Of a stretch of 64,000 bases of DNA, positions 1-64,000 are shown in pieces. Source of the DNA: Dendrobates tinctorius (taxonomy: Eukaryota); the NCBI RefSeq assembly GCF_039654945.1, contig NW_027361763.1, positions 7,006,001 through 7,070,000 of the forward strand. Reading direction: 5' to 3'. The translations under genes were made by a program, and so were the position numbers. The stretch's first letter is position 1. The number at the start of each line of letters is the position of its first letter. The notes beneath the pieces are model-generated. The model made no database searches and was not told the origin of the DNA. It saw only the letters and a program-made list of their open reading frames with translations.

Positions 1-91
1 ACGCAGCAGTTGTATGCTTTTGTATGCGTTTTTCAATGCGTTTTTTTGCGGGAAAAACGCGCTGCAAAAAAAAGCAAGTGTGAAACAGGCC
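1..91. mobile_element. Right end of a PIF/Harbinger-type MITE (runs off the window start)
   Basis: Ends GTGTGAAACAGGCC followed by TTA (92-94), the same GGCC...TCACAC terminus and TWA target as the complete Harbinger elements in this window. Confidence 0.5.
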
Positions 92-414
92 TTACTCCAA
101 TTCAGTATTCTTGCATAAAGTACTTCAAACACACTATTACCTCAAGCTTAAGGCATCTCTTACGATTAGCAGTACCCTTCTCTCTCAACACACAAAAGTC
201 ATCTGGAGGCTTTCTCTTCATATTTTTTTTTACCAGTCCTAGTGCTTATGCACCAAGTTGGCAGACAGCCATGAACCACACATCTTTGGTCCACAAGCAC
301 GTGACCTGAGCCACAAGTTGGGAACCCGTGACTTACAGTGAAGCTCGCCAACCAGGCCCACTCTTCCAATAATTTCTTTATGACAAGACATGGTAATAGC
401 TAATTAATACGTCC

Positions 415-760
415 GATTTTTTTTGTATACGAGAAAATCAGACCTATTATTTGGAACAGACTCTGATCTGTATTTCCGTTGAGTTTGATCAGAGTGCGGT
501 ACAAGTGTCAACTGATTTTCAAGTATGTGGAAAATACCTTCTCCTTTCTGAGAGCTTGTGAAAATCGGACCACAGTCAGATGATATTCCAGTACGGTCCG
601 ATATTTTCACTGACCCATTGACTTTCATAGTCGATTTTGAACAAAATTGGACATGTCGCGGAATTGTTGTTCTTTCGGTCCGAGGAAAAAGTCGGACATG
701 TGAATGGCCCAATAGTCTATCACAGGTGTTGAGAAAATCAGACATCTGAATGAAGCTATC
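415..760. mobile_element. Degenerate MITE, same family as 52832-53270
   Basis: Shares GAGTTTGATCAGAGT, GTGAAAATCGGAC, CATTGACTT and ACATGTG(A/C)ATGGCCC blocks in the same order as 52832-53270. Ends approximate. Confidence 0.45.
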
Positions 761-2116
761 AGGTTCTAGTGTAAAAATAAACTTTGCTGTACAAGCTCTT
801 TTTCTAAATACCATGGGAAACATGGCTTTGCTTGTGACAGTCCACCACAAGGAAAATACCCGTTTTTCGAACTGTATCCATATCACCAATATTGTTGGCC
901 TGGATGATCCAAGAAATGGTCACAATTTCTTAGTGCCTTGCCATTTAATGTATTGTGCCGCATACTGTATCTGGTATGGTTATGCTTCCATAAAATATTT
1001 TACTGGTGGCTTATTAGACTCCCCAGGATCACCGCTGTTTTAACAGACTGCATTGAATTTCGGTATGGCAATAAGGTCTAATTTCCCCTGAAGATTAGCC
1101 ATTAGCCATTCTCCGGCTTTGAAGCTATTTTGTTTTTGTTTTTTTGGTATGAAAACTCTAGTTAGGCATTAACAAAAAAGCAAATACCATGCGAGAATCC
1201 AGTGCAGTTTCATTAGCAATTCTTCAATGCTTCATTACAAGTAAATGTCACCGGCTCGCACCGTTACATTTCACCATCAATGGAAATTGTGTTACTTAGA
1301 GGACTTGTAAGAGGTAATATATTTTTTAATAATTTACAAGGGCAGCAAAAAAGACAAGGGCGACAACAATTCCTTTATTTAACCTCAATTTTGCTTCATT
1401 TCCAAGGTGAAGAATTGAGAGCGTTGAAAATGGACTCCTATTTCCATTATTTTGAGTAAATTAGATGAGTTGCCGTATTGTTTCCCATCTGTGATCTCTT
1501 TATTTTCAGAGACGCTCTTATCCATTCTGACCATGATTACTTGAAAACAATAATAAGATGGCTTTGGACGATGGGAGAGACTATAATTGGTAAAGGAGCT
1601 AATTCATTTTTGTGACATTTTGAGCGGTAGGCAAAGAAAAGAGAATTATCGACAACATGAGCACGCAACAAAGTGGGTATATGTGCCCTTCTTCATTGAA
1701 TGAGTGGACAATTTGACCCATGACATCAGTATTTGGCTGCATGCTGGATAACATATGGAAAACATGAGTCTAAATATAAAAAAAGCAAAAAAAAAAAAAA
1801 AAATCCAATCAATAGCCTCATGGTGCTGGGATTTGGTTTAATGGCAAAGTGTTGACAAATCGCTGCTTGTTGGGATGCTCTTGGATATGCCAACTCTTTT
1901 AAGAGCACGAGAGGTCTTCGTTTTTTTATGGGAGCCTACCAAATATTTCAGGAGAGTATACACAAGTTATGTTTCTTAGGTAATAGATAAGGAAGCACTC
2001 TCATCAAAGTTTTTACCATCTTAGTATATGGGAGTCGTCATATCATATAGCACTGTGTACTGTAGGGATTCCCTCTCTCTGGTAGGCATTAGGCCTTAGG
2101 AAGCATTCACACAGGC

Positions 2117-4890
2117 AATAATAATAATACATTTTATTTCTATAGTGCTGACATATTCCGCAGCACTTTACATTTCAGAGGGGACTTGTACAGACAATAG
2201 ACATTACAGCATAACAATAATCACATAGATCATAACAGATGCCAAGAGGAATGAGGGCCCTGCTTGCAAGCTTACAGTCTATGAGGAAAGAGGGAGACAC
2301 GAAAGGTGGGTGGTAACAGTTGCCCTGATTGTATGGACCAGCCATAATGTTAAGTGTGTAACAGTACGGATGCAGAGGGCTAATGGATGCATAAAGCATG
2401 TGGGAACATGATGCGGGGAACCTGGTTATGGTAAAAAACTTTTGGCTGTGCCACACAGGGATAGATTAGGTTAATATGTTGAGGCGATAGGCCAGTCTGA
2501 ATAAATGCGTTTTCAGGGCACGCTTAAAGTTGTGGGGATTGGGGACTAATCGTATTGACCTGGGAAGTGCATTCCAAAGAATTGGCGCAGCACATGTATA
2601 GTCTTGAAGACGGGAGTGGGAGGTTCTGATTATTGAGGATGCTAACCTCAGGTCATCAGCAGAACGGAGGGCGCGGGTAGGGTGGTATACTGAAACAAGG
2701 GAGGAGATGTAGGGTGGTGCTGAGCCATGGAGGGCTTTGTGGGTGAGGGTAATAAGTTTGTACTGGATTCTGGAGTGGATGGGTAGCCAGTGTAATGACT
2801 GGCACAAGGTAGAGGCATTGGTGTAACGATTGGCGAGGAATATGATCCTGGCAGCTGCATTCAAGACAGATTGGAGGGGGGAGAGTTTGGTAAGAGGGAG
2901 ACCAATTAGAAGGGAGTTATAATAGTCAAGACGAGAATGAATAAGAGAAACAGTAAGAGTTTTTGCAGAGTCAAAAGTAAGAAAAGGTCGAATTCTAGAA
3001 ATGTTTTTGAGGTGCAGATAACAAGAGCGAGCCAGTGATCGGATGTGGGGGACAAAGGAAAGCTCAGAGTCAAGTATGACCCCAAGACAGCGGGCATGTT
3101 GCTGGGGAGTAATAGTAGAACCACACACGGAAATGGCAATGTCGGGCATAGGTACATTAGTAGCGGGAGGAAACACAAGGAGTTCAGTCTTTGACAGGTT
3201 CAGTTTCAGATATAGTGAGGACATGATGTTAGACACAGCATTTAGACAATTGCCGGTGTTTTCTAGAAAGGCTGACGTGATGTCAGGAGAAGAAGCGTAT
3301 AATTGGGTGTCGTCAGCATAGAGATGGTACTGGAAACCAAATCTACTGATTGTTTGACCAATAGGGGCAGTATTCAAAGAGAAGAGGAGGGGGCCTAGGA
3401 CTGATCCTTGAGGAACCCCAACAGTAAGGGGAAGATGAGAGGAGGAAGAGCCAGCAAAAGATACAGTAAAGGAGCGGTCAGAGAGATAGGAGGAGAACCA
3501 GGAGAGAACGGTGTCATTGAGGCAAATGGAACGGAGCATAGTGAGGAGGAGCTGATGATCCACAGTGTCGAATGCTGCAGAGAGATCCAAGAGAATTAGC
3601 ATGGAGTAATGACCATTTGATTTAGCTGTTAGTAGATCATTAGAGACTTTAGTGAGGGCAGTTTCAGTAGAATGTAAAGAACGGAAACCGGATTGGAGAG
3701 GGTCGAGAAGAGAGTTTTCAGAGAGATAGCGGATAAGACGCGAGTGGACCAGGCGTTCCAGGAGTTTAGAAATGAAGGGAAGATTAGAAACAGGTCTATA
3801 GTTAGCGGCACAGTTTTGGTCGAGGGATGTTTTTTTAAGTAGTGGATGTATGACGGCATGCTTAAATGAGGAGGGAAAGATACCAGAAGAGAGAGAAAGG
3901 TTAAATATTTTAGTTAGGTGAGGGGTGACAGCAGGGCAAAGGGTCTGGAGTAGATGTGACGGAAATGGGTCACCGGTGCAAGTGGTTGGGCGAGAAGATG
4001 CAAGGAGCCTGCTTACTTCTTCTTCTGTGACTGGTTCAAAATCAGAGAGTGAGCTAGATGCAGTGGGGGAGGGAGGACAGTGCATGGTATGAGGTGATTG
4101 GGAGATAATTTCCTGTCAGATCTGGTCAATTTTTTCTTTGAAGTAATTGGACAGATTGTCAGCTCGAAGCTCCGTGGTAGGGGCCTGCACTCTTGGGTTG
4201 ATTAGAGAATGATAAGTGTCAAAGAGACGTTTAGGGTTATTGAACAGTGAGGTGATGAGGGTGTTGAAATAGGTTTGTTTGGAGAGGTAGAGGGCAGTGT
4301 TGTATGTTCGAAGCATAAACTTATAGTGGATGAAATCTTCGGGTAGGTTGGATTTTCTCCACAGACGTTCGGCGCACCTGGAGGACCGCTGCAGGAAACG
4401 TGTTTGCAGGGTGTGCCAGGGTTGTCGCCGTCTGTGTTGTGGTGTTCTATCTATAGGAGGAGCAAATTCATCCAGGGCACTTTGAAGTGTTTCCTTGTAA
4501 TGCTTCAATGCAGAATCAGGACATGAAAGGGAGAAGATAGGGGCCAATGAAGTGTGCAAGTTCTTCATAAGTTTCTGGGTGTTAATGGCCTGTATGTTTC
4601 TATAAATATGGGCAGTGGGGGTGACCTGAGCAGCCTGGCAGTTCTTGATAGAGAATGAAAGAAGGTTGTGGTCAGAGAGCGGGAGAGGGGAGTTTGCAAA
4701 ATCATCCACTGCACAAAGCGGAGAGAAGACCAAGTCGAGGGAGTTCCCGCCTTCATGCGTTGGAGAATTAGTAAGCTGCAAAAGGCCAAATGAGGAGGTT
4801 AGAGATAAAAGGTGAGTAGCAGATGGGGAGAGTGGAAGAGCAATGGGGATGTTGAAATCACCCATGATGAGGGTAGGGATGTCACAGGCA
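2117..4890 (-). mobile_element. L2-clade LINE, 5'-truncated
   Basis: The minus strand has the APE endonuclease end (LIMGDFNIP, PTHEGGNSLDLVF, LSDHNLL), a full RT domain, a 3' UTR and an L2-type 3' terminus TGTAAAGTGCTGCGGAATATG...AAATAAA-(TAT)n at ~2117-2172. Confidence 0.92.
2466..4890 (-). pseudogene. L2 ORF2 (endonuclease-reverse transcriptase), 5'-truncated, one in-frame stop
   Basis: Motifs [44 protein letters not shown] and YADD. ORFs 4116..5000 and 2466..4085 are in the same frame, separated by a TGA at 4116-4118. Confidence 0.9.
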
Positions 4891-6186
4891 ATGTAACACA
4901 ACAAAATCATAAGCATAAACCTTAGTCTTGTCCAGGCACTAACTAAAGAGAACAGACCCTGGCTACTCATACATGTCTGAGCTAGCGCCAACTCAGTCAA
5001 GCAAAACAGTTATTGTCCATAGAAACCGCTGATACTAGCAATTCTCTGCACATGGCCTGTGCATTTAGTCATAATGTCAGTGTAGGCCCACCCGAACAGA
5101 TTGCAGTCCTTTCTCAAGGAGCAGATTTCTTTCAAATATGAGGCACAATCTCACCAGGTGCAGTATTCCATTCAGCATGAACTCCAGCAACTTTCAGTTA
5201 CAGTTCACCTTTTGGCTGATAACTCACCAGAAGCACACTCATACTGCTTCATTCAGCAGACTTACGTCCTGGTTTTTAGGAAAACATTACAGGTAAACTG
5301 CAGAGCTGAAATTTAACCCATTCCCTCCAAGCTATGCTACATATCCCACCTTCTGCCCGAAGCCAAGTGCTGGGCACCATCTGCCAGTACACATAGATAG
5401 CAACACTGATTATTGGGTCCCAGCTTCTGGGGAATACCATTCACACATTTCACACATTTACAGCTTACACACAGAGCTCTGCCACCTACAGACTATATAT
5501 AATGCTGCTCTGCAGACACACAGTTTCACACACAATATACACTGCACTGCCAATGCTGACAAATCATATGGCTGCACTCATTGTACATAGTTTTACACAC
5601 TGCACACAGTCCTACACACTGCACTAATGGTGATCTGAGCTCAGTACACTACATCCTACTCTCTATCCAGTATATCAAGAGAAAATCCATCCTTCACATC
5701 AAGTGACCCAATCATTGCACATCGTGTGTACGTATATGACCGTACATCATGTTACCTTGTCACCACAGCCTACATCTGGTGGCATACTAGCCTACTGGGT
5801 GCTACCACTTCAGCACACAAGTACATAGCATGCAACAAGTCCTGAATCACTCCCACTTCATGGGACACAAAACCACCACATTCTGTAAGAATGTCAACCT
5901 GGGCAATGGAATATTTCTTGGCTTCAGAAGTGTGGCCTTTTCCAGGGTCACCAAACTCCTTCTGTCCTGTCAGTTAAACACCATTTCTCAGTCACCTGGC
6001 ACTCCTGAGGATAAATAGCAGCACTGCAGGCATGGAAGGCAAAGTAGGCATTGCGACGACCATTGCTGCAGTCCACCGGACCACGCATTGAGGACCCCAG
6101 TTATCCTCTACACAACTCCACTAAAAAAGATGGCTCCCAGTTCTCCCAAGCTGCAACAGCAATGCCATGATACCACAGCAATGTCA

Positions 6187-6690
6187 CCTTCCACCAAGAC
6201 AATGAGCCAAAGCATATTGCTAAAGAAACACATGAGTGGTTTAAGGAGAAATGTGTAAATGTTTTGGAGAGACCTTAATCCAGTGGTGAATCTGTGGTCA
6301 GACTTGAAGATCGCTGTTCACCAGAGGAAACCATCTAACCTGAAGGAGCTGGGGCAGTTTTTCCTTGAGGAATGGGTAAAAATCCCAGTGGCAAGATGTG
6401 GAAAGCTCACAGAGACTTATCCAAAGTATCTGTAAGTGCGGCAAAAGGAGGCTCTACAAAATACTGACTTTAGGGGAGGGGGTGAATGTCTATGCATACT
6501 GATGTTTCCAGTTATTTTGTCCTATTTGTTGCTTGCTTCACATTAAAAAGAAAACCAAATGTTCACATTTGTCGACATGTTCTTAACATGAACTGATGCA
6601 AAACCCTCAAAAAGAACATTGAAATTCCAGGTTGTGAGGTCGAAAAGCACAAAAAAATACCAAGGGGGAGAATACTTTCACAACCCACTG
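6187..6690 (+). mobile_element. Tc1 transposon 3' fragment with right TIR
   Basis: Translates to HQDNEPKHIAKETHEWF...NLWSDLKIAVHQRKPSNLKEL...EEWVKIP. Ends CACTG followed by TA (6691-6692). Confidence 0.85.
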
Positions 6691-8049
6691 TACATGGTTG
6701 AGCTAGTGCCAGCTCCGTGAAACAATTCAGTTATTTTCATAGCAACCCCTAATACTTGCAGTTCTCTGCACGCAGAATTACATTAACATGTAAGAAACAG
6801 AAGAAAAAGAAATCAATATGAGATCCCTTTAAAAACAATACTGTATCTGAATTTGATTCTGAAGCCAATGGTTACCATGGAAACTAGAATCTTGGGAAAG
6901 GACTCAGGAAGTTGCTCTTCCATAACAACGTATGCTCTCCACCAGTTGCTGGTCACATGACTGGTGCCGGAACGTTACTTTTTTGACAGTGCTCTATGAG
7001 ATGAAGGTTTGTTTATTAAAAGCAAACACTAAGAGAGGTGCAACCAAACCAAATCTGATTTTATGTATTTTTTTTTTATTAACAAGCATTTGCAGCTCCA
7101 GACCGGATATGACTGCTAAATTATGACCGGCTTCATTAAAGATTCTTTTTCCATAGAAGCATCTGATCTTGCAGATTTGTGGACTTGTAATTTCCGTACC
7201 TTCATGAAACGTTTTTTTATATGAAAGCACAGATGTTTCTTGCATCTAATGAAAAGTTTTCTTCTTATTTTTAATGATAAAAGTTACAGATTAGACCACC
7301 TGGACGTTTTATCACAAATTCACAAATTAAACAGAATCTTTCCGCAGGTTTTTGCGATGTAATCGGAAGACTGCAGGAGATAGAGCCTGAAACACAGAAT
7401 TCAGGGATGTGCCACTTGTTAACCCCTTCACCCCCAAGGGTGGTTTGCACGATCATGACCGGGCCAATTTTTACAATTCTGACCACTGTACCTTTATGAG
7501 GTCATAACTCTGGAACGCTTCCATGGATCCTGGTGATTCTGACATTGTTTTCTCGTGACATATTGTACTTCATGCTAGTGGTAAAATTTCATTCAAATAA
7601 CTTGCGTTTATTTGTGAGAAAAACGGAAATTTGGCGATTTTCCAACTTTGAATTTTTATGCCGTTAAATCACAGAGATACGGCACACAAAAAACTTGATA
7701 ACTAACATTTCCCACATGTTTACTTTACATCAGCACAATTTTGGAACCAAAATTTTTTTTTGTTAGGAAGTTATAAGGGTTAAAAGTTGACCAGCGATTT
7801 CTCATTTTTACAACACCATTTTATTTTTACGGACCACATCACATTTGAAGCCACTTTGCGGGGTCTATATGATAGAAAATACCCAAAAGTGACATCATTC
7901 TAAAAACTGCACCCCTTAAGGTGTTCAAAACCACATTCAATAAGTTTATTAACCCTTTAGGTGCGTCACAGGAATTTTTTTGAATATTTAAAAAAAAATG
8001 AACATCTAACTTTTTTTCACAAACAAAATACTTCAGGTTCAATTTTTTT

Positions 8050-11000
8050 TTTTTACCAAGGGTAACAGGAGAAATTGGACTGCAAAAGTTATTGTGCAAT
8101 TTGTCCTGAGTACGCTGATACCTGATATGTGGGGGGGAACGACTGTTTCGGCGCATGGCAGAGCTCAGAATGGAAGGAGCGCCGTTTGACTTTTTCAATG
8201 CAAAATTGGCTGGAATTCAGATCGGACCCCATGTCACATTTGGAGAGTCCCTGATGTACCTAAATAGTGCAAACCCCCTACAAGTGACCCCATTTTGGAA
8301 AATAGACCCCCCAAGGAACTTATCTAGATATGTGGTGAGAACTTTGAACCCACAAGGGCTTTACAGAAGTTTCTAACGTACAGCGGTACAATTAAAAAAT
8401 CATTTTTTCCACAAAAATGATCTTTTCACACCAATTTTTATTTTCCCAAGGGTAACCGGACCCTAAAAGTTATTGTGCAATTTGTCCTGAGTACACTGAT
8501 AGCCCACATGTGGGGGTAAACCACTATTTGGGCGCATGGCAGAGCTCGGAAGGGAAGCAGCGCCATTTGACGTTTTTGGCTGGAATTGAGATCGGACATC
8601 ATGTCGCGATTGGAAAACCCCTGATGTACCAAAACAGTGGAAACCCCCCACAAATGACACCATTTTGGAAACTAGACCCCCTAAGGAACTTATCTAGATG
8701 TGTGGTGAGAACTTTGAACCCCCAAGGGCTTCACAGAAGTTTATAACATACAGCCGTACAATTAAAAAATCATATTTTTTCCACAAAAATGAACTATTCA
8801 CCCTCAATTCTTATTTTTCCAAGGGTAACAGGACCCTAAAAGTTATTGTGCAATTTGTCCTGAGTACGCTGATACCCCACATGTGGGAGTAAACCGCTAT
8901 TTGGGCGCATGGCAGAGCTCGGAAGGGAAGCAGCGCCATTTGACGTTTTTGGCTGGAATTGAGATCGGACACCATGTCGCGATTGGAAAACCCCTGATGT
9001 ACCAAAACAGTGGAAACCCCCCACAAATGACACCATTTTGGAAACTAGACCCCCTAAAGAACTTATCTAGATGTGTGGTGAGAACTTTGAACCCCCAAGG
9101 GCTTCACAGAAGTTTATAACGCCCGGGCGTGAAAATAAAAAATTCGTTTTTTTTCCACAAACATGATCTTTTATTCACCATTTTTTTTATTTTCCCAAGG
9201 GTACCAGGAGAAATTGGACCCCAAATGTTATTGTCCAATTTGTCCTGAGTATGCTGATACCCCATATGTGGGAGAAAACTACTGTATGGGCACACGACGG
9301 GGCTCGGAAGGAAAGTAGTGACGTTTTGGAATGCAGACTTTGATGGAATGATCTGCGGGTGTCATGTTGCCTTTGGAGAGCCCCTAATGTACCTAAACAG
9401 TGGAAACCCCCCCAAATGACCCCATTTTGAAAACTAGACCCCCTAAGGAACTTATCTAGATGTGAGGTGAACACTTTGGACCCCCAAGGGCTTCACAGAA
9501 GTTTATAATGCCAGGGCATGAAAATAAAAAAATCGTATTTTTTCCACAAGCATGATCAATTAGTCCCCAATTTTTTTATTTTCCCAAGGGTAACAGGAGA
9601 AATTGAACCCCAATAGTTGTGGTCCAATTTGTCCTGAGTACGCTGACACCCCATATGTGGGAGAAAACTACTGTATGAACACACGTCAGGGCTCGGAAGG
9701 GAAGCAGTGACGTTTTGGAATGCAGACTTTGATGGAATGGTCTGCGGGTGTCATGTTGCCTTTGGAGAGCCCCTAATGTACCTAAACAGTGGAAACCCAC
9801 ACAAATGACCCCATTTTGGAAACTAGACCCCCTAAGGAACTTATCTAGATGTGAGGTGAACACTTTGGACCCCCAAGGGCTTCACAGAAGTTTATAATGC
9901 CAGGGCATGAAAATAAAAAAATCGTATTTTTTCCACAAGCATGATCAATTAGTCCCCAATTTTTTTATTTTCCCAAGGGTAACAGGAGAAATTGAACCCC
10001 AAAAGTTGTTGTCCAATTTGTCCTGAGTATGCTGATACCCCATATGTGGGAGAAAACTACTGTATGGGCACACGTCGGGGCTCGGAAGGGAAGTAGTGAC
10101 GTTTTGGAATGCAGACTTTGATGGAATGGTCTGCAGGTGTCATGTTGCCTTTGGAGAGCCCCTAATGTACCTAAACAGTGGAAACCCCCCACAAATGACC
10201 CCATTTTGAAAATTAGACCCCCTAAGGAACTTAGCTAGATGTGAGGTGAACACTTTGAACCCCCAAGGGCTTCACAGAAGTTTATAATGCCAGGGCATAA
10301 AAATAAAAAAATCGTATTTTTTCCACAAACATGATCAATTAGTCCCCAATTTTTTTATTTTCCCAAGGGTAACAGGAGAAATTGAACCCCAATAGTTGTG
10401 GTCCAATTTGTCCTGAGTACGCTGACACCCCATATGTGGGAGAAAACTACTGTATGGACACACGTCAGGGCTCGGAAGGGAAGCAGTGACGTTTTGGAAT
10501 GCAGACTTTGATGGAATGGTCTGCGGGTGTCATGTTGCCTTTGGAGAGCCCCTAATGTACCTAAACAGTGGAAACCCGCACAAATGACCCCATTTTGGAA
10601 ACTAGACCCCCTAAGGAACTTATCTAGATGTGTAGTGAGCACTTTGAACTCCCAAGGGCTTCACAGAAGTTTATAATGCCCGGGCATGAAAATAAAAAAA
10701 TCGTATTTTTTCCACAAACATGATCAATTAGTCCCCAATTTTTTTATTTTCCCAAGGGCAACAGGAGAAATTGAACCCCAAAAGTTGTTGTCCAATTTGT
10801 CCTGAGTACGCTGACGCCCCATATGTGGGAGAAAACTACTGTATGGACACACGTCGGGGCTCGGAAGGGAAGTAGTGACGTTTTGGAATGCAGACTTTGA
10901 GGGAATGTTCTGCGGGTGTCATCTTGCCTTTGGAGAGCCCCTAATGTACCTAAACAGTGGAAACCCCCCACAAATGACCCCATTTTGGAAACTAGACCCC

Positions 11001-11760
11001 CTAAAGAACTTATCTAGATGTGTGGTGAGCACTTTGAACCCCCAAGGGCTTCACAGAAGTTTATAATGCCAGGGCATGAAAATAAAAAAATCGTATTTTT
11101 TCCACAAACATGATCAATTAGTCCCCAATTTTTTCATTTTCCCAAGGGTAACAGGAGAAATTGGACCCCAAAAGTTGTTGTCCAATTTGTCCTGAGTACG
11201 CTAACACCCCATATGTGGGAGAAAACTACTGTATGGACACACGTGGGGGCTCGGAAGGGAAGTAGTGACGTTTTGGAATGTAGACTTTGATGGAATGGTC
11301 TGCGGGTGTCATGTGCGTTTGGAGAGCCCCTGATGTACCTAAACTATTGAAACTCCCCACAAGTGACCCCATTTTGGACACTAGACCCCCCACGGAACTT
11401 ATCTAGATGTGTGGTGAGCACTTTGAACCCCCAAGTGCTTCACAGAAGTTTATAACGCTCGGACGTGAAAATAAAAAAAACATTTTTTTCCACAAAAATG
11501 ATATTTTTGCCCCCAATTTTTTATTTTCCTAAGGGTAACAGGAGAAATTGGACCCCAAAAATTGTTTTGCAATTTGTCCTGAGTAGGCTGATACCCTACA
11601 TGTGGGGTTAAAACACTGTTTGGGCGCATGGCAGAGCTTGGAAGGGAAGGAGCACCATTTGATTTTTTCAACTCAGAATTGGCTGGAATTGAGATCAGAT
11701 GCCATGTTGCATTTGGAGAGCCCCTGATGTGCCCAAACAGTGGAAAGCCCCAATTCTAAT
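8050..11760. repeat. Tandem array inside the piggyBac, ~10 copies of a 373-390-bp unit in two subtypes
   Basis: Recurring TTTTCCCAAGGGTAAC...AATTTGTCCTGAGTACGCTGA. Repeated ORF ends at 8438/8811 (373 apart) and 9187/9576/9965/10355/10744 (389-390 apart). Confidence 0.95.
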
Positions 11761-11782
11761 TCCAACCCGAATCCCAACACAC

Positions 11783-11919
11783 CCCTAACCCTAAGCTCAG
11801 CCCTAATCCTAACCCTAACCCTAGCCCTAACTCTAGCCCTAACCCTACCCTAGCCCTAACCCTAGCCCTAACCCTAACCCTAGCCCTGGACCTAACCCTA
11901 GCCCTAACCCTAACCCTAA
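11783..11919 (+). repeat. Telomere-like (CCCTAA/CCCTAG)n tract inside the piggyBac
   Basis: About 22 hexamers of CCCTAA interspersed with CCCTAG variants. Confidence 0.9.
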
Positions 11920-13353
11920 TGCAAAAATGGAAATAAATACATTTTTTTAGTTTTATTATTTTTCCCTAACTAAGGGGGTCATAACTGGGGGTTTGATTTA
12001 CTATTTATGGCGGTTTTTATTTTTGGCGGCTGTCGCACGCTAAAAGACGCTTTTTATTGTAAAAATAGTTTTTGCATCACCACATATTGAGAGCTATAAT
12101 TTTTCCGTATTTTAACCCACCGAGTCATGTGAGGTCTTATTTTTTGCGGGACTTGTTGACGTTTTTATTGGTACCATTTTCGGGCACGTGACATTTTTTG
12201 ATCGCTTTTTATTCTGATTTTTGGGACGCAGAATGAGCAAAAACCAGCGTTTCATGAATTTCTTTTGGGGGGGTGCGTTTACACCGTTCCGCGTGCGGTA
12301 AAATTGATAAAGCGTTTTTATTCTTCGGGTCAGTACGGTTACAGCGATTCCTCATTTAGGTCGTTTTTTTATGTTTTGTCGGTTTTTTGCAATGAAAACT
12401 ATTTTATATAAAAAATAATTATTTTTGCATCGCTTTATTCTGCGAGCTATAACTTTTTTATTTTTTTGTTGATGATGCTGTATGGTGGCTCTTTTTTTGT
12501 GAGATAAGATGATGTTTTCAGCGGTACCATGGATATTTATATGCGTCTTTTTGATCGCGCGTTATTACACTTTATGTTCGGCAATATGATAATAATTCAT
12601 TATTTTTGTATTCGTTTTTTATTTTTATTTTTTAAGGGGTTCGCTAAAGGGGTTAACTAATGGGACAGTTTTATAGGGCGGGTCGTTATGGATGCGGCGA
12701 TACCTAATATGTGTACTTTTATTGTTTTTTTTTTTTTATTTCCAAAAAATGGATTTATTGGGGGAATATTTTTTTTTTTTTTCTAATTTATTTGGCGATT
12801 TTTTTTTTTTAATTATTTTAACACTTTATTTTCTTTTTTTTTTTTACTTTATTACATAGTTCCAGGTGGGACATCACTGTCCCGTGACAGATCGCTGATC
12901 ACTGTCACGGGATCAGCGATCACTGTGACAGATCAGCGATCTGTCACAGGCAGTGCAGAAGGCTTCCTCATGCCTGCGCTTTGCAGGCACTGAGGAAGCC
13001 AGCTTCCTGCAGGCCCCCGAAGGCCCCCGTCGCCATCTTGGATTCGGGGGCCTGCAGGAAAGGAGCCCCCCCCCGCAGCAGCGCTGCACATTGGGCTGCC
13101 GTGGGGGGCTCAGGGAAGTACGGAGGGAGCCCCCTCCCTGCCGATGCTTCCCTTTGACCCCCGGTACACCGCGATCATGTTTGGGGTTAACGTGTTGGGG
13201 GCGGTCCGTGATAATCAGCTGACACCCGGCCGCGATCAGCAGTGCTCACCATGTGGGCGCCGCTGATCGCGGTAGACGTACTATCCCGTCCATGGGCATA
13301 GGGGCCCGGGTCCCATGGACGGGATAGTACGTCGGATGTCAGGAAGTGGTTAA

Positions 13354-13664
13354 AGTGCGGGCTGTTGTTTAGCAACTGGTAAGGATTTATCTCTTTGAAA
13401 TTAACATAGCTGGACTACACTAGCCCGGCAACACCTCCTCTTCCTGAGATAAGCAGCTCACTGTCTATGGACTTTTTACATACAGAGTCTGGTGTGGGCG
13501 AGGTTAGCTTTCTCAGCTCTGTTGCATTGCTAAATCTAAAAGCTATGATTGTATCAGAACGGCTGCACCTAGTACACAAAGTCGTACACCATTGGATTCA
13601 GCTTCTCTTTGTCTATATTACACTGTGCCCAGATGAGGTATAAATAACCTGCTGACAGATTCCC
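13354..13664. mobile_element. Kolobok/T2-type MITE, right part (left part 7331-7418), split by the piggyBac
   Basis: The right end AACCTGCTGACAGATTCCC+TTAA is an imperfect inverse of the left end TTAA+ACAGAATCTTTCCGCAGGTT. Confidence 0.6.
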
Positions 13665-13802
13665 TTAAATGGAAAAGCTAAAAGGGTTTTAACAGACTTA
13701 ATTCATTGGATGTATCATTGTTGCATGATTGTTAGGGGTCTGAACCCCATCGATAGTAGACAGAAAGCTCAGTCTAACATTGACCTGATCACTTGAATGG
13801 GT

Positions 13803-13924
13803 AAAAGGAATGAAGGAAGGGAGAAAGGAAGGAAGGAAAAAAAGGGGGGAGAAGAAGGAAGGAAGAAAAGGGGGGAGGAAGAAAGAAGGGAAGGAATGGA
13901 AGGGAAGGAATGAAGGAAGAAAAG
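13803..13924 (+). repeat. Purine-rich (GGAA)n low-complexity tract
   Basis: Almost only G and A, in GGAA/GAAG units. Confidence 0.9.
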
Positions 13925-15049
13925 TCAGAGAGCCGCGGTTCCCACGCTGTCAAAAGACAGCGTGAGTGCTCAGCTTTGATCGGAGGTATAAAGTTTGTGA
14001 CAACAGCGTGAACACCATGGGAAATTTTCCCACAGCGCTCACATTGAAATCAGAAAGGTGAAGTGAGTTCATTGGCCATGAACTCACAAGACCTGTCTGA
14101 TGGCACCGTGAGCAGAAGAACATTTCCACAATCGCTGTGCCCTCAGACCGGGAATAGCAGTTCACAGGCCGAAACTGACCACACGGTGCGCAGTGCCAGC
14201 TGGATGACAGGCTGCATGGTCACATCATGCATCCATGCAGCTGCCATCTAGATGTAGCAGAGCTGGGCCCATCATGAGACAAATGGATTAAAAGCATCTC
14301 TGCGGAAAGGTGAGGCATATTATTTTTTACCTCTTTTGCAGATGATGAGTGCATTGGGGGAATAGGCGAGGTCATAAGTATGATTTAATTAAGATTATTA
14401 AAGGAGTCTGTGTCTTTCTTTCAATTAAAGAACTTTTTTCTGGGCGTCTGTGTTTTCATACATTGTGACTACAGGGTTAGTAATGGGGGTGTCTTCTTGA
14501 CGCCTCTCCATTACTAACCTCAGAGTTTGATGTCACCTGACAATACAAATGTGGCATCAACCGCCTCCAACTATCACCCCACTTGCAACTGCTACAGGGC
14601 CAGTGGGAATATTGAGGTTAAGTTCAGAATTAGCACATCTAAGAGATGCGACTTTTCTGGGGTGGCTGAGAGCTGGTGTTTTTAGCTTGAGGGGAGTATC
14701 CATGGCCCTATCGTTGGCTATTAATGACAGCCCCTAGCTGTCTGCATAGCCTTTGCTGGTTGCTAATTATAGGGGGACCCAACATCATCTTTTTTAGGGT
14801 CCCCCATTTTAATAGCCAGTAAAGGCTAAGTATACTGCTGTGAGCTGATATTAATAGTACGGGAAGCTCCATGGGTATTACCCCCTTCCCAGGCTATAAA
14901 CATCTGCCCCCTGCCATCGGCTTTCTCTCTGCTGGTTACGAAAATTACATGGGAGCCCACGCCATTTTTTTTCAGAAAAATAATCTTTTATTAATTAAAT
15001 ACATGTATAATAAGCTGCACACACACACTGCACTATTTGTGTTTTTTTT

Positions 15050-17064
15050 GGGACTCCACCTCCTTTTGGGCTACCACCCCGGTTTGGGCCACCGCCCCCT
15101 TCCGGGATATCCCCATGTCCGTTATACCGGTCTTCTCAGACCACAGTTCACACAACACAGTTTATGTCTTTTAACAATACCACACAAGTCCTTGCTGGCA
15201 CACCACAGCTCCTGCTGTCACCGATCACCGACACCACCAGCTGCTGTTCACACACAGCAGCTGGTGTCCTCTTCGTAACCCCGCCGAGTTACAGGAAGCT
15301 GCTTGTCCTCTTTGTAAAACCGCCGAGTTACAGGAAGCTGCTTGTCACCTTCTTGACTCCCACTGAGCCACCGCAGGCTGAGTTGAGAAATGAAGAAAAA
15401 AAAACACACCACAAAAAAACTCACGTGTCCTGTCTGTGTGCTATTCGGGATGTACCGTCTCCACCTGAGACCGTCCAACAAACAGGGCAGACCGGGTGAT
15501 ATTCAGGGAGCCGACCCTCCTCCCAGGGTTTCCCAACACACCGGCTACACCAACACACCACACAAAACTCACGTGTCCTGTCTGTGTGTTATTCATGACG
15601 TTCCATCTCCACCTGAGACCGTCCAACACACAGGGCGCACCGGGTGCTATTCAGGGAGCAGCCCTCCTCCCAGGGTTCCCCAACACACCGGCCTCACCAG
15701 GTCCAGGGGCTTAGCGGGTGCTCTTCAGGACATCCATCTCCTCCTGAGACAGCCCAACACTCATGCCTCACCAGGTCCAAGGTCATACCACGTGCTCCAG
15801 GGATCTAATTCTTCTCCCAGAACCTCCCAACACTGACCCTCCAGGACCTTGCTCACTGAACCCTCCAGGTACACAGTCTTTTCCCACTGACCAAGGTCAG
15901 TACCACACGAACACCAGTCCGTTACCTGTGTCAGCCACACAGGTCCTCGGGTACCTCTTCTCCACAGAGGCACCCTATCAATCACCAGTCTTTCTCACTG
16001 ACTCCGGTCAGTACAACATGGTTTTCATGACCGTCACCTGCTGGTCGCGTAGGTTCTCGGACCCCTCTACTGCAGAGTTATCCTATAAGTCTCTTTCTCC
16101 TGGGGAAACGGCCGCACAGGGCTCACCGATCCGGAGAGTGCCTTACTCACTAGGCCGCCCCACGGTTCCAGAACCACAGACGGGCAGTGGCTTCCCCAAC
16201 CGTCAGCCTTCCTGGCTCAGTGTCGCCCTTAGCAATCAACTTTGCAGTCCTCTTCTGTTGCTCCCAGCAACAAGGCTACAACATTGCCCATAGCTTTCTC
16301 CACCAAATGTGAGGTAGCGCTGTCATCTAAGTAGGGGATACTCGCTCAGCGGCCACAAAACCAGATCCGGCACAGGGTTTTCATAAACCATAACACAGTC
16401 AATGAGGTTTATTCAGCAGCATAAAACCATAGAAGCAACATACAGTTCTCATACCAGCATAGCGTCCCTTATAGCTTCACTCTGGTTATCCTGTTATCAC
16501 AAAGGTTAAGCAAATGTCCAGCATACAGGCTCTTCAGCCTCAGCGTTATCTCACCCACGTCAGGGTCACTCATGGTTCCTTCACCATCATGCAGCAGACG
16601 TCCAGGCACTTGCAGCCATTAACACAGCGTTCACTTGCTGTCAGAAGGCAGCCCCATCTCACTTAGATGGGACCTTCCACACTGGACCAACCAGGTCCCA
16701 GCATTCACCACCTGTGACCTACCCTGGCCACATTATATGGTTCATAGCCACGCCCACCCGGTCACATGACTCTGACCTCATCACAGGTCCTTCAAGCACT
16801 TACACACTCTTTACAACAGTGCTTTAAACACACCTCCTGGGTGGGTTTGTAGGTAACCAGGCCACCCATCTCTCTAGCTACCTGGAGACTTCTCCCTTAC
16901 ACATTGAAACAACACCTCAGCAATATCATTGCTGAACAAGACATAAGTCTCCATCCCAAAGCCACCCACTTTGGGATACATAATGGCCATTCCGTATTCT
17001 GCCATTCATCCTTTCTCCTGGGACATCCACACAGCGCCCCCTAGCAGACTCAGTGGTTACTACA
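15050..17064 (-). mobile_element. Non-coding LTR retroelement: 5' LTR 16308-17064 plus ~1.25 kb internal region; 3' LTR missing
   Basis: LTR bounded by TGT...ACA. On the minus strand it is followed by TT-TGGTGGAGAAAG (PBS-like) and ends near a purine run AAAAGGAGGTGGAG (15054-15067, PPT-like). No gag/pol motifs. Confidence 0.65.
16294..16305 (-). promoter_or_regulatory. Primer-binding site, probably tRNA-Ala
   Basis: TGGTGGAGA, 2 nt after the LTR end, is complementary to the ...UCUCCACCA 3' end of tRNA-Ala. Confidence 0.6.
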
Positions 17065-17093
17065 CCACAACACCACAATATATATATATATAT

Positions 17094-17752
17094 TTTAAGG
17101 TAGCGCTGTCATTCAAGGTTGGGGACACTCGCTTGACAGCCAAATAATCAGATCCGGCACGGGTTTTCCATAAAACAATAACAGTCCATGCGGTTTATTC
17201 AGGCATCATAAACCATGACCAGCAACATAAAGTTCATATAAACAGCATAGTGTCCATGACAGAGCTCCACTCTGTTAATTAAGCCTGTACTAACACAGGT
17301 TATGCAATGTCCATGCACACAGGCACTCAGGAAGGCTTGCACATCTTCCAGCGAGACCTTCCAAATGGACCAACCGGGTACCAGCATTCTCCCATGTGAC
17401 CTACCCTGGCCACCTTATATGGTCCGTAGCCACGCCCACCGGGTCACATGGCTATGACCTCATCACAGGTCCTACAAGCATTCATACATTCGTTACTATG
17501 GCGTTCTAGCCACACCCCTGGGTGGAATTGTAGGTAGCTGGTTCCGCCCGTCTCACCAGCTACCTGGAACGCTCTCCCTGACACAGTGTAACAGAAGCTC
17601 AGCAGTACCTCTGCTGACCAACACACATGTTCAAGCTTCCATCCCAAGGCCACCCACCTTGAGATACATAACGGTCATTCAATATCTTGCCACTCATCCT
17701 CTCTCCTGGGACACCCACACAGGGCCCCCTAGCGGACACAGTGGTCACTACA
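17094..17752 (-). mobile_element. Second LTR of the same family
   Basis: Colinear with 16308-17064 (AGGTAGCGCTGTCAT...CAGATCCGGCAC...GACCTACCCTGGCCAC...CAGTGGTCACTACA); flanked by (TA)n. Confidence 0.75.
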
Positions 17753-17753
17753 C

Positions 17754-17756
<3 letters not shown>

Positions 17757-17809
<53 letters not shown>

Positions 17810-17830
17810 GTTTATATATATATATATATA
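17757..17830. repeat. (TA)n microsatellite
   Basis: Seen directly; further (TA)n at 17078-17093 and 30436-30470. Confidence 0.95.
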
Positions 17831-17933
17831 AATAGTGTTGAGCATTCCGATACTTAGTTCCGATACTTTTTTCATATCGAATACCGGAATCGGAAGTTCC
17901 CATAATGCTAGGAGCCCGCTCGATTTGATTCAG

Positions 17934-18044
17934 CCAATGGGGATCCTCAGAAGTGTGGGCATATCCTGTTAGGCATGTAGGCATGTTAACTACTGGCATG
18001 GCTGTGATTGGCTGCTGAAATGATGTCATGATGCACTATAAAAA
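17934..18044 (+). promoter_or_regulatory. Putative Pol II promoter of the hAT transposase
   Basis: CCAAT (17934), inverted CCAAT (ATTGG, 18007) and TATAAAAA (18037), pointing toward the transposase. Motif evidence only. Confidence 0.5.
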
Positions 18045-19050
18045 GCGCTGCAGCCACCATTTCTGGTCACTCTGCTGTGAATTCAGTTAGGGACAGGCTG
18101 CTGTTGAAGACTGTGAGGGACAGTTAGAAATAGCGATTCTAAAAACAATATTGTGCTTTATCCAGGCTACATAAACCACCACTGTAGCTTGTTTTTCCCT
18201 AGCAGCGCTGTTTTCACAGCTGTCTGCAAGGGCTGTGTGAGTGCAGACCCACGCTGTGTAGTGTGTCCTGCAGGCACGTCTGCTTGTAGGCCGGCCAGCG
18301 TGTGTCTCTGCCTCATACACATTTTTCTTTTATTGCTGCTTTTTTTTTCTCCTGTATAGTGTGCTTCCATACGTATCCATATACGTTGGTTGCAAACACT
18401 AAAGGAGTGGACAGCGGAGCCTTTCAGCAGCCTTTCAGTGCTATAGCCCATTTCTCTGCACTGTTTTTGGCTGTCTGATAGGTCTCTCTGTGTGTGAGTG
18501 CAGCTCACGTTGCAGTGAGTTCTACAGCCACCGCTAGCTGTAGTCCGCTCAGCGTGCGTCACTGCCTCATACATAGTCCTTTTTTTGCAGCAAATTTAGC
18601 CAGATTTTTGCTCCTATATTAGTGTGCTTCCAACCGCATCCATTGTCATTGGTTGGTTGCAAACACTATATAGGATTAGATAGAGGAGCCTTTTTGCTGG
18701 CTTGTGCCCTTCAGGGCCAGCCAGGCTAGTATCACCCTATTTTTTGGAGCCTCATCAATTGCATTGTAGGTTAGCTTCCTGCATTGTAATCGCTCCAAAA
18801 AGTTTGTGATACTATAGCTTTCAAACTTTGGTCACATCCTTTCCTTTCCCCCCACCCAAAAAAAAAGGAAATAAAGTTCACCAAACACTCCACTTTACAG
18901 TTGTCTAGGCCACATTAGATCATATTAAAGTGTAGTACACACACTCTTAGCCAAATTAGTGTTTCTTATACTGGTTAGCAGGTGTTCAGGAATAAGAACA
19001 CTAAGCCACCACTTTTTTACTTTTCTGCCTATCTTTATCAGTCTACCAAG

Positions 19051-22000
19051 ATGAAGAAGGCAGGGAGTAAGGCACGTGGTCGTGGCCGTGGAGTTTCAGC
19101 AGGGAGAGGACGGGGGGATTCAGCAGGGAGAGGACGTGGGGATTCGGTATCTGCTGTGGCCACCAGTGACCCGGCATCCCCCACTTTTACCAGGCAACAG
19201 TCCTTCATGCGCAGCTTTGTAGGACCTCGCCGTACCCCACTGCTGCGTGACGAACAAATTGAAGCCGTTGTCGGATGGATGGCAGCTAACGCATCCACTT
19301 CAATGACTTCCGCATCCTCCCAAGGCCAGAGCACTGAAGAGCAACCATCTGTCTCTTCACCACCTGCCAAATTGCCCAGGCAGTCTGAGAGCCCTGGACA
19401 GGAGCCATCTCAATCTTTACTTCTGTTCTCAGAATCTGTTGGCTTGGAAAGAGGTGGCCAGCCAAGCAGCATTCTAGAGCATGAAGAAGAGGGAGTATGC
19501 AGTGATGTGCAACTGCTTTGTCCCTCTGAATCTGAAGAGGCGGGTGGGCCAGTGCCTATGGTCAGCACACCTCAGTATGCATCAGATGATGATGAGACTC
19601 AGTTGCCAATTTCTGGTGCGTACTGTGCTGGCGAGACAACCCAGGACCAGCCGGTGCTTGAAGAGGGGAGTGGAGATGATGAGGTCCTTGACCCGTCATG
19701 GCGTCAGCCACAGGAAGGTGGTGGGAGCAGCTCTGAGGAAGAGATTCCCCGAACGGCCAAAAGAGGAGGGAGAGGGCGGGGGCAGACTTGGTTGCCTGTA
19801 GCCTCCACTTTGGCACCCATGAGGAGAAATCCTCTTCCAAAACACAAAACGGGCGCTCCCAGGACTTGCAGTGCGTGGTCTTTTTTTGACACAGTTGCAG
19901 ATGACATTTGCTTTGTCAAATGCAAGCTGTGTCATCAGAAAGTGAAACGAGACAAAAAATGTGACCAACCTCAATACCACAAATATGTGGAAACATGTGC
20001 GTACCAAGCACGAGGTGGAGTTACACAGACACACTGAAGATGTAGGCCAACCTTCAGCAGCACCTACCACCTCTTCAGCTCGTGTTGGGGCCTCTTCCTC
20101 CAGCTCACACAGAGCTGGTTCGGCTTCCTCACTGGAACGCCATGGAAGAACCACTGCCACTGTTGTCCAGAGACCCAGTGAAATTCCACCCACTGAACCA
20201 CGTTCGCAGTCATCAGCACCCTCCCAGGCCACTCACCAGCAATCGGTAGCACAGGCATGGGAGAAAAAGCGGCCATACTCGGCAAACCATCCCCGAGCAC
20301 TGGCTCTGAATGCCGGCATTGCCAAACTACTGGCCCTTGAGATGCTGTCATTCAGGCTGGTGGAGACTGACACATTCCGGAACTTTATGGCAGTTCCACA
20401 ATACAATGTGCCCAGCTGCTTTTATTTCAGCAGGCAAGCTGTCCCTGCCCTGCAAAAGCATGTGGAGGGAAAAATTAAAAGTGCGCTACTAAATGCCGTC
20501 AGTAGCAAGGTCCACCTGACCACCGATGCGTGGACCAGTAGCCATGGACAGGGACGATACCTTTCCCTCACTGCCCATTGGGTCAATGTTGTGGAGCCGG
20601 GTACAGATCTGGAGAGTGGCTCTGTACGTATTCTGCCAACTCCAAGGATTGCAGGAATGCAGTCTGTACATATTGAGTCCTCCTCCTACTCTAGTTCCTC
20701 GGAATCAGCACTGCGTGAGCCTGTTAGGCCAGATATGAGCACAGGTGTGGCCAAACGTCAACAGGCCATCCTTAAATTAATTTCTTTGGGGAATCGGAGC
20801 CACACAGCACCGGAGCTCTGGAATGCCATCAAGCAGGAGAGCGATGTGTGGTTTGTGCTAGCGAATCTCCAGCCAGGTTTGGTAGTGAGTGACAATGGCC
20901 AAAATCTAGTGGCAGCTCTGGGCCTAGGCAACCTCACTCACATACCATGTCTGGCACACGTGCTCAATTTGGTCGTGCAGAGCTTTCTGAGGGACTATCC
21001 GGATCTTGATGCACTGCTGCACAAGGTTCGCCTAGAGTGTGCTCACTTGCGGCGTTCCAGCATGGCAAGATCGCGCATTGCATCTCTGCAACGCCGATTC
21101 CGCCTGCCAGAACATCGCATCATATGTGACCTCCCCACCAGGTGGAATTCAACGTTACATATGTTGGAGCGGTTGTGTGAGCAGCAGGCAGCAGTAATGG
21201 AGTACCAGCTGCATCAGGCGCAAACAAGTCGCACTGTGCGCCGGACACACTTCACCACCACTGAGTGGGCCACTATGAGGGACATCTGCCAAGTTTTGCG
21301 TGCCTTCGATGACTCCACGCGGATGGCCAGTGCAGATGATGCACTAATCAGCATGACTGTCCCCCTCATCTGTCTGCTTCAAAAAACCTTACAAGCACTA
21401 AGTGAAGAGGTTTTTGAAGAGGTCGAGGATGAGCAGTCAGAAATGCCATCTGTTTCTGGCAAGTCTGCGCAACGTGCTTCCACACAAAGGCCAAGGCAGG
21501 GGACACTTAGTGAGGAGGATGACGAGGAGTCAATGGAGGAGGAGGAACACATCTCTCCAGAGGAGGGAGGTACACAAGGCTCTAGTAGTCAGTGTGTACA
21601 GCGAGGGTGGGGTGATGCTGAGCAGGCAGAGATGCTGCCTCAAGCTGGGGACAGCGTTTCCGGTCCAGTTGGCAGTCTGCAGCACATGGTTGATTTCATG
21701 CTGCAGTGCTTGTTAAATGACCGCCGCATCGCCAACATTCTCCACACGGCTGATTATTGGGTGTACACCCTCCTAGATCCTCGCTACCAGGACAACTTAC
21801 AAAGCCTCATACCACAGTTGAACCGGGAGCGAAAAATGCGGGAGTACCAAGAAACACTTGTGCAGGCCATCATGTTCTCCATTCCCCCCACAAGTGTTGC
21901 TGGTAGTGCTTTTCAAAGCAGCCATGTGGGTAGAGGCAGTGGAGGAAGCTCTGCACAAAGAGGTAGCAGAGGCAGTGCCGCAGGACAAGGCAAGGCCAGT

Positions 22001-22384
22001 ATGGCCCAAATGTGGAAAAGTTTTGTGGGACCGCCACAAACGGCTACACCATCACAGATGGCTCCAGTCAGCAGGAGGCAACGTTTCCGTCAGATGGTGA
22101 CAGACTACTTGTCGTGCCCTGTTAGTGTTCTCCCAGACGGCTCTTCCCCGTTCAAGTATTGGGACTCTAAGCTGGATACATGGCCAGAGCTTAGCCAGTA
22201 TGCATTGGAGGTGCTGGCTTGCCCTGCTGCCAGTGTATTATCGGAACGTGTCTTTAGTGCTGCAGGTGGTGTGGTAACAGACCGTCGCACGCGACTATCC
22301 GCCGATAATGTTGACCGGCTTACTTTTGTGAAAATGAACAAGGCCTGGATCTCACCTGAATTTGCCAGTCCTCTTCCAGAATAA
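19051..22384 (+). pseudogene. hAT transposase (ZBED4/ZBED6-like: BED finger, DDE core, dimerisation domain), 1110 aa if one frameshift is repaired
   Basis: BED finger SAWSFF...CKLC...NLNTTNMWKHVRTKH is split by one extra A in the A6 run at 19954-19959. Intact motifs HLTTDAW (D), VSDNG (D), CLAH (CxxH), TRWNS and SERVFS (E); N-terminal RG repeats. Confidence 0.92.
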
Positions 22385-22432
22385 ATAATTGGCTGGCAAC
22401 AGGATCCAGGTCTCCTGTTGTGTTCATGTTTC
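22380..22432 (+). terminator. Putative polyadenylation signal overlapping the transposase stop codon
   Basis: AATAAA at 22380-22385 includes the TAA stop; GT-rich TGTTGTGTTCATGTTT follows about 30 nt downstream. Confidence 0.45.
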
Positions 22433-22439
22433 TATGACC

Positions 22440-25400
22440 TGAACTTTATTTCCTGGGCTACAGCAACGCCCGTTGTTGATCAGAAGTGCTGTCCGCACAG
22501 ACAAAACACTCGCTCATGTGTAAGTGGGGTTCGGTAACGTCAGCTGATCCCCTGCTGTGTGTACGGCAAACTCTCCTGCTGCCTACAACTTCTGACTACC
22601 TCTGATTTAATATGTTCTCTGATTTGCCCTCTGTCTCCACTCTGTTTTGAGTATTTCCTCCGGCCTACAACACCGCCTCTTTCTGCTCTCAAGTGCCGTC
22701 TGTACAATCCACACTTGATCCTGTGGTACCTGGGTCCTGTAACATCTGCTCATCTCCAGAGTTGAGCACGGCAATGTCTCCTACTTTGTCTACATTCCCA
22801 CTACTTGTAGTGGAAATGTGGACAGAGCAGGAGACATTGCCTGACTCACCTCTAGGGAGAAGCTGCTGTTACAGAACCCCAGTAACACAGGAACAAGTGT
22901 GGGTTGTGCAGACAGCATTTCAGAGCAGCAACTGACGTGGTTGGAAGCCAGTGGAAATACTCGAAACAGAGTGGAGACAGAGGCCTAATTGGATTACGTT
23001 GACAGTTAGTAGTAGTCTAGAAACAATCGCAAACTGCCACCAATTAGGCCTCGGCCTACTACCTGATTTTCCCTGGGCTCCGACACCGCCAGTTGGTGCT
23101 CAGAAGTGCTGTCCGCACAGACAAAACACTCGATCATGTGTAAGTGGGGTTCGGTAACGTCAGCTGATCCCCTGCTGTGTGTATGGCAAAGTGTCCTGCT
23201 CCCTCCACAGTCAAACAACCTCAGATTTACACCTGGCTCCAAGTAGGCCTCGGCCTACTACCTCATTTTCCCTGGGCTCCGACAACGCCAGTTGGTGCTC
23301 GGAAGTGCTGTCCGCACAGACAAAACACTCGCTCATGTGTAAGTGGGGTTCGGTAACGTCAGCTGATCCCCTGCTGTGTGGAGGGCAAAGTGTCCTGCTC
23401 CCTCCAAAGTCAAAATACCTCAGCTTTACACCGGGCTCCTAGTAGGCCTCGGCCTGCACCCTGGTTCTCCCTGGGCTCCAACAACGCTAGTTGGTGCTCG
23501 GAAGTGCTGTCCACACAGAAAAACACACTCGTTCATGTGAAAGTGGGGTTCAGTAACGTCAGCTGCTCCCCTGCTGTGTGGAGGGCAAACTGCTGCTGCC
23601 TCCAAATTGTAACTACTTCAGATTTAAACATTCTCTGATTTGGCCTCTGTCTCCACTCTGTCTCTAGTATTTCCCCTAACCTCCAACACCGCCAGTTCCT
23701 GCTCACAGTCGCCGTCCACGAATTCCACACGTGTTCCTGTGTTACTGGGGTTCTGTAACATCAGCAGATCCCCCAATATGTGTCCGCCACTGTCTCCTGC
23801 GCTGTCCACCTTCCCACTGCAAGCGGTGGGAAGGTGGACAGAGCAGGAGACAGTGGCAGACACACATCAGGGGATCTGCTGACATTACAGAATCCCAGTA
23901 ACACAGCAACACGTGTGGATTGGGCAGACGGCTACTGTACGCATAAACTGGCGGTGTTGGTAGTCACGTGAAATCCTGGAAACAGAGTGGAGACAGATGC
24001 CTAATTGGAGCACGTTGACAGTCTGTTGTAGCCTACAAACACTGTTAAACTGCCACCAAGTAGGCCTCGGCCTGCACCCTGGTTCTCCCTGGGCTCCAAC
24101 AATGCTAGTTGGTGCTCAGAAGTGCTGTCCACACAGAAAAACACACTCGGTCATGTGAAAGTGGGGGTCAGTAACGTCAGCTGATCCCCTGCTGTGTGGA
24201 GGGCAAAGTGTCCTGCTCCCTCCAAAGTCAAAATACCTCTGCTTTACACCTCGCACCTAGTAGGCCTCGGCCTGCACCATGATTGTCCCTGGGTTCCAAC
24301 AATGCTAGTTGGTGCTCGGAAGTGCTGTCCACACAGAAAAACACACTCGTTCATGTGAAAGTGGGGTCAGTAACGTCAGCTGCTCCCCTGCTGTGTGGAG
24401 GGCAAACTGCTGCTGCCTCCAAATTGTAACTACTTCAGATTTAAACATTCTCTGATTTGGCCTCTGTCTCCACTCTGTCTCTAGTATTTCCCCTGACCTC
24501 CAACACCGCCAGTTCCTGCTCACAGTTGCCGTCCACGCATTCCACACGTGTTCCTGTGCTACTGGGGTTCTGTTACGTCAGCAGATCCCCCAATATGTGT
24601 CCGCCACTGTCTCCTGCGCTGTCCACCTTCCCACTGCAAGCGGTGGGAATGTGGACAGAGCAGGAGACAGTGGCAGACACACATCAGGGGATCTGCTGAC
24701 ATTACAGAATCCCAGTAACACAGCAACACGTGTGGATTGGGCAGACGGCTACTGTACGCATAAACTGGCGGTGTTGGTAGTCACGTGAAATCCTGGAAAC
24801 AGAGTGGAGACAGATGCCTAATTGGAGCACGTTGACAGTCTGTTGTAGCCTACAAACAATCTAAAACTGCCACCAAGTAGGCCTCGGCCTGCACCCTGGT
24901 TCTCCCTGGGCTCCAACAATGCTAGTTGGTGCTCAGAAGTGCTGTCCACACAGAAAAACACACTCGTTCATGTGAAAGTGGGGGTCAGTAACGTCAGCTG
25001 ATCCCCTGCTGTGTGGAGGGCAAAGTGTCCTGCTTCCTCCAAAGTCAAAATACCTCAGCTTTACACCTGGCTCCTAGTAGGCCTCGGCCTGCACCCTGGT
25101 TCTCCCTGGGCTCCAACAACGCTAGTTGGTGCTTGGAAGTGCTGTCCACACAGAAAAATACACTCGTTCATGTGAAAGTGGGGTTCAGTAACGTCAGCTG
25201 ATCCCCTGCTGTGTGGAGGGCAAACTGCTACTGCCTCCAAATTCAAACAACGTCTTATCTTAAACTGCCTCCAAGTAGGCCTCAGCCTACAAAATGACTA
25301 TCCCTGGGCTCCAACATCGTCAGTTGTTGCTCGGAAGTGCCGTCCATACAGAAAAACACACTCGTTCATGTGAAAGTGGGGTTCAGTAACGTCAGCTGCT

Positions 25401-27492
25401 CCCCTGCTATGTGGAGGGCAAACTGCTGCTGCCTCCAAATTGTAACTACTTCAGATTTAAACATTCTCTGATTTGGCCTCTGTCTCCACTCTGTCTCTAG
25501 TATTTCCCCTGACCTCCAACACCGCCAGTTCCTGCTCACAGTTGCCGTCCACGCATTCCACACGTGTTCCTGTGTTACTGGGGTTCTGTTACGTCAGCAG
25601 ATCCCCCAATGTGTGTCCGCCACTGTCTCCTGCGCTGTCCACCTTCCCACTGCAAGTGGTGGGAATGTGGACAGAGCAGGAGACATTGGCAGACAAACAT
25701 CAGGGGATCTGCTGACATTACAGAACACCAGTAACACAGGAACACGTGTGGATTGGGCAGACGGCTACTGTACGCTTAAACTGGCGGTGTTTGTAGTCAC
25801 GTGAAATCCTGGAAACAGAGTGGAGATAGATGCCTAATTGGAGCACGTTGACAGTCTGTTGTAGCCTACAAACAATCAAAAACTGCCACCAAGTAGGCCT
25901 CGGCCTGCACCCTGGTTCTCCCTGGGCTCCAACAACGCTAGTTGGTGCTCGGAAGTGCTGTCCACACAGAAAAACACACTCGTTCATGTGAAAGTGGGGT
26001 TCGGTAACGTCAGCTGATCCCCTGCTGTGTGGAGGGCAAAGTGTCCTGCTCCCTCCCAAGTCAAAATACCTCTGCTTTAAACCTGGCTCCTTGTAGGCCT
26101 CGGCCTGCACCCTGGTTCTCCCTGGGCTCCAACAACGCTAGTTGGTGCTCGGAAGTGCTGTCCACACAGAAAAACACACTCGTTCATGTGAAAGTGGAGT
26201 TCAGTAACGTCAGCTGATCCCCTGCTGTGTGGAGGGCAAACTGCTACTGCCTCCAAATTCAAACAACGTCTTATCTTAAACTGCCTCCAAGTAGGCCTCA
26301 GCCTACAAAATGACTATCCCTGGGCTCCAACATCGTCAGTTGTTGCTCGGAAGTGCCGTCCATACAGAAAAACACACTCGTTCATGTGAAAGTGGGGTTC
26401 AGTAACGTCAGCTGCTCCCCTGCTGTGTGGAGCGCAAACTGCTGCTGCCTCCAAATTGTAACTACTTCAGATTTAAACATTCTCTGATTTGGCCTCTGTC
26501 TCCACTCTGTCTCTAGTATTTCCCCTGACCTCCAACACCGCCAGTTCCTGCTCACAGTTGCCGTCCACGCATTCCACATGTGTTCCTGTGTTACTGGGGT
26601 TCTGTTACGTCAGCAGATCCCCCAATGTGTGTCCGCCACTGTCTCCTGCGCTGTCCACCTTCCCACTGCAAGTGGTGGGAATGTGGACAGAGCAGGAGAC
26701 ATTGGCAGACAAACATCAGGGGATCTGCTGACATTACAGAACACCAGTAACACAGGAACACGTGTGGATTGGGCAGACGGCTACTGTACGCATAAACTGG
26801 TGGTGTTGGTAGTCACGTGAAATCCTGGAAACAGAGTGGAGACAGATGCCTAATTGGAGCACGTTGACAGTCTGTTGTAGCCTACAAACAATCTAAAACT
26901 GCCGCCAAGTAGGCCTCGGTCTGCACCCTGGTTCTCCCTGGGCTCCAACAACGCTAGTTGGTGCTCGGAAGTGCTGTCCACACAGAAAAACACACTCGTT
27001 CATGTGAAAGTGGGGGTCAGTAACGTCAGCTGATCCCCTGCTGTGTGGAGGGCAAAGTGTCCTGCTCCTTCCAAAGTCAAAATACCTCTGCTTTACACCT
27101 CGCTCCTAGTAGGCCTCGGCCTGCACCATGATTGTCCCTGGGTTCCAACAATGCTAGTTGGTGCTCGGAAGTGCTGTCCACACAGAAAAACACACTCGTT
27201 CATGTGAAAGTGGGGGTCAGTAACGTCAGCTGCTCCCCTGCTGTGTGGAGGGCAAACTGCTGCTGCCTCCAAATTGTAACTACTTCAGATTTAAACATTC
27301 TCTGATTTGGCCTCTGTCTCCACTCTGTCTCTAGTATTTCCCCTGACCTCCAACACCGCCAGTTCCTGCTCACAGTAGCCGTCCACGCATTCCACACATG
27401 TTCCTGTGTTACTGGGGTTCTGTAACATCAGCAGATCCCCCAATATGTGTCCGCCACTGTCTCCTGCGCTGTCCACCTTCCCACTGCAAGCG
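22440..27492 (+). repeat. hAT cargo array 1: 199-bp units with ~360-bp fold-back cassettes, higher-order period 817 or 1016 bp
   Basis: GTAGGCCTCGGCCT recurs every 199-200 bp. Palindromic cassettes start at about 22620, 23640, 24457, 25473, 26489 and 27307 (last one half). Confidence 0.95.
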
Positions 27493-29315
27493 GGGTTCCA
27501 GCACGCCTGCTGTTTCCGGGTAGTGTCAAGGTCACTATGCCACCAATCCGTTGTCCTGTCGTCTTGCGGCCGGGTTAGCCGACTCTACGGTGCCTGCAGT
27601 TTAGGTGACTCCTATGTGGGCTGCGGGAACTGGCACTGAAGGCTGGATCCGTAGTGCCAATGGGACATGGACCCCCTGTAGGACTGTGGGTTTCGGTAAC
27701 TGCGGCCGGCTTGCGGCCTGGCTACTTTGCTTTCAATGGGTACCTTCTGCTACCCACCCGGGTTCCAGCACTGTCTGCTGGTTCTCGCCAGAGCCTTTGG
27801 CCTAGGTGCCTCCATCTCGGTATCCGAGGTCCAGCACCGTCAGCTGGTCCTTGGTAGTGCTTTCTAGCACAGGTACCTCCTGCCTAGTAACCGTGGTCCA
27901 GCACCGTCAGCTGTTCCTCGGTAGTGCCATTGGCTCTTGTAGCTTTTGATACCCATCTGGGTTCCAGCACCGTCAGCTGGTTCTCGGCAGTGTCTTTGGC
28001 ACGGGGACTCCCTGTTGCCCAGCCTGGTTCCAGCACGCCTGCTGTTTCCGGGTAGTGTCAAGGTCACTATGTCACCAATCCGTTGTCCTGTCGTCTTGCA
28101 GCTGGGTTAGCCGACTCTACGGTGCCTGCAGTTTAGGTGACTCCTATGTGGGCTGCGGGAACTGGCACTGAAGGCTGGATCTGTAGTGCCAATGGGACAT
28201 GGACCCCGTGTAGGACTGTGGGTTTCGGTAACTGCGGCCGGCTTGCGGCCTGGCTACTTTGCTTTCAATGGGTACCTTCTGCTACCCACCCGGGTTCCAA
28301 CACTGTCTGCTGGTTCTCACTAGAGCCTTTGGCCTAGGTGCCTCCATCTCGGTATCCGAGGTCCAGCACCGTCAGCTGGTCCTTGGTAGTGCTTTTTAGC
28401 ACAGGTACCTTCTGCTTAGTAACCGTGGTCCAGCACCGTCAGTTGGTCCTCGGTAGTGCCATTGGCTCTTGTTCCTTCTGCTACCCATCCGGGTGCCAGC
28501 ACTGTCTGCTGGTTCTCGCCACAGCCTTTGGCCTAGGTGCCTCCATCTCGGTATCCGAGGTCCAGCACCGTCAGCTGGTCCTTGGTAGTGCTTTTTAGCA
28601 CAGGTACCTTCTGCTTAGTAACCGTGGTCCAGCACCGTCAGTTGGTCCTCGGTAGTGCCATAGGCTCTTGTTCCTTCTGCTACCCATCCGGGTTCCAGCA
28701 CTGTCTGCTGGTTCTCGCCACAGCCTTTGGCCTAGGTGCCTCCATCTCGGTATCCGAGGTCCAGCACCGTCAGCTGGTCCTTGGTAGTGCTTTTTAGCAC
28801 AGGTACCTTCTGCTTAGTAACCGTGGTCCAGCATCGTCAGTTGGTCCTCGGTAGTGCCATTGGCTCTTGTTCCTTCTGCTACCCATCCGGGTGCCAGCAC
28901 TGTCTGCTGGTTCTCGCCACAGCCTTTGGCCTAGGTGCCTCCATCTCGGTATCCGAGGTCCAGCACCGTCAGCTGGTCCTTGGTAGTGTTTTTTAGCACA
29001 GGTACCTTCTGCTTAGTAACCGTGGTCCAGCACCATCAGTTGGTCCTCGGTAGTGCCATTGGCTCTTGTTCCTTCTGCTACCCATCTGGGTGCCAGCACT
29101 GTCTGCTGGTTCTCGCCACAGCCTTTGGCCTAGGTGCCTCCATCTCGGTATCCGAGGTCCAGCACCGTCAGCTGGTCCTTGGTAGTGGTTTCTAGCACAG
29201 GTACCTCCTGCATAGTAACCGGGGTCCAGCACCGTCAGCTGTTCCTCAGTAGTGCCATTGGCTATTGTTCCTTCTGCTGCCACTACGGGTTCCAGTACTG
29301 TCAGCTGGTTCTCGC
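27493..29315 (+). repeat. hAT cargo array 2: ~66-bp units in a 199-bp higher-order repeat, plus a 532-bp duplication
   Basis: CCAGCACCGTCAG(C/T)TGG about every 66 bp. Repeated ORF starts at 28338/28537/28736/28935/29134 (199 apart) and 27605/28137 (532 apart). Confidence 0.95.
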
Positions 29316-29317
29316 AT

Positions 29318-29880
29318 GAAGACAACCACCAAGATACAGAACAAAAGACAGAAGAACAAGATGCAGAAGAAGCAAAAGCAGAAGAACAGAAAGAAGAAGA
29401 ACATTAAGCATAAGACAAAAAATCAGCATAGAAGAAATCAAAATTATAAGCAGAAGAAGACTAAGCAGTAAATGGGGGTGAGTCCGTTCCTCCTCGTGGT
29501 GCCCCTGGAAAATGCCTGCTGCTGCAGGCCAAACTGAACGCGGACAAATCCTGTTGTAAATCTTTTGTGACAGGCAGAACGTAAGGTGTAATCTTATAAC
29601 TTTTATAGATAAGTACTACAGGAATGCCTGTCGCCATAAGAAAATGAAGAAAAAGAAGAATAGGAAGAAGATGAAGAAATAGCATATGAAAATTAATAAT
29701 AGCTGAATAAGAAGAATATGAAGAATGGAAAAAAAAAATAATGGGAAGAAGGTGAAGAAGAAGAAGATGAATAAGGTGAAGAAAAAGTTGATGAAAAAAA
29801 TGCTACTGCTGCGGATCATGAAGGAGAAAGTGTGGGAGAAGTACAAAAGTAGGTGAAGAGCATGGAAGTTGTGAAACATA
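29318..29880 (+). repeat. A/GAA-rich low-complexity tracts (29318-29472, 29636-29880) around a GC-richer island
   Basis: AAGAAG/AAGCAG runs on both sides of 29474-29635. Confidence 0.85.
29474..29545 (+). ncRNA. Candidate HDV-like self-cleaving ribozyme
   Basis: P1 GGGGGUG/UGCCCCU with G1-U wobble; P2 GUCCGU/GCGGAC; P3 CC/GG; L3 UCCUCGU; P1.1 CC/GG; P4 GCCUGC/GCAGGC; J4/2 CUGAA. Core CCUCCUCGUGGU versus HDV antigenomic CCUCCUCGCGGU. Confidence 0.7.
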
Positions 29881-30240
29881 CATATCTGACTAAATATAAA
29901 AAAGTTAACATAGTCAATATCTTTTTAACTCCAAACGTCTTGAAAAAAAAAATTGGAATTAATGCTATGCCATGTGATTTGAATAAACCATTATGCTTTT
30001 AATGTCTCCTCCACCTCCCACAATACATTCTACATGATTCTTATTTGTTTTCAATTATGTAGAATTAGCCAACAAGGAAATAAAGGGCTTTTTTTAATTC
30101 CGATACCGGAAGTCCCATTGACTTGAATGGGACTTCCGGTATCGGAATCGGCGATACCCGATATTTTTTTCGTATCGGGCGATACCATCCGATACAATAT
30201 TTTTGGGTATCGAACGGTATCGCTCAACACTATATATAAA

Positions 30241-30434
30241 ATAAAGGGAACACTTAAACAACAAAATCTAACTCCAAATCAGTCAAGCTTATGTGAAATC
30301 AACACTGATTGTGATTCAATTTCTCCTGCTGTTGTGCAAATGGTGTAAACAACAGTTAGAAATGATAGGAAGGTCACTAACGTCTATGTGTCTGCTCAGT
30401 AAGAGTTTCTAGGGTTCCCTTTATTTTTTGAGCA

Positions 30435-30436
<2 letters not shown>
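30241..30436. mobile_element. Short internally deleted Tc1 derivative
   Basis: Inverted ends ATAAAGGGAAC / GTTCCCTTTATTTTTTGAGCAG followed by TA repeats; left tip missing next to the hAT insertion. Confidence 0.6.
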
Positions 30437-30470
<34 letters not shown>

Positions 30471-30473
<3 letters not shown>

Positions 30474-31626
30474 AAGGCAACGCTCATCGAGTGTATTGGG
30501 GGACACTCACTTGGCAGCGCATTCACGTCACACAGGAACACTTTCCGTTAAACAGTCTATGTGGTTTATTGAACGGTATAAACTATATAAGGCAACACAA
30601 AGAAAGCAGTCTTATATCAGATAGATTAATCCTTAATGTCCATAGTAGAGCTTCGCTCTCTCAGTCGTGTGGCCACACAGGATGTGCCATGTCCAGTAAC
30701 AGGCTCTATTGCCTCACCACAGTTATTTCCCCCTGTCCGGGATTACCTCTTAGGAGCTTCTGCTCCAGACGCCGACTCTTGGTTTCTCCCGGGGAAGCGG
30801 CTGCACTGAGCTCACCATTCCGGACAGTGCTTTATTCAATAGGCCGCCTCACAGTTCCAGAACCACAGCCAGGCAGTGGCTTCCCCAAATGCAGTCCATC
30901 ACAGACTCTGCTCACACACGTGGCCTGTCCGGGTGCTATTCAGGAATCCGACCCTTCTTCCTGGGTCTCCCAACACCAGGACCAGGGCCTCAGCGGGTGC
31001 TATTCAGGACGTCCATCCCCTCCTGAGACCGTCCAACACTCACGCCTCACCGGGTGTTATTCAGGGATCCATCCCTACTCCCATGGACTCCCAACACACC
31101 GGCCTCACCAGGTCCAAGGTCGCAGCAGGTGCTATTCAGGAAGGCAGCACACCTTCCAACACCTAGACCTTCCAGAACCTTCCACCCTGAATCATTCAAG
31201 TACACACTCTCTCCCCATGTGACCAGACCTCAGGCACCTTATATGGTCCATAGCCACACCCAGAGGTGAGGTATGAATCACATGGTTATGACTTCACTAA
31301 AGGTCTTCTTTCACACAGTCACACACACACAGGCTTTATTCTGGACATTCAGACACACGCCCCTAGGTGGGTTTGTAGGTGAATGGTCCCACCTATCTCA
31401 CCAAGTCACTTGGAAGCTGGAAGCTTTCCCTGATACACTGCAGCAAACCCTTAGCAGTACCTCTGCTGAGCAACACATGTTCCAGCTTCCATCACAAGTC
31501 ACCCACACTTGTGATACATATCAGCCATTCACAACCCTGCCAGTCAACATTTTCCCTACTACAATGAAGGAACGCCTGCATGCATGTCCCATACAGCGCC
31601 CCCTAGCTGTCACAGGGGTCACTGCA
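30471..31626 (-). mobile_element. Long (1156-bp) LTR variant related to 16308-17064
   Basis: TGTAAGG...CACTGCA termini; shares the family's terminal blocks (CAGCGCCCCCTAGC, TTATATGGTCCATAGCCAC); abuts (TA)n. Confidence 0.7.
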
Positions 31627-32946
<1,320 letters not shown>

Positions 32947-32949
32947 TAT

Positions 32950-33352
32950 GTCTTTTTACATCTGAATTTGCTCCTCAGACCTTGTGGGGGCATCACAACA
33001 CAGAACCAAACCCCAATCAGAGGACAATAAAACTTTCACACTACTTACAGTATCTATGAACTGTTCCAATATTGATGGCCACAACTGTTTATCCCTCTCC
33101 CATAATGATAGTTCTGCTTCACGTCACATGTCTTATCTATTGCATTATTTCTGTGCTGTGTTGTGTATAAATATGTGATTCTTCAGATTTTGTATTAGTC
33201 TATACCTGATGAAGAGACCTGACTAGTCTCGAAAACTTGCAATGTGTTACCATCTTTTCAGTTAGCCATTAAAAGGTATCAACCACTGAAGACTCTAAAT
33301 TCTACATATTTTTCTATCTACTGACTAACACGGCACAAAGATATATATATTT
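32950..33352 (+). mobile_element. Penelope-like element terminal-repeat (pLTR) fragment
   Basis: Carries a hammerhead core. Its 3' part (TTACCATCTTTTCAGTTAGCCATTAAAAGGTATCAACCACTG) recurs at 39277-39762 and 44143-44193. Left boundary approximate. Confidence 0.65.
33200..33245 (+). ncRNA. Minimal type I hammerhead ribozyme motif, probably decayed
   Basis: CUGAUGA (33206-33212), stem II GAGAC/GUCUC, GAAA (33231-33234). Stem I and the AAGCUU stem III palindrome seen in the 39730 copy are mutated here. Confidence 0.6.
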
Positions 33353-33977
33353 GCCTTATGAAAACCTTCTCAGAACCATTTACTAAAAAGGTGTCTTTCA
33401 GACAGTCCAGTAAATAGCCTATCTAATCAGCAAGTACCACACACAAGCATGAAATGCAATGATGAACAACCTCTGTCTAGTCATCTGCTTACAGATGCAA
33501 CTATATCTCCCTCCAAGGACTTCAAGTGTGTGAAGACCAAACCCGAGCAGCGGTAAAGCTGATAAAAATGACATAGTCTTTAAGAAAAGGAACCTACAAG
33601 AATGATAATAGGAGCATCTGAAATGTGAATTTGACCTGAGTGATTAATGACTACGTTCGATATTGGACATTTGCCCAGTTTAAAAGCACATTACTACCCC
33701 CCGTAGGCTAAACAATGTTCATCTAATTCCAGGATCAGTTATATCAGGACCATCGTAAAGACCCTTCAGCTCTTTATATTTTTCATACCCTACCTCTAAA
33801 TACTATTCATTCTAGTATTGCTCATAATACAATTCCCTAATGGAATCGTATCTAACACTAGTCCACTGTAATTAATGAGAAATAATATTATAGGAATTAT
33901 CTTATCGATAATGGGAAGATGGAATTCAGACAATGATCCATCAAAGTCCACTCACGAATCGTAAGTTCCCATCCAGG

Positions 33978-34154
33978 CAGTGTCAGACTGAAGAACATTG
34001 GGCCCACCGGAGGATTTGATTCTGAGGGTCCATATTTCCTCCCTGCTGAAGAGCCCGAGAGCAACTACAAGGTTTGCACTATGAATTCTCTTGAAGGAGA
34101 AGCCAGGGCCCACTGGAGGATTCTCCGGTTCTCTGGTGGGCCAGTCCAACCCTG
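33978..34154. mobile_element. hAT MITE
   Basis: TIRs CAGTGTCAGACTG / CAGTCCAACCCTG; exact 8-bp TSD CATCCAGG. Confidence 0.85.
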
Positions 34155-34466
34155 CATCCAGGCCTTTGGTCTCCTAACCTGGTCTTATCAGCATCATGGG
34201 TGTATCTGGCTGTTGAGTTAGTGCCAGAAAACCCACTGCAATATGGAAATCATGGTCCATATTTGGACCCCAGAATTCAAGCTTCATCAGTGTTCACATT
34301 ACTTCTTAGCCTACTGTCAGTAGCTTACATCTAAAGTCCTGGAAATTGGGATCCGGACATATGCACTGACAAAGCCATTGTCTGTAATGATACAGTCGGA
34401 GTCACTATACACGTTCCAACATAATTTTAGGCCATGACTACAATATGTTGCCTACTGTGTCTTGAA

Positions 34467-34692
34467 TAGAGTTGAGCAAAATTTTCAGAATTTGTTTCCA
34501 ATTATGATCGGCGGCGAATATTGTTTTTGCAATATTCACCAAATGCCATTGGAGTCAATTGTAGTAGAAATTGCTGAATATGTTCGGAACCGATCATCAA
34601 ACATAAATTCAGCATGAATAGGGTACCAATTTGGCACAAATATGGCAAATTCACATTCAGCGACCGATTCCGAACATATTTGCTCAACTCTA
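34467..34692. mobile_element. hAT MITE
   Basis: TIRs TAGAGTTGAGCAAA / TTTGCTCAACTCTA; exact 8-bp TSD GTCTTGAA. Confidence 0.9.
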
Positions 34693-34863
34693 GTCTTGAA
34701 TGTCACCTGAACTGGGTGTATATGATAAAAATTATGTCCGACAGAGCACAGTGACTCCGACTGGATCATTATAGTCAATGGCCCAGTCAGCGCCAATGTC
34801 TCAATCCTGCTTTCCATAACTTTAGACAAAAGCCCCCAACAGAGCCACAAGATATAGGCTTAA

Positions 34864-35545
34864 TGTCACAATCCATTTTTGGATCGGTCAGATTCTGGAT
34901 TCTCTTTTATAAACTTTTTCCCTTTCAGGCCATCGGGGGTTAATGTCAGTTTTTGCCCCCACGGTGGCCGCTGGTGTTACTACAACTGTAGTTGGTAGTG
35001 TAGGCTGCTGGGTTCCCCCCCGGTGGCCGCTAGTGTTACTACATGCTTAGTTAGTCAGCAGGTGGTGACTACTCCACTTCCTTTTATAAGGCCACCTGGT
35101 GCTGCAGATCACTGTTGGTAATACTGGTCATTTGCTAACCAACCTTGGTGGACTGGACCTACCTGGTGCAGAGGGGGTTAAGCTTATCTGGAGCAGTGCA
35201 GTTGCTGCTGGATGCTGATCTGGTGCCTTACTCTGCTGCTTAGAGCATTGGCAGCAGATAAAGCTAAGTTTTGGTTTTTAGTTGCTTTAACCCCATGGTG
35301 TCTGTTTTGTCTTTCCTTTTGTGTTATTGGTGCAGTTCACTTTATTCCTTGTCTTACCTCCTGGGGAGGGGGTTGTGGATTTAGCTCAGGGCTAAACAGG
35401 AGATAGGGACGGGTCGGAGACTTGGGCCTCACTACCATCAAGTGTACCCCCAACTTAAGGAAAGTCAGGGCACCTCCTTAGCCTGAGGGGCAGTTGAGGG
35501 GCCCAGGTTCCACGTCTCCTGTTTTCCTCCTACTGCCCCGTGATA
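34864..35545 (+). mobile_element. Probable solo LTR (Gypsy-type)
   Basis: TGTCACA...CGTGATA termini, internal TTTTATAAGG TATA-like box, flanks TTAA/CTAA (imperfect 4-bp TSD). Confidence 0.55.
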
Positions 35546-36434
35546 CTAACCAAACCTTATAAAGTGAGTCCATCTAGTTTAATCCTACTTCACTCATAGT
35601 TATCAATCAGAAGAAAGCATTTCCCAGGAGGCAAAAGATTCCATCAGTATACTTTATTGATAGAAGGACTATGGAATTGTTGTACTGCCCACCGGAATGG
35701 GAAGAAGCATCTGAAATAATTTGGATGGTAATATTTTGGAAGGTACTATCTAAAACCAAAAATGCTACAAATTGGTTTCTTACCAGTGACTCATCAATGG
35801 AATCAGAGGAGCACTGGAAACAAATCTCAATGGTCCTTTCAACAAAAGGACAATTTTCCTGTCTGTACATCATCCAGTTGGGGAAGGATATTTGATATAA
35901 AAGTGTGACAAAGTCTGAATGAAAGGGCTGCATATCTTTGGGACATGAATATTCTAAAAAAAAAAAATCAATAATTTACAGTGGTGAGGAAATAATTATA
36001 AGCTTGGATTACGAAACAAAGCTGAGATATGGATCTTTTTGGCAGGATCAGTAGTTTCCCATATGGATAGAGTGAAAGGATGACCTAACTGGAGTAGGGA
36101 TTGTCCGGTCTAGATATACAAATCCGCAGTCACTCTACACGTGTGACATATGCTGCAAGGATTCTCTTGTGCAGACATCAGTAGCGGGTAATCATGTGAT
36201 TGCAAGTATGCAATTTGCATACGTTTGACTTGACCACATTACGACTAGACATGTCCAGCCTCTCTCAATTCACTTGTATTTAGTGAGGTCGTTGCACATC
36301 TAGTCGGCATGTGACCGCATGTCTGCAAATCGCATACTTGCAGTAACTTGCCCGCCTCCCAGTGTCGGCACCGGAGAATTGTGAGGATTCACAAGTCTGT
36401 AATCACACAGAGTGACTGCAAACTTACACCCTAA

Positions 36435-36597
36435 GGCCTCATTCACACATAGTTTTGTATTAATATTTGTCTGCCAAAACCAGGATTGTCTCCAAAACAC
36501 ACAACAGGTGACAATCTTAAAATTTATAGCTTTTCTCCGTAACTTGAACTCCTGGCTTTTGGCATACATGCTAAAACGCTGACATGTGAATGAGGCC
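36435..36597. mobile_element. Harbinger-type MITE inside an older Kolobok/T2-like MITE (~36097-36613)
   Basis: TIRs GGCCTCATTCACA / TGTGAATGAGGCC with TAA TSD; host ends AGGGATTGTCC / GGACAACCCCT. Confidence 0.85.
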
Positions 36598-36771
36598 TAA
36601 GGCGGGACAACCCCTATAAGTACCACATGCACATTAAATATGAGCGTTCACCAAAACGATCTCTTGGCTTCCCCCATGCATAGGAAAGTTTGGCATAATT
36701 TATTAAGAGAGGCATGAGGCTTTCATACCCAGACTAACAGCCAATCTTGCTGGCATACACATTAGTCTAAT

Positions 36772-37732
36772 GTAATAAAAAGAGAGAAGAGCCAGCACTG
36801 CCAGTGGTCAGAACGCATAACATGAGGTGCATATGCACATATCTTACTGCATTCAAAATGAGACATTTAGCAAAATATTGATCAATATATTGAGCCACCC
36901 CGCCACGCCAAGGCAATCTCATATGGGGGGTCCTACTCTACATTTTTATTATTCACTGTGCCATTGCGGCTTCCTAAATGTTTTAAAAGCAAGACCATAT
37001 CAAATGCAATCCATACCTGAAGCATATCTGCATCACTCCCGTGCAGCCAGATGGAGCAGGTGCAGATGAAGGCCAACCAGGTCTGAACACAGACATCTCA
37101 GGTTTGACCTCCACACACTGCCTGACCAGCAAACACAGATGAAGGGCAATGCAGGCTCAGACATGGATGCAGGAATAAAGCCTGGGGCAGGGCGGGGCTG
37201 CCGTGAGTGTGCACAGCAGCCTAGATCAATCACAATAAACACAGAAAAGATGGAGAACATGACCCAGCGTGCACGGCAACAGTGGTGGTCAGCCACAAAA
37301 CCAATTTGCAATAAAAAGAGAGAAGAGCTAGCATCCATGTCTGAGCCTGCATTGCCCTTCATCTGTGTTTGCTGGTCAGGCAGTGTGTGGAGGTCAAACC
37401 TGAGATGTCTGTGTTCAGACCTGGTTGGCCTTCATCTGCACCTGCTCCATCTGGCTGCACGGGAGTGATGCAGATATGCTTCAGGTATGGATTGCATTTG
37501 ATATGGTCTTGCTTTTAAAACATTTAGGAGGCCGCAATGGCACAGTGAATAAATAAAAATGTAGAGTAGGACCCCCCATATGAGATTGCCTTGGCGTGGC
37601 GGGGTGGCTCAATATATTGATCAATATTTTGCTAAATGTCTCATTTTGAATGCAGTAAGATATGTGCATATGCACCTCATGTTATGCGTTCTGACCACTG
37701 GCAGTGCTGGCTCTTCTCTTTTTTTATTGCAT
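36772..37732. mobile_element. Fold-back insertion: ~400-bp near-perfect inverted arms, 160-bp spacer, 13-bp direct repeats
   Basis: Arms 36772-37170 and 37331-37730; ATTAGTCTAATGT at 36761-36773 and 37733-37745; the spacer ends with a direct copy of the left-arm start. Confidence 0.85.
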
Positions 37733-38964
37733 ATTAGTCTAATGTGTATGGGGACCTGTAGTTGCATTGTAGGAACTTGCAGTTCTTGCAACCTAAAGAT
37801 TGTTAATGGTCTGACATTTAAAGAGTTTATCCAAACTTTTAAGAGAGCTGATTGGAAGCTTCAAATGGCTGAAAATAAAATAAGTGACTAATTCATTTGC
37901 TGGTCCAAACATTTTCATTTTTTTTTTTACAATTTTATGCTCCCCTCTTTCTTAAACGTGCATGTGAAAAGATTTGGTTTCTTCATGTGGCAAGGGTTTA
38001 CAGCGTCAATATTGACTTTTAGTATTGCTACTTCCAATAAATGGCTTTACAGTTTGAGAATTTTTTCAGGATGGTAGCGGTGATGTCAGTGAGGTTACCG
38101 GGGATCATCAGCTGTGAACTCCAGTGACCTTTCTCACATCAGCACTAGAAACGGCAAGAGCAGAGCTGGTGTTTAACATGGGACAAATGGATTGTCGTTG
38201 GATAGGTGAGGAATACAGTGTTTTATTATTTTTTATTTTACATTAATAAGTGGGGAGTGTATATTTCAAATAAAGGAGTCTGTGACTGCAAAAGGAGTTT
38301 CTGGTTTGCCATCTTATATCAAGTCATGTAGTAAGGCTCCTTAAAGGAAAAATATTGATTTTTAGAATTGCTGTCTCCAATAGATGGCATTTAAATTCCC
38401 TTCCCCTTCCTCTTTTAAGTAAATATTTGATTTTTTTAGATTCCCAGACTTATAAATGGCTTGTAAATCTACTTAGGGCAACTTATATCCTAGACCCCTA
38501 CTGTCATGATCCAGTCCAGTTTGTTTTCTGCTGTCTTCTCTTTGGACTGGTCATGCAGGGGCTAATCCCCTCTGCCTCGTTCTGGAGCTGGCTGGGCTAT
38601 TTCAGTCCTCTGCAGCCTGCGGGCCAGCTTCAACTATACTGCAAGTTTCCAGGCTAGTGCAATCCTGGAAACAATCCACGCTTCGATGGAACAGGACCGC
38701 TTCACGTGGCCGCTGAATCACCAAGCCTGGAAGAGTCGGGAAATGTTCCATCGGTTTTTGGTAAAAGTTAAAAACTCACGTAGGAAGCGTCAGAGGGAGG
38801 AAATTGAGGAAAATATGAGTGGTTGTACAGAGTTGTCAAAGGGAATGTAAGTGTGATAAGATTATCGGTAACACTGTCCAAATTGCTACAAAGGTAGAAA
38901 AAAAAATTATATTGCTTATATAGCATCATTACTGCACAACCTTGCTGATTTTACACATGCTGGC

Positions 38965-39271
38965 ATACAATAGTGATAACCACCGAGCCACCATGCTGAT
39001 CATACACATACTGTGAGACAACAGTACTAACCACCGAGCCACCATGCTGACTATACACATACTGTGAGACAACAGCACTAACTACTGAGCCACCATGCTG
39101 ACTATGCACATACTGTGAGACAACAACAGTGCTAACTACTGAGCCACCATGCTGACTATACATATACTGTGAGACAACAGTGCTAACTACTGAGCCACCA
39201 TGATGACTATACACATACTTTGAGACAACAGTGCTAACCACTGAGCCACCATGATGACTATACACATACTG
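38965..39271. repeat. 51-bp minisatellite, left part
   Basis: Unit CATACTGTGAGACAACAGTGCTAACCACTGAGCCACCATGCTGACTATACA. Confidence 0.95.
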
Positions 39272-39276
39272 ATACA

Positions 39277-39762
39277 GGAAAGATATATATCTTTGTACCG
39301 TGTTAGCCAGTAGATAGAAGAATATTTAGAATTGAGAGTCCTCAGTGGTTGATACTAGAGTTGAGCGACTTTGGTCGGATCGGGTTTCATGAAACAAAAT
39401 TTGTTTCAGATGAAACTGGTCCAACTAGGGCAAAAAAAAGTCGGAGTTTCGTCCGAAACCCAACCCCAATGCAAGTCAATGGGGAATAAAAGTCGGCATT
39501 GAGTGGATGACATTCATCCACTCAATGCCGACTTTTATTTCCCATTGACTTGCATTGGGGTCGGGTTTTGGACGAAACTCTGACTTTTTTTTGCCCTAGT
39601 CGGACCAGTTTCATCTGAAACAAATTTTGGTTAATGAAACCCGATCCGACCAAAGTCGCTCAACTCTAGTTGATACCTTTTAATGGCTAACTGAAAAGAT
39701 GGTAACAAATTGCAAGCTGAGTAGTCACGAAAGCTTGCAATTTGTTACCATCTTTTCAGTTA
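39277..39762. mobile_element. Penelope-like pLTR fold-back remnant (continues at 44143-44193)
   Basis: Inverted copy (39277-39718) then forward copy of the 33220-33350 sequence; interrupted by a hAT MITE and the Harbinger. Confidence 0.7.
39356..39668. mobile_element. Palindromic hAT MITE
   Basis: TIRs TAGAGTTGAGCGAC; near-perfect 313-bp palindrome; exact 8-bp TSD GTTGATAC. Confidence 0.92.
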
Positions 39763-40134
39763 GGCCGGCGTCACACTAGCGAATAAATCGGACGAAGGCA
39801 ATGCGATAAAAAATCACATTGCATTCGTCCCAATGTTATTCTATGGTTTAGCTCCCATAATCAGATTTTTTGTCGGATCTTTTCCTCAGACTGAGACAAT
39901 CGCAGCATGCTGCGATTGTCACCGATTTTCGGATCGGACTCGCCAATGCAAGTCTATGGGTGCGATAAAAAATCAGATTACAAACGGACCACAAGTGTGA
40001 CTTGCGATAAAATCGCAAGACTTCTCCAGGTCAACAGGAAATAGCATCAGGCATTGGCAGGAAGCTTTGGGATGCAAATTTCACTTACACCATAAAAAAA
40101 AAACAGGAAGAATGCCTCCGCGAAGACCTCCATC

Positions 40135-41877
40135 ATGTCCACGCCAGTGAATGTCGAAATGCTGATAGTTCTGGTCCAGGAGAGGCCAGAACTATGGGAC
40201 CAGAGAGATCCCCACTATGCTGACCGGGCACACAAGGAGGCAGCGTGGAGAAGAATCTGTTCCCAGATGTTCAGTGGTTATGCGGCCAGACCTCGGGAGG
40301 TGCAGGAGCAAATCAATAAGTTAAATATTCCCCAAAAAATTCAATTGCACTGTAAAAATGTGGACACATAATAAAAAAGGCAAATGTAATATGCTCAAAT
40401 ATCTTTACCAAATTACTACGCCATTAATGTCTGCATATTTTCAAAATCTAAATTGCACATCCCTGACTGGTGGCCCCATTACAATTTTCGGACAAATATT
40501 GCAATCCTTAGCTAATTGTTCTTCCTCCAAATGCAGTGCTCTCCTTGTTTTTTGGTCCGTATCTTAGCCAGTATATATCTTGTTTATTTTTAGTCAAAAT
40601 ATAATAGATGTTCGCATCCATACATCATTCCCACAGGTTTTTCTACATTTTGTTTTAAAGTAGGTTGGTTAGAAGGTCCTTTATAGTAGGCCTGAACCTG
40701 TTACTCATTTTTGGAGTATTGGTGTAGAGCCATCAGAAATCGAATTCATATAAGTTTAAAAATGGGTGCCTAAGCATATGTAAACTGTTGATAACATAGC
40801 CATATGTGTGGTCTTATGAAATCCTGAGTTTTGTTTTACATTGTAGTGACTGATGTGATGAGGCATTGGCGCAAATGTAGGGACACATATAGGAGGGAGA
40901 GACAGCTGGGGGCCCGTAGTGGAGTGGCCTGAACCACCAAGAGGAAATACCTCTACTTCGACAGCTTACATTTCCTTGCTCCTGTGATGGATCTGAGACC
41001 GTAAGTGCAGGGTTTAATTTTGTACTTTTTATTTTCTCAATGCAAAATATTAATGTATTTTTTTTGTTTTTTTACATTGTAGCACCGAGTCAAACCTTAC
41101 ACAGAGGGAGACGGGTTCCGCCTCTGAGGTGGTGATAGAGCCAGTGTCTGATATTGCTGCAGGGTCATCTGCAGAACTTCCAAAGCCACACCCCCACCAC
41201 CAAGATCACCACCACCACCAGAATCTTGTAGCCAGCCAGCACAACATGAGGACCAGGGCAACAGTAGCAGCCCCACATTGCCACTGGATACTTCTCCACA
41301 GCCTTCTGCCCTACCACGACGAGGCAGGCGCAGGAGAGAAGGAGCAGCTTAGAGAACAAGGAGGCAGGTTGACCGAGGTGTCTTGGACTACTTGTCCACA
41401 GCTGCTCATGATGATGGGGAGGAGGCTTATGGACGCAGTCTGGCAAAGTACTTGAGGGCAATTCCCCGTGGGTACAGGCTGCGTACCAGAGGGGCTCTCC
41501 AAATAGTTTTGGATTCCAGCACACCACCCAATAATCCCCGCCCTGTGTTTCAGTTTTTGGAAAGGTGGCAGCTGTCGGAGGAAAATCAAATAGATAGGCT
41601 GGTTGGACTTGATGTGGCAAGTCAACCATCCTTGGAACCTCTTCCTCCTCCTCCGCCACGGGTGCCAACACCTCCACCACGGGTGGCAACACCTCCGACT
41701 CAGCCTGCACACATCCAGAATGTTGCTCCACAGGTCCAATATATGGGCCAAGGCGCACATGCACAATATGGCCACTTTAACTTACCAAATGTTGGAGGGT
41801 GGCCCCAACATGGGTATGTTAGACATGGCCATATAGGGGGATATGGGCACTTTGGGCAGCCCTACCATCAGGACTAA
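40135..41877 (+). pseudogene. Harbinger Myb/SANT-like (MADF) DNA-binding protein with BESS-like C-terminal motif, 3 exons, inactivated
   Basis: Exons ~40135-40315, 40847-41000 and 41083-41877. LVQERPELWD...AWRRI...RHWRKCRDTYRRE...KYLYFDSLHFL. Donor 1 reads ATAAGT instead of GTAAGT; TGA at 40930; frameshift in exon 3. Confidence 0.8.
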
Positions 41878-42358
41878 CCCCAGCAATTTCCAAATTACCT
41901 CTACCCAAACCCCCAAATTGATCCTGCCAGGATGCAACAGATGCCAGAGCCAACTGGCAGCTCACAGGGGGACAGAGATGTGACCCAGCAACCAAGGCCA
42001 AATGTCCAAGCAGTACCCCCACCTTCACCACTCCAACCTACCATGACTTGTAAGTTTTCCTTTGGGACTTTTATTTTTTGGTTTGGGTTTTATACAGTAT
42101 GTATATTTTTTGTGTCCGAATGTTACATAATAATGTGCTGCTAACATTATGCCATATGGTACTAATATGGTTATTTTCTTTCGGCATTCAAAAAAAAGAA
42201 AAACAAGTAATAAACTTGTTAAAAATCACAATGTGTGCCTGTTCATGTTCGGACATGTTCTGTAATGTGTTAGATACATCTAAAACACTAAAGTAGTCAC
42301 AAAAACACACGAAAGGGCTAGCAAAAAATCTTTATGAGAACACAACACAACCAAACCA

Positions 42359-43816
42359 CTACATAGATAAGACATCATCTTGCCAGGGAGTAGCACCCTG
42401 AGGTGTAAGAAAATAAGTAGTGAACACATCACGTACTTTGAGTCCCGAGATTGGACGACTGGGTGGGATTACATATGTCCTAGGCCTAGACACATTGCCA
42501 GACTCAGCTTCAGCATCATCATGTGAGGGGCAATCATGAATTCGTGTGAAGTTATGTAGGACCACACAGGCTTTAATAACTTCATTGACATTAGCTTCAC
42601 TCAGCTGAATGGCGGACTGTAGGACCCTCCATTTGGCTGAAAGAATACCCAAGGCGCACTCCACCAGTCGCCGAGCACGAGATAGGCGCAAGTTAAATAT
42701 TCGACGCCGGTGGTCAAGGTTTCGTCGTGGATATGGCCTCATGACATATCTGGTCAATTGAAACGCCTCATCTGCTACAAGAACATAAGGCACCGGTTCC
42801 AGATTTGAGTCTGGAAGCTGACGTGGTGGTGGTAGATCCAGCTGATTATTACGCAGCCGCCGACCCATAATGGAAGAATTGAAGACACTGGAGTCTCCAT
42901 TTCTTCCATAGGCCCCAATATCTACAATTATAAACCTGTAGTGAGTGTCAACCAGATCCAACAATACTACAGAAAAATATTGTATGTAATTATAGAATGG
43001 GGACCCTGAGTTCGGCGGCTTACGCACACGGATGTGCTTCCCATCCAGGGCTCCAATACATTGTGGAAATTGGCACGTGGCCTCAAATCCACGGGAGATA
43101 CGCAACCAGTCTGCCATTTTGGGCTCCGCCATTACCACATGATGGAGTCTGGACCAGATTTCTGAGCATGTAGACCGGACAATGCCAGAGATTGTTGATT
43201 TCCCGATTAAAAATTCTAAATGCAGACCAGCATATTAAAGGCCAGTTGAAAGGAAGCTAAAATAAAAAAAAAACCATGAGTACACAGCCCAACAAACAAC
43301 AGATAAAGCTTAAATCACATTTAAAGTCTATCAATTCTAAAGTAGGCATGATCAACATTAAATTACATGCCATGGCTTGGTTCAGTAAAACACAAGCATA
43401 TACTGTTTCTTGGGAAATGTGCTTGCAAATATATTATATTACATGGCAAGATTAAAGGTCTGGAAATGAAATATGCTGCTTCACACATCATCAACATATT
43501 GCTTTAAGACATACCGTAAGGTGAGTAGAAGACACTCCTCAGCAGAAATTGCTTTGCGCATCCTCGTGTCCTGAAACGTGATACCAGGGCGCACAATCTC
43601 CAGCAAAAGATCAAATGTAGCAAGGCTCATCCGACAATATTGAAAGAACTTCTGGAAATGGCCTTTAGATATCCTGCGCACCAAAAGCGCATGGACCCAC
43701 ATTCATCTACGCCTCCTCGGATCCACAATCACAGGGTGTTGCACACCAAAACATCGGGATATAACCCAATAGAAAAGAACACGCTCAGTGGTGTTAAAAG
43801 TCAGCCTGTCTGTCAT
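42359..43816 (-). pseudogene. Harbinger DDE transposase (HARBI1-like), 2 exons, inactivated
   Basis: Exons 43816-43515 and 43256-42359 (GT-AG intron within an Arg codon). Motifs FFQYCRMS, GALDGKH, DSSVF, LVADEAF, RRLVECALGIL; two in-frame stops. Confidence 0.9.
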
Positions 43817-44192
43817 GTTTAGCACAAAGCAGAGATAACAAAATCCAAGCACTGACTCTACGGCAAAGGTAGCAGGCTCACACCTGTTGGAGAGCCCATA
43901 AATATAGGGCGGGATGATGCTTTAAATTAGTTTCAGGCCTAAAAACCCTTATTTGTCCATTTTGCAAGTCTCAGAGAAAATATCGCCAGACGGATGTCAA
44001 ACGGATGCTTAGATGCGAATAAAATCGGATCGTCGCTGGAAATTCGGATAACAGACGGATCCCTGGTCAAGAAACCTTTGTGCGATTTCGGTCCATCAAA
44101 ATCGGACTGATTTTTTTATCGTTGTGTGTGACTCCGGCCTTAGCCATTAAAAGGTATCAACCACTGAGGACTCTCAATTCTAAATATTCTTC

Positions 44193-45570
44193 TATACACA
44201 AACTGTGAGACAACAGTGCTAACCACTGAGCCACCATGCTAACTATACACATACTGTGAGACAACAGTGCTAACCACTGAGCCAACATGCTGATTATACA
44301 CATACTGTGAGACAACAGTGCTAACCACTGAGCCAACATGCTGATTATACACATACTGTGAGACAACAGTGCTAACCACTGAGCCAACATGCTGATTATA
44401 CATATACTGTGAGACAACAGTGCTAACCACTGAGCCATCATGCTGACTATACACATACTGTGAGACAACAGCACTAACCACTGAGCCAACATGCTGATTA
44501 TACACATACTGTGAGACAACAGTGCTAACCACTGAGCCAACATGCTGATTATACACATACTGTGAGACAACAGTGCTAACCACTGAGCCAACATGCTGAT
44601 TATACACATACTGTGAGACAACAGTGCTAACCACTGAGCCAATATGTTGATTATACACATACTGTGAGACAACAGTGCTAACCACTGAGCCAACATGCTG
44701 ATTATACACATACTGTGAGACAACAGTGCTAACCACTGAGCCATCATGCTGACTATACACATACTGTGAGACAACAGCACTAACCACTGAGCCAACATGC
44801 TGATTATACACATACTGTGAGACAACAGTGCTAACCACTGAGCCAACATGCTGATTATACACATACTGTGAGACAACAGTGCTAACCACTGAGCCAACAT
44901 GCTGATTATACACATACTGTGAGACAACAGTGCTAACCACTGAGCCATCATGCTGACTATACACATACTGTGAGACAACAGCACTAACCACTCAGCCAAC
45001 ATGCTGATTATACACATACTGTGAGGCAACAGTGCTAACCACTGAGCCATCATGCTGATTAGAGAAATACTGTAATATAACTATGCTAACCAACGAGCCT
45101 CCACGTTGATCATACATATACTGTGAAATAACAGTTCTAACCACTGAGCCATCATACTCACTATACACATACTGTGAGACAACAGAGCTAACTATTGAGT
45201 CATCATGCTGATTACAGCAACACTGTGATACAGCTGTGCTAACCACTGAGCCACCATGCTTACTATACACATATGGCGAGACAAAAGGGCTAACTATTGA
45301 GCCACCTTGTGATTACAACAATATTGTGATACTGCTATGCTAACCACTGAGCCAACATGCTGACTATATACATGCTGTGAGACAATGGGGCTAACTACTG
45401 AGCCACCACGCTGATTACAGGAATACTGTAATATAACTATGCTAAATACTGAACCTTCTTGCTTACTATATACTGTAGATACTGCTATACAACAGTTCTA
45501 ATAACTGGGTCGCAATGATGAGCACATACATACCGTGATACAACAGTGCTAACCACTGGGCCATCATGTA
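44193..45570. repeat. 51-bp minisatellite, right part, decaying distally
   Basis: Same unit as 38965-39271; produces the 17-aa periodic ORFs. Confidence 0.95.
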
Positions 45571-45659
45571 GTTTATTCATTTATTCACTATTGATCTGTA
45601 ATATTTCATATATTGTTTGTAATTTTTCATTTGTATCTAAAAATGTCTAGAAAAATAAG

Positions 45660-46020
45660 GGGTAAGGTTTCTCCTTGTGGAGAGTGACATGCCAGCTCTG
45701 GCTTGTCAAGGTAAGGAGGCTTAATCGCTGTGCAATGCTCCTCTGGGAAAATAATATGCACATTGCCTCTTCAGAGAGAAAGAGGACTTTTACTCTACAG
45801 CGCCACCTATTGGTAGTAGTGATCCTGCAAGTCACAATCAACCCTTTAATGAGTCTTGTAATATGACTTAGGATAAAGGCCAAATCAGATTTGGCTGTCA
45901 TCCTAAGTCATATTGCTAGACTCGTTAAAGGGTTGATTGTGACTTGTAGGATCGCTACTACCAATAGGTGGCGCTGTAGAGTAAAAGTCCTCTTCCTCTC
46001 TGAAGAGGCAATTTGCATAT
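45660..46020. mobile_element. Fold-back element: palindrome 45754-46020 plus one-sided extension, 12-bp direct repeats
   Basis: Arms ATATGCA(C/A)ATTGCCTCTTCAGAGAG...; TAGAAAAATAAG at 45648-45659 and 46020-46031. Confidence 0.8.
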
Positions 46021-46864
46021 AGAAAAATAAGAAGAATAAAAATTTTGGTATACCAGGACCTGGCAGATGAAAACTTTTGGCTTTGAGCCTATCTTCCCTT
46101 AGACTCCACTATGTCTAACCATATCAGATTTTTTAGCTGTCTGAGATCAGATCAAGAAACGGCAATCTGGATTAAGTCATATGATAAGTGATAAGAAGAA
46201 AGGACGGGGAGCACTTTCCCCTGAAGCCTGGCTCCAGTTTCAAGTAGCTGATGAAAGTGAGAGTTAATTTCACTGCCTCTATATTAGCTGGCAGGGTCCA
46301 CGGGAGCCAGAACTGTACTACAGACCGTGTAATGTTTTTAGAAAAGTGGGGTCAAGCTGTGTTTTGTGCTATTGCCTCTTTCCTTTGATGTCCAAGCCAA
46401 ATTCAAAGGGAATCTGAGCTACAATTCAGAGCTGGAAAAGTTTGGTTGTCTGGAGGAATGTCCTTCAAGCCAGCATCTAGTATTAACCCTGTGGGTAGGA
46501 TAATGAGCGAATGAATGGGCTCTCATGAAAAGAGCATTGACCAGATTATTAGTCCACTTTTAGTGCACATATCATTTTTATATATCCATGGACTGTCCCA
46601 ATCTTCTTCATCAGCATTCTGCCAGCACTATAGAGGCTGAAATTTCCTTTTCCAACATTTACAGCTAGGAATATTCCTGCCAAAGCCAAATGACTTGACC
46701 ACCTTGCCAAATCAAAAAAAAAGAATGTTCCAGCTCCTGGATAAAATTCCAACTTCACATTGGTGTTTTCAATTAATTAATCATTTCATCGTGTATTCCT
46801 GGTGTCCAAAGCTCATTGATGAATCAGGGTATTTAGGGCTGCTGGGAACAAGCCCATTGTGCTT

Positions 46865-48350
46865 TGACAAAGATAGCAACCCCACTTTCTATAAAGAAAC
46901 AAGGATCTTCCCCCATTGTCTGTAGAAAGAAAAAGGCCCACCCCCACTCCCTGTAGAGAGAAAAAGACCCACTTACATTCAATATAGAGAGAAAAAGACC
47001 AATAACCACTTCCGGTAGTGAGACAAAAACCCAACCCTACTTTACATGTAATGCCTTACATTACCAATATAAAGACAAAAACTCACCCCCACTTCCTGTA
47101 GAGAGACAAAAGACCTGTTCCCACTTCCTTTAGAGAGACAAAGATCCACCCCACTTCCCGCATAGAGACAAAGACCCTCACCCACTTCCTACGGAGGGAC
47201 AAAAATCCGTCCCCACTTCCTAAAGAGAGAAAAAAATACACAACCTTTTCCTGAAGAAAGGCAAACACCCACCCTACTTCTTAAAGAGAGACAAAGACCC
47301 ACCTCACTTCCTGTAAAGAGACAAAAAGTCTTCCCCACTTCCTGAAGAGAAAAAAGAACACCTCCACTTCCCATAGAGAGACAAAGACCCACACACACTT
47401 CCTACGGAGAGACAAAGATCTGTCTCCACTTCCTAAAGAGAGAAAAAATACACAACCATTTCCTGAAGAGAAGCAAACACCCACCCTATTTCCTTAAGAG
47501 AGACAAAGACCCACCTCACTTCCTGTAAAGAGACAAAAAGTCTTCTCCACTTCCTGAAGAGGAAAAAAGAACACCTCACTTTTCATAGAGAGACAAAAAC
47601 CGACACCCACTTCCTACGGAGAGGCAAAGATCCATCCCCACTTCCTAAAGAGAGAAAAAATACGCAACCATTTCCTGAAGAGAAGCAAACACCCACCCTA
47701 CTTCCTGAAGAGAGACAAAGACCCACCTCACTTCCTGTAAAGACTGAGACAAAAAGTCTTCCCCACTTCCTGAAGAGAAAAAAGAACACCACCACTTCCT
47801 GCAGAGAGACAAAGACCCACCCCACTTCCTGTAGAGAAAGAGCCACCCCATTTCCTGTAGAAAGACAAAGACTCATCCCCACTTCCTGTAAACAGTGAAA
47901 GACCCACTCCACTTCTTGAAGAAAGGCAAAGACCAACTTAAATTCCTGTGGAGAAACAAAAACCCACTCCACTTGCTGCAGAGAGACAAAGACCAGTCAG
48001 ATTTCTTGCAGAGACAAAGGCTGGCTTCGCTTCCTATAAAGATATAAAGAAACAAGGATCTGCTCTATTACCTGCAGAGACACAAGGACTCACTCTGTTT
48101 CCTGTTGAGATCAAGACCAACCCTTGCTTTTTAAAGAAAGACAAATACCCACATCACTTCCTGTAGAAAGACCAATACCCACCCTGCTTCCTAAAGAGAG
48201 ACAAAGACCAACCACTCTTTCTGTAGAAAGACCAAGACCCACCCCTGCTTCCTAGAGACAAAAACCATCCCTCCTACTGTAGAGCGAAAAAGACCTACTT
48301 CTTTCTACAGTGAGAAAAGTATCCAAAATCACTTTCTGTAGACAAAGACT
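46865..48350. repeat. ~30-bp minisatellite with ~212-bp higher-order repeat
   Basis: Unit AGAGACAAAGACCCACCCCACTTCCTGTAG; marker ACGGAG at 47191, 47404 and 47616. Confidence 0.9.
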
Positions 48351-50123
48351 TACCGAATTTTATATATAGAAATCTAAGACTTGCCTACGTTGGACACATC
48401 GTACGATGTGAGCAATCACTTCAGAAAGACATCACGGTCAGCAGAACAGCCTGCTGGTTACCGACTGTTACTATCTTTTCCCATAACCCTGTATGTTGAA
48501 GTCACTCTAACATTATCATGGTTGTGTTTATGTTAAAGTGGTTGAAAGGGATTGGGTACAGTCCTAGGAGACCTCAGAGTGTAACACATGTCTTTTCTGG
48601 GCAATTTGAGTACGATTAACAGTTCGTCCATTTGAAGAAATCCAAATATAAAAAAAAGAAGCTGGCAAGCGCAATTTTTTTTCAATGTTTTCTCATTTCT
48701 AATAATTGCCCTTTGCAGCCATAAGTTCATTAAACAGTCTTTAACTTCTAATAAGATGGGAAAAAAATGTGAACCCCCCTTAAAGAACAAAGACAATAAC
48801 TTCTATGACTTACATTGCGAGGATTAATTATTAGATAAGTTTGTCAGAGAGGAATTGTCAGCATAATATTTAACCCTAAATCACATAGATGTGAAATTTA
48901 GGGGTTTATCTATAATAGGTCTGTAAAACAAGCAATTAGTCAATAAAGGTCGCTGAATATTTATGATACTACAACTGCAGATTTGCAATTCATGAAACAT
49001 ATGAAGTGGTTAATTATTGTCATTTTTCATGTCAGTTCATACATGTGTAAATCAATGAGCTGAGGGGAAAATAATTAACAGATATATTGCAAGGCGAGGT
49101 TTTATTTTCAAAGGAAAATTCAAAAAATGATAATAGATGCCTCATTCCCTGTGTGGTCTTCTATCATTCACACACCGACTGCTCCACCATCAAAGTAGCA
49201 TTAAAGTGCAGTAATCCTAGGATATAGCGCACCAATATTTAATAACCTCTGGAGAATCATTTTTGAGAGCTCATGGGCCATGCGCAGACTTTTCTTGTTT
49301 TTTTTCTTGGTTTTTAGCATGGACTATAATAATATGTTAAAGGCCATGATTCAGTTTGGAGCATAAAACGGCTGTTCTTAAATGGTACCCTTAATGCTCT
49401 ACATGTATTCCATTCTGTGGGGCATAGTATAGAGCAGGAGAAGTTGGACACTCACAGCTTTAGTTCACTTCGCTCAGCATTGCCTTGACTGACAGAAGAA
49501 ACAGAGTGTCCATGATGTGATCCTTGCTACCGACTAACATCCTCCATCTCCTATCAATCAAGCAAAGGAGTGCAGCGATGAGCGAGTTGAGCTAAAGAGT
49601 AGAGATGGATTTCAAGGGAATCATTACAACCCCACCGTGATAACGGTCTACTGCAACCGCTGCCTATTGGTGGTGTCATGCTTGCATTGGAGGACGCAGT
49701 CAAGGTCCTGTTTTATATTACTCTGGCTAGAACTTGGAGTCCCTACCAGATAAGGTATCTATGTTTTGCTGCATGCTGCTGTTTCCCTGCTGTGAGTCTA
49801 AGGCGGTACCACTCCCTATTTAATCCTCTTGCAATGACTTCTAGTTTTCTAGTTCCCAGCTATATATTATAGTTACTCTATTATTCTGCTTATTTTCTGC
49901 TTGTTTGATTAGTGTTACTGATCTTGGCATCCTCCTGACCGCGTCTCTGTCTTTTGATTTTGTCTTTGACTTTGACCTACTAGATTCCTGGCTTTAAGAC
50001 GATTACTTCAGTTCTTTCTCTGAAAATCGAATTTCCTGGGAAAATCCAAGAAAAGAGAAGAATCTGAATTTTGCCTGATCCGTTCATCTCCAAATGCGTG
50101 GCATCATCTGAGATACTTATGAT

Positions 50124-51355
50124 TAGAGTTGAGCGAATTTTTCAAAATTCGGTTCCGATAACCCTTTTCACCGAATATTGTTTTTGTAATATTCACCGAA
50201 CACAGCGGAACGTCATTGGAGTCAATGGGAGTAAAAATGAATGAATATGTTCAGAACCGATCATCAAACATAAATTTGGCATGGATAGGGTACCAAATAC
50301 TCCCTACTAAACAGAATCCCTCAATGTCTGTCTGCTATTTCATCCTTCTTCTCCGCTAGATTTCTAAAACTTAATATGGACAAAACAGAATTAATCATCT
50401 TTTCCCCATCTCACGTGACCCCCCCAATGGACCTATCCATTAAAGTAAATGGCTGCCCACTCTCTCCAGTCCCACAAGCTCGCTGCCTCGGGGTTATCCT
50501 TGACACTGATCTCTCTTTCAAACCACATATTCAAGCCCTTTCCACTTCCTGCCAACTTAAACTCAAAAATATTTCACGGATCCGTACGTTCTCAACCAAG
50601 AATCTGCAAAAACCCTAGTCCATGCCCTCATCATCTCCCGCCTTGACTACTGCAACCTGCTGCTCTGTGGCCTCCCCTCTAACACTCTTGCACCCCTCCA
50701 ATCTATTCTAAACTCTGCTGCCCGACTAATCCACCTGTCCCCCCGCTATTCCCCAGCCTCTCCCCTCTGTCAATCCTTGCATTGGCTCCCCATTACCCAA
50801 AGACTCCAGTTCAAAACCCTAACCATGACATACAAAGCCATCCACAACCTGAGTCTTCCATACATCTGTGACCTCATCTCCCAATACTTACAAGATCTCC
50901 TTCTGTACTCCCCTTTTATCTCCTCTTCCCACAATCGCATACAAGACTTTTCCCGCGCATCCCCCCTACTCTGGAACTCTCTACCACAACATATCAGACT
51001 CTCGTCTACCATGGAAACCTTCAAAAAGAACCTGAAGACCTACCTCTTCTGTCAAGCCTACAACCTGCAGTAACCATTGATCCACCAAACCGCTGCACGA
51101 CCAGCTCTACCCTCGCATAATGTATCCTCACCCATCCCTTGTAGATTGTGAGCCCTCGTGGGCAGGGTCCTCTCTCATCCTGTACCAGTCGTGACTTGTA
51201 TTTATTAAGATTACTGTACTTGTATTTATTATGTATACCCCTCCTCACATGTAAAGCCCCATGGAATAAATGGCGCTATAATAATAAATAATAATAATAT
51301 AGTGCGAACATGGCAAATTCAGATTTGGTGACCGATTTCTAACATATTCACTCTA
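50124..51355. mobile_element. hAT MITE (family of 34467-34692) split by an L2 fragment
   Basis: Left part TAGAGTTGAGCGAA...GGGTACCAAA; resumes after the L2 tail with ATGGCAAATTCA...CACTCTA, colinear with the 34467 copy. Confidence 0.75.
50299..51298 (+). mobile_element. L2 LINE 3' fragment
   Basis: FLKLNMDKTELIIF...ARCLGVILD...SRLDYCN...LHWLPI...LKTYLF; 3' end TGTAAAG...GGCGCTATAATAATAAATAATAATAAT. Confidence 0.9.
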
Positions 51356-52475
51356 CTACATATGCTGGTATCAGTAGCTGCTTAATGGAGACATTAGGGC
51401 TAAAATTAAGGTAAATCACAAAACTTACTATTTTATAACTTGCCTTGGTGTATTCACTTTTGTTTCGGCTGGGAGAAAGAGTCCAAATTTTACCTTTTTT
51501 GATACTGACAAATGTTAGGGAGGTAATATCCAGAATGTTTTGAGGCAACAATTGTCAAATTATCCAATTTCTTTAGTTGGCCCATTGGTGTGTCAAAACT
51601 ACTCAAAATTGCATACAGAAACTATGATGTTAAACTATATTCTGGGATCTGATTACCAAATATGATGTTTAGTTCTTCCAACAGATTATTTGGAATCATT
51701 GGAAGAACTGATGTTTTTCCACCCTGAACCTTCACAAACAAGCATTGACTTTCTCATACGGAATTCCCTGGACCCAGCCCCCCAAGAGTAATCTATTGTA
51801 AAAAAAAAAAAGACTGGTGTGTAGTAAGGTTTAAATTGCATTACCAAGGCAACAGGCAGGAATAATAGTCCATGCACAGATCGAAGCAGGCAGAGGTCAG
51901 GAAGGGCAGCAGACAAGAAGACATGGTCAAGAACACAAGATGGGTCGATAGTGTATGTAACAAGAAGAACAGGAAGAAACACATTTTGTACATAGAAGAA
52001 CTAAAGGAACCATATAGCTCAGACACATATAGAAATAAGTAAAAAAAAAAATAAAAACTTGGATATTGGCTGGAATCATGGAAAAATAAAACTTTCTGAT
52101 ATAAGCAATGGCAGTGAAAAAAAAAACAAACTGAGCATTTTTAACCCTCTTTGGGGACAATGCTTGTATACAACGTTGAAGTCATGTCAGTGGGTCTGCA
52201 GCCAAAAAAGGGAGCTTATTGGCTTGTGCCATCGACAGCCGAAGATGCTGAGCTCTGTCATTGACTTGAGGAAAAGTCAGCGCTGCAGACAAACAACAGA
52301 GGAAGGGGCAGCAGTGGAGTGCTAGAGCTGGATCCAAAGAGGGTATGTAATACCCATGTTTTTTTTTTATAAACCATTATTTTCTGGAAAGGGACAAGTG
52401 ATTTAAGAAACCACGAGCCATCACATTCACGTGACCCATGGCCAGAAGAAGACACAGGACAACAGGTGTGGTAGA

Positions 52476-52786
52476 TAGTGATGAGCGAGTATACTCGTTG
52501 CTTGGGTTTTCCCGTCGATGTTCGGGTGTCCTCCAGGTATTCTGGCATGCTCGGAGATTTAGTTTTTGTTGACGCAGCTGCATGATTTGTGGCTGCTAGA
52601 CAGACTGAATACATATGGGGATTCCCTAACAAACAACCAATCCCCACATGTATACATGCTGTCTAGCAGCCGCAAATCATGCAGCTGCGTCGACAAAAAC
52701 TAAATCTCCGAGCAAGCCAAAATTCTTGGAGGACAACCGAGCATGCTCGGGAAAACCCGAGCATTGAGTATACTCACTCATTACTA
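52476..52786. mobile_element. Palindromic hAT MITE
   Basis: TIRs TAGTGATGAGCGAGTATACTC / GAGTATACTCACTCATTACTA; exact 8-bp TSD GTGGTAGA. Confidence 0.9.
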
Positions 52787-52831
52787 GTGGTAGACCATAA
52801 CATCTATCTCAGTATTAGCAGGGGATACATA

Positions 52832-53270
52832 GGCTACGATCACACGAGTATACAGTCTCTCATCTGAGAGAATCGGGCCAATTATGCTAATGACATACTT
52901 ATCAGTTTGATCAGAGTTTTATTAGAATGTGATCAAAGTATGATTCGATTCTCATGGATCAGTAGAGAAGGGCAGAAGAAAAATTCTCCATCTTCTCCAT
53001 TCTCATAGTCAGTGAAAATCGGACGGTGCTTAGATGTTATCTGAGTGCCATTCTGATGCTTTCTATGCACTCATTGACTTGCATGGCCAAGTGCAATCCG
53101 AATATTGTATCAAACTTGGCCATGCAGTGATTTTTTTTCCTCTGGACTGGCTCTGTCAAAATAAAAAAACAGACATGTGCATGGCCCGATAGCTTAGCAT
53201 TGGTCCGATTGTGATCCAATGTTTTGTCGAATCGCGCTTGGATGAAAAATATGTTCTTCTGCACCTGCCC
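52832..53270. mobile_element. Degenerate Harbinger-type MITE
   Basis: GGCTACGATCACAC start, ...GCCC+TTA end, CATTGACTTGCATGG core; similar to 415-760. Confidence 0.5.
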
Positions 53271-55004
53271 TTAGAACATCCGAGAATTGCTTCCCCCAAG
53301 CTTCCGCTCTGCAGAAGCCTACAGGAGTTTTTATGTAAAGTGAATTTAATCTACAGCTGCTGTTGGCAAGTTCTCAAACCGTCAGCAAATGGAAGTGGGG
53401 CTCTCCCTAGTAATTCTATAGTGCTGCTAAGTGTTATGCCGCGGCCCTGTATGATGTGCATATAAAGTTGTCGAAAATAGCTGAACTGGCTAAACCAAGG
53501 CCATTTTTTATTTCTATGTGACAGGCAAAAATCACAAAGAGTGAAGCATAGGCAGTTCCTGGTGCCAGGCCTAAAAATAGACCCACGTGACTTTCTAAAG
53601 CGAGGATGCTTCGGCTTTTATTGCATTTGTGAAATGACTTTTAAATCAAATTACAGATCCAGAGCCTACATTATACTACATTAAGAAGACATACCTATTC
53701 TAAGATGGATTAACATATACGCCGTACCCTGCCTGTCTTTACTGCCAGTTTGGCGAGCGCAGTGGTATTGTAAATATATTAGATACCTGGCAGGTTGTAT
53801 TTTATGACAGACTCCCTAGACGGGGAGAGAAACCATTTGTCACAAGCAACAATATTGTAAACTGCAGAGAGAGCATGGTGCGCAGAAAAAAAACGAAAAC
53901 CATCGTCTCAGCAAAATTGTAATACAATGGTCCAACGCCGCACCTGTTTCCACTGTGTTGTGCAGGGGTTTTATAACTTTTTGCAAGGTATGAGCGATGC
54001 ATAAAACATCTATACAAACATCTTTGATCTTCCCAAACCTATAAAGTTTAAAGGAAACTTACAAAGAATAATTGAGGAGTAGGGAATCAAAATTTAAGGG
54101 GTAGAACAAAATTCACTTTTTTCTGCACTGTCTAGAAATCGAATGTATCGCTGGGAAAAATTTAGCCTTTTTATGCTTTGAGAACTCCCCCTCGTTAGTC
54201 ATGGTCTCTGGTACCAGTACCCAATCATGTGGCCACTTGTAGATGAGAAAATGTATAAATGAGCTGATTGGATGGAGCAGTCACACGACAGGGCTGGGGC
54301 GGAATTGTGACTAGTATGTTAAATAACCCACAACTGGTTTATTACAATGTGTCAATTTAGATCATAAAGTTGAGCTAATCTGCTCAAAATTAACTTTGGG
54401 CATACTTGTTCAACTCACGGGGAAAATCTTTTATCCTTTGTCTTTTACCTTTTTCTTCGTTGCCTATCCATCACACCATCACCAAGACCGCGTCGCGCAT
54501 CTTTGACGTGCGTAAAGCACCAAGAGACGGCATGCAGCAGGATTCAATGAAGGTATGAGACCCACTCAATGAAGACATAAGGAAGAAGACAGAAAATAGA
54601 ATAAAGAAGATAGAAGATGGGATGAAAAATACGAGGAAGGCCAAGGAAACGAGAGTATAGGAATTTTTTTTAATCAAGCAAAACGATATTTGGTCATCAT
54701 CTTGTTGAATTGATTTGGAATTATTTTCCGCAGATGATTCCATGAGAAGTAGAACACATTTCACATCGGTAGATGCTAATGATTATTTGGAATATTCCAG
54801 CTCACATTATCAAAAGTGGAAGAAGAGCCACCAGTAAATTTAGGCGTAATTGTACATCCACCACCGATTATGCCTCACAAAGCACACATTCTATTTACCA
54901 GATTTAAAGAAAAGGAGTATACCAGAGCAATATATAGGTGAAAATGCCTAATCTCACCCAGATAGAATATCTTTTGGGTTAATTGACTCCCCCTATGCGA
55001 GGCC

Positions 55005-55419
55005 CTTCACTGGCTTCCTATTGTCCAGAGGCTCCAGTTCAAAACCCTAACCATGACATACAATGTCATCCACAACCTGCCTCCTCCATACATCGGTAAC
55101 ATGGTCTCCCGGTACCTACCCGCACGCAACCTTCGATCCTCTCAAGATCTCCTTCTCTACTCCCCCCTTATCTCTTCTTCCCACAACCACATACAAGACT
55201 TCTCCTGTGCTTCCCCCTTACTCTGGAACTCTCTACCGCAACACATCACTCTCACCAACAACAGAAACCGTCAAGAAGAACCTGAAGACCCACCTGTTCC
55301 GACAAGCCGACAGCCTGCAATGATCCTCAGTCTACTGAACCACTGCACAACCAGCTCTACCCTCTCCTAGTGTATCCTCACCCATCCCCTGTAGACTGTG
55401 AGCCCTCGCGGGCAGGGTC
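55005..55419 (+). mobile_element. L2 3' fragment, same family as 50299-51298
   Basis: LHWLPIVQRLQFKTLTMTY...RNLRSSQD...LLWNSLP and the shared 3' UTR TGTAGACTGTGAGCCCTCGCGGGCAGGGTC. Confidence 0.85.
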
Positions 55420-55439
55420 TATAATAGGGGCAACAAACT

Positions 55440-56020
55440 TATTAGAAGAATATTGAGTAAATATTGGAATTTCCTCCAAAAATATCCAATATTAAAGAAA
55501 ATTTTACGTCAAAAACTTACTATAACATTCCAGAGAGGTATAATGTTAAAGGATTGCGTTGCATCTAGTTGTCTGAGAAATGATAATAACGAAAAGAAGA
55601 ACAACAGTGAGATAAGTTAACACCCTGAGATCAAAAAACGGAATATTTAAACATGGAAAAAAAATTAGGTTGATGTTGCAAAACCATTGAACGTGAAGCC
55701 AGGTTTACTCAAGTAAAAAATTTGAACACCAAATACTATTCTAATCGGATTTGGCAATTTGTGATCTATGTGAATGTGGTTTTATTTTTGTGAGTCGTAT
55801 CACACAAACATTAAGAGCCAGAATGAACACAACGTCAAGAGGGGGGATTTAAAAACAGACGTTGTCAAAATTTAAAAACACAAGAAAAACTTTAAGTCCA
55901 TATGAATACTGCCACTAGAACAGGTGCCAATTCAAACCAGAAAGGGAACAACGATGCTAAATCAGAAAGAGTCACATTGGATATATTAATTGCAAAGATC
56001 GCTTGGCAGGATTTAAGTCA
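55440..56020 (+). pseudogene. Highly decayed Penelope-like ORF, linker and GIY-YIG endonuclease region
   Basis: Broken frames give PILKKIL..TITFQRG..LKDCVASS, FVIY, ITQTLRARMN and KESHWIY*LQ, in the order found in Penelope endonucleases. Confidence 0.55.
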
Positions 56021-56350
56021 TGGGAAATGGGTGGCGTTCCACTACCTATTATTTTTTTTTTTTTATTGTCTTTTTTTGACCTTCAGGATTACATACACAT
56101 ATCAAAATTTCAATGTATACAACTATATAACCTCAGTTGTATTCAAAAAGTCCAAGTGGGATGCACATAGAAAGAGAAGTGGGAAATTCATGTTCTAAAG
56201 CAGGGTGGAGATGATTGGAGCAGAGCTGCTTGAAAGACATGACGTTAAGGAATTGTTGACTAACAACAAGGTACATCGCTACACCAATCCTCTCTGAATA
56301 GATATGTATATATATATATATATAGGTATTTTTAATTTAAGTATGAGCAA

Positions 56351-57045
56351 TAGTGTTGAGCGATACCTTCCGACATCGGGAAATATCGGATCAGATTGGA
56401 TCGGACCGATACCCAAAAAGTATCGGATATCGCCGATTCCAATACCGGAAACCAATGCAAGTCAATGGGACACAAATATCGTAATGAAAATAAACCCTTA
56501 TTTTCCTTGTAGGTTAATTGTACATGAAGGAAAACAACTAAGAATAATGTAGAATGTATTGGGGGAGGTGGAGGAGACATTAAAGGCATAGAGGTTTAGC
56601 CCAATCAAATGGAATAGCAGGAATTAATTTTTTTTAAGACGTTCGGAGTTACAAAGATATTGACTATGCTAAACGGGTTGGCCGGGCTTTTCACATAATC
56701 TCAGTGCATATCTGGGCTGCAGAATGCTGACAATAAGTAATCAACCTTACATGGTTAGTCTGCACGGTTTCCAAGATATCATCTCTTGCTTCTAAAATAA
56801 ACGTCCGGGAGGGTGTGTTCTGGCATTGAAATGAGAACTGGTGGTTTCCTCCTCCCTCACTAGTTTCATTTTCCATAGATCACTGTTCAGCGTGTGTCTG
56901 GGGAAGGAGCAGCTGGGTGGTCTGCTCGCAGCCAATCACAGCCATGCCATTAGTTAACATGCCTACATGCCCAACAGGATGTGCCCACACTCTTAGGATT
57001 TCTCATTGGCTGAATAAAATCAAACTGGCTCATTGCATTATGGTA
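56351..57045 (-). mobile_element. Internally deleted relative of the 12.4-kb hAT; one TIR lost
   Basis: TAGTGTTGAGCGATAC end; 56500-56672 matches the reverse complement of ~29905-30090 and 56928-57045 that of ~17900-18015. Confidence 0.8.
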
Positions 57046-57243
57046 TTCTAATTTACTGAGATAATGACTTTAGGGTTTTCTTTGGCTGTAAGCCACAATC
57101 AACAACATTAACAGAAATAAACACGTGAAATAGATCACTCTGTGTGTATTGACTCTATATATTATATGATTTTCACTTTTTGTACTGAAGAACTGAAATA
57201 AATTCACTTTTTGATGATATTCTAATTTAGTGAGAGGCACCTG
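57046..57243 (+). mobile_element. Tc1 right inverted repeat fragment
   Basis: ...TTTTGATGATATTCTAATTT...CACCTG followed by TA. Confidence 0.65.
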
Positions 57244-59004
57244 TATTTGGAACGTCCTCCCTGCCGAGTTGTTTCAAAAACTGTGTGCAAGTGTACCTAG
57301 AAGAAGTGATGCTGTTTTGAAGGCAAAAGGCGATCGCCTAAAATATTCATGCGATTTGCATTTCTCTTTTGTTTATTCTCTTCTTTGTTAATTTCGAAAA
57401 ATAAACTATTAACATTGCTAGTATTGAAAGCTTCTTACTCTGAACCATTTGTTCCTCACCTAATAGTTTTGCTCAGTATTGCACGTTTAGACCAGTTAAT
57501 TTTATATGCCATAGAAGCAAAAGAAAAGAGCAACACATATTTTTCATTATGGTATACAAGTCAGTTTTACTTAGTTTATACTAATAATTATAACCCTTGG
57601 AGCAAAGAATTCTCAGATGCAGCCAACAGGATAGTCTACCCTCTCTCTATAGAACTTCCAGATTTTATTTATACTTTTAAATAGTCTCTTTAACTGGTAT
57701 ATCTTCTGAGAAACACCCCCCCCCCGTCATTCTTATTAATGCACCATCATCGGGGCAAAATGTTCTTAGATGACTAGCGTCGAGGTGAGAGCTTAAGACA
57801 AATGTCAATCACAAGCCTAGAAACCAAATATTGTTCGTATAGAAGCCTATATTAAATTGTAACATGTTCATTTACATAGAGTGGAGGATGCATTAAGATC
57901 TACTAAAAGGTTTAAAATGTATTCCTGAGAATATTTCCAGCCACATAGTATTTTATAGCCGTTTCATTTCACCATAATTGCCGTAGTTTCCTTAGTTATA
58001 GTCCAATTTCCAATCTCACGCTGCAGTATACAGACGCCGCTCTCATATTTACCCTCGCTGTGCATTAAATGTTGCGCTGTATATCAGACTATAAATGCAT
58101 AAAATTGATACAGTGATAGCATTCAATTACACGCCATTGTCAGAATTAGACTCTCACGACCGCGGCTACCGACCTCATGGCGCGCTGGTTGTTTATGGAA
58201 ATCATTTTTCTGTTACCCAGGAAGAGGAATGATGTTAATCTTCGATGGCGGAGAAGATTGTAATCTCATCATGGTCAGTAAGTCATCCTATTTTATTAAA
58301 TATTTTACCATTTTACGGAGTCAAATCCAAATTATCTAGATCTTTCACATCTTCCACATATGTTGGGTGACTCTTATGTCTTTCATTACTGTGCGTGTAT
58401 GGACTTTTTAAAAAATGATTTCATGATCTACAGGATCATAGATAAATGTACAATTACTGGGGATACCACAATCACTAGAACGTGGATACTGAGCCTTTAT
58501 CCAAAGAAGTTGAATGAACAGTGACCACTAAGGCACAATGTCACTCCACTGAAAGTCTATGAGACCTACAAAGATAATCTAGGGCAGATCATGGTAATCT
58601 AATCGACCATTCTTAATAAAATTGCTGGGTCACTATGATTGAGAGTCTCCTTTAGTCCCACAGAGTTTGTGTGTCCACCACAACATTCCATCACCTCTGG
58701 AACCCATGGTAGTTGGGGTTCTCTTTGTGAAATGGATTCATAGAGGTGCGGGTCACAAGGATGTACCGCAATGGCACAACATTCAGGAACTGGATAATGA
58801 ACTATGTTGGATGGCAAGCAAACAAGTGGAGCACGACATACTAAAAGTCACAGAGCGATGAGTGAAGACAAACAGAGAGTGGGTGAAGGGTTAAATGGCC
58901 AGACTGAACGGGGCTGTAGATGAAGGTTATTAAAACTGCAGGTGTTCTATATTTTGCAGCATAATGAGAACAATCTCAAGATACTTGTTCGTAATGCATA
59001 CAGC

Positions 59005-59876
59005 TGTAGGGAGGAGGGCCCCGCGGAGTGTCCGAGCCGGAACCAAGGGGACCGCCATCTAGGTTCCTAAGGGAACAGTACCCAGGGAACAAAGGAGGAG
59101 AGTGGACTGCTGGGAGTGACAGGACAGCAAGGGGAGAGGCGAGTATAAAAGGGACAGGGAGCGCGCAGGGGAGTCAGTTGGCGGAACGGCAGACACGAAG
59201 CAAGAGACTGTGGGAGTTTGAGAGAGCCAGAGTGACAGACGGTGACCAGAGAGGAGACCATCAGCAGAGGAGAGACTTACATTGGCCTGCGGAGAGTAAG
59301 CGCCGAACCTACCAACAAGAGACTGTCGCTTCACTCCAATCCGGGGTCTCTTCCTGCCCACAGTCGTCCGCAGCTATTACTGCTGTGCTCCAGCCTGTTG
59401 CGCCAGTCCTGGTAACTGCAACACAACCCTGCCTGGAGACTGGAGTCTCATTGAACTCGCTTACAAGCAGAACCCCGCTGTTTCTACAGGGGTTACCTCA
59501 TCAAAGGACTTCCTCAGGGCCTGTTGTGCCCCATCTCCTCCTGGGCGCTGGGGCACCCAAAGACTACGACAGATCCTCAGCAGCTAGGCCCAGCGGCTGC
59601 GATGCCAACACAGCCTCAACAGAGATGCCAAGGGACATCAGGACAGATAAGTGACACTATAGGAAATAAGGACCCGTAGTCGGCCATATCGCGGCCCTAT
59701 AGCAACTGGCTTTTGCCGGATTAGTCGTGTTCTCTTTTAAAGTGTTTGTTTGTGCAGAGTCCCTGCGAGGACAATAGCTGTTGTTGCTTATCATAGCCCT
59801 AGCGGCTTAAATTCATAAAAGTTCTCTAGCCAAAGTTCAACTCAGCCTCGCGTCTCATCACTGCATCCTGCCTACA
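59005..59876 (+). mobile_element. Solo LTR (872 bp, Gypsy-type)
   Basis: TGTAGG...CCTACA termini; exact 4-bp TSD CAGC; TATAAAAG at 59144. Confidence 0.88.
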
Positions 59877-60799
59877 CAGCAGTGTCTGGGTTAACCAGCA
59901 CATCTTAGGACCATTCGATGAAGATTGCAGAAACCAGAGGCTGCACAGATGACTGCAGCATAATGAGAACAACCTTTAGATGGTGGTAAGTAATGCACAC
60001 ATCAGTTGTTGGGTTAACCATCACATTTGAGGAATAGTAGATGTAGACTGCAAAAACCAAAGGCGTCTGAAGAGAATAATGCAACAATAAAAAAACTGGG
60101 TAGTAGCAAACTCCAAACAACAAATGAATATTACATTGACTGAATGCTCAGATATGTGTCTAAGTCATCTTTAAAAGTCTTTAGATGATAATGTCAGTGA
60201 GTTATGCTGAGCATGTCGCCCATCTATGAGCTCAACAAAGGGTAGGTAATGGAGAAACAAATGTGTTAATTCATGGTTGTCCTGAAGAACTTTACATATT
60301 TCGAAATGCGTTGACAAATAAACCACTTATACTTGGATTGGCTTTCTTTATCATTCCTAAAGGCAGAATTTTCCCATTTTGTTTCTCCATTACCTGAACC
60401 TTTATCCTCTTGTGGGTCTACAGAATCCTTATGCCTCACCAGTAGTTGTGTGTACACAACCCAACCGGGTGAGCACCATCATTCTAGTCTTTTAACATTG
60501 TTACCCAAATAATACCCTATTTTGCACTTTTTGTCTTTCCAATCTCTATTTTCTTTACAGCAAAGGGTGGCAGACATAGGATAAGAGAACAGAGCCCGAC
60601 CCTAGAATCGAGATAGGTACACAAAAACATTGCAATCAACCATAGGATAGATGTTATAGGAAAACCCAGCATGAATGTGTATCCGGGACCTGGAAGAATA
60701 GTTAGATCAAGAAGCATCTTTAATAGAGAAAATACAGAAGATTTGTAGATAAAATAGATGCAAATCATTATTTTTAGAAACGAAAAGATATTACACAAC

Positions 60800-61205
60800 T
60801 GTTATAGAGAGGGTTGATGTAACCCTTCAATTAGAGAGAAGGTATATGTGACCCATCTCTCAGTAAGAAGGTAGGCTTCCCATCTGTTACAGATAATGAA
60901 GATGAGATCCATCTCTATAGAAAAGTAAGTAGGACCCAAATCATATGAAGAAAGACCCATATCTTATGTGTCCCATCTGTTATAGAGAATATAAATGTGA
61001 CCCCTCAGATGTAGAAAAGGTAGATGTGACCCATCTCCTATGTAGAAGGTTAATGTGTCCCGTCTGTTTAAGATAACGAAGATTTCACTCATTTAAGTAG
61101 AGAAGGTAAATAACACCCATCTGTACGGACAAGGTAAATATGACAAATCTGCTGTTGGGAAGGTAGATATAATAAACCACTTAGATTTCTCCTACGTGCT
61201 GTAGA
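60800..61205. repeat. Degenerate ~29-bp minisatellite
   Basis: Recurring GTGACCCATCTGTTATAGAGAAGGTAGAT-like unit. Confidence 0.75.
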
Positions 61206-61628
61206 GAAAGTCATTTTGACTGAATAAGGTGTAAAGTTAATATCTTTATTTTTTAATAAAATAGTGAACGGTAAGGCAGGGCACATCTGTAAGTGACAAG
61301 TCTCCTGCAGCATTATTCCACTTAAAAATACTCTCTAGGCTCTATACAGCCATAATTATATCCAGACAAGGACAGATGAGTACATTCACTGACGCGTTTT
61401 GGACTTTAAGGTTCACACTCCCAGTGGTGAAGGGATTTTGAGCCAATAAGACTGTTACTCACGTATCCCAGATCCGGACTCTGCTCCCTTCACCTCGGTT
61501 TGCTAAACTTTGCTGTGCTCCACATCAGGCTTTGCAAGTGGCCTGGCGTGCTCCTATGTCATTGCCCACCTAGGTCTATACAAGCCTCACTAAGACACAC
61601 ATCTGTGTCTTGGTATTTAGACTCTTAA

Positions 61629-62189
61629 AGGCCCCGTCACACTAAGCGATCTCGCTAGCGAGATCGCTGATTTTGCAACACATCAGCGATCTCGCCAGCC
61701 GGGTTATCGCTGATCGTGCTCGTGCGGCCTGGGCCGTTTTTCGATCGCTGGTCTCCCGCTGCCCAGCACACATCGCTGCGTGTGGCAGCGAGAGACCAGC
61801 GATCAGCGTCGATGGACGCTGGTTGCTAATGCAAATGTCAGGTATCCAGGAGTCACGGCTCCTGGATACCCGCTGTTTACCTTTGGAACCGGCGTACACG
61901 CTGGTTTCCAAGATAAACGTCGGGTATCCAGGAGTCGCGCTGCTCCTAGATACTCGACGTTTACCTTGGAAACCAGCGTGTACGCCGGTTTCCAAGGTAA
62001 ACAGCGGGTCGCGCGGCTCCTGGATACCCGATGTGTACATTAGAAACCAGAGTCCAGCGTCGCTGGTCCTGATCGCTGGGGCTGTCTATGTGACAGCTCA
62101 CCAGCGATCAGTCTAACGATGTCCCGGCGATCCCATCATGTCGGATCGTTGGTGGGATCGCTGGGACATCGTTTAGTGTGTCAGGGCCT
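61629..62189. mobile_element. Palindromic MITE (Harbinger-like TIR; TWA or TTAA target ambiguous)
   Basis: AGGCCCCGTCACACTAAGCGAT / ATCGTTTAGTGTGTCAGGGCCT; CAGCGATC and GGTATCCAGGAG internal repeats. Confidence 0.75.
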
Positions 62190-63304
62190 TTAGTTATCCT
62201 GTGAGCTGTCGGCCTGAGGCCTCCAGTACTTCCAATACCTGCTCCATACATGATTCCCGATGTTTGCCTGCTTCCATTACCTGTTTTCCACTTGCCGTAC
62301 CTGCCTGTTACACTGATGCTCATGGCTCGAGTGCCCACCCAGATCTAGGGCTTGGAGGATTCATCAGGTGAATGGAAGCAATGACTTGGCCCCAATCTAT
62401 TCATTGATTACCACTTAGTAACCTTGAAGTTCTTGCTTTGCTGTATAATAACTTGAAGGCATGGTCTTATCAAATTAAGCTCTCAAGTTAATCTAATGTG
62501 ATAAGGAGCTATGTGCATAGAATCTGTATCTGGAAGCTATTGAGATTTGCCTCTAGCATTAGATCTATTGTTAATCTTTGGAATAATTAAAAGGAAAATT
62601 AGATATAATTTCTCTATGTGATTGATTTTGCAAAATGAAAATCTTCGAAAACAACGGTGCTAGTTTCAGGAAGATTGTGAGATTCTTACCAGTATGTTTA
62701 AACAGAGAGCAGGAAAATATCTCTGTGATAAGCAAGCCCCCCTGAGAATTTGTTGGTGTGTCGCTACGTCTTACAGTAGAGAGGCATTGGCAGGCGTTCT
62801 AAGATATAGCTTTGAAAATTCCGACTTAATAATTATTTCAAAGGTGCAACATAAGTACGTAATTAAATCGGATGAGGCTTCAAATGGTTTTCTTTTCTCC
62901 CTTCTGGGGAAGGATAATGAAAAAATTGATATATTTTTGGTACAGTAAATGTATAAGAATTGACTGTTTCTATTGTATGAAATACTTGATAGAGAATGGT
63001 TAGCAAATACGATGCAGTTGTGTACTGTAACATTTGGAATACTACATATAAAAGTTTATTTTGGGCTCATAAAATTAAACCTTCTGCAAATGTTATTAAA
63101 AGGAGCAAAATGGAGATACTAGGGTTGTTACATATCATGAATGTACTTTCACTATTGTCCCTAAAATGAGAAAAGACAGAAATATTCTGTGAATTCTAAA
63201 ACTTACCATAGGAATTAGCAAAACAGCTGCCTATTTCTGATCTACGCCTTCTTCTCTGACATCAATTTCTGTTCTGCACCTTTTTTTGTTGAATCTACAC
63301 TTTA

Positions 63305-63950
63305 TAGACTTCCTGTTCTTCAGCCATTGGCTGAAGTTACGCCTCACACACTTTCTGTTCAACAACTATTGACTAAAGCTAACTTAATATTCTACAGCTG
63401 TTGGCTGAAGGTACATCTCAAAGGCATCCTGTTCTACAGCCATTGGCTGAAGCTACATCTCACAGGCTTTATGTTCAACAGCTATTGGTTAAAGCTAACT
63501 TCCTGTTCTACAGCTGTTGGCTGAAGGTACAACTCACTGGCCTCCTGTTCTACAGCCATTGGTTGAAGCTATACCTCTCCGTCCTCCTTTTCTGCAGCCA
63601 TTGGCTGTAGTTACACCTCACATACTTCCTGTTCTACAGCTATTGGTTTAAGTTAACTTCCTGTTCCACAGCTTTTGACTGAAGCTACTCCTCACAGACT
63701 TTCTGTTCTAATGCCATTGGCTGAAGCTGCACCTCACATGGAAGGATTTACAGTTATTGGACGAAGTTACATCTCACAGACTTCCTGTTCTACAGGCATT
63801 GGCTGAAGTTACATCTCACAGGCTTTTGTATCTACAGCCATTGGTTGAAGCTAGACCTCACATACTTTCTGTTCTACAGCTATTGGCTGAAGCTACACCT
63901 CACAGGCTTCCTGTTGTACAGCCAATAGCTGAAGCTAAACCTCATAGACT
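63305..63950. repeat. ~42-bp minisatellite with shorter variants
   Basis: Unit CTTCCTGTTCTACAGCCATTGGCTGAAGCTACATCTCACAGG. Confidence 0.9.
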
Positions 63951-64000
63951 CTGCAACACTCTTCACAGAGCATACAGGCTCCAAAATAGCTCACTCACAA

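Follow-up and report, generated by a model that had tools for sequence, protein, structure and literature searches.

The window analysed here, a stretch of 64,000 nucleotides from Dendrobates tinctorius, holds a 12.4-kb hAT element (17833-30232). The reading that best accounts for the whole, and which is probably correct, is that it belongs to a hAT transposon family of dendrobatid frogs and is a dead copy, inactivated by a frameshift. The sequence suggests that its cargo is transposon-borne satellite DNA of a new variety, accompanied by a candidate ribozyme. The layout of the family is fixed: TIR, promoter-like region, BED/hAT transposase, satellite cargo, tract, block of ~160 nt, tract and TIR. 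The borders and the coding part of the window copy comprise the following features.

17825-17832, no strand: left target-site duplication (TSD) TATATAAA, identical to 30233-30240
17833-17843, + strand: 5' TIR TAGTGTTGAGC, 11 bp, perfect reverse complement of 30222-30232
17930-18050, + strand: putative promoter-like segment, defined by motifs read from the sequence
19051-19995, + strand: N-terminal part of the transposase with RG repeats and the first half of the BED finger (frame 1 ORF, translation)
19961-22384, + strand: C-terminal part of the transposase, 807 codons in frame 2, with the hAT dimerisation domain
22380-22385, + strand: AATAAA poly(A) signal, overlapping the transposase stop codon
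29901-30221, + strand: 3' subterminal region with CGATAC-type short repeats, read from the sequence
30222-30232, - strand: 3' TIR, perfect reverse complement of the 5' TIR
30233-30240, no strand: right TSD TATATAAA, identical to the left 8-bp TSD

Membership in the hAT group is given by the 8-bp TSD, the short TIRs and the C-terminal dimerisation domain of the transposase (PF05699, E = 1.9e-14, 53.7 bits versus a cut-off of 21.4). Contigs from four runs (kind of run unspecified) part from the window exactly behind 30232, at the end of the 3' TIR. The C-terminal part of the transposase is 78% identical to a R. variabilis protein. A single frameshift inside the BED finger, near 19955-19995, splits the coding sequence over two frames, and the alignment of frame 1 to proteins P0001, P0002 and P0052 stops at 19959-19995 (tblastn). 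The reading frame is not intact and the window copy is therefore non-autonomous. Pfam detected zf-BED in neither transposase piece, while the relatives do carry PF02892. The N-terminal part includes a 24-nt tandem repeat at 19095-19145. The original prediction of a TIR/TSD-bounded hAT element, encoding a BED-finger transposase with N-terminal RG repeats followed by AATAAA, is thus confirmed, apart from the split in the BED finger. Its promoter is not confirmed as such and amounts to motifs read from the sequence, namely CCAAT (17934-17938), inverted CCAAT (18007-18011) and the TATA motif TATAAAAA (18037-18044). A short relative in the same window keeps 88% of positions 17900-18015 (at 56928-57043) and 81% of the 3' subterminal region (at 56351-56672).

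Vertebrates have domesticated and fusion ZBED/hAT transposase genes. The database names of the relatives ('ZBED4-like' and 'ZBED6-like') and one R. variabilis gene model that joins KRAB exons to the transposase are reminiscent of them. Unlike such genes, the window copy ends in TIRs, is flanked by a TSD and has many mobile sister copies, and is a transposon rather than a host gene.

Four more copies from Ranitomeya variabilis and R. imitator (L001, L007, L008 and L009) preserve the order of parts of the window copy, with arrays, purine-rich tract, block and purine-rich tract in common, and keep 77-83% of the 3' subterminal region. L001 is a complete element of 11,974 bp with the same TIR as the window copy and its own TSD GTGACCAC. 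The cargo is therefore a family property rather than a late insertion confined to one copy, and it moves along with the element; the original prediction thus survives the first of its own refutation tests. In the more distant hAT relatives L003-L005 (~52% protein identity) no arrays adjoin the transposase and no conserved block was found, so the cargo is dispensable for hAT transposition.

The satellite cargo covers 22421-29316 (~6.9 kb) and is composed of these features.

22421-27490, + strand: array 1, ~200-bp units, direct and inverted, with a 1016-bp higher-order period (TRF, unit BLAST map)
22594-23017, no strand: palindrome 1, arms of 211 nt, 76% complementary (inverted-repeat search, as for the four below)
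23471-23501, + strand: example of the 31-nt hairpin core (nhmmer census)
23627-24016, no strand: palindrome 2, arms of 194 nt, 82% complementary
24444-24833, no strand: palindrome 3
25460-25849, no strand: palindrome 4
26476-26865, no strand: palindrome 5
27756-29316, + strand: array 2, 66-nt units in a 199-nt higher-order repeat (TRF periods 66 and 199)

Each unit of array 1 features at least two hairpin sub-repeats ~73 nt apart, and array 2 is broken up at 28022-28285 by a ~260-bp segment that is also present at 27490-27750. The two arrays had been described as dissimilar, but the nhmmer hairpin census shows that they are homologous, and all their units derive from a single ~66-nt unit, of which three make up ~200 nt. 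The five palindromes of ~390 bp exist because units are also inverted. Folded as RNA, palindrome 2 has a predicted energy of -280.6 kcal/mol (z = -29). Its centre gives sub-threshold matches to miRNA models on both strands. Array size and period vary among copies (200 bp in the window, ~160 bp in L002). The tandem array lies within the element, is carried to new sites and varies in copy number, as transposon-borne satellite DNA does; its growth, shrinkage and inversion would result from recombination and replication errors.

Internal tandem repeats are known in DNA transposons, as in Tetris of Drosophila virilis (PMC4079207) and the DTC84 MITE of Donax trunculus (PMC3879986). There too the repeats are enclosed by the TIRs, differ in number from copy to copy and can seed satellite DNA. 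In contrast to Tetris and DTC84, the carrier here is a coding hAT element of at least 12 kb, and the repeat has a hairpin core with two-sided changes and a sense-strand bias, besides the five long palindromes.

The ~7 kb of arrays had been proposed to be built from one covarying stem-loop, and this holds. About 61 instances of the hairpin core were found between 22452 and 29316, 55 on the + strand and 6 on the - strand. Of the cells of the stem, 86.8% are paired, where shuffles give 80.4% and slid partners 28-48%, and two-sided changes occur at 6 of the 11 pairs, matched by 0 of 500 shuffles; these shuffle controls overstate the significance because the array units are related by descent. Read on the + strand, the hairpins have 73 G·U against 8 A·C, and this strand is the more stable one in 31 of 36 distinct copies (mean -12.5 versus -8.8 kcal/mol; for the example at 23471-23501, -14.6 with z = -4.1 on + and -8.3 on -). 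The hairpin core is thus kept through two-sided base changes, with G·U tolerated and A·C not on the transposase-sense strand. Intra-hairpin repair of DNA palindromes could mimic such compensatory change, and G·T is the least harmful mismatch in DNA hairpins too.

Selection on the hairpin would act at the level of the element. The hairpin most likely works in a sense RNA read through past the weakly placed poly(A) signal, which every copy compared has ahead of its arrays and which is ATTAAA at the corresponding place in L001 and L002 (Ranitomeya). It might alternatively act in the displaced sense DNA strand during read-through transcription. The sense RNA would hold ~55 small hairpins and five long double-stranded ones, and would therefore also be a natural precursor of small RNAs. 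Mu killer of maize is a hairpin-RNA (inverted-repeat) small-RNA locus. Like loci of this type, the element has long near-perfect inverted repeats in transposon-derived sequence that would yield double-stranded RNA if transcribed; its arms, however, are array units and not transposase sequence.

Behind the arrays lies the segment between the two A-rich tracts that had been placed around an HDV-like fold. Both are present as purine-rich tracts.

29316-29473, + strand: purine-rich tract 1 (TRF, sequence)
29455-29610, + strand: conserved block (sliding identity, BLAST, alignments)
29474-29545, + strand: candidate HDV-like fold, 72 nt (descriptor scans, copy comparison)
29582-29596, + strand: small 6-bp hairpin (RNAalifold, five-copy alignment)
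29616-29880, + strand: purine-rich tract 2 (TRF, sequence)

Tract 1 is ~78-83% kept in L001, L007, L008 and L009, and tract 2 is 77-87% kept in the other copies. The block is the most conserved non-coding one of the element, with 88-93% identity to L001 in windows of 60 nt and 94.7% identity to L007, while the flanks reach 67-87%; it has 9 mismatches to L007 in 170 nt, where the flanking rate predicts ~27. It appears to be under constraint, of which a ribozyme, an overlapping splice-donor consensus or another structure may be the cause.

The candidate fold pairs positions 1-6 with 28-33 in P1 (including G1·U33), 9-13 with 68-72 in P2, 16-17 with 25-26 in P3, 19-20 with 34-35 in P1.1 and 41-46 with 51-56 in P4; L3 reads UCCUCGU. 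The strands of its P1 presumably resemble those of CPEB3. The active-site core is present: G+1 lies in a pair of the G·U or G-C kind, L3 contains U, YC and G, and P1.1 involves the two bases that follow P1. The HDV-like fold of the original prediction can thus be drawn at this site, but only if P3 has 2 bp next to a U·U mismatch and J4/2 is at least 6-10 nt long (up to 10-12 nt allowed), against the usual ~4. A strict HDV descriptor (P3 of 3 bp, J4/2 of about C-N-R-A) gave 0 matches, and the canonical lengths are absent. A topology-only descriptor that fits the candidate matched 37 sites in the window. With a core descriptor anchored in the literature, the candidate is the only match in the window, while at least one match occurs in 19.5% of shuffled windows; when P2, P4 and a J4/2 cytosine are added this figure is 7.5%. 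No HDV, CPEB3 or drz family of Rfam was found at E <= 10 in 14 kb or in 221 bases, which is weak evidence because the models are narrow. The candidate has an MFE z of 0.18.

Comparison of five copies revealed no two-sided changes in P1-P4. Uncompensated changes in P1, P3, L3, P4 and P2 are found in L008, as expected of a decayed copy. An apparent compensatory swap at 40/58 was contradicted by L008, L009 and one contig. Among the window, L001, L007 and the contigs, 4 of 6 substitution events fall at predicted unpaired positions. That this 72-nt fold inside the block is a ribozyme is a tentative proposal, more doubtful than not. HDV-like self-cleaving ribozymes are known from HDV, CPEB3, R2 and L1Tc (PMC3774820, PMC3185411, PMC13635239). 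The candidate shares with them the helix order that can be drawn, the G·U at the cut site, the positions of U, CC and G in L3 and the two-pair P1.1. It differs from them in the mismatched two-pair P3, in the longer J4/2 and in having neither Rfam match nor covariation. A full-text literature search found no paper connecting HDV-like ribozymes with cut-and-paste transposons.

The original prediction went further and held that the element makes a multivalent RNA of ~7 kb whose 3' end is set by the ribozyme. This is not established: the fold fits a relaxed definition only, contigs from four runs bridge the putative cut site 29473/29474, and 7 kb upstream there is a poly(A) signal. A long sense RNA with hairpins in array, cut at this site by a working HDV-like ribozyme to leave an upstream RNA ending in the purine/A-rich tract, would account for the core (G1·U33, P1 of 6-7 bp, two-pair P1.1, P2 of 5-6 bp, P4 of 6 bp, and U and G in L3 corresponding to HDV U20 and G25), for its place as the sole fitting site of the window within the most conserved non-coding block, for the 4 of 6 substitution events at unpaired positions and for the preference of the array hairpins for the same strand. 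Its irregularities have counterparts: a fast natural ribozyme tolerates the C:U pair seen in P1.1 of L001 (PMC13635239), and an active R2 ribozyme has a P3 mismatch with a short P1 (PMC3774820). Against these points stand the failure of the strict descriptor, the matches in shuffled windows, the Rfam result, the helices without compensatory change, the bridging contigs and the distant poly(A) signal, and we regard this reading as unlikely. It is similarly improbable that the hAT family encodes, in addition to its transposase, a dedicated sense non-coding RNA with ~55 selected hairpins and long double-stranded ones, freed by such a ribozyme behind an encoded purine/A-rich tail. It is very unlikely that a small retroelement headed by a ribozyme inserted in an ancestor of the hAT subfamily and that the block is its 5' end, with purine-rich tract 2 as its tail. 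HDV-like ribozymes usually head retroelements (PMC3774820), and the layout of ribozyme, ~140 nt and A-rich tract would suit one; yet no copy of the block outside the hAT context was found in the window or in ~240 kb of frog loci, depth over the block is not above that of the flanks in two runs, and no flanking duplication was seen.

The block could possibly be constrained for a reason other than cleavage, as a splice signal unit or another RNA or DNA structure, the HDV-like drawing being coincidental. A donor consensus G/GTGAGT (29477/29478) coincides with positions 4-10 of the candidate fold and overlaps P1; it is followed by a branch-like CTGAAC and a pyrimidine tract with AG at 29575, with enhancer-like purine-rich tracts on either side. 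Both the CTGAAC and the pyrimidine-AG segment hardly vary among the five copies, and the R. imitator gene model P0055 has an exon end exactly at this donor in L008. However, by our own estimate a G/GTRAGT match arises by chance in ~2% of 160-nt blocks, the gene model may be ab initio, the spliced joint 29477>29576 is absent among the contigs, and L008 approaches the donor consensus by G>A changes only, in a sequence that shows a general drift to A. The closing pair of the hairpin at 29582-29596 is U-A in the window; three copies have G-C instead and one has G·U, a sign of structure beyond the HDV-like part. Rather doubtful is the reading in which there is no working RNA at all, the arrays being passive satellite cargo whose palindromic core only helps it to be amplified and inverted as DNA and the block being kept by recent descent or gene conversion. 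Array length, period and orientation vary freely among copies, dyad symmetries are common in satellite DNAs, and the distant hAT relatives transpose without such cargo. The strong sense-strand wobble bias would be unexpected for a purely double-stranded DNA feature, though, and the mismatches of the block to L007 are too few for the rate of its flanks.

DNA transposons are thought to require ends and transposase alone. This family retained several kb of structured repeat in different species, together with a constrained non-coding block, and the strand signature is suggestive of RNA. If this RNA reading is true, cut-and-paste elements can bring along non-coding RNA machinery of their own; should the ribozyme cut, HDV-like ribozymes would extend from retroelements to DNA transposons and this would be the first self-cleaving ribozyme serving one. 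If the RNA reading is false, the family remains a clear example, among vertebrates, of satellite DNA and long palindromes arising within a transposon. This is relevant to how the very large genomes of poison frogs grow, to errors in their assembly and to their instability. hAT elements constitute 3.91% of the Dendrobates tinctorius assembly (PMC11152451).

The D. tinctorius window carries at 17833-30232 one copy of a transposon family that is real and partly unusual. The original prediction of a hAT element bounded by TIRs and TSDs stands: the 11-bp TIRs are flanked by matching 8-base TSDs and the coding part, formed by two overlapping frames (19051-19995 and 19961-22384), has a hAT C-terminal dimerisation domain in the second frame (E = 1.9e-14).

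17833-17843 and 30222-30232: TIR TAGTGTTGAGC, 11 bp, inverted
Directly outside both TIRs: TSD TATATAAA, 8 bases, the same on either side

Contigs of four public runs part from the window exactly behind 30232, as expected of a many-copy element ending there. The second frame shares 78% identity with a protein of Ranitomeya variabilis, and its close relatives are all from dendrobatid and other hyloid frogs. The expected BED-finger transposase with RG repeats is present with its frame broken within the BED finger, tblastn with three relatives as queries placing the frame switch near 19955-19995. As it reads, this copy cannot make transposase unless an assembly error lies behind the frameshift. 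The AATAAA predicted after the transposase is found at 22380-22385, where it overlaps the stop codon, and ATTAAA occupies the equivalent place in two Ranitomeya copies. A putative promoter is plausible from motifs read in the sequence: one CCAAT box, another in inverted orientation, and a TATA box. The untranslated stretch from the TATA box to the start of the transposase holds two similar segments of ~200 bp (18114-18318 and 18463-18695), each aligning with the same regions of the R. variabilis locus L001. A 5' UTR intron with its acceptor at ~18981 is likely.

The cargo downstream of the transposase is a trait of the transposon family. Its predicted co-occurrence with the transposase is borne out by L001, a complete element of 11,974 bp with its own TSD GTGACCAC and the same order as in the window: transposase, arrays, one 199-nt unit of array 2, both purine-rich tracts, the conserved block between them and the TIR. 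Likewise, three R. imitator loci (L007, L008 and L009) have array 2, tract 1, block, tract 2 and the 3' end in unchanged order. Loci L002 and L006 contain the 5' half with arrays, whose period is ~160 bp in L002. Arrays and block are absent from hAT relatives at ~52% protein identity: L003 (D. tinctorius), L004 (Phyllobates terribilis) and L005 (R. variabilis) show no arrays adjoining the transposase and no block. The window also holds a short non-autonomous relative (56351-57043, - strand), without transposase, arrays or conserved block, of which only the two ends are left; its 5' subterminal part is 88% identical to 17900-18015 and its 3' end 81% to 29905-30232.

By TRF, 23040-27296 has a period of ~200 bp, and 28275-29315 has two periods, 66 and 199 bp. 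In a BLAST search of the window with the ~200-bp unit, direct copies take turns with diverged ones that run forward or in reverse. Five palindromes arise from the reverse copies, their arms measuring 191-211 nt with 76-82% complementarity; one of these palindromes, folded as RNA, has a predicted energy of -280.6 kcal/mol (z = -29).

22761-22849, both strands: palindrome centre, sub-threshold miRNA matches
23781-23862, both strands: palindrome centre, sub-threshold miRNA matches
24593-24684, both strands: palindrome centre, sub-threshold miRNA matches
25609-25700, both strands: palindrome centre, sub-threshold miRNA matches
26625-26716, both strands: palindrome centre, sub-threshold miRNA matches

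These are the only Rfam matches. They score 37-53 bits with several unrelated models of miRNA precursors, on both strands and all below the gathering scores, and were rejected as miRNA family members and attributed to generic matching of perfect hairpins.

The arrays were predicted to be built from one stem-loop. A recurring hairpin core is indeed found. The two arrays are not dissimilar: array 1 and array 2 are homologous in sequence, beyond mere structural likeness. The core is 31 nt long; its 11 pairs surround a U·U mismatch that is conserved, and its loop has 7 nt. Its profile has 124 matches across the window, L001 and L002; of the 61 within the window, 55 lie on + and 6 on -. A second, weaker match lies ~73 nt downstream within each 200-bp unit, so the unit is itself composed of ~66-73-nt sub-repeats. 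Covariation of the stem-loop is supported: pairing is found in 86.8% of cells (42 distinct sequences, three loci), versus 80.4% in shuffles (0/500 reach the observed value) and 28-48% with slid partners, figures that count sequences and not events because the units are related by descent. Two-sided changes affect 6 of the 11 pairs (e.g. A-U/G-C/C-G at one and C-G/G-C at another), a compensation that DNA-palindrome repair could imitate. Non-Watson-Crick cells on the + strand are G·U (73) and A·C (8), and for 31 of the 36 distinct copies compared the stabler hairpin is that of the + strand (averages -12.5 vs -8.8 kcal/mol). Despite the caveats of descent and repair, this sense-strand bias argues for selection that would act on a sense RNA or on the displaced sense DNA strand.

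The block at 29455-29610 is 88-93% identical to L001 (60-nt windows) and 94.7% to L007, compared to 67-87% in its flanks, and is nearly variant-free in contigs of two organisms. Tandem repeats within DNA transposons are well known (PMC4079207, PMC3879986), and hAT elements account for 3.91% of the assembly of the dyeing poison frog (PMC11152451). The family is classed as a variant of transposon-borne satellite DNA in which the sense-strand hairpin core is conserved and the 3' block constrained.

Within this block an HDV-like ribozyme cutting at 29473/29474 was predicted.

29474-29545, + strand: HDV-like fold, 72 nt, with P1 at fold positions 1-6/28-33 (from G1·U33) and P2 at 9-13/68-72
29474-29545, + strand, continued: P3 at 16-17/25-26, L3 UCCUCGU, P1.1 at 19-20/34-35 and P4 at 41-46/51-56

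The fold can be drawn, and 29474 is the sole site in the window matching a core descriptor of published features (G at +1, L3 U-Y-C-N-C-G, Watson-Crick P1.1). This descriptor has 2 unrelated matches among the fetched loci and none on the sense strand of L003-L005; at least one match turns up in 19.5% of 600 shuffled windows, a share that falls to 7.5% once P2, P4 and a J4/2 cytosine are required as well. The prediction fails with the strict descriptor (3-bp P3, J4/2 of 3-5 nt with C-N-R-A), which gives zero matches, and with Rfam, where no ribozyme family is found at the gathering threshold in the whole window or at E <= 10 in 14 kb and 221 bases. The candidate fits only if P3 is allowed to be 2 bp and J4/2 to reach 10-12 nt, and a relaxed topology-only descriptor matches 37 sites in the window. 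Folding energies of the 72-nt and 181-nt stretches in a pseudoknot-free model are no better than those of shuffles (z = 0.18 and 0.89), and the exact 23-nt core pattern has 0 matches in metagenome contigs. HDV-like ribozymes are structurally flexible (PMC3774820, PMC13635239): in an active R2 ribozyme P3 contains a mismatch and P1 is 4 bp long (PMC3774820), and C:U or U:U occurs in the P1.1 of fast natural ribozymes (PMC13635239). Owing to this flexibility the deviations of the fold would be compatible with activity. That 29474-29545 forms a true HDV-like ribozyme is possible but doubtful, and the full model of an array RNA terminated by the ribozyme is improbable; the ribozyme and the RNA system resting on it are hypotheses.

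The better-kept copies have substitutions at fold positions 9, 34, 40, 47 and 58, most of them predicted unpaired and none compensatory. A change of A40-U58 to U40-A58, considered as a compensatory extension of P4, was rejected because both L008 and L009 show A/A at these positions and a contig shows G/A. L008 carries uncompensated changes in all fold helices and in the L3 guanine, a pattern as would be expected of a decayed copy. L009 keeps the core, with one P4 pair turned into a wobble. In a small hairpin just downstream of the fold (29582-29596) the closing pair is G-C, U-A or G·U.

Other readings of the block's conservation were considered. Its maintenance as a splice signal is a live rival to the ribozyme, since the 5' strand of P1 doubles as a G|GTGAGT splice-donor consensus, an exon of an R. 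imitator gene model ends exactly there, and a branch-like CTGAAC followed by a pyrimidine-AG stretch lies downstream of the donor. A coding role would fit the open frame that, in both L001 and L007, crosses tract 1 and continues into the block; it was rejected on 2 synonymous versus 3 non-synonymous differences, conservation ~60 nt beyond the stop and a stop at 29470 in the window copy. A nested retroelement is a rival of low probability, as no copy of the block is found outside the hAT context in the window and fetched loci.

In public gene models of R. imitator at L008 (10001-16040, P0055) and L009 (10001-18123, P0056), the open frame of tract 1, which is rich in lysine, serves as an exon. 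In P0055 this exon ends at the GT donor overlapping the start of the HDV-like fold and is spliced to DNA outside the element.

Logan contigs with this stretch span 29473/29474; whether they are RNA or DNA is a guess and they give neither strand nor ends. The joint 29477-29576 is not among the joints listed for these contigs of guessed kind, which have no bearing on expression or silence. In a full-text search, the five papers naming both HDV-like ribozymes and DNA transposons all deal with retrotransposons, mostly R2.

The L001 element sits inside KRAB zinc-finger gene models on both strands, and at L001 10001-16781 the public annotation joins KRAB-domain exons to the full transposase in P0001, a protein of 1296 aa with KRAB, BED and hAT domains. 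P0001 may correspond to a chimeric transcript made via a splice acceptor before the transposase exon. In L007, a pair of hAT-like ends, TAGGGTTGAGC and its complement, lies 18.3 kb apart (19646-37965) with the same 8-bp sequence, GTCATTAC, on either flank; the pair may mark a further hAT element of very large size in R. imitator. The hAT insertion in the window is at the edge of a (TA)n microsatellite (17757-17834 / 30233-30470). Directly to its right is a ~190-bp unit enclosed by inverted repeats of 17 nt (30238-30254 / 30411-30427, 94% complementary), with a second microsatellite, (TA)17, behind it; the unit looks like a small TA-flanked MITE.

Follow-up and report, generated by a model that had tools for sequence, protein, structure and literature searches.

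Tandem arrays inside a dendrobatid hAT transposon repeat a module with covarying, strand-biased base pairs

The hAT element and its internal arrays

The window analysed here is a stretch of 64,000 nucleotides (64 kb) of the Dendrobates tinctorius genome. It contains a complete hAT DNA transposon of 12.4 kb, which encloses a transposase ORF, a predicted poly(A) signal and about 7 kb of tandem repeats (22452-29315):

17833-30232, + strand: hAT element, with 11-nt terminal inverted repeats TAGTGTTGAGC / GCTCAACACTA
19961-22384, + strand: hAT transposase ORF, 807 aa (ORF list; Pfam Dimer_Tnp_hAT, PF05699, E=1.9e-14)
22380-22432, + strand: predicted poly(A) signal, with AATAAA overlapping the stop codon, CA at about 22398-22400 and GU-rich TGTTGTGTT at 22416-22424
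22452-27489, + strand: array 1, 14 units (u1) of about 199 bp with hairpin 1 and hairpin 2 in each (Tandem Repeats Finder, BLAST map)
23627-24016, no strand: 390-bp palindrome, one of five
22615-22989, 24444-24833, 25460-25849 and 26476-26865: the other four palindromes
27294-27487, + strand: sixth palindrome, left arm only
27490-27760, + strand: segment X, 270 bp, with a second copy at 28026-28292 (98% identity, BLAST map)
27743-29315, + strand: array 2, 199-bp units (u2), each a set of three 66-bp modules (a, b, c), every module with one hairpin

Both the ends and the coding region of the element are those of a hAT transposon. The short terminal inverted repeats are flanked by an 8-bp target-site duplication TATATAAA (17825-17832 and 30233-30240), subterminal CGATAC/GTATCG repeats occur ten times within the terminal 400 bp, and a BED finger accompanies the C-terminal hAT dimerisation domain. 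In this copy the finger lies upstream of the ORF and is split across two frames by a frame change near 19961-20037; relatives of the transposase carry PF02892, PF27039 and PF05699. The protein is 78% and 75% identical to relatives in Ranitomeya variabilis and about 52% identical to those of other dendrobatids. Such elements are abundant in this family: low-divergence hAT sequence accounts for 255 Mb in Oophaga pumilio and for 3.9% of the D. tinctorius assembly (PMC6278860, PMC11152451). Rfam gave no HDV-like match at 29474-29545, either at the gathering score or at E<=5.

Within array 1 the u1 units are interleaved with the palindromes, with a higher-order period of 1016 bp. The palindrome arms (about 190 nt, 82% complementary) are diverged u1 copies that retain hairpin 2 and have lost hairpin 1 at 11/11 homologous positions, and array 1 terminates exactly at the centre of the sixth palindrome. 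The preliminary description of this DNA, made by a model from the letters and a list of ORFs, had overlooked these 390-bp palindromes. Array 2 comprises about 1.3 units before the second copy of X and 5.2 units at 28275-29315. Repeat copies are 90-99% identical within a class. With head-to-tail units (periods 199, 66 and 1016 bp) lying between the element ends, the region has the organization of a transposon-internal satellite-like array. A derivation of the 199-bp u1 unit as a trimer of the 66-bp module was rejected, the third part of u1 showing no detectable similarity to the hairpin modules. The arrays have no skew (G+T=0.50), and their unpaired columns are A-rich and G-poor.

The GU-rich element lies about 30 nt downstream of the poly(A) signal. 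Two diverged R. variabilis copies of the element (L001 and L003) have ATTAAA and the same GU-rich element at the equivalent place, so that the signal is present at the stop codon in three copies and the arrays start about 50 nt past the predicted mRNA 3' end. The arrays thus probably lie downstream of the transposase message, assuming that the predicted site is used. No sequencing run on record as RNA contained this stretch. In two runs guessed to be RNA, whose contigs are strandless, the end of the ORF is well covered, array 1 is patchy and the palindromes are not covered at all; contigs of four runs point to a very high copy number in two organisms, and we weigh this coverage neither way as regards transcription.

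Inventory and folding of the hairpins

The preliminary description had quoted four sequence-divergent hairpins, and all four lie exactly at 23471-23501, 25180-25206, 23747-23773 and 28356-28386 with the geometry it gave, on the + strand. Three serve as examples:

23471-23501, + strand: hairpin 1, 6-bp lower stem, U-U, 5-bp stem and 7-nt loop (-14.6 kcal/mol, z -4.1)
25180-25206, + strand: hairpin 2 (-13.9 kcal/mol, z -3.4)
28356-28386, + strand: array-2 hairpin, module b (-18.4 kcal/mol, z -4.7)

The four fold at -13.5 to -18.4 kcal/mol (z -3.4 to -4.7) as + strand sequences, compared with -8.3 to -13.7 kcal/mol (z -1.7 to -2.9) for the - strand. The numbers of hairpins per 199-bp unit were also correctly described, two for array 1 and three for array 2 (3 x 66 bp). 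The recurrence of the hairpin holds as well, and the estimate of about 50 copies is replaced by a count by homology: there are 70 homologous positions in 22452-29315 (60 direct and 10 inverted), with the hairpin formed at 58 and all nine inner pairs at 30. The covariance-model check that had been proposed recovered these 70 positions and no other significant match in the 64 kb, and a plain scan for the geometry gave 5.1 matches per kb inside the array region versus 0.23 per kb outside.

All 70 positions align without gaps at a mean column identity of 75%, which implies that both arrays derive from one module; modules b and c of array 2 have a clear homologue in array 1, namely hairpin 1 (z about 10). 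A hairpin conserved by structure and not by sequence, across two dissimilar arrays, was therefore an overstatement on both counts; the homology between the modules had been missed.

The stems are 9-11 bp long, and pair 8-24 is often broken. Conservation of the loop columns is no higher than that of the stem columns, and no special retention of the loop CpG was seen, which decays like other CpGs; the loop variants AACGCTA, ACTGTCT and AACATCA lack CGTCA while the stem is kept. CpG decay is also seen in the stems themselves (CCGAC to CCAAC, TCGGT to TCAGT). Whole units have z-scores of -3.1 and -5.4 on the + strand and 0.0 and -3.0 on the - strand. Sliding 100-nt windows, which are not independent, give about -1.2 to -1.6, close to the values of the element's 5' non-coding part, with a clear strand difference in array 2 only.

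Comparison with known RNA classes gave no family. The proposed Rfam check returned nothing for the hairpins at the gathering score, and at E<=5 only sub-threshold miRNA-like matches, on the palindrome centres. A miRNA or other long-hairpin precursor was rejected on stem length (9-11 bp versus the approximately 22 bp or more needed) and on score (palindromes at most 53 bits versus gathering scores of 74-100). The likeness to an anticodon arm holds for the sizes of stem and loop (5 bp and 7 nt) and does not extend to tRNA identity: Rfam found nothing of the kind, and a tRNA-like gene was discarded as a candidate with 0 ARAGORN genes in 17000-31000.

Base pairing across diverged copies

In the window alone 80.7% of cells are paired, compared with 31-47% when the partners are slid, and the covariation score is 0.396, compared with 0.05-0.17. 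Under a tree-aware, column-independent null, 60.9 +/- 5.2% of cells are paired and covariation is 0.183 +/- 0.048, with the observed values reached in 0/2000 cases. With and without the relatives, the tree-aware nulls, which start from the paired ancestor and reuse the observed substitutions, leave 61-67% of cells paired, against 81-82% observed, which 0/2000 simulations reach. The compensatory changes quoted in the preliminary description are real in the alignment. Pairs changed on both sides are not significantly enriched in the window alone (7 versus 5.4 expected, 77/500), but when the R. variabilis copies are included there are 9, versus 5.3 in shuffles (2/500) and 5.0 expected under the tree null (P=0.0055). 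The relatives contribute new compensations, among them one in the homologue of module b (CCAGC/GCTGG to CCACC/GGTGG). Several of the double changes lie beyond CpG decay because they are transversions (A-T to T-A, G-C to C-G and C-G to A-T).

Single changes giving G-U pairs had been said to do so only on the + strand. The excess is there and the exclusiveness is not: the window has 84 G-U versus 14 A-C cells, and inferred events, relatives included, number 28 from Watson-Crick to G-U versus 13 from Watson-Crick to A-C (binomial 0.028). The comparison was made as event counts against the background substitution spectrum, which is symmetric (63:66; Fisher 0.032); the tree null draws on the same substitution types as observed, so a G-U versus A-C contrast within it carries no information. 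Among recent singleton changes the G-U bias is slight. The T..T mismatch is preserved in nearly all lineages.

The evidence for covariation above a phylogeny-aware expectation is moderate, with P values from <0.0005 to 0.017 that come from home-made nulls instead of R-scape and rest on few independent events, rough trees from short alignments and a partly model-fitted alignment (A2). On these alignments, diverged copies have retained their base pairs by changes that compensate or tolerate G-U, with a preference for the transposase-sense strand. The coordinated maintenance of + strand pairing proposed at the outset is thus borne out, going beyond the tree-aware nulls; across the 130-nt domain containing the fold, G-U and A-C cells stand at 125:13 in favor of the transposase-sense strand.

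A fold of about 120 nt

The aligned copies predict a module that folds over about 120 nt and is more than a lone hairpin: hairpin 1 is followed by a 13-bp long-range helix P, which encloses a mini-hairpin and hairpin 2. An example is:

25957-26037, + strand: helix P, 25957-25969 paired with 26025-26037, enclosing a 3-bp mini-hairpin and hairpin 2

The nesting of hairpin 2 in a longer covarying helix is new in this analysis, the preliminary description having passed over it. In array 2 the module appears to have been cut down to 66 bp, retaining only hairpin 1. When the 130-nt domain is aligned by sequence alone with MAFFT (A3, 25 sequences), the alignment supports a 36-pair structure including helix P, with 88.3% paired versus 34-44% when slid; the tree null gives P=0.0007 for pairing, 0.002 for covariation and 0.017 for pairs changed on both sides. 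Helix P itself joins segments 56 nt apart (columns 38-50 with 107-119); 85.8% of its cells are paired, four of its pairs are changed on both sides, and taken alone it gives P=0.007 and 0.011 under the tree null.

Diverged copies and more distant relatives

The diverged R. variabilis copies bear the same modules at periods of 197, 166 and 142 bp: L001 has 197 bp x3 and 142 bp x2.3, and L003 has 166 bp x19.7. The module has been amplified independently in different copies, with different periods, so that members of the element family differ in the size as well as the period of their arrays, as in other transposon-internal satellite-like arrays. The hAT relatives at about 52% amino acid identity in D. 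tinctorius (L002) and R. variabilis (L004) lack hairpins of this kind within 10 kb downstream, so that the module is specific to a subfamily. Two degenerate DNA patterns gave 0 matches among metagenome contigs, which is uninformative as to absence.

Interpretation and alternatives

Our best reading, held with rather less than even confidence, is of a sense-strand fold, probably in RNA. On this reading, an old non-coding module of one dendrobatid hAT subfamily would have been amplified inside the element in the manner of a satellite. The sense strand may fold as RNA, made when transcription runs on beyond the transposase poly(A) site or starts separately, and tandem amplification would have turned it into a multivalent array of about 60 hairpins of identical geometry, on which many copies of a single protein could gather, to the benefit of the transposon. 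A more specific possibility, which we regard as somewhat doubtful, is that the array of approximately 120-nt folds downstream of the transposase gene is transcribed in sense and that its RNA provides a multivalent platform or sponge to which a protein of the host or the transposon binds, for instance in escape from silencing or in germ-line localisation. The evidence against a sense-strand RNA is substantial: the poly(A) signal lies upstream, the 390-bp palindromes point to template switching at the DNA level, hairpin 1 has decayed in the palindrome arms, pair 8-24 is often broken, loop conservation is unexceptional, the sliding z-scores are mild and there is no Rfam family.

Alternatively, the hairpins may act in DNA, where quasi-palindromes would fold in single strands at replication or extrude as cruciforms and no RNA function would be necessary; we consider this a serious explanation, though an unlikely one. 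Slippage and template switching would then account for the tandem amplification, for the inverted duplications of 390 bp and for an arm-to-arm 'correction' that mimics compensation. The independent amplification of the module at 199 bp here and at 197, 142 and 166 bp in L001 and L003, the five 390-bp palindromes made of u1 copies, with array 1 stopping at the centre of a sixth, and the location of the arrays past the predicted poly(A) site all fit; template switching is known to create and maintain hairpins and multi-base compensations without selection (PMC8794818), and short dyad symmetries are known in satellites (PMC5889037). However, arm correction yields Watson-Crick pairs and should neither favor G-U over A-C on one strand, with copies inserted either way, nor preserve the T..T mismatch across nearly all lineages, and helix P covaries despite its 56-nt separation. 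It is improbable, in our estimate, that neutral inheritance and ascertainment suffice, with one ancestral quasi-palindrome copied, pairing mostly inherited, double changes due to chance and decayed copies overlooked or down-weighted. Such an origin agrees with the 75% column identity among positions and 90-99% within a class, the loss of hairpin 1 in 11 arms, the non-significant double changes of the window alone (7 vs 5.4, 77/500), the weak G-U bias of recent singletons, and the ability of CpG decay to convert CG/CG stem steps to CA/TG; it is at odds with the tree-aware nulls (61-67% paired vs 81-82%, 0/2000), the further compensations in independent R. variabilis copies, the sequence-only alignment A3 (P=0.0007-0.017) and the transversion double changes, which CpG decay cannot make. 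Double-strand protein sites, whether for host factors (a CGTCA CRE half-site, a CAGCTG E-box) or for the transposase internally, are very improbable, even though the 6.9 kb of arrays contain 31 CGTCA and 25 CAGCTG, roughly tenfold the window rate, and tandem arrays of factor sites are common in transposons. The CRE alternative raised at the outset proved weak: the arrays have no full CRE (TGACGTCA, 0 occurrences), CpGs in the motif decay as others do, and the variants GTTGG, GCAGA and GGTGG still pair but have lost the E-box. Covarying arms around a conserved T..T mismatch are also not what a sequence-specific double-strand site predicts. Subterminal transposase-binding repeats were rejected as a candidate identity for the hairpins, CGATAC/GTATCG occurring 0 times in the arrays versus 10 in the terminal 400 bp.

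Comparison with known systems

Tandem arrays in DNA transposons are usually regarded as structureless by-products; here comparison of the repeat units gives evidence, moderate but repeatable, of a multi-helix fold specific to one strand. If it acts as RNA, this would be a rare cut-and-paste transposon that carries and amplifies a structured non-coding RNA array, and a handle on how hAT elements became abundant in dendrobatid genomes; if it acts as DNA, it would offer a clear case in nature of arrays and palindromes formed through hairpins. Existing frog RNA-seq data and genome assemblies can provide either answer.

Engineered MS2, PP7 and boxB hairpin arrays use tandem stem-loops as a multivalent platform for one RNA-binding protein. 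Our arrays resemble them in design, with a short stem-loop repeated many times in tandem, and not by homology. Xlsirts, according to what Kloc et al. are said to have found in 1993, are made of tandem 79-81-nt units. In Xenopus oocytes these non-coding repeat RNAs play a structural part at the vegetal cortex (PMC4683094), and as a frog repeat family of short tandem units with a proposed action as RNA they resemble our arrays. For Xlsirts transcription, localisation and function were demonstrated, whereas an RNA from the present arrays is hypothetical.

The closest counterparts in organization are satellite-like arrays inside DNA transposons, namely Xstir in the Xmix MITE of Xenopus laevis and miDNA4 in a Tc1/mariner MITE of X. 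tropicalis (PMC9659126). There, too, a frog class II element encloses head-to-tail units within its terminal repeats, with varying copy number and period, whereas the host here is a full-length hAT element with a transposase ORF and the unit has a covarying, strand-biased multi-helix fold. We know of no report of such a fold for the Xstir or miDNA4 arrays. Hairpins generated by template switching (PMC8794818) share with ours the compensatory-looking changes in short stems and the inverted duplications nearby, but that mechanism predicts Watson-Crick correction and occasional loop inversion, not a retained T..T or a one-strand G-U excess. Similarly, satellites with dyad symmetry are predicted to adopt non-B DNA (PMC5889037) and consist, like the arrays here, of tandem units of about nucleosome size with short (<10 bp) dyad symmetries in each; those satellites are centromeric, whereas the present units are dispersed within a transposon and combine strand-biased (G-U) pairing with a long-range helix.

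Host transposon and array anatomy

Between 22440 and 29315 the hairpin modules lie in two arrays inside a complete hAT transposon, with the following features.

Features of the hAT transposon (window coordinates, forward strand)
17833-30232: complete hAT transposon enclosing the arrays; 11-nt terminal inverted repeats, 8-bp target duplication, subterminal repeats
19961-22384: transposase ORF, hAT dimerisation domain present
22380-22385: predicted poly(A) signal AATAAA (element to 22432), overlapping the stop codon; CA about 15 nt and GU-rich TGTTGTGTT about 30 nt downstream
22452-27489: array 1, 14 units (u1) of about 199 bp, hairpins 1 and 2 in every unit
22615-22989, 23627-24016, 24444-24833, 25460-25849, 26476-26865: five 390-bp palindromes, interleaved with the u1 units

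The 8-bp target duplication (TATATAAA) is perfect, and the subterminal repeats are CGATAC/GTATCG; comparison with this motif led us to reject transposase subterminal sites as the content of the arrays. The alternation of u1 units with palindromes gives array 1 a higher-order repeat of 1016 bp, and the palindrome arms are themselves diverged u1 copies (72% identity to u1, 82% complementary arm to arm). The exact end of array 1 is the centre of a sixth palindrome (27487-27490), present as its left arm only and followed by segment X (270 bp, two copies, 3' of array 1), and this junction resembles a rearrangement breakpoint located at the tip of a hairpin. The array 2 unit, u2, is also 199 bp long and consists of three 66-bp modules (a, b and c) with one hairpin each, so that the unit map bears out the count of two hairpins per 199-bp unit in array 1 and three in array 2 made in the preliminary description. 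Neither a BLAST map nor a covariance model finds a further copy of the arrays, X or the hairpin modules in the rest of the window, which is CpG-depleted vertebrate DNA (observed/expected 0.45).

The palindromes have a central spacer of 8 nt, and the innermost 31 nt of their arms are near-perfect (1 mismatch), compared with 82% complementarity over the whole arms. Their centres match assorted miRNA precursor families in Rfam below threshold (at most 53 bits, for gathering scores of 74-100). Two overlapping frames (18982-20037 and 19961-22384) share the transposase's BED zinc finger: the upstream ORF encodes its Cys pair and the main ORF its His pair, so the window copy has a frame change around 19961-20037, or else an intron there that went unrecognised.

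Copies in Ranitomeya variabilis

The closest named relatives of the transposase are two R. variabilis proteins (78% and 75% identity); the next, at about 50%, come from other dendrobatid frogs. Through these relatives we fetched two independent copies from the R. variabilis assembly, L001 and L003. Each carries the same modules as the window, 3' of the ORF, amplified differently: as 197 bp ×3, 142 bp ×2.3 (inverted) and 166 bp ×19.7, together with one a-b-c-a set. No such modules are found in the 10 kb downstream of the ORF in hAT relatives at about 52% identity. The module is real, specific to the subfamily and repeatedly amplified.

In both copies, palindromic insertions adjoin the hairpin units in corresponding positions (L003 13560-14585 and 17860-18510; L001 16990-17110, 18800-18870 and 20720-21840), with one end like AAGGGAACCTG followed by a C run and the other a G run before CCCTT; the window copy is without them. 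The protein annotated on L001 (1-26781), P0001, has 1296 aa with KRAB, BED and hAT domains, and looks like a gene model fusing a KRAB zinc-finger gene with the ORF of the R. variabilis copy.

Conservation and covariation of the hairpins

All four hairpins quoted in the preliminary description are located exactly (23471-23501, 23747-23773, 25180-25206 and 28356-28386), and they fold on the + strand as claimed (-13.5 to -18.4 kcal/mol, z -3.4 to -4.7), the - strand being weaker. Defining copies through homology rather than folding gives 70 positions, of which 58 form the hairpin, and the proposed covariance-model check recovers exactly the same 70. The claim that structure and not sequence is conserved holds for the structure but is overstated for the sequence, as the 70 positions align ungapped with 75% column identity. 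Hairpin 1 shows clear homology with modules b and c (z ∼10), while hairpin 2 is homologous to its own palindrome-arm version (z 19) and more weakly related to modules b and c (z 4.6). Hairpins 1 and 2 are the sole pair among those compared with no detectable direct similarity. Hairpin 1 is decayed in all 11 palindrome arms.

For the window alone, 80.7% of cells are paired and the covariation score is 0.396, compared with 31-47% and 0.05-0.17 for slid partners. A tree-aware null, in which the inferred substitutions of each column are placed again on random branches, gives 60.9% and 0.183, and the observed values are reached in 0 of 2000 simulations. By the robust count, the window alone has 7 pairs with changes on both sides versus 5.4, which is not significant. 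Including L001 and L003 gives 9 such pairs, versus 5.3 in shuffles (2/500) and 5.0 in the tree null (P=0.0055); these copies also bring further compensations, among them CCAGC/GCTGG to CCACC/GGTGG.

A larger fold is suggested by an orthologous 130-nt stretch, aligned from sequence only in 25 copies (81% identity), where a 13-bp long-range helix, P, would enclose hairpin 2 (e.g., 25957-25969 with 26025-26037). The RNAalifold consensus of this alignment contains both hairpins, hairpin 2 having its lower stem one register off, and lacks helix P, which is therefore our own proposal, tested by counting: it is 85.8% paired, and both partners have changed in 4 of its pairs (C-G/U-A/A-U, U-A/G-C). The 36-pair structure of the whole stretch is 88.3% paired, compared with 34-44% when slid; against the tree null, P is 0.0007 for pairing, 0.002 for covariation and 0.017 for the number of pairs altered on both sides.

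Strand bias and alternative explanations

In the 130-nt domain G-U cells outnumber A-C cells 125:13. As inferred events, 28 changes lead from Watson-Crick to G-U and 13 to A-C (binomial 0.028), whereas the background substitution spectrum of the family is symmetric (63:66; Fisher 0.032 versus the event counts) and G+T skew is absent in the arrays (0.50). Whole-unit folding z values against shuffles are likewise stronger on the + than on the - strand (-3.1 versus 0.0; -5.4 versus -3.0). Recent singleton changes show little G-U bias, as expected if filtering needs time.

Taken as comparative evidence, these data give moderate support to a sense-strand fold of the module; that the fold functions as RNA is possible, at somewhat less than an even chance. 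The palindromes, the break of array 1 at a palindrome centre and the independent, repeated amplifications would all fit hairpin dynamics at the DNA level, i.e., hairpin-prone DNA with slippage and template switching, and template switching is able to mimic compensation (PMC8794818). However, it does not readily account for the one-strand G-U excess, the retention of the T..T mismatch between lower and 5-bp stems, or the covarying long-range helix, and we consider this explanation rather unlikely.

Neutral inheritance is improbable, and double-strand protein sites still more so. Arrays of CRE half-sites, the DNA-level alternative put forward earlier, or of E-boxes are unlikely because pairing persists where the motif is lost. 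The likeness of the loop to an anticodon arm does not extend to a tRNA-like element, since ARAGORN finds no tRNA-like gene in 17000-31000. The hairpins match no known RNA family in Rfam, and the literature searched holds no description of these arrays.

Transcription and neighbouring repeats

L001 (16770-16830) and L003 (13333-13390) have ATTAAA and the same GU-rich element at the same place, the end of the ORF. With cleavage predicted there, the first hairpin of the window copy starts about 50 nt beyond, and an RNA from the arrays would have to arise by read-through or from a separate promoter; the conserved predicted signal argues against array RNA within the transposase message. None of the runs on record as RNA contains the stretch. 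In runs guessed to be RNA, contigs, which carry no strand information, cover the end of the ORF, and their cover of array 1 is patchy. An Rfam scan of 22380-29700 (E≤5) gives no ribozyme family at 29474-29545.

Unrelated tandem arrays occur elsewhere in the window at 8040-11649 (389 bp ×9.4), 38939-39271 and 44193-45568 (51 bp ×6.5 and ×24, one unit common to both), 47073-48258 (30 bp ×30) and 63309-63950 (42/116 bp), and an interstitial telomere-type repeat, (CCCTAA) ×23, lies at 11783-11919.

Follow-up and report, generated by a model that had tools for sequence, protein, structure and literature searches.

HDV-like ribozymes are known from deltaviruses, from the 5' ends of retrotransposons, from one mammalian intron, and from bacteria and phages, and their usual home is in retroelements rather than DNA transposons. 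Self-cleaving ribozymes also occur in 3' untranslated regions, as exemplified by the CLEC2 hammerheads of mammals. A full-text literature search returned no paper tying HDV-like ribozymes to DNA transposons, whether hAT or other. Among the ribozymes of R2 elements, CCUCCUCGUGG is the string with the highest conservation, in Drosophila and zebra finch alike, and R2 has not been found in amphibians (PMC5035012).

The DNA analysed here, referred to as the window, is a stretch of 64,000 nucleotides from the frog Dendrobates tinctorius. Judged from its sequence, a 72-nt segment within a transposon of this window is a genuine HDV-like ribozyme motif of the CCUCCUCGUGG-core subgroup, which includes the R2 ribozymes and many theta-type ribozymes from phages and giant viruses, with a probability that we put at roughly 0.55. 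The features that bear on this reading are collected in the table.

Table. Coordinates of the candidate ribozyme, its parts and the surrounding transposon (position 1 is the first letter of the window)
Feature	Position	Strand	Remarks
Full-length hAT DNA transposon	17833..30232	+	TIR and TSD; ~12.4 kb, Dendrobates tinctorius window
hAT transposase ORF, 807 aa	19961..22384	+	Pfam Dimer_Tnp_hAT (PF05699), 1.9e-14
Conserved non-repetitive island	29455..29640	+	~186 nt between purine-rich low-complexity tracts; 72 nt are the candidate
Candidate HDV-like ribozyme, 72 nt	29474..29545	+	Predicted cut between U29473 and G29474
P1	GGGGGUG 29474-29480 with UGCCCCU 29500-29506	+	7 bp: 4 G-C, 3 G-U including G29474-U29506
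P1, alternative 6-bp reading	29474-29479 with 29501-29506	+	Used in the gapless alignment to model R2
P2	GUCCGU 29482-29487 with GCGGAC 29540-29545	+	6 bp
P3-L3-P3' core, U-CCUCCUCGUGG-U	29488..29500	+	Inner 11 nt are the R2 ribozyme core
P3	CC 29489-90 with GG 29498-99	+	Two C-G pairs
P1.1	GG 29507..29508 with C29492-C29493	+	C29492-G29508, C29493-G29507; L3 positions 2-3
P4 hairpin GCCUGC-UGCU-GCAGGC	29514..29529	+	6 bp; spacers AAAAU and CAAA on either side
J4/2 CUGAAC, candidate catalytic C29534	29534..29539	+	CNRA plus 2 bases
First AATAAA signals past the transposase stop	29982 and 30079 (29982..30084)	+	Strand scan

The host element carries the terminal inverted repeat TAGTGTTGAGC at either end and is flanked by a perfect 8-bp target-site duplication, TATATAAA. 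Together with a transposase containing the hAT dimerisation domain, these features place it in the hAT class and bear out the hAT setting proposed in the preliminary description of this DNA. The closest relatives of the transposase are found in Ranitomeya variabilis, with a ZBED-like protein at 78% identity to the 807-aa ORF. The ORF is followed, in this order, by ~7 kb of arrays, a purine-rich tract, the island, purine-rich repeats and the 3' subterminal region. The tandem arrays (22440-29315) are built from units of 199-200 bp with a 66-bp sub-period and long inverted repeats between units, and the same arrays are contained in the R. variabilis copies of the family.

A distance of 7.1 kb, which includes the tandem arrays, separates the candidate motif from the transposase stop, and the only poly(A) signals follow ~500 nt after the motif. 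No AATAAA or ATTAAA is present on the plus strand in 22385-29981, tandem arrays included, so that the first poly(A) signal met by a transcript of the transposase would probably lie past the candidate. The surroundings are those of a hAT element and neither of the two contexts seen in the R2/theta subgroup, a 5'-terminal position in a non-LTR retrotransposon or the neighbourhood of a viral tRNA. A nested retroelement insertion at the motif was considered and rejected: the similarity of the flanks is no better than in shuffles, hence there is no target-site duplication around the motif. The window also holds an internally deleted relative of the element (56351-57043, minus strand), which retains ~330 bp from the 3' end and ~120 bp from the 5' region. 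Transposase, arrays and island are all missing from this relative, yet it was mobilised, and the island is therefore dispensable in cis for transposition. Just downstream of the hAT element lies a Tc1/mariner-like transposase fragment, a 113-aa ORF at 31839-32180.

On the plus strand the candidate reads GGGGGUG-A-GUCCGU-U-CC-UCCUCGU-GG-UGCCCCU-GG-AAAAU-GCCUGC-UGCU-GCAGGC-CAAACUGAAC-GCGGAC. The preliminary description had traced P1, P2, P3, L3, P1.1, P4 and J4/2 through this stretch, and all of them are present in the sequence at the positions it gave, in the order of a nested double pseudoknot (P1-P2-P3-L3-P3'-P1'-P1.1'-P4-J4/2-P2'). P1 has 6-7 bp and the G1-pyrimidine start of the class, G29474-U29506, which is followed by four G-C pairs and U-G, and the cut placed between U29473 and G29474 agrees with this fold. 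L3 is UCCUCGU and satisfies the published rule UYYHCG(N)Y. For P2, a rival 5-bp register, 29485-89 with 29536-40, can also be read from the sequence. The minimum-free-energy structure of the isolated 72-mer is the nested part of the fold.

Two parts of the fold depart from published descriptions of the class. The J4/2 segment CUGAAC exceeds the published limit of CNRA plus at most one base, and the third, outer position of P3, where the published descriptor demands a Watson-Crick pair, is a mismatch, U29488-U29500. C29534 had been named as the candidate catalytic base, and it appears to be the right candidate; the other base considered, C29530, was rejected because it would need a J4/2 of 10 nt, beyond the longest natural example (6 nt).

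A set of natural ribozymes with the same core was assembled from IMG/VR by scanning for the core, then GGU, 6 or 5 free bases, and then UGG, which gave more than 110 matches each. Complete HDV-like folds were found among these matches in 31 and 24 unique sequences. This group of ~55 unique viral HDV-like ribozymes (L021-L242) has the core CCUCCUCGUGGU in common, and probably represents the theta-type or minimal HDV-like ribozymes (cf. PMC10879173). Several of the core-bearing sequences come from giant-virus bins (GVMAG), and some precede a tRNA-like sequence, e.g. L123. Between about a third and half of the core occurrences fold, and compensatory changes are plentiful in their P1 and P2, bearing in mind that the folds were picked by requiring pairing. 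The geometry of the candidate, GGU followed by 6 nt and GG, is exactly that of the second natural set (P1 of 6 bp, P3 with three positions). Natural counterparts of CUGAAC are CUGAAU, CUAAAU and CUAAGA, 6-nt forms of J4/2 being common in the set, and the spacer-P4-spacer layout recurs in L036, L060 and L122. The base 5' of CC is A or G, able to pair with U, in 54 of the 55 natural folds, whereas the candidate has U29488. The only natural fold with the same U-U mismatch is L232:11838-11873 (minus strand). The mismatch is thus clearly selected against in natural ribozymes. The preliminary description had counted the long J4/2 and the short P3 among its deviations. The long J4/2 and the offset P4 fall within the natural range; the P3 defect is real.

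Two covariance models were trained on natural sequences only, model R1 on the set with a P1 of 7 bp and model R2 on the set with a P1 of 6 bp, from which L232 was left out; a full-length model with P2 was dropped because MAFFT lost the register of P2'. Model R1 recovered the two HDV ribozymes with 25 and 21 bits, and model R2 scored the held-out natural ribozymes at 21-40 bits. The candidate was the top hit of the window with both models, at 16.4 bits and E 0.05 with R1 and at 21.3 bits and E 0.0034 with R2, E-values that are rough and optimistic, since calibration was short and hairpins without a core reach 17-19 bits. The alignment to model R2 is gapless (35/35); the core at 29489-29499 agrees at 11/11 positions, and the flanking P1' and GG are in register. 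The core-less hairpins, GGTTTCA...TGAAACTGG, are the two arms of one element and score with model R2. This element is palindromic and MITE-like (39360-39670), and its ends, TAGAGTTGAGCGAC, resemble the hAT terminal repeat.

The hAT family is very abundant in D. tinctorius and occurs in a second species too. Within 29472-29567, T29513G in an unpaired spacer is the sole well-supported variant, and the deviations from the consensus fold, which had been taken as peculiar to the copy in the window, turned out to belong to the whole family. The bases in which the window copy shows minority states of the family are A29470 and A29471, the family consensus being GT at these positions. The island is present in four copies from R. 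variabilis (L001, L006, L007 and L008) and is ~91% identical to them, as against ~77% over the whole 3' region. One further copy, L002, was left out of the motif comparison, its 3' end being outside the locus range. More distant hAT families (~50% protein identity; L003-L005) from D. tinctorius, Phyllobates terribilis and R. variabilis were considered as well and have neither the island nor the fold.

Inside the motif, the differences between the window and L006, L007 and L008 are confined to 29510 and 29513, both in the spacer, and to 29519, where the change hits the loop-closing pair of P4 and is uncompensated. All three substitutions are situated in J1.1/4 or at the tip of P4. Compared with the same three copies, the 47 critical bases show no change, against 14 changes in the 154 other bases of the island (Poisson p ~0.014), which is a hint of constraint. 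Copy L001 alone carries G29482A in P2 and G29507U in P1.1, breaking both helices. At L001 10001-16781 an annotated 1296-aa protein combines the family's hAT transposase with a KRAB domain, and may represent a host-transposase fusion gene. Over the five copies, 20 of the 23 pairs are invariant, three are only broken and none covaries, so that the helices are neither freely disrupted nor backed by covariation.

The resemblance to a ribozyme could have arisen by chance, the sequence being ordinary non-coding transposon DNA that holds CCTCCTCGTGG with complementary flanks and was never a ribozyme. The apparent conservation of the island would then stem from the youth of the family and from the rapid evolution of the low-complexity repeats on either side. 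A loose topology descriptor finds 10 sites in the window and 9.8 in shuffles, so the traceability of the fold is by itself worth nothing. The 20-mer around the core has 11 matches in metagenomes, all of them plain GC-rich bacterial DNA without the fold, and none in the viral contig scan. Searches with RNArobo and Infernal models had been proposed in the preliminary description, and the outcomes with the RNArobo descriptors and with the Rfam models both went against the candidate. It fails the Lupták-lab descriptors hdv-looseP4 and hdv-stemP4 (RNArobo supplement, PMC4870747, Fig S11/S13) as well as every single relaxation of them. No Rfam model matches it at the gathering score, and queries of 261 nt and 88 nt stayed without a match at a threshold of E 10, whereas Rfam recognises both ribozymes of the control HDV genome contig (L020), with 106 and 64 bits. 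The absence of covarying pairs in the five copies and the position of the U-U mismatch, at a selected site, are likewise what a look-alike would show. A large scan is moreover certain to meet any motif in a high-copy repeat. The candidate passes the descriptor only when the U-U mispair in P3 (P1 then being 6 bp) and the extra base in J4/2 are both allowed. In block-shuffled windows (n=2183) matches per window number 0.0018 with the strict descriptor and 0.019 with the doubly relaxed one, and over ~250,000 windows a few matches at the relaxed level would be expected overall. Yet with the doubly relaxed descriptor the candidate is the sole match in the window, and the site and its homologues are the only matches in 390 kb of real frog DNA. 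When a short J1/2, two P1.1 pairs and the P4 hairpin are added, none of the 2183 shuffled windows matches. Random flanks around the exact 11-mer core complete the relaxed fold in 6e-4 of trials, which cannot account for the third to half of natural core occurrences that fold. The fuller version (short J1/2, GG P1.1 and P4 hairpin) is completed in ~3e-6 of trials, and the true significance lies below all these computed figures because the thresholds were set after the candidate was known. Also against chance are the top rank in the window with covariance models trained on unrelated natural ribozymes and the sparing of critical bases by the subfamily substitutions. With its significance discounted for the post hoc thresholds, the motif is well beyond chance for one window. 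A chance origin is disfavoured, and we consider it unlikely.

It is also conceivable that the island is kept for another reason, such as splice signals, a small transcription unit or a captured exon start, and that the fold is incidental. This explanation would fit the wider extent of the conservation, which spans 29436-29645 and continues ~95 nt beyond the 3' side of the fold. The sequence offers a consensus 5' splice site, GGGG/GUGAGU, at 29478/9, and a pyrimidine tract with CUGCAG/G at 29527/8 that resembles an acceptor, but the GT..AG span between them is just 49 nt, and the annotated chimeric gene models of R. variabilis skip the splice-like sites of the island and have their terminal exons outside the element. 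TATAAG, located 24-29 nt ahead of G29474, and a T4 tract at 29564-29567 look like the limits of a ~94-nt transcription unit, but no Rfam small-RNA family matches. ATG29472 opens MGVSPFLLVVPL, which is signal-peptide-like, and the core 11-mer can be read as Leu-Leu-Val codons, as it can in the chance matches from metagenomes. The ORF beginning at this ATG (29472-29537) has 21 codons, MGVSPFLLVVPLENACCCRPN, but ends after 15 in the copies from R. variabilis. Although the splice-like, TATA-like, T4 and ATG strings are invariant in the five copies, the complementarity of P1, P2 and P1.1 is predicted by none of the splice, transcription or exon readings. Taken together, we regard conservation for such a reason as quite improbable.

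A genuine HDV-like motif need not be an active one. The U-U mismatch in P3 is avoided in natural ribozymes, and weak activity is therefore to be expected; one R2 ribozyme with a mismatched P3 has been recorded as active, so that the defect of the candidate need not be lethal (PMC3774820). From the sequence, measurable cleavage appears somewhat doubtful, and a genuine motif that does not cleave would otherwise be the disabled remnant of such a ribozyme. All runs were available as contigs, and in those presumed to derive from RNA the contigs continue across the predicted cut site without a break. Read depth was considered as a sign of cleavage and rejected: the rise at 29454 also appears in a DNA run, and hence reflects copy number or conservation and not RNA processing.

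On the favoured reading, all full-length copies of this hAT family of dendrobatid frogs carry the motif on the transposase strand. If it is active, upon plus-strand transcription P1 (6-7 bp) and P1.1 would dock the cleavage site under L3/P3, with C29534 in J4/2 as the general acid, by analogy with the HDV-type mechanism. The predicted break would leave a 2',3'-cyclic phosphate upstream and a 5'-OH downstream. Since the motif is situated past the ORF and the arrays and before the only poly(A) signals, cleavage would part the transposase and array RNA from its poly(A) tail. The outcome could be either damped expression of the transposase or a non-polyadenylated array RNA. That an active R2/theta-type ribozyme has been kept in the 3' untranslated part of a hAT element, cutting the transposase-plus-array RNA off its poly(A) signals, is a tentative and rather unlikely proposal. 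It would be the first case of a self-cleaving ribozyme that serves or hinders a DNA transposon, and would come from a vertebrate class without known R2. Should the motif cleave, DNA transposons too would use self-cleaving RNA, here probably to fix the 3' terminus or the abundance of the transposase/array transcript, and the recurrent CCUCCUCGUGG active site would extend to amphibians. Should it not cleave, it would be a calibrated example of a non-functional sequence nearing the HDV-like consensus.

Among known systems, the CLEC2 hammerheads resemble the candidate in placement. Their position between ORF and poly(A) would likewise uncouple the message from its tail, although they belong to another ribozyme class, and the proposed placement of the candidate in a 3' UTR is read solely from the missing earlier AATAAA. 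With the HDV antigenomic ribozyme (RF00094) the candidate shares CCUGG after P1, the order of helices and a match at 11 of 12 positions to CCUCCUCGCGGU, a match reported in the preliminary description that holds against a real HDV genome contig (L020). It differs in that RF00094 gives no match (E above 10), the sequences of P1, P2 and P4 are unrelated, and the candidate has a P1 of 6 bp or else a P3 of 2 bp. The theta or minimal ribozymes known from phages and giant viruses (Kienbeck et al. 2024, PMC10879173) share with the candidate the 12-nt core and the geometry of GGU, 6 nt and GG, and its score with model R2 falls in the range of the held-out members. Some members of this set also have a J4/2 of 6 nt (CUGAAU, CUAAAU) and the spacer-P4-spacer layout. 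They are viral, mostly located beside tRNA genes, AT-rich and often without P4, in all of which they differ from the candidate. The host of the R2 ribozymes is a non-LTR retrotransposon inserted in 28S rDNA; they occupy its 5' end and free the element RNA, whereas the candidate lies deep in the non-coding 3' portion of a DNA transposon. The third P3 pair is A-U in both R2 and HDV and U-U in the candidate. In the remainder of the fold the R2 ribozymes and the candidate have the double-pseudoknot order, the G1-U wobble and a variable P4 in common. The P3-L3-P3' string CCUCCUCGUGG of Drosophila R2Dm and zebra finch R2-1_TG is identical to that of the candidate at 11 of 11 positions, which, as far as the sequences go, makes the core match to the R2 ribozymes closer than the HDV match named earlier.
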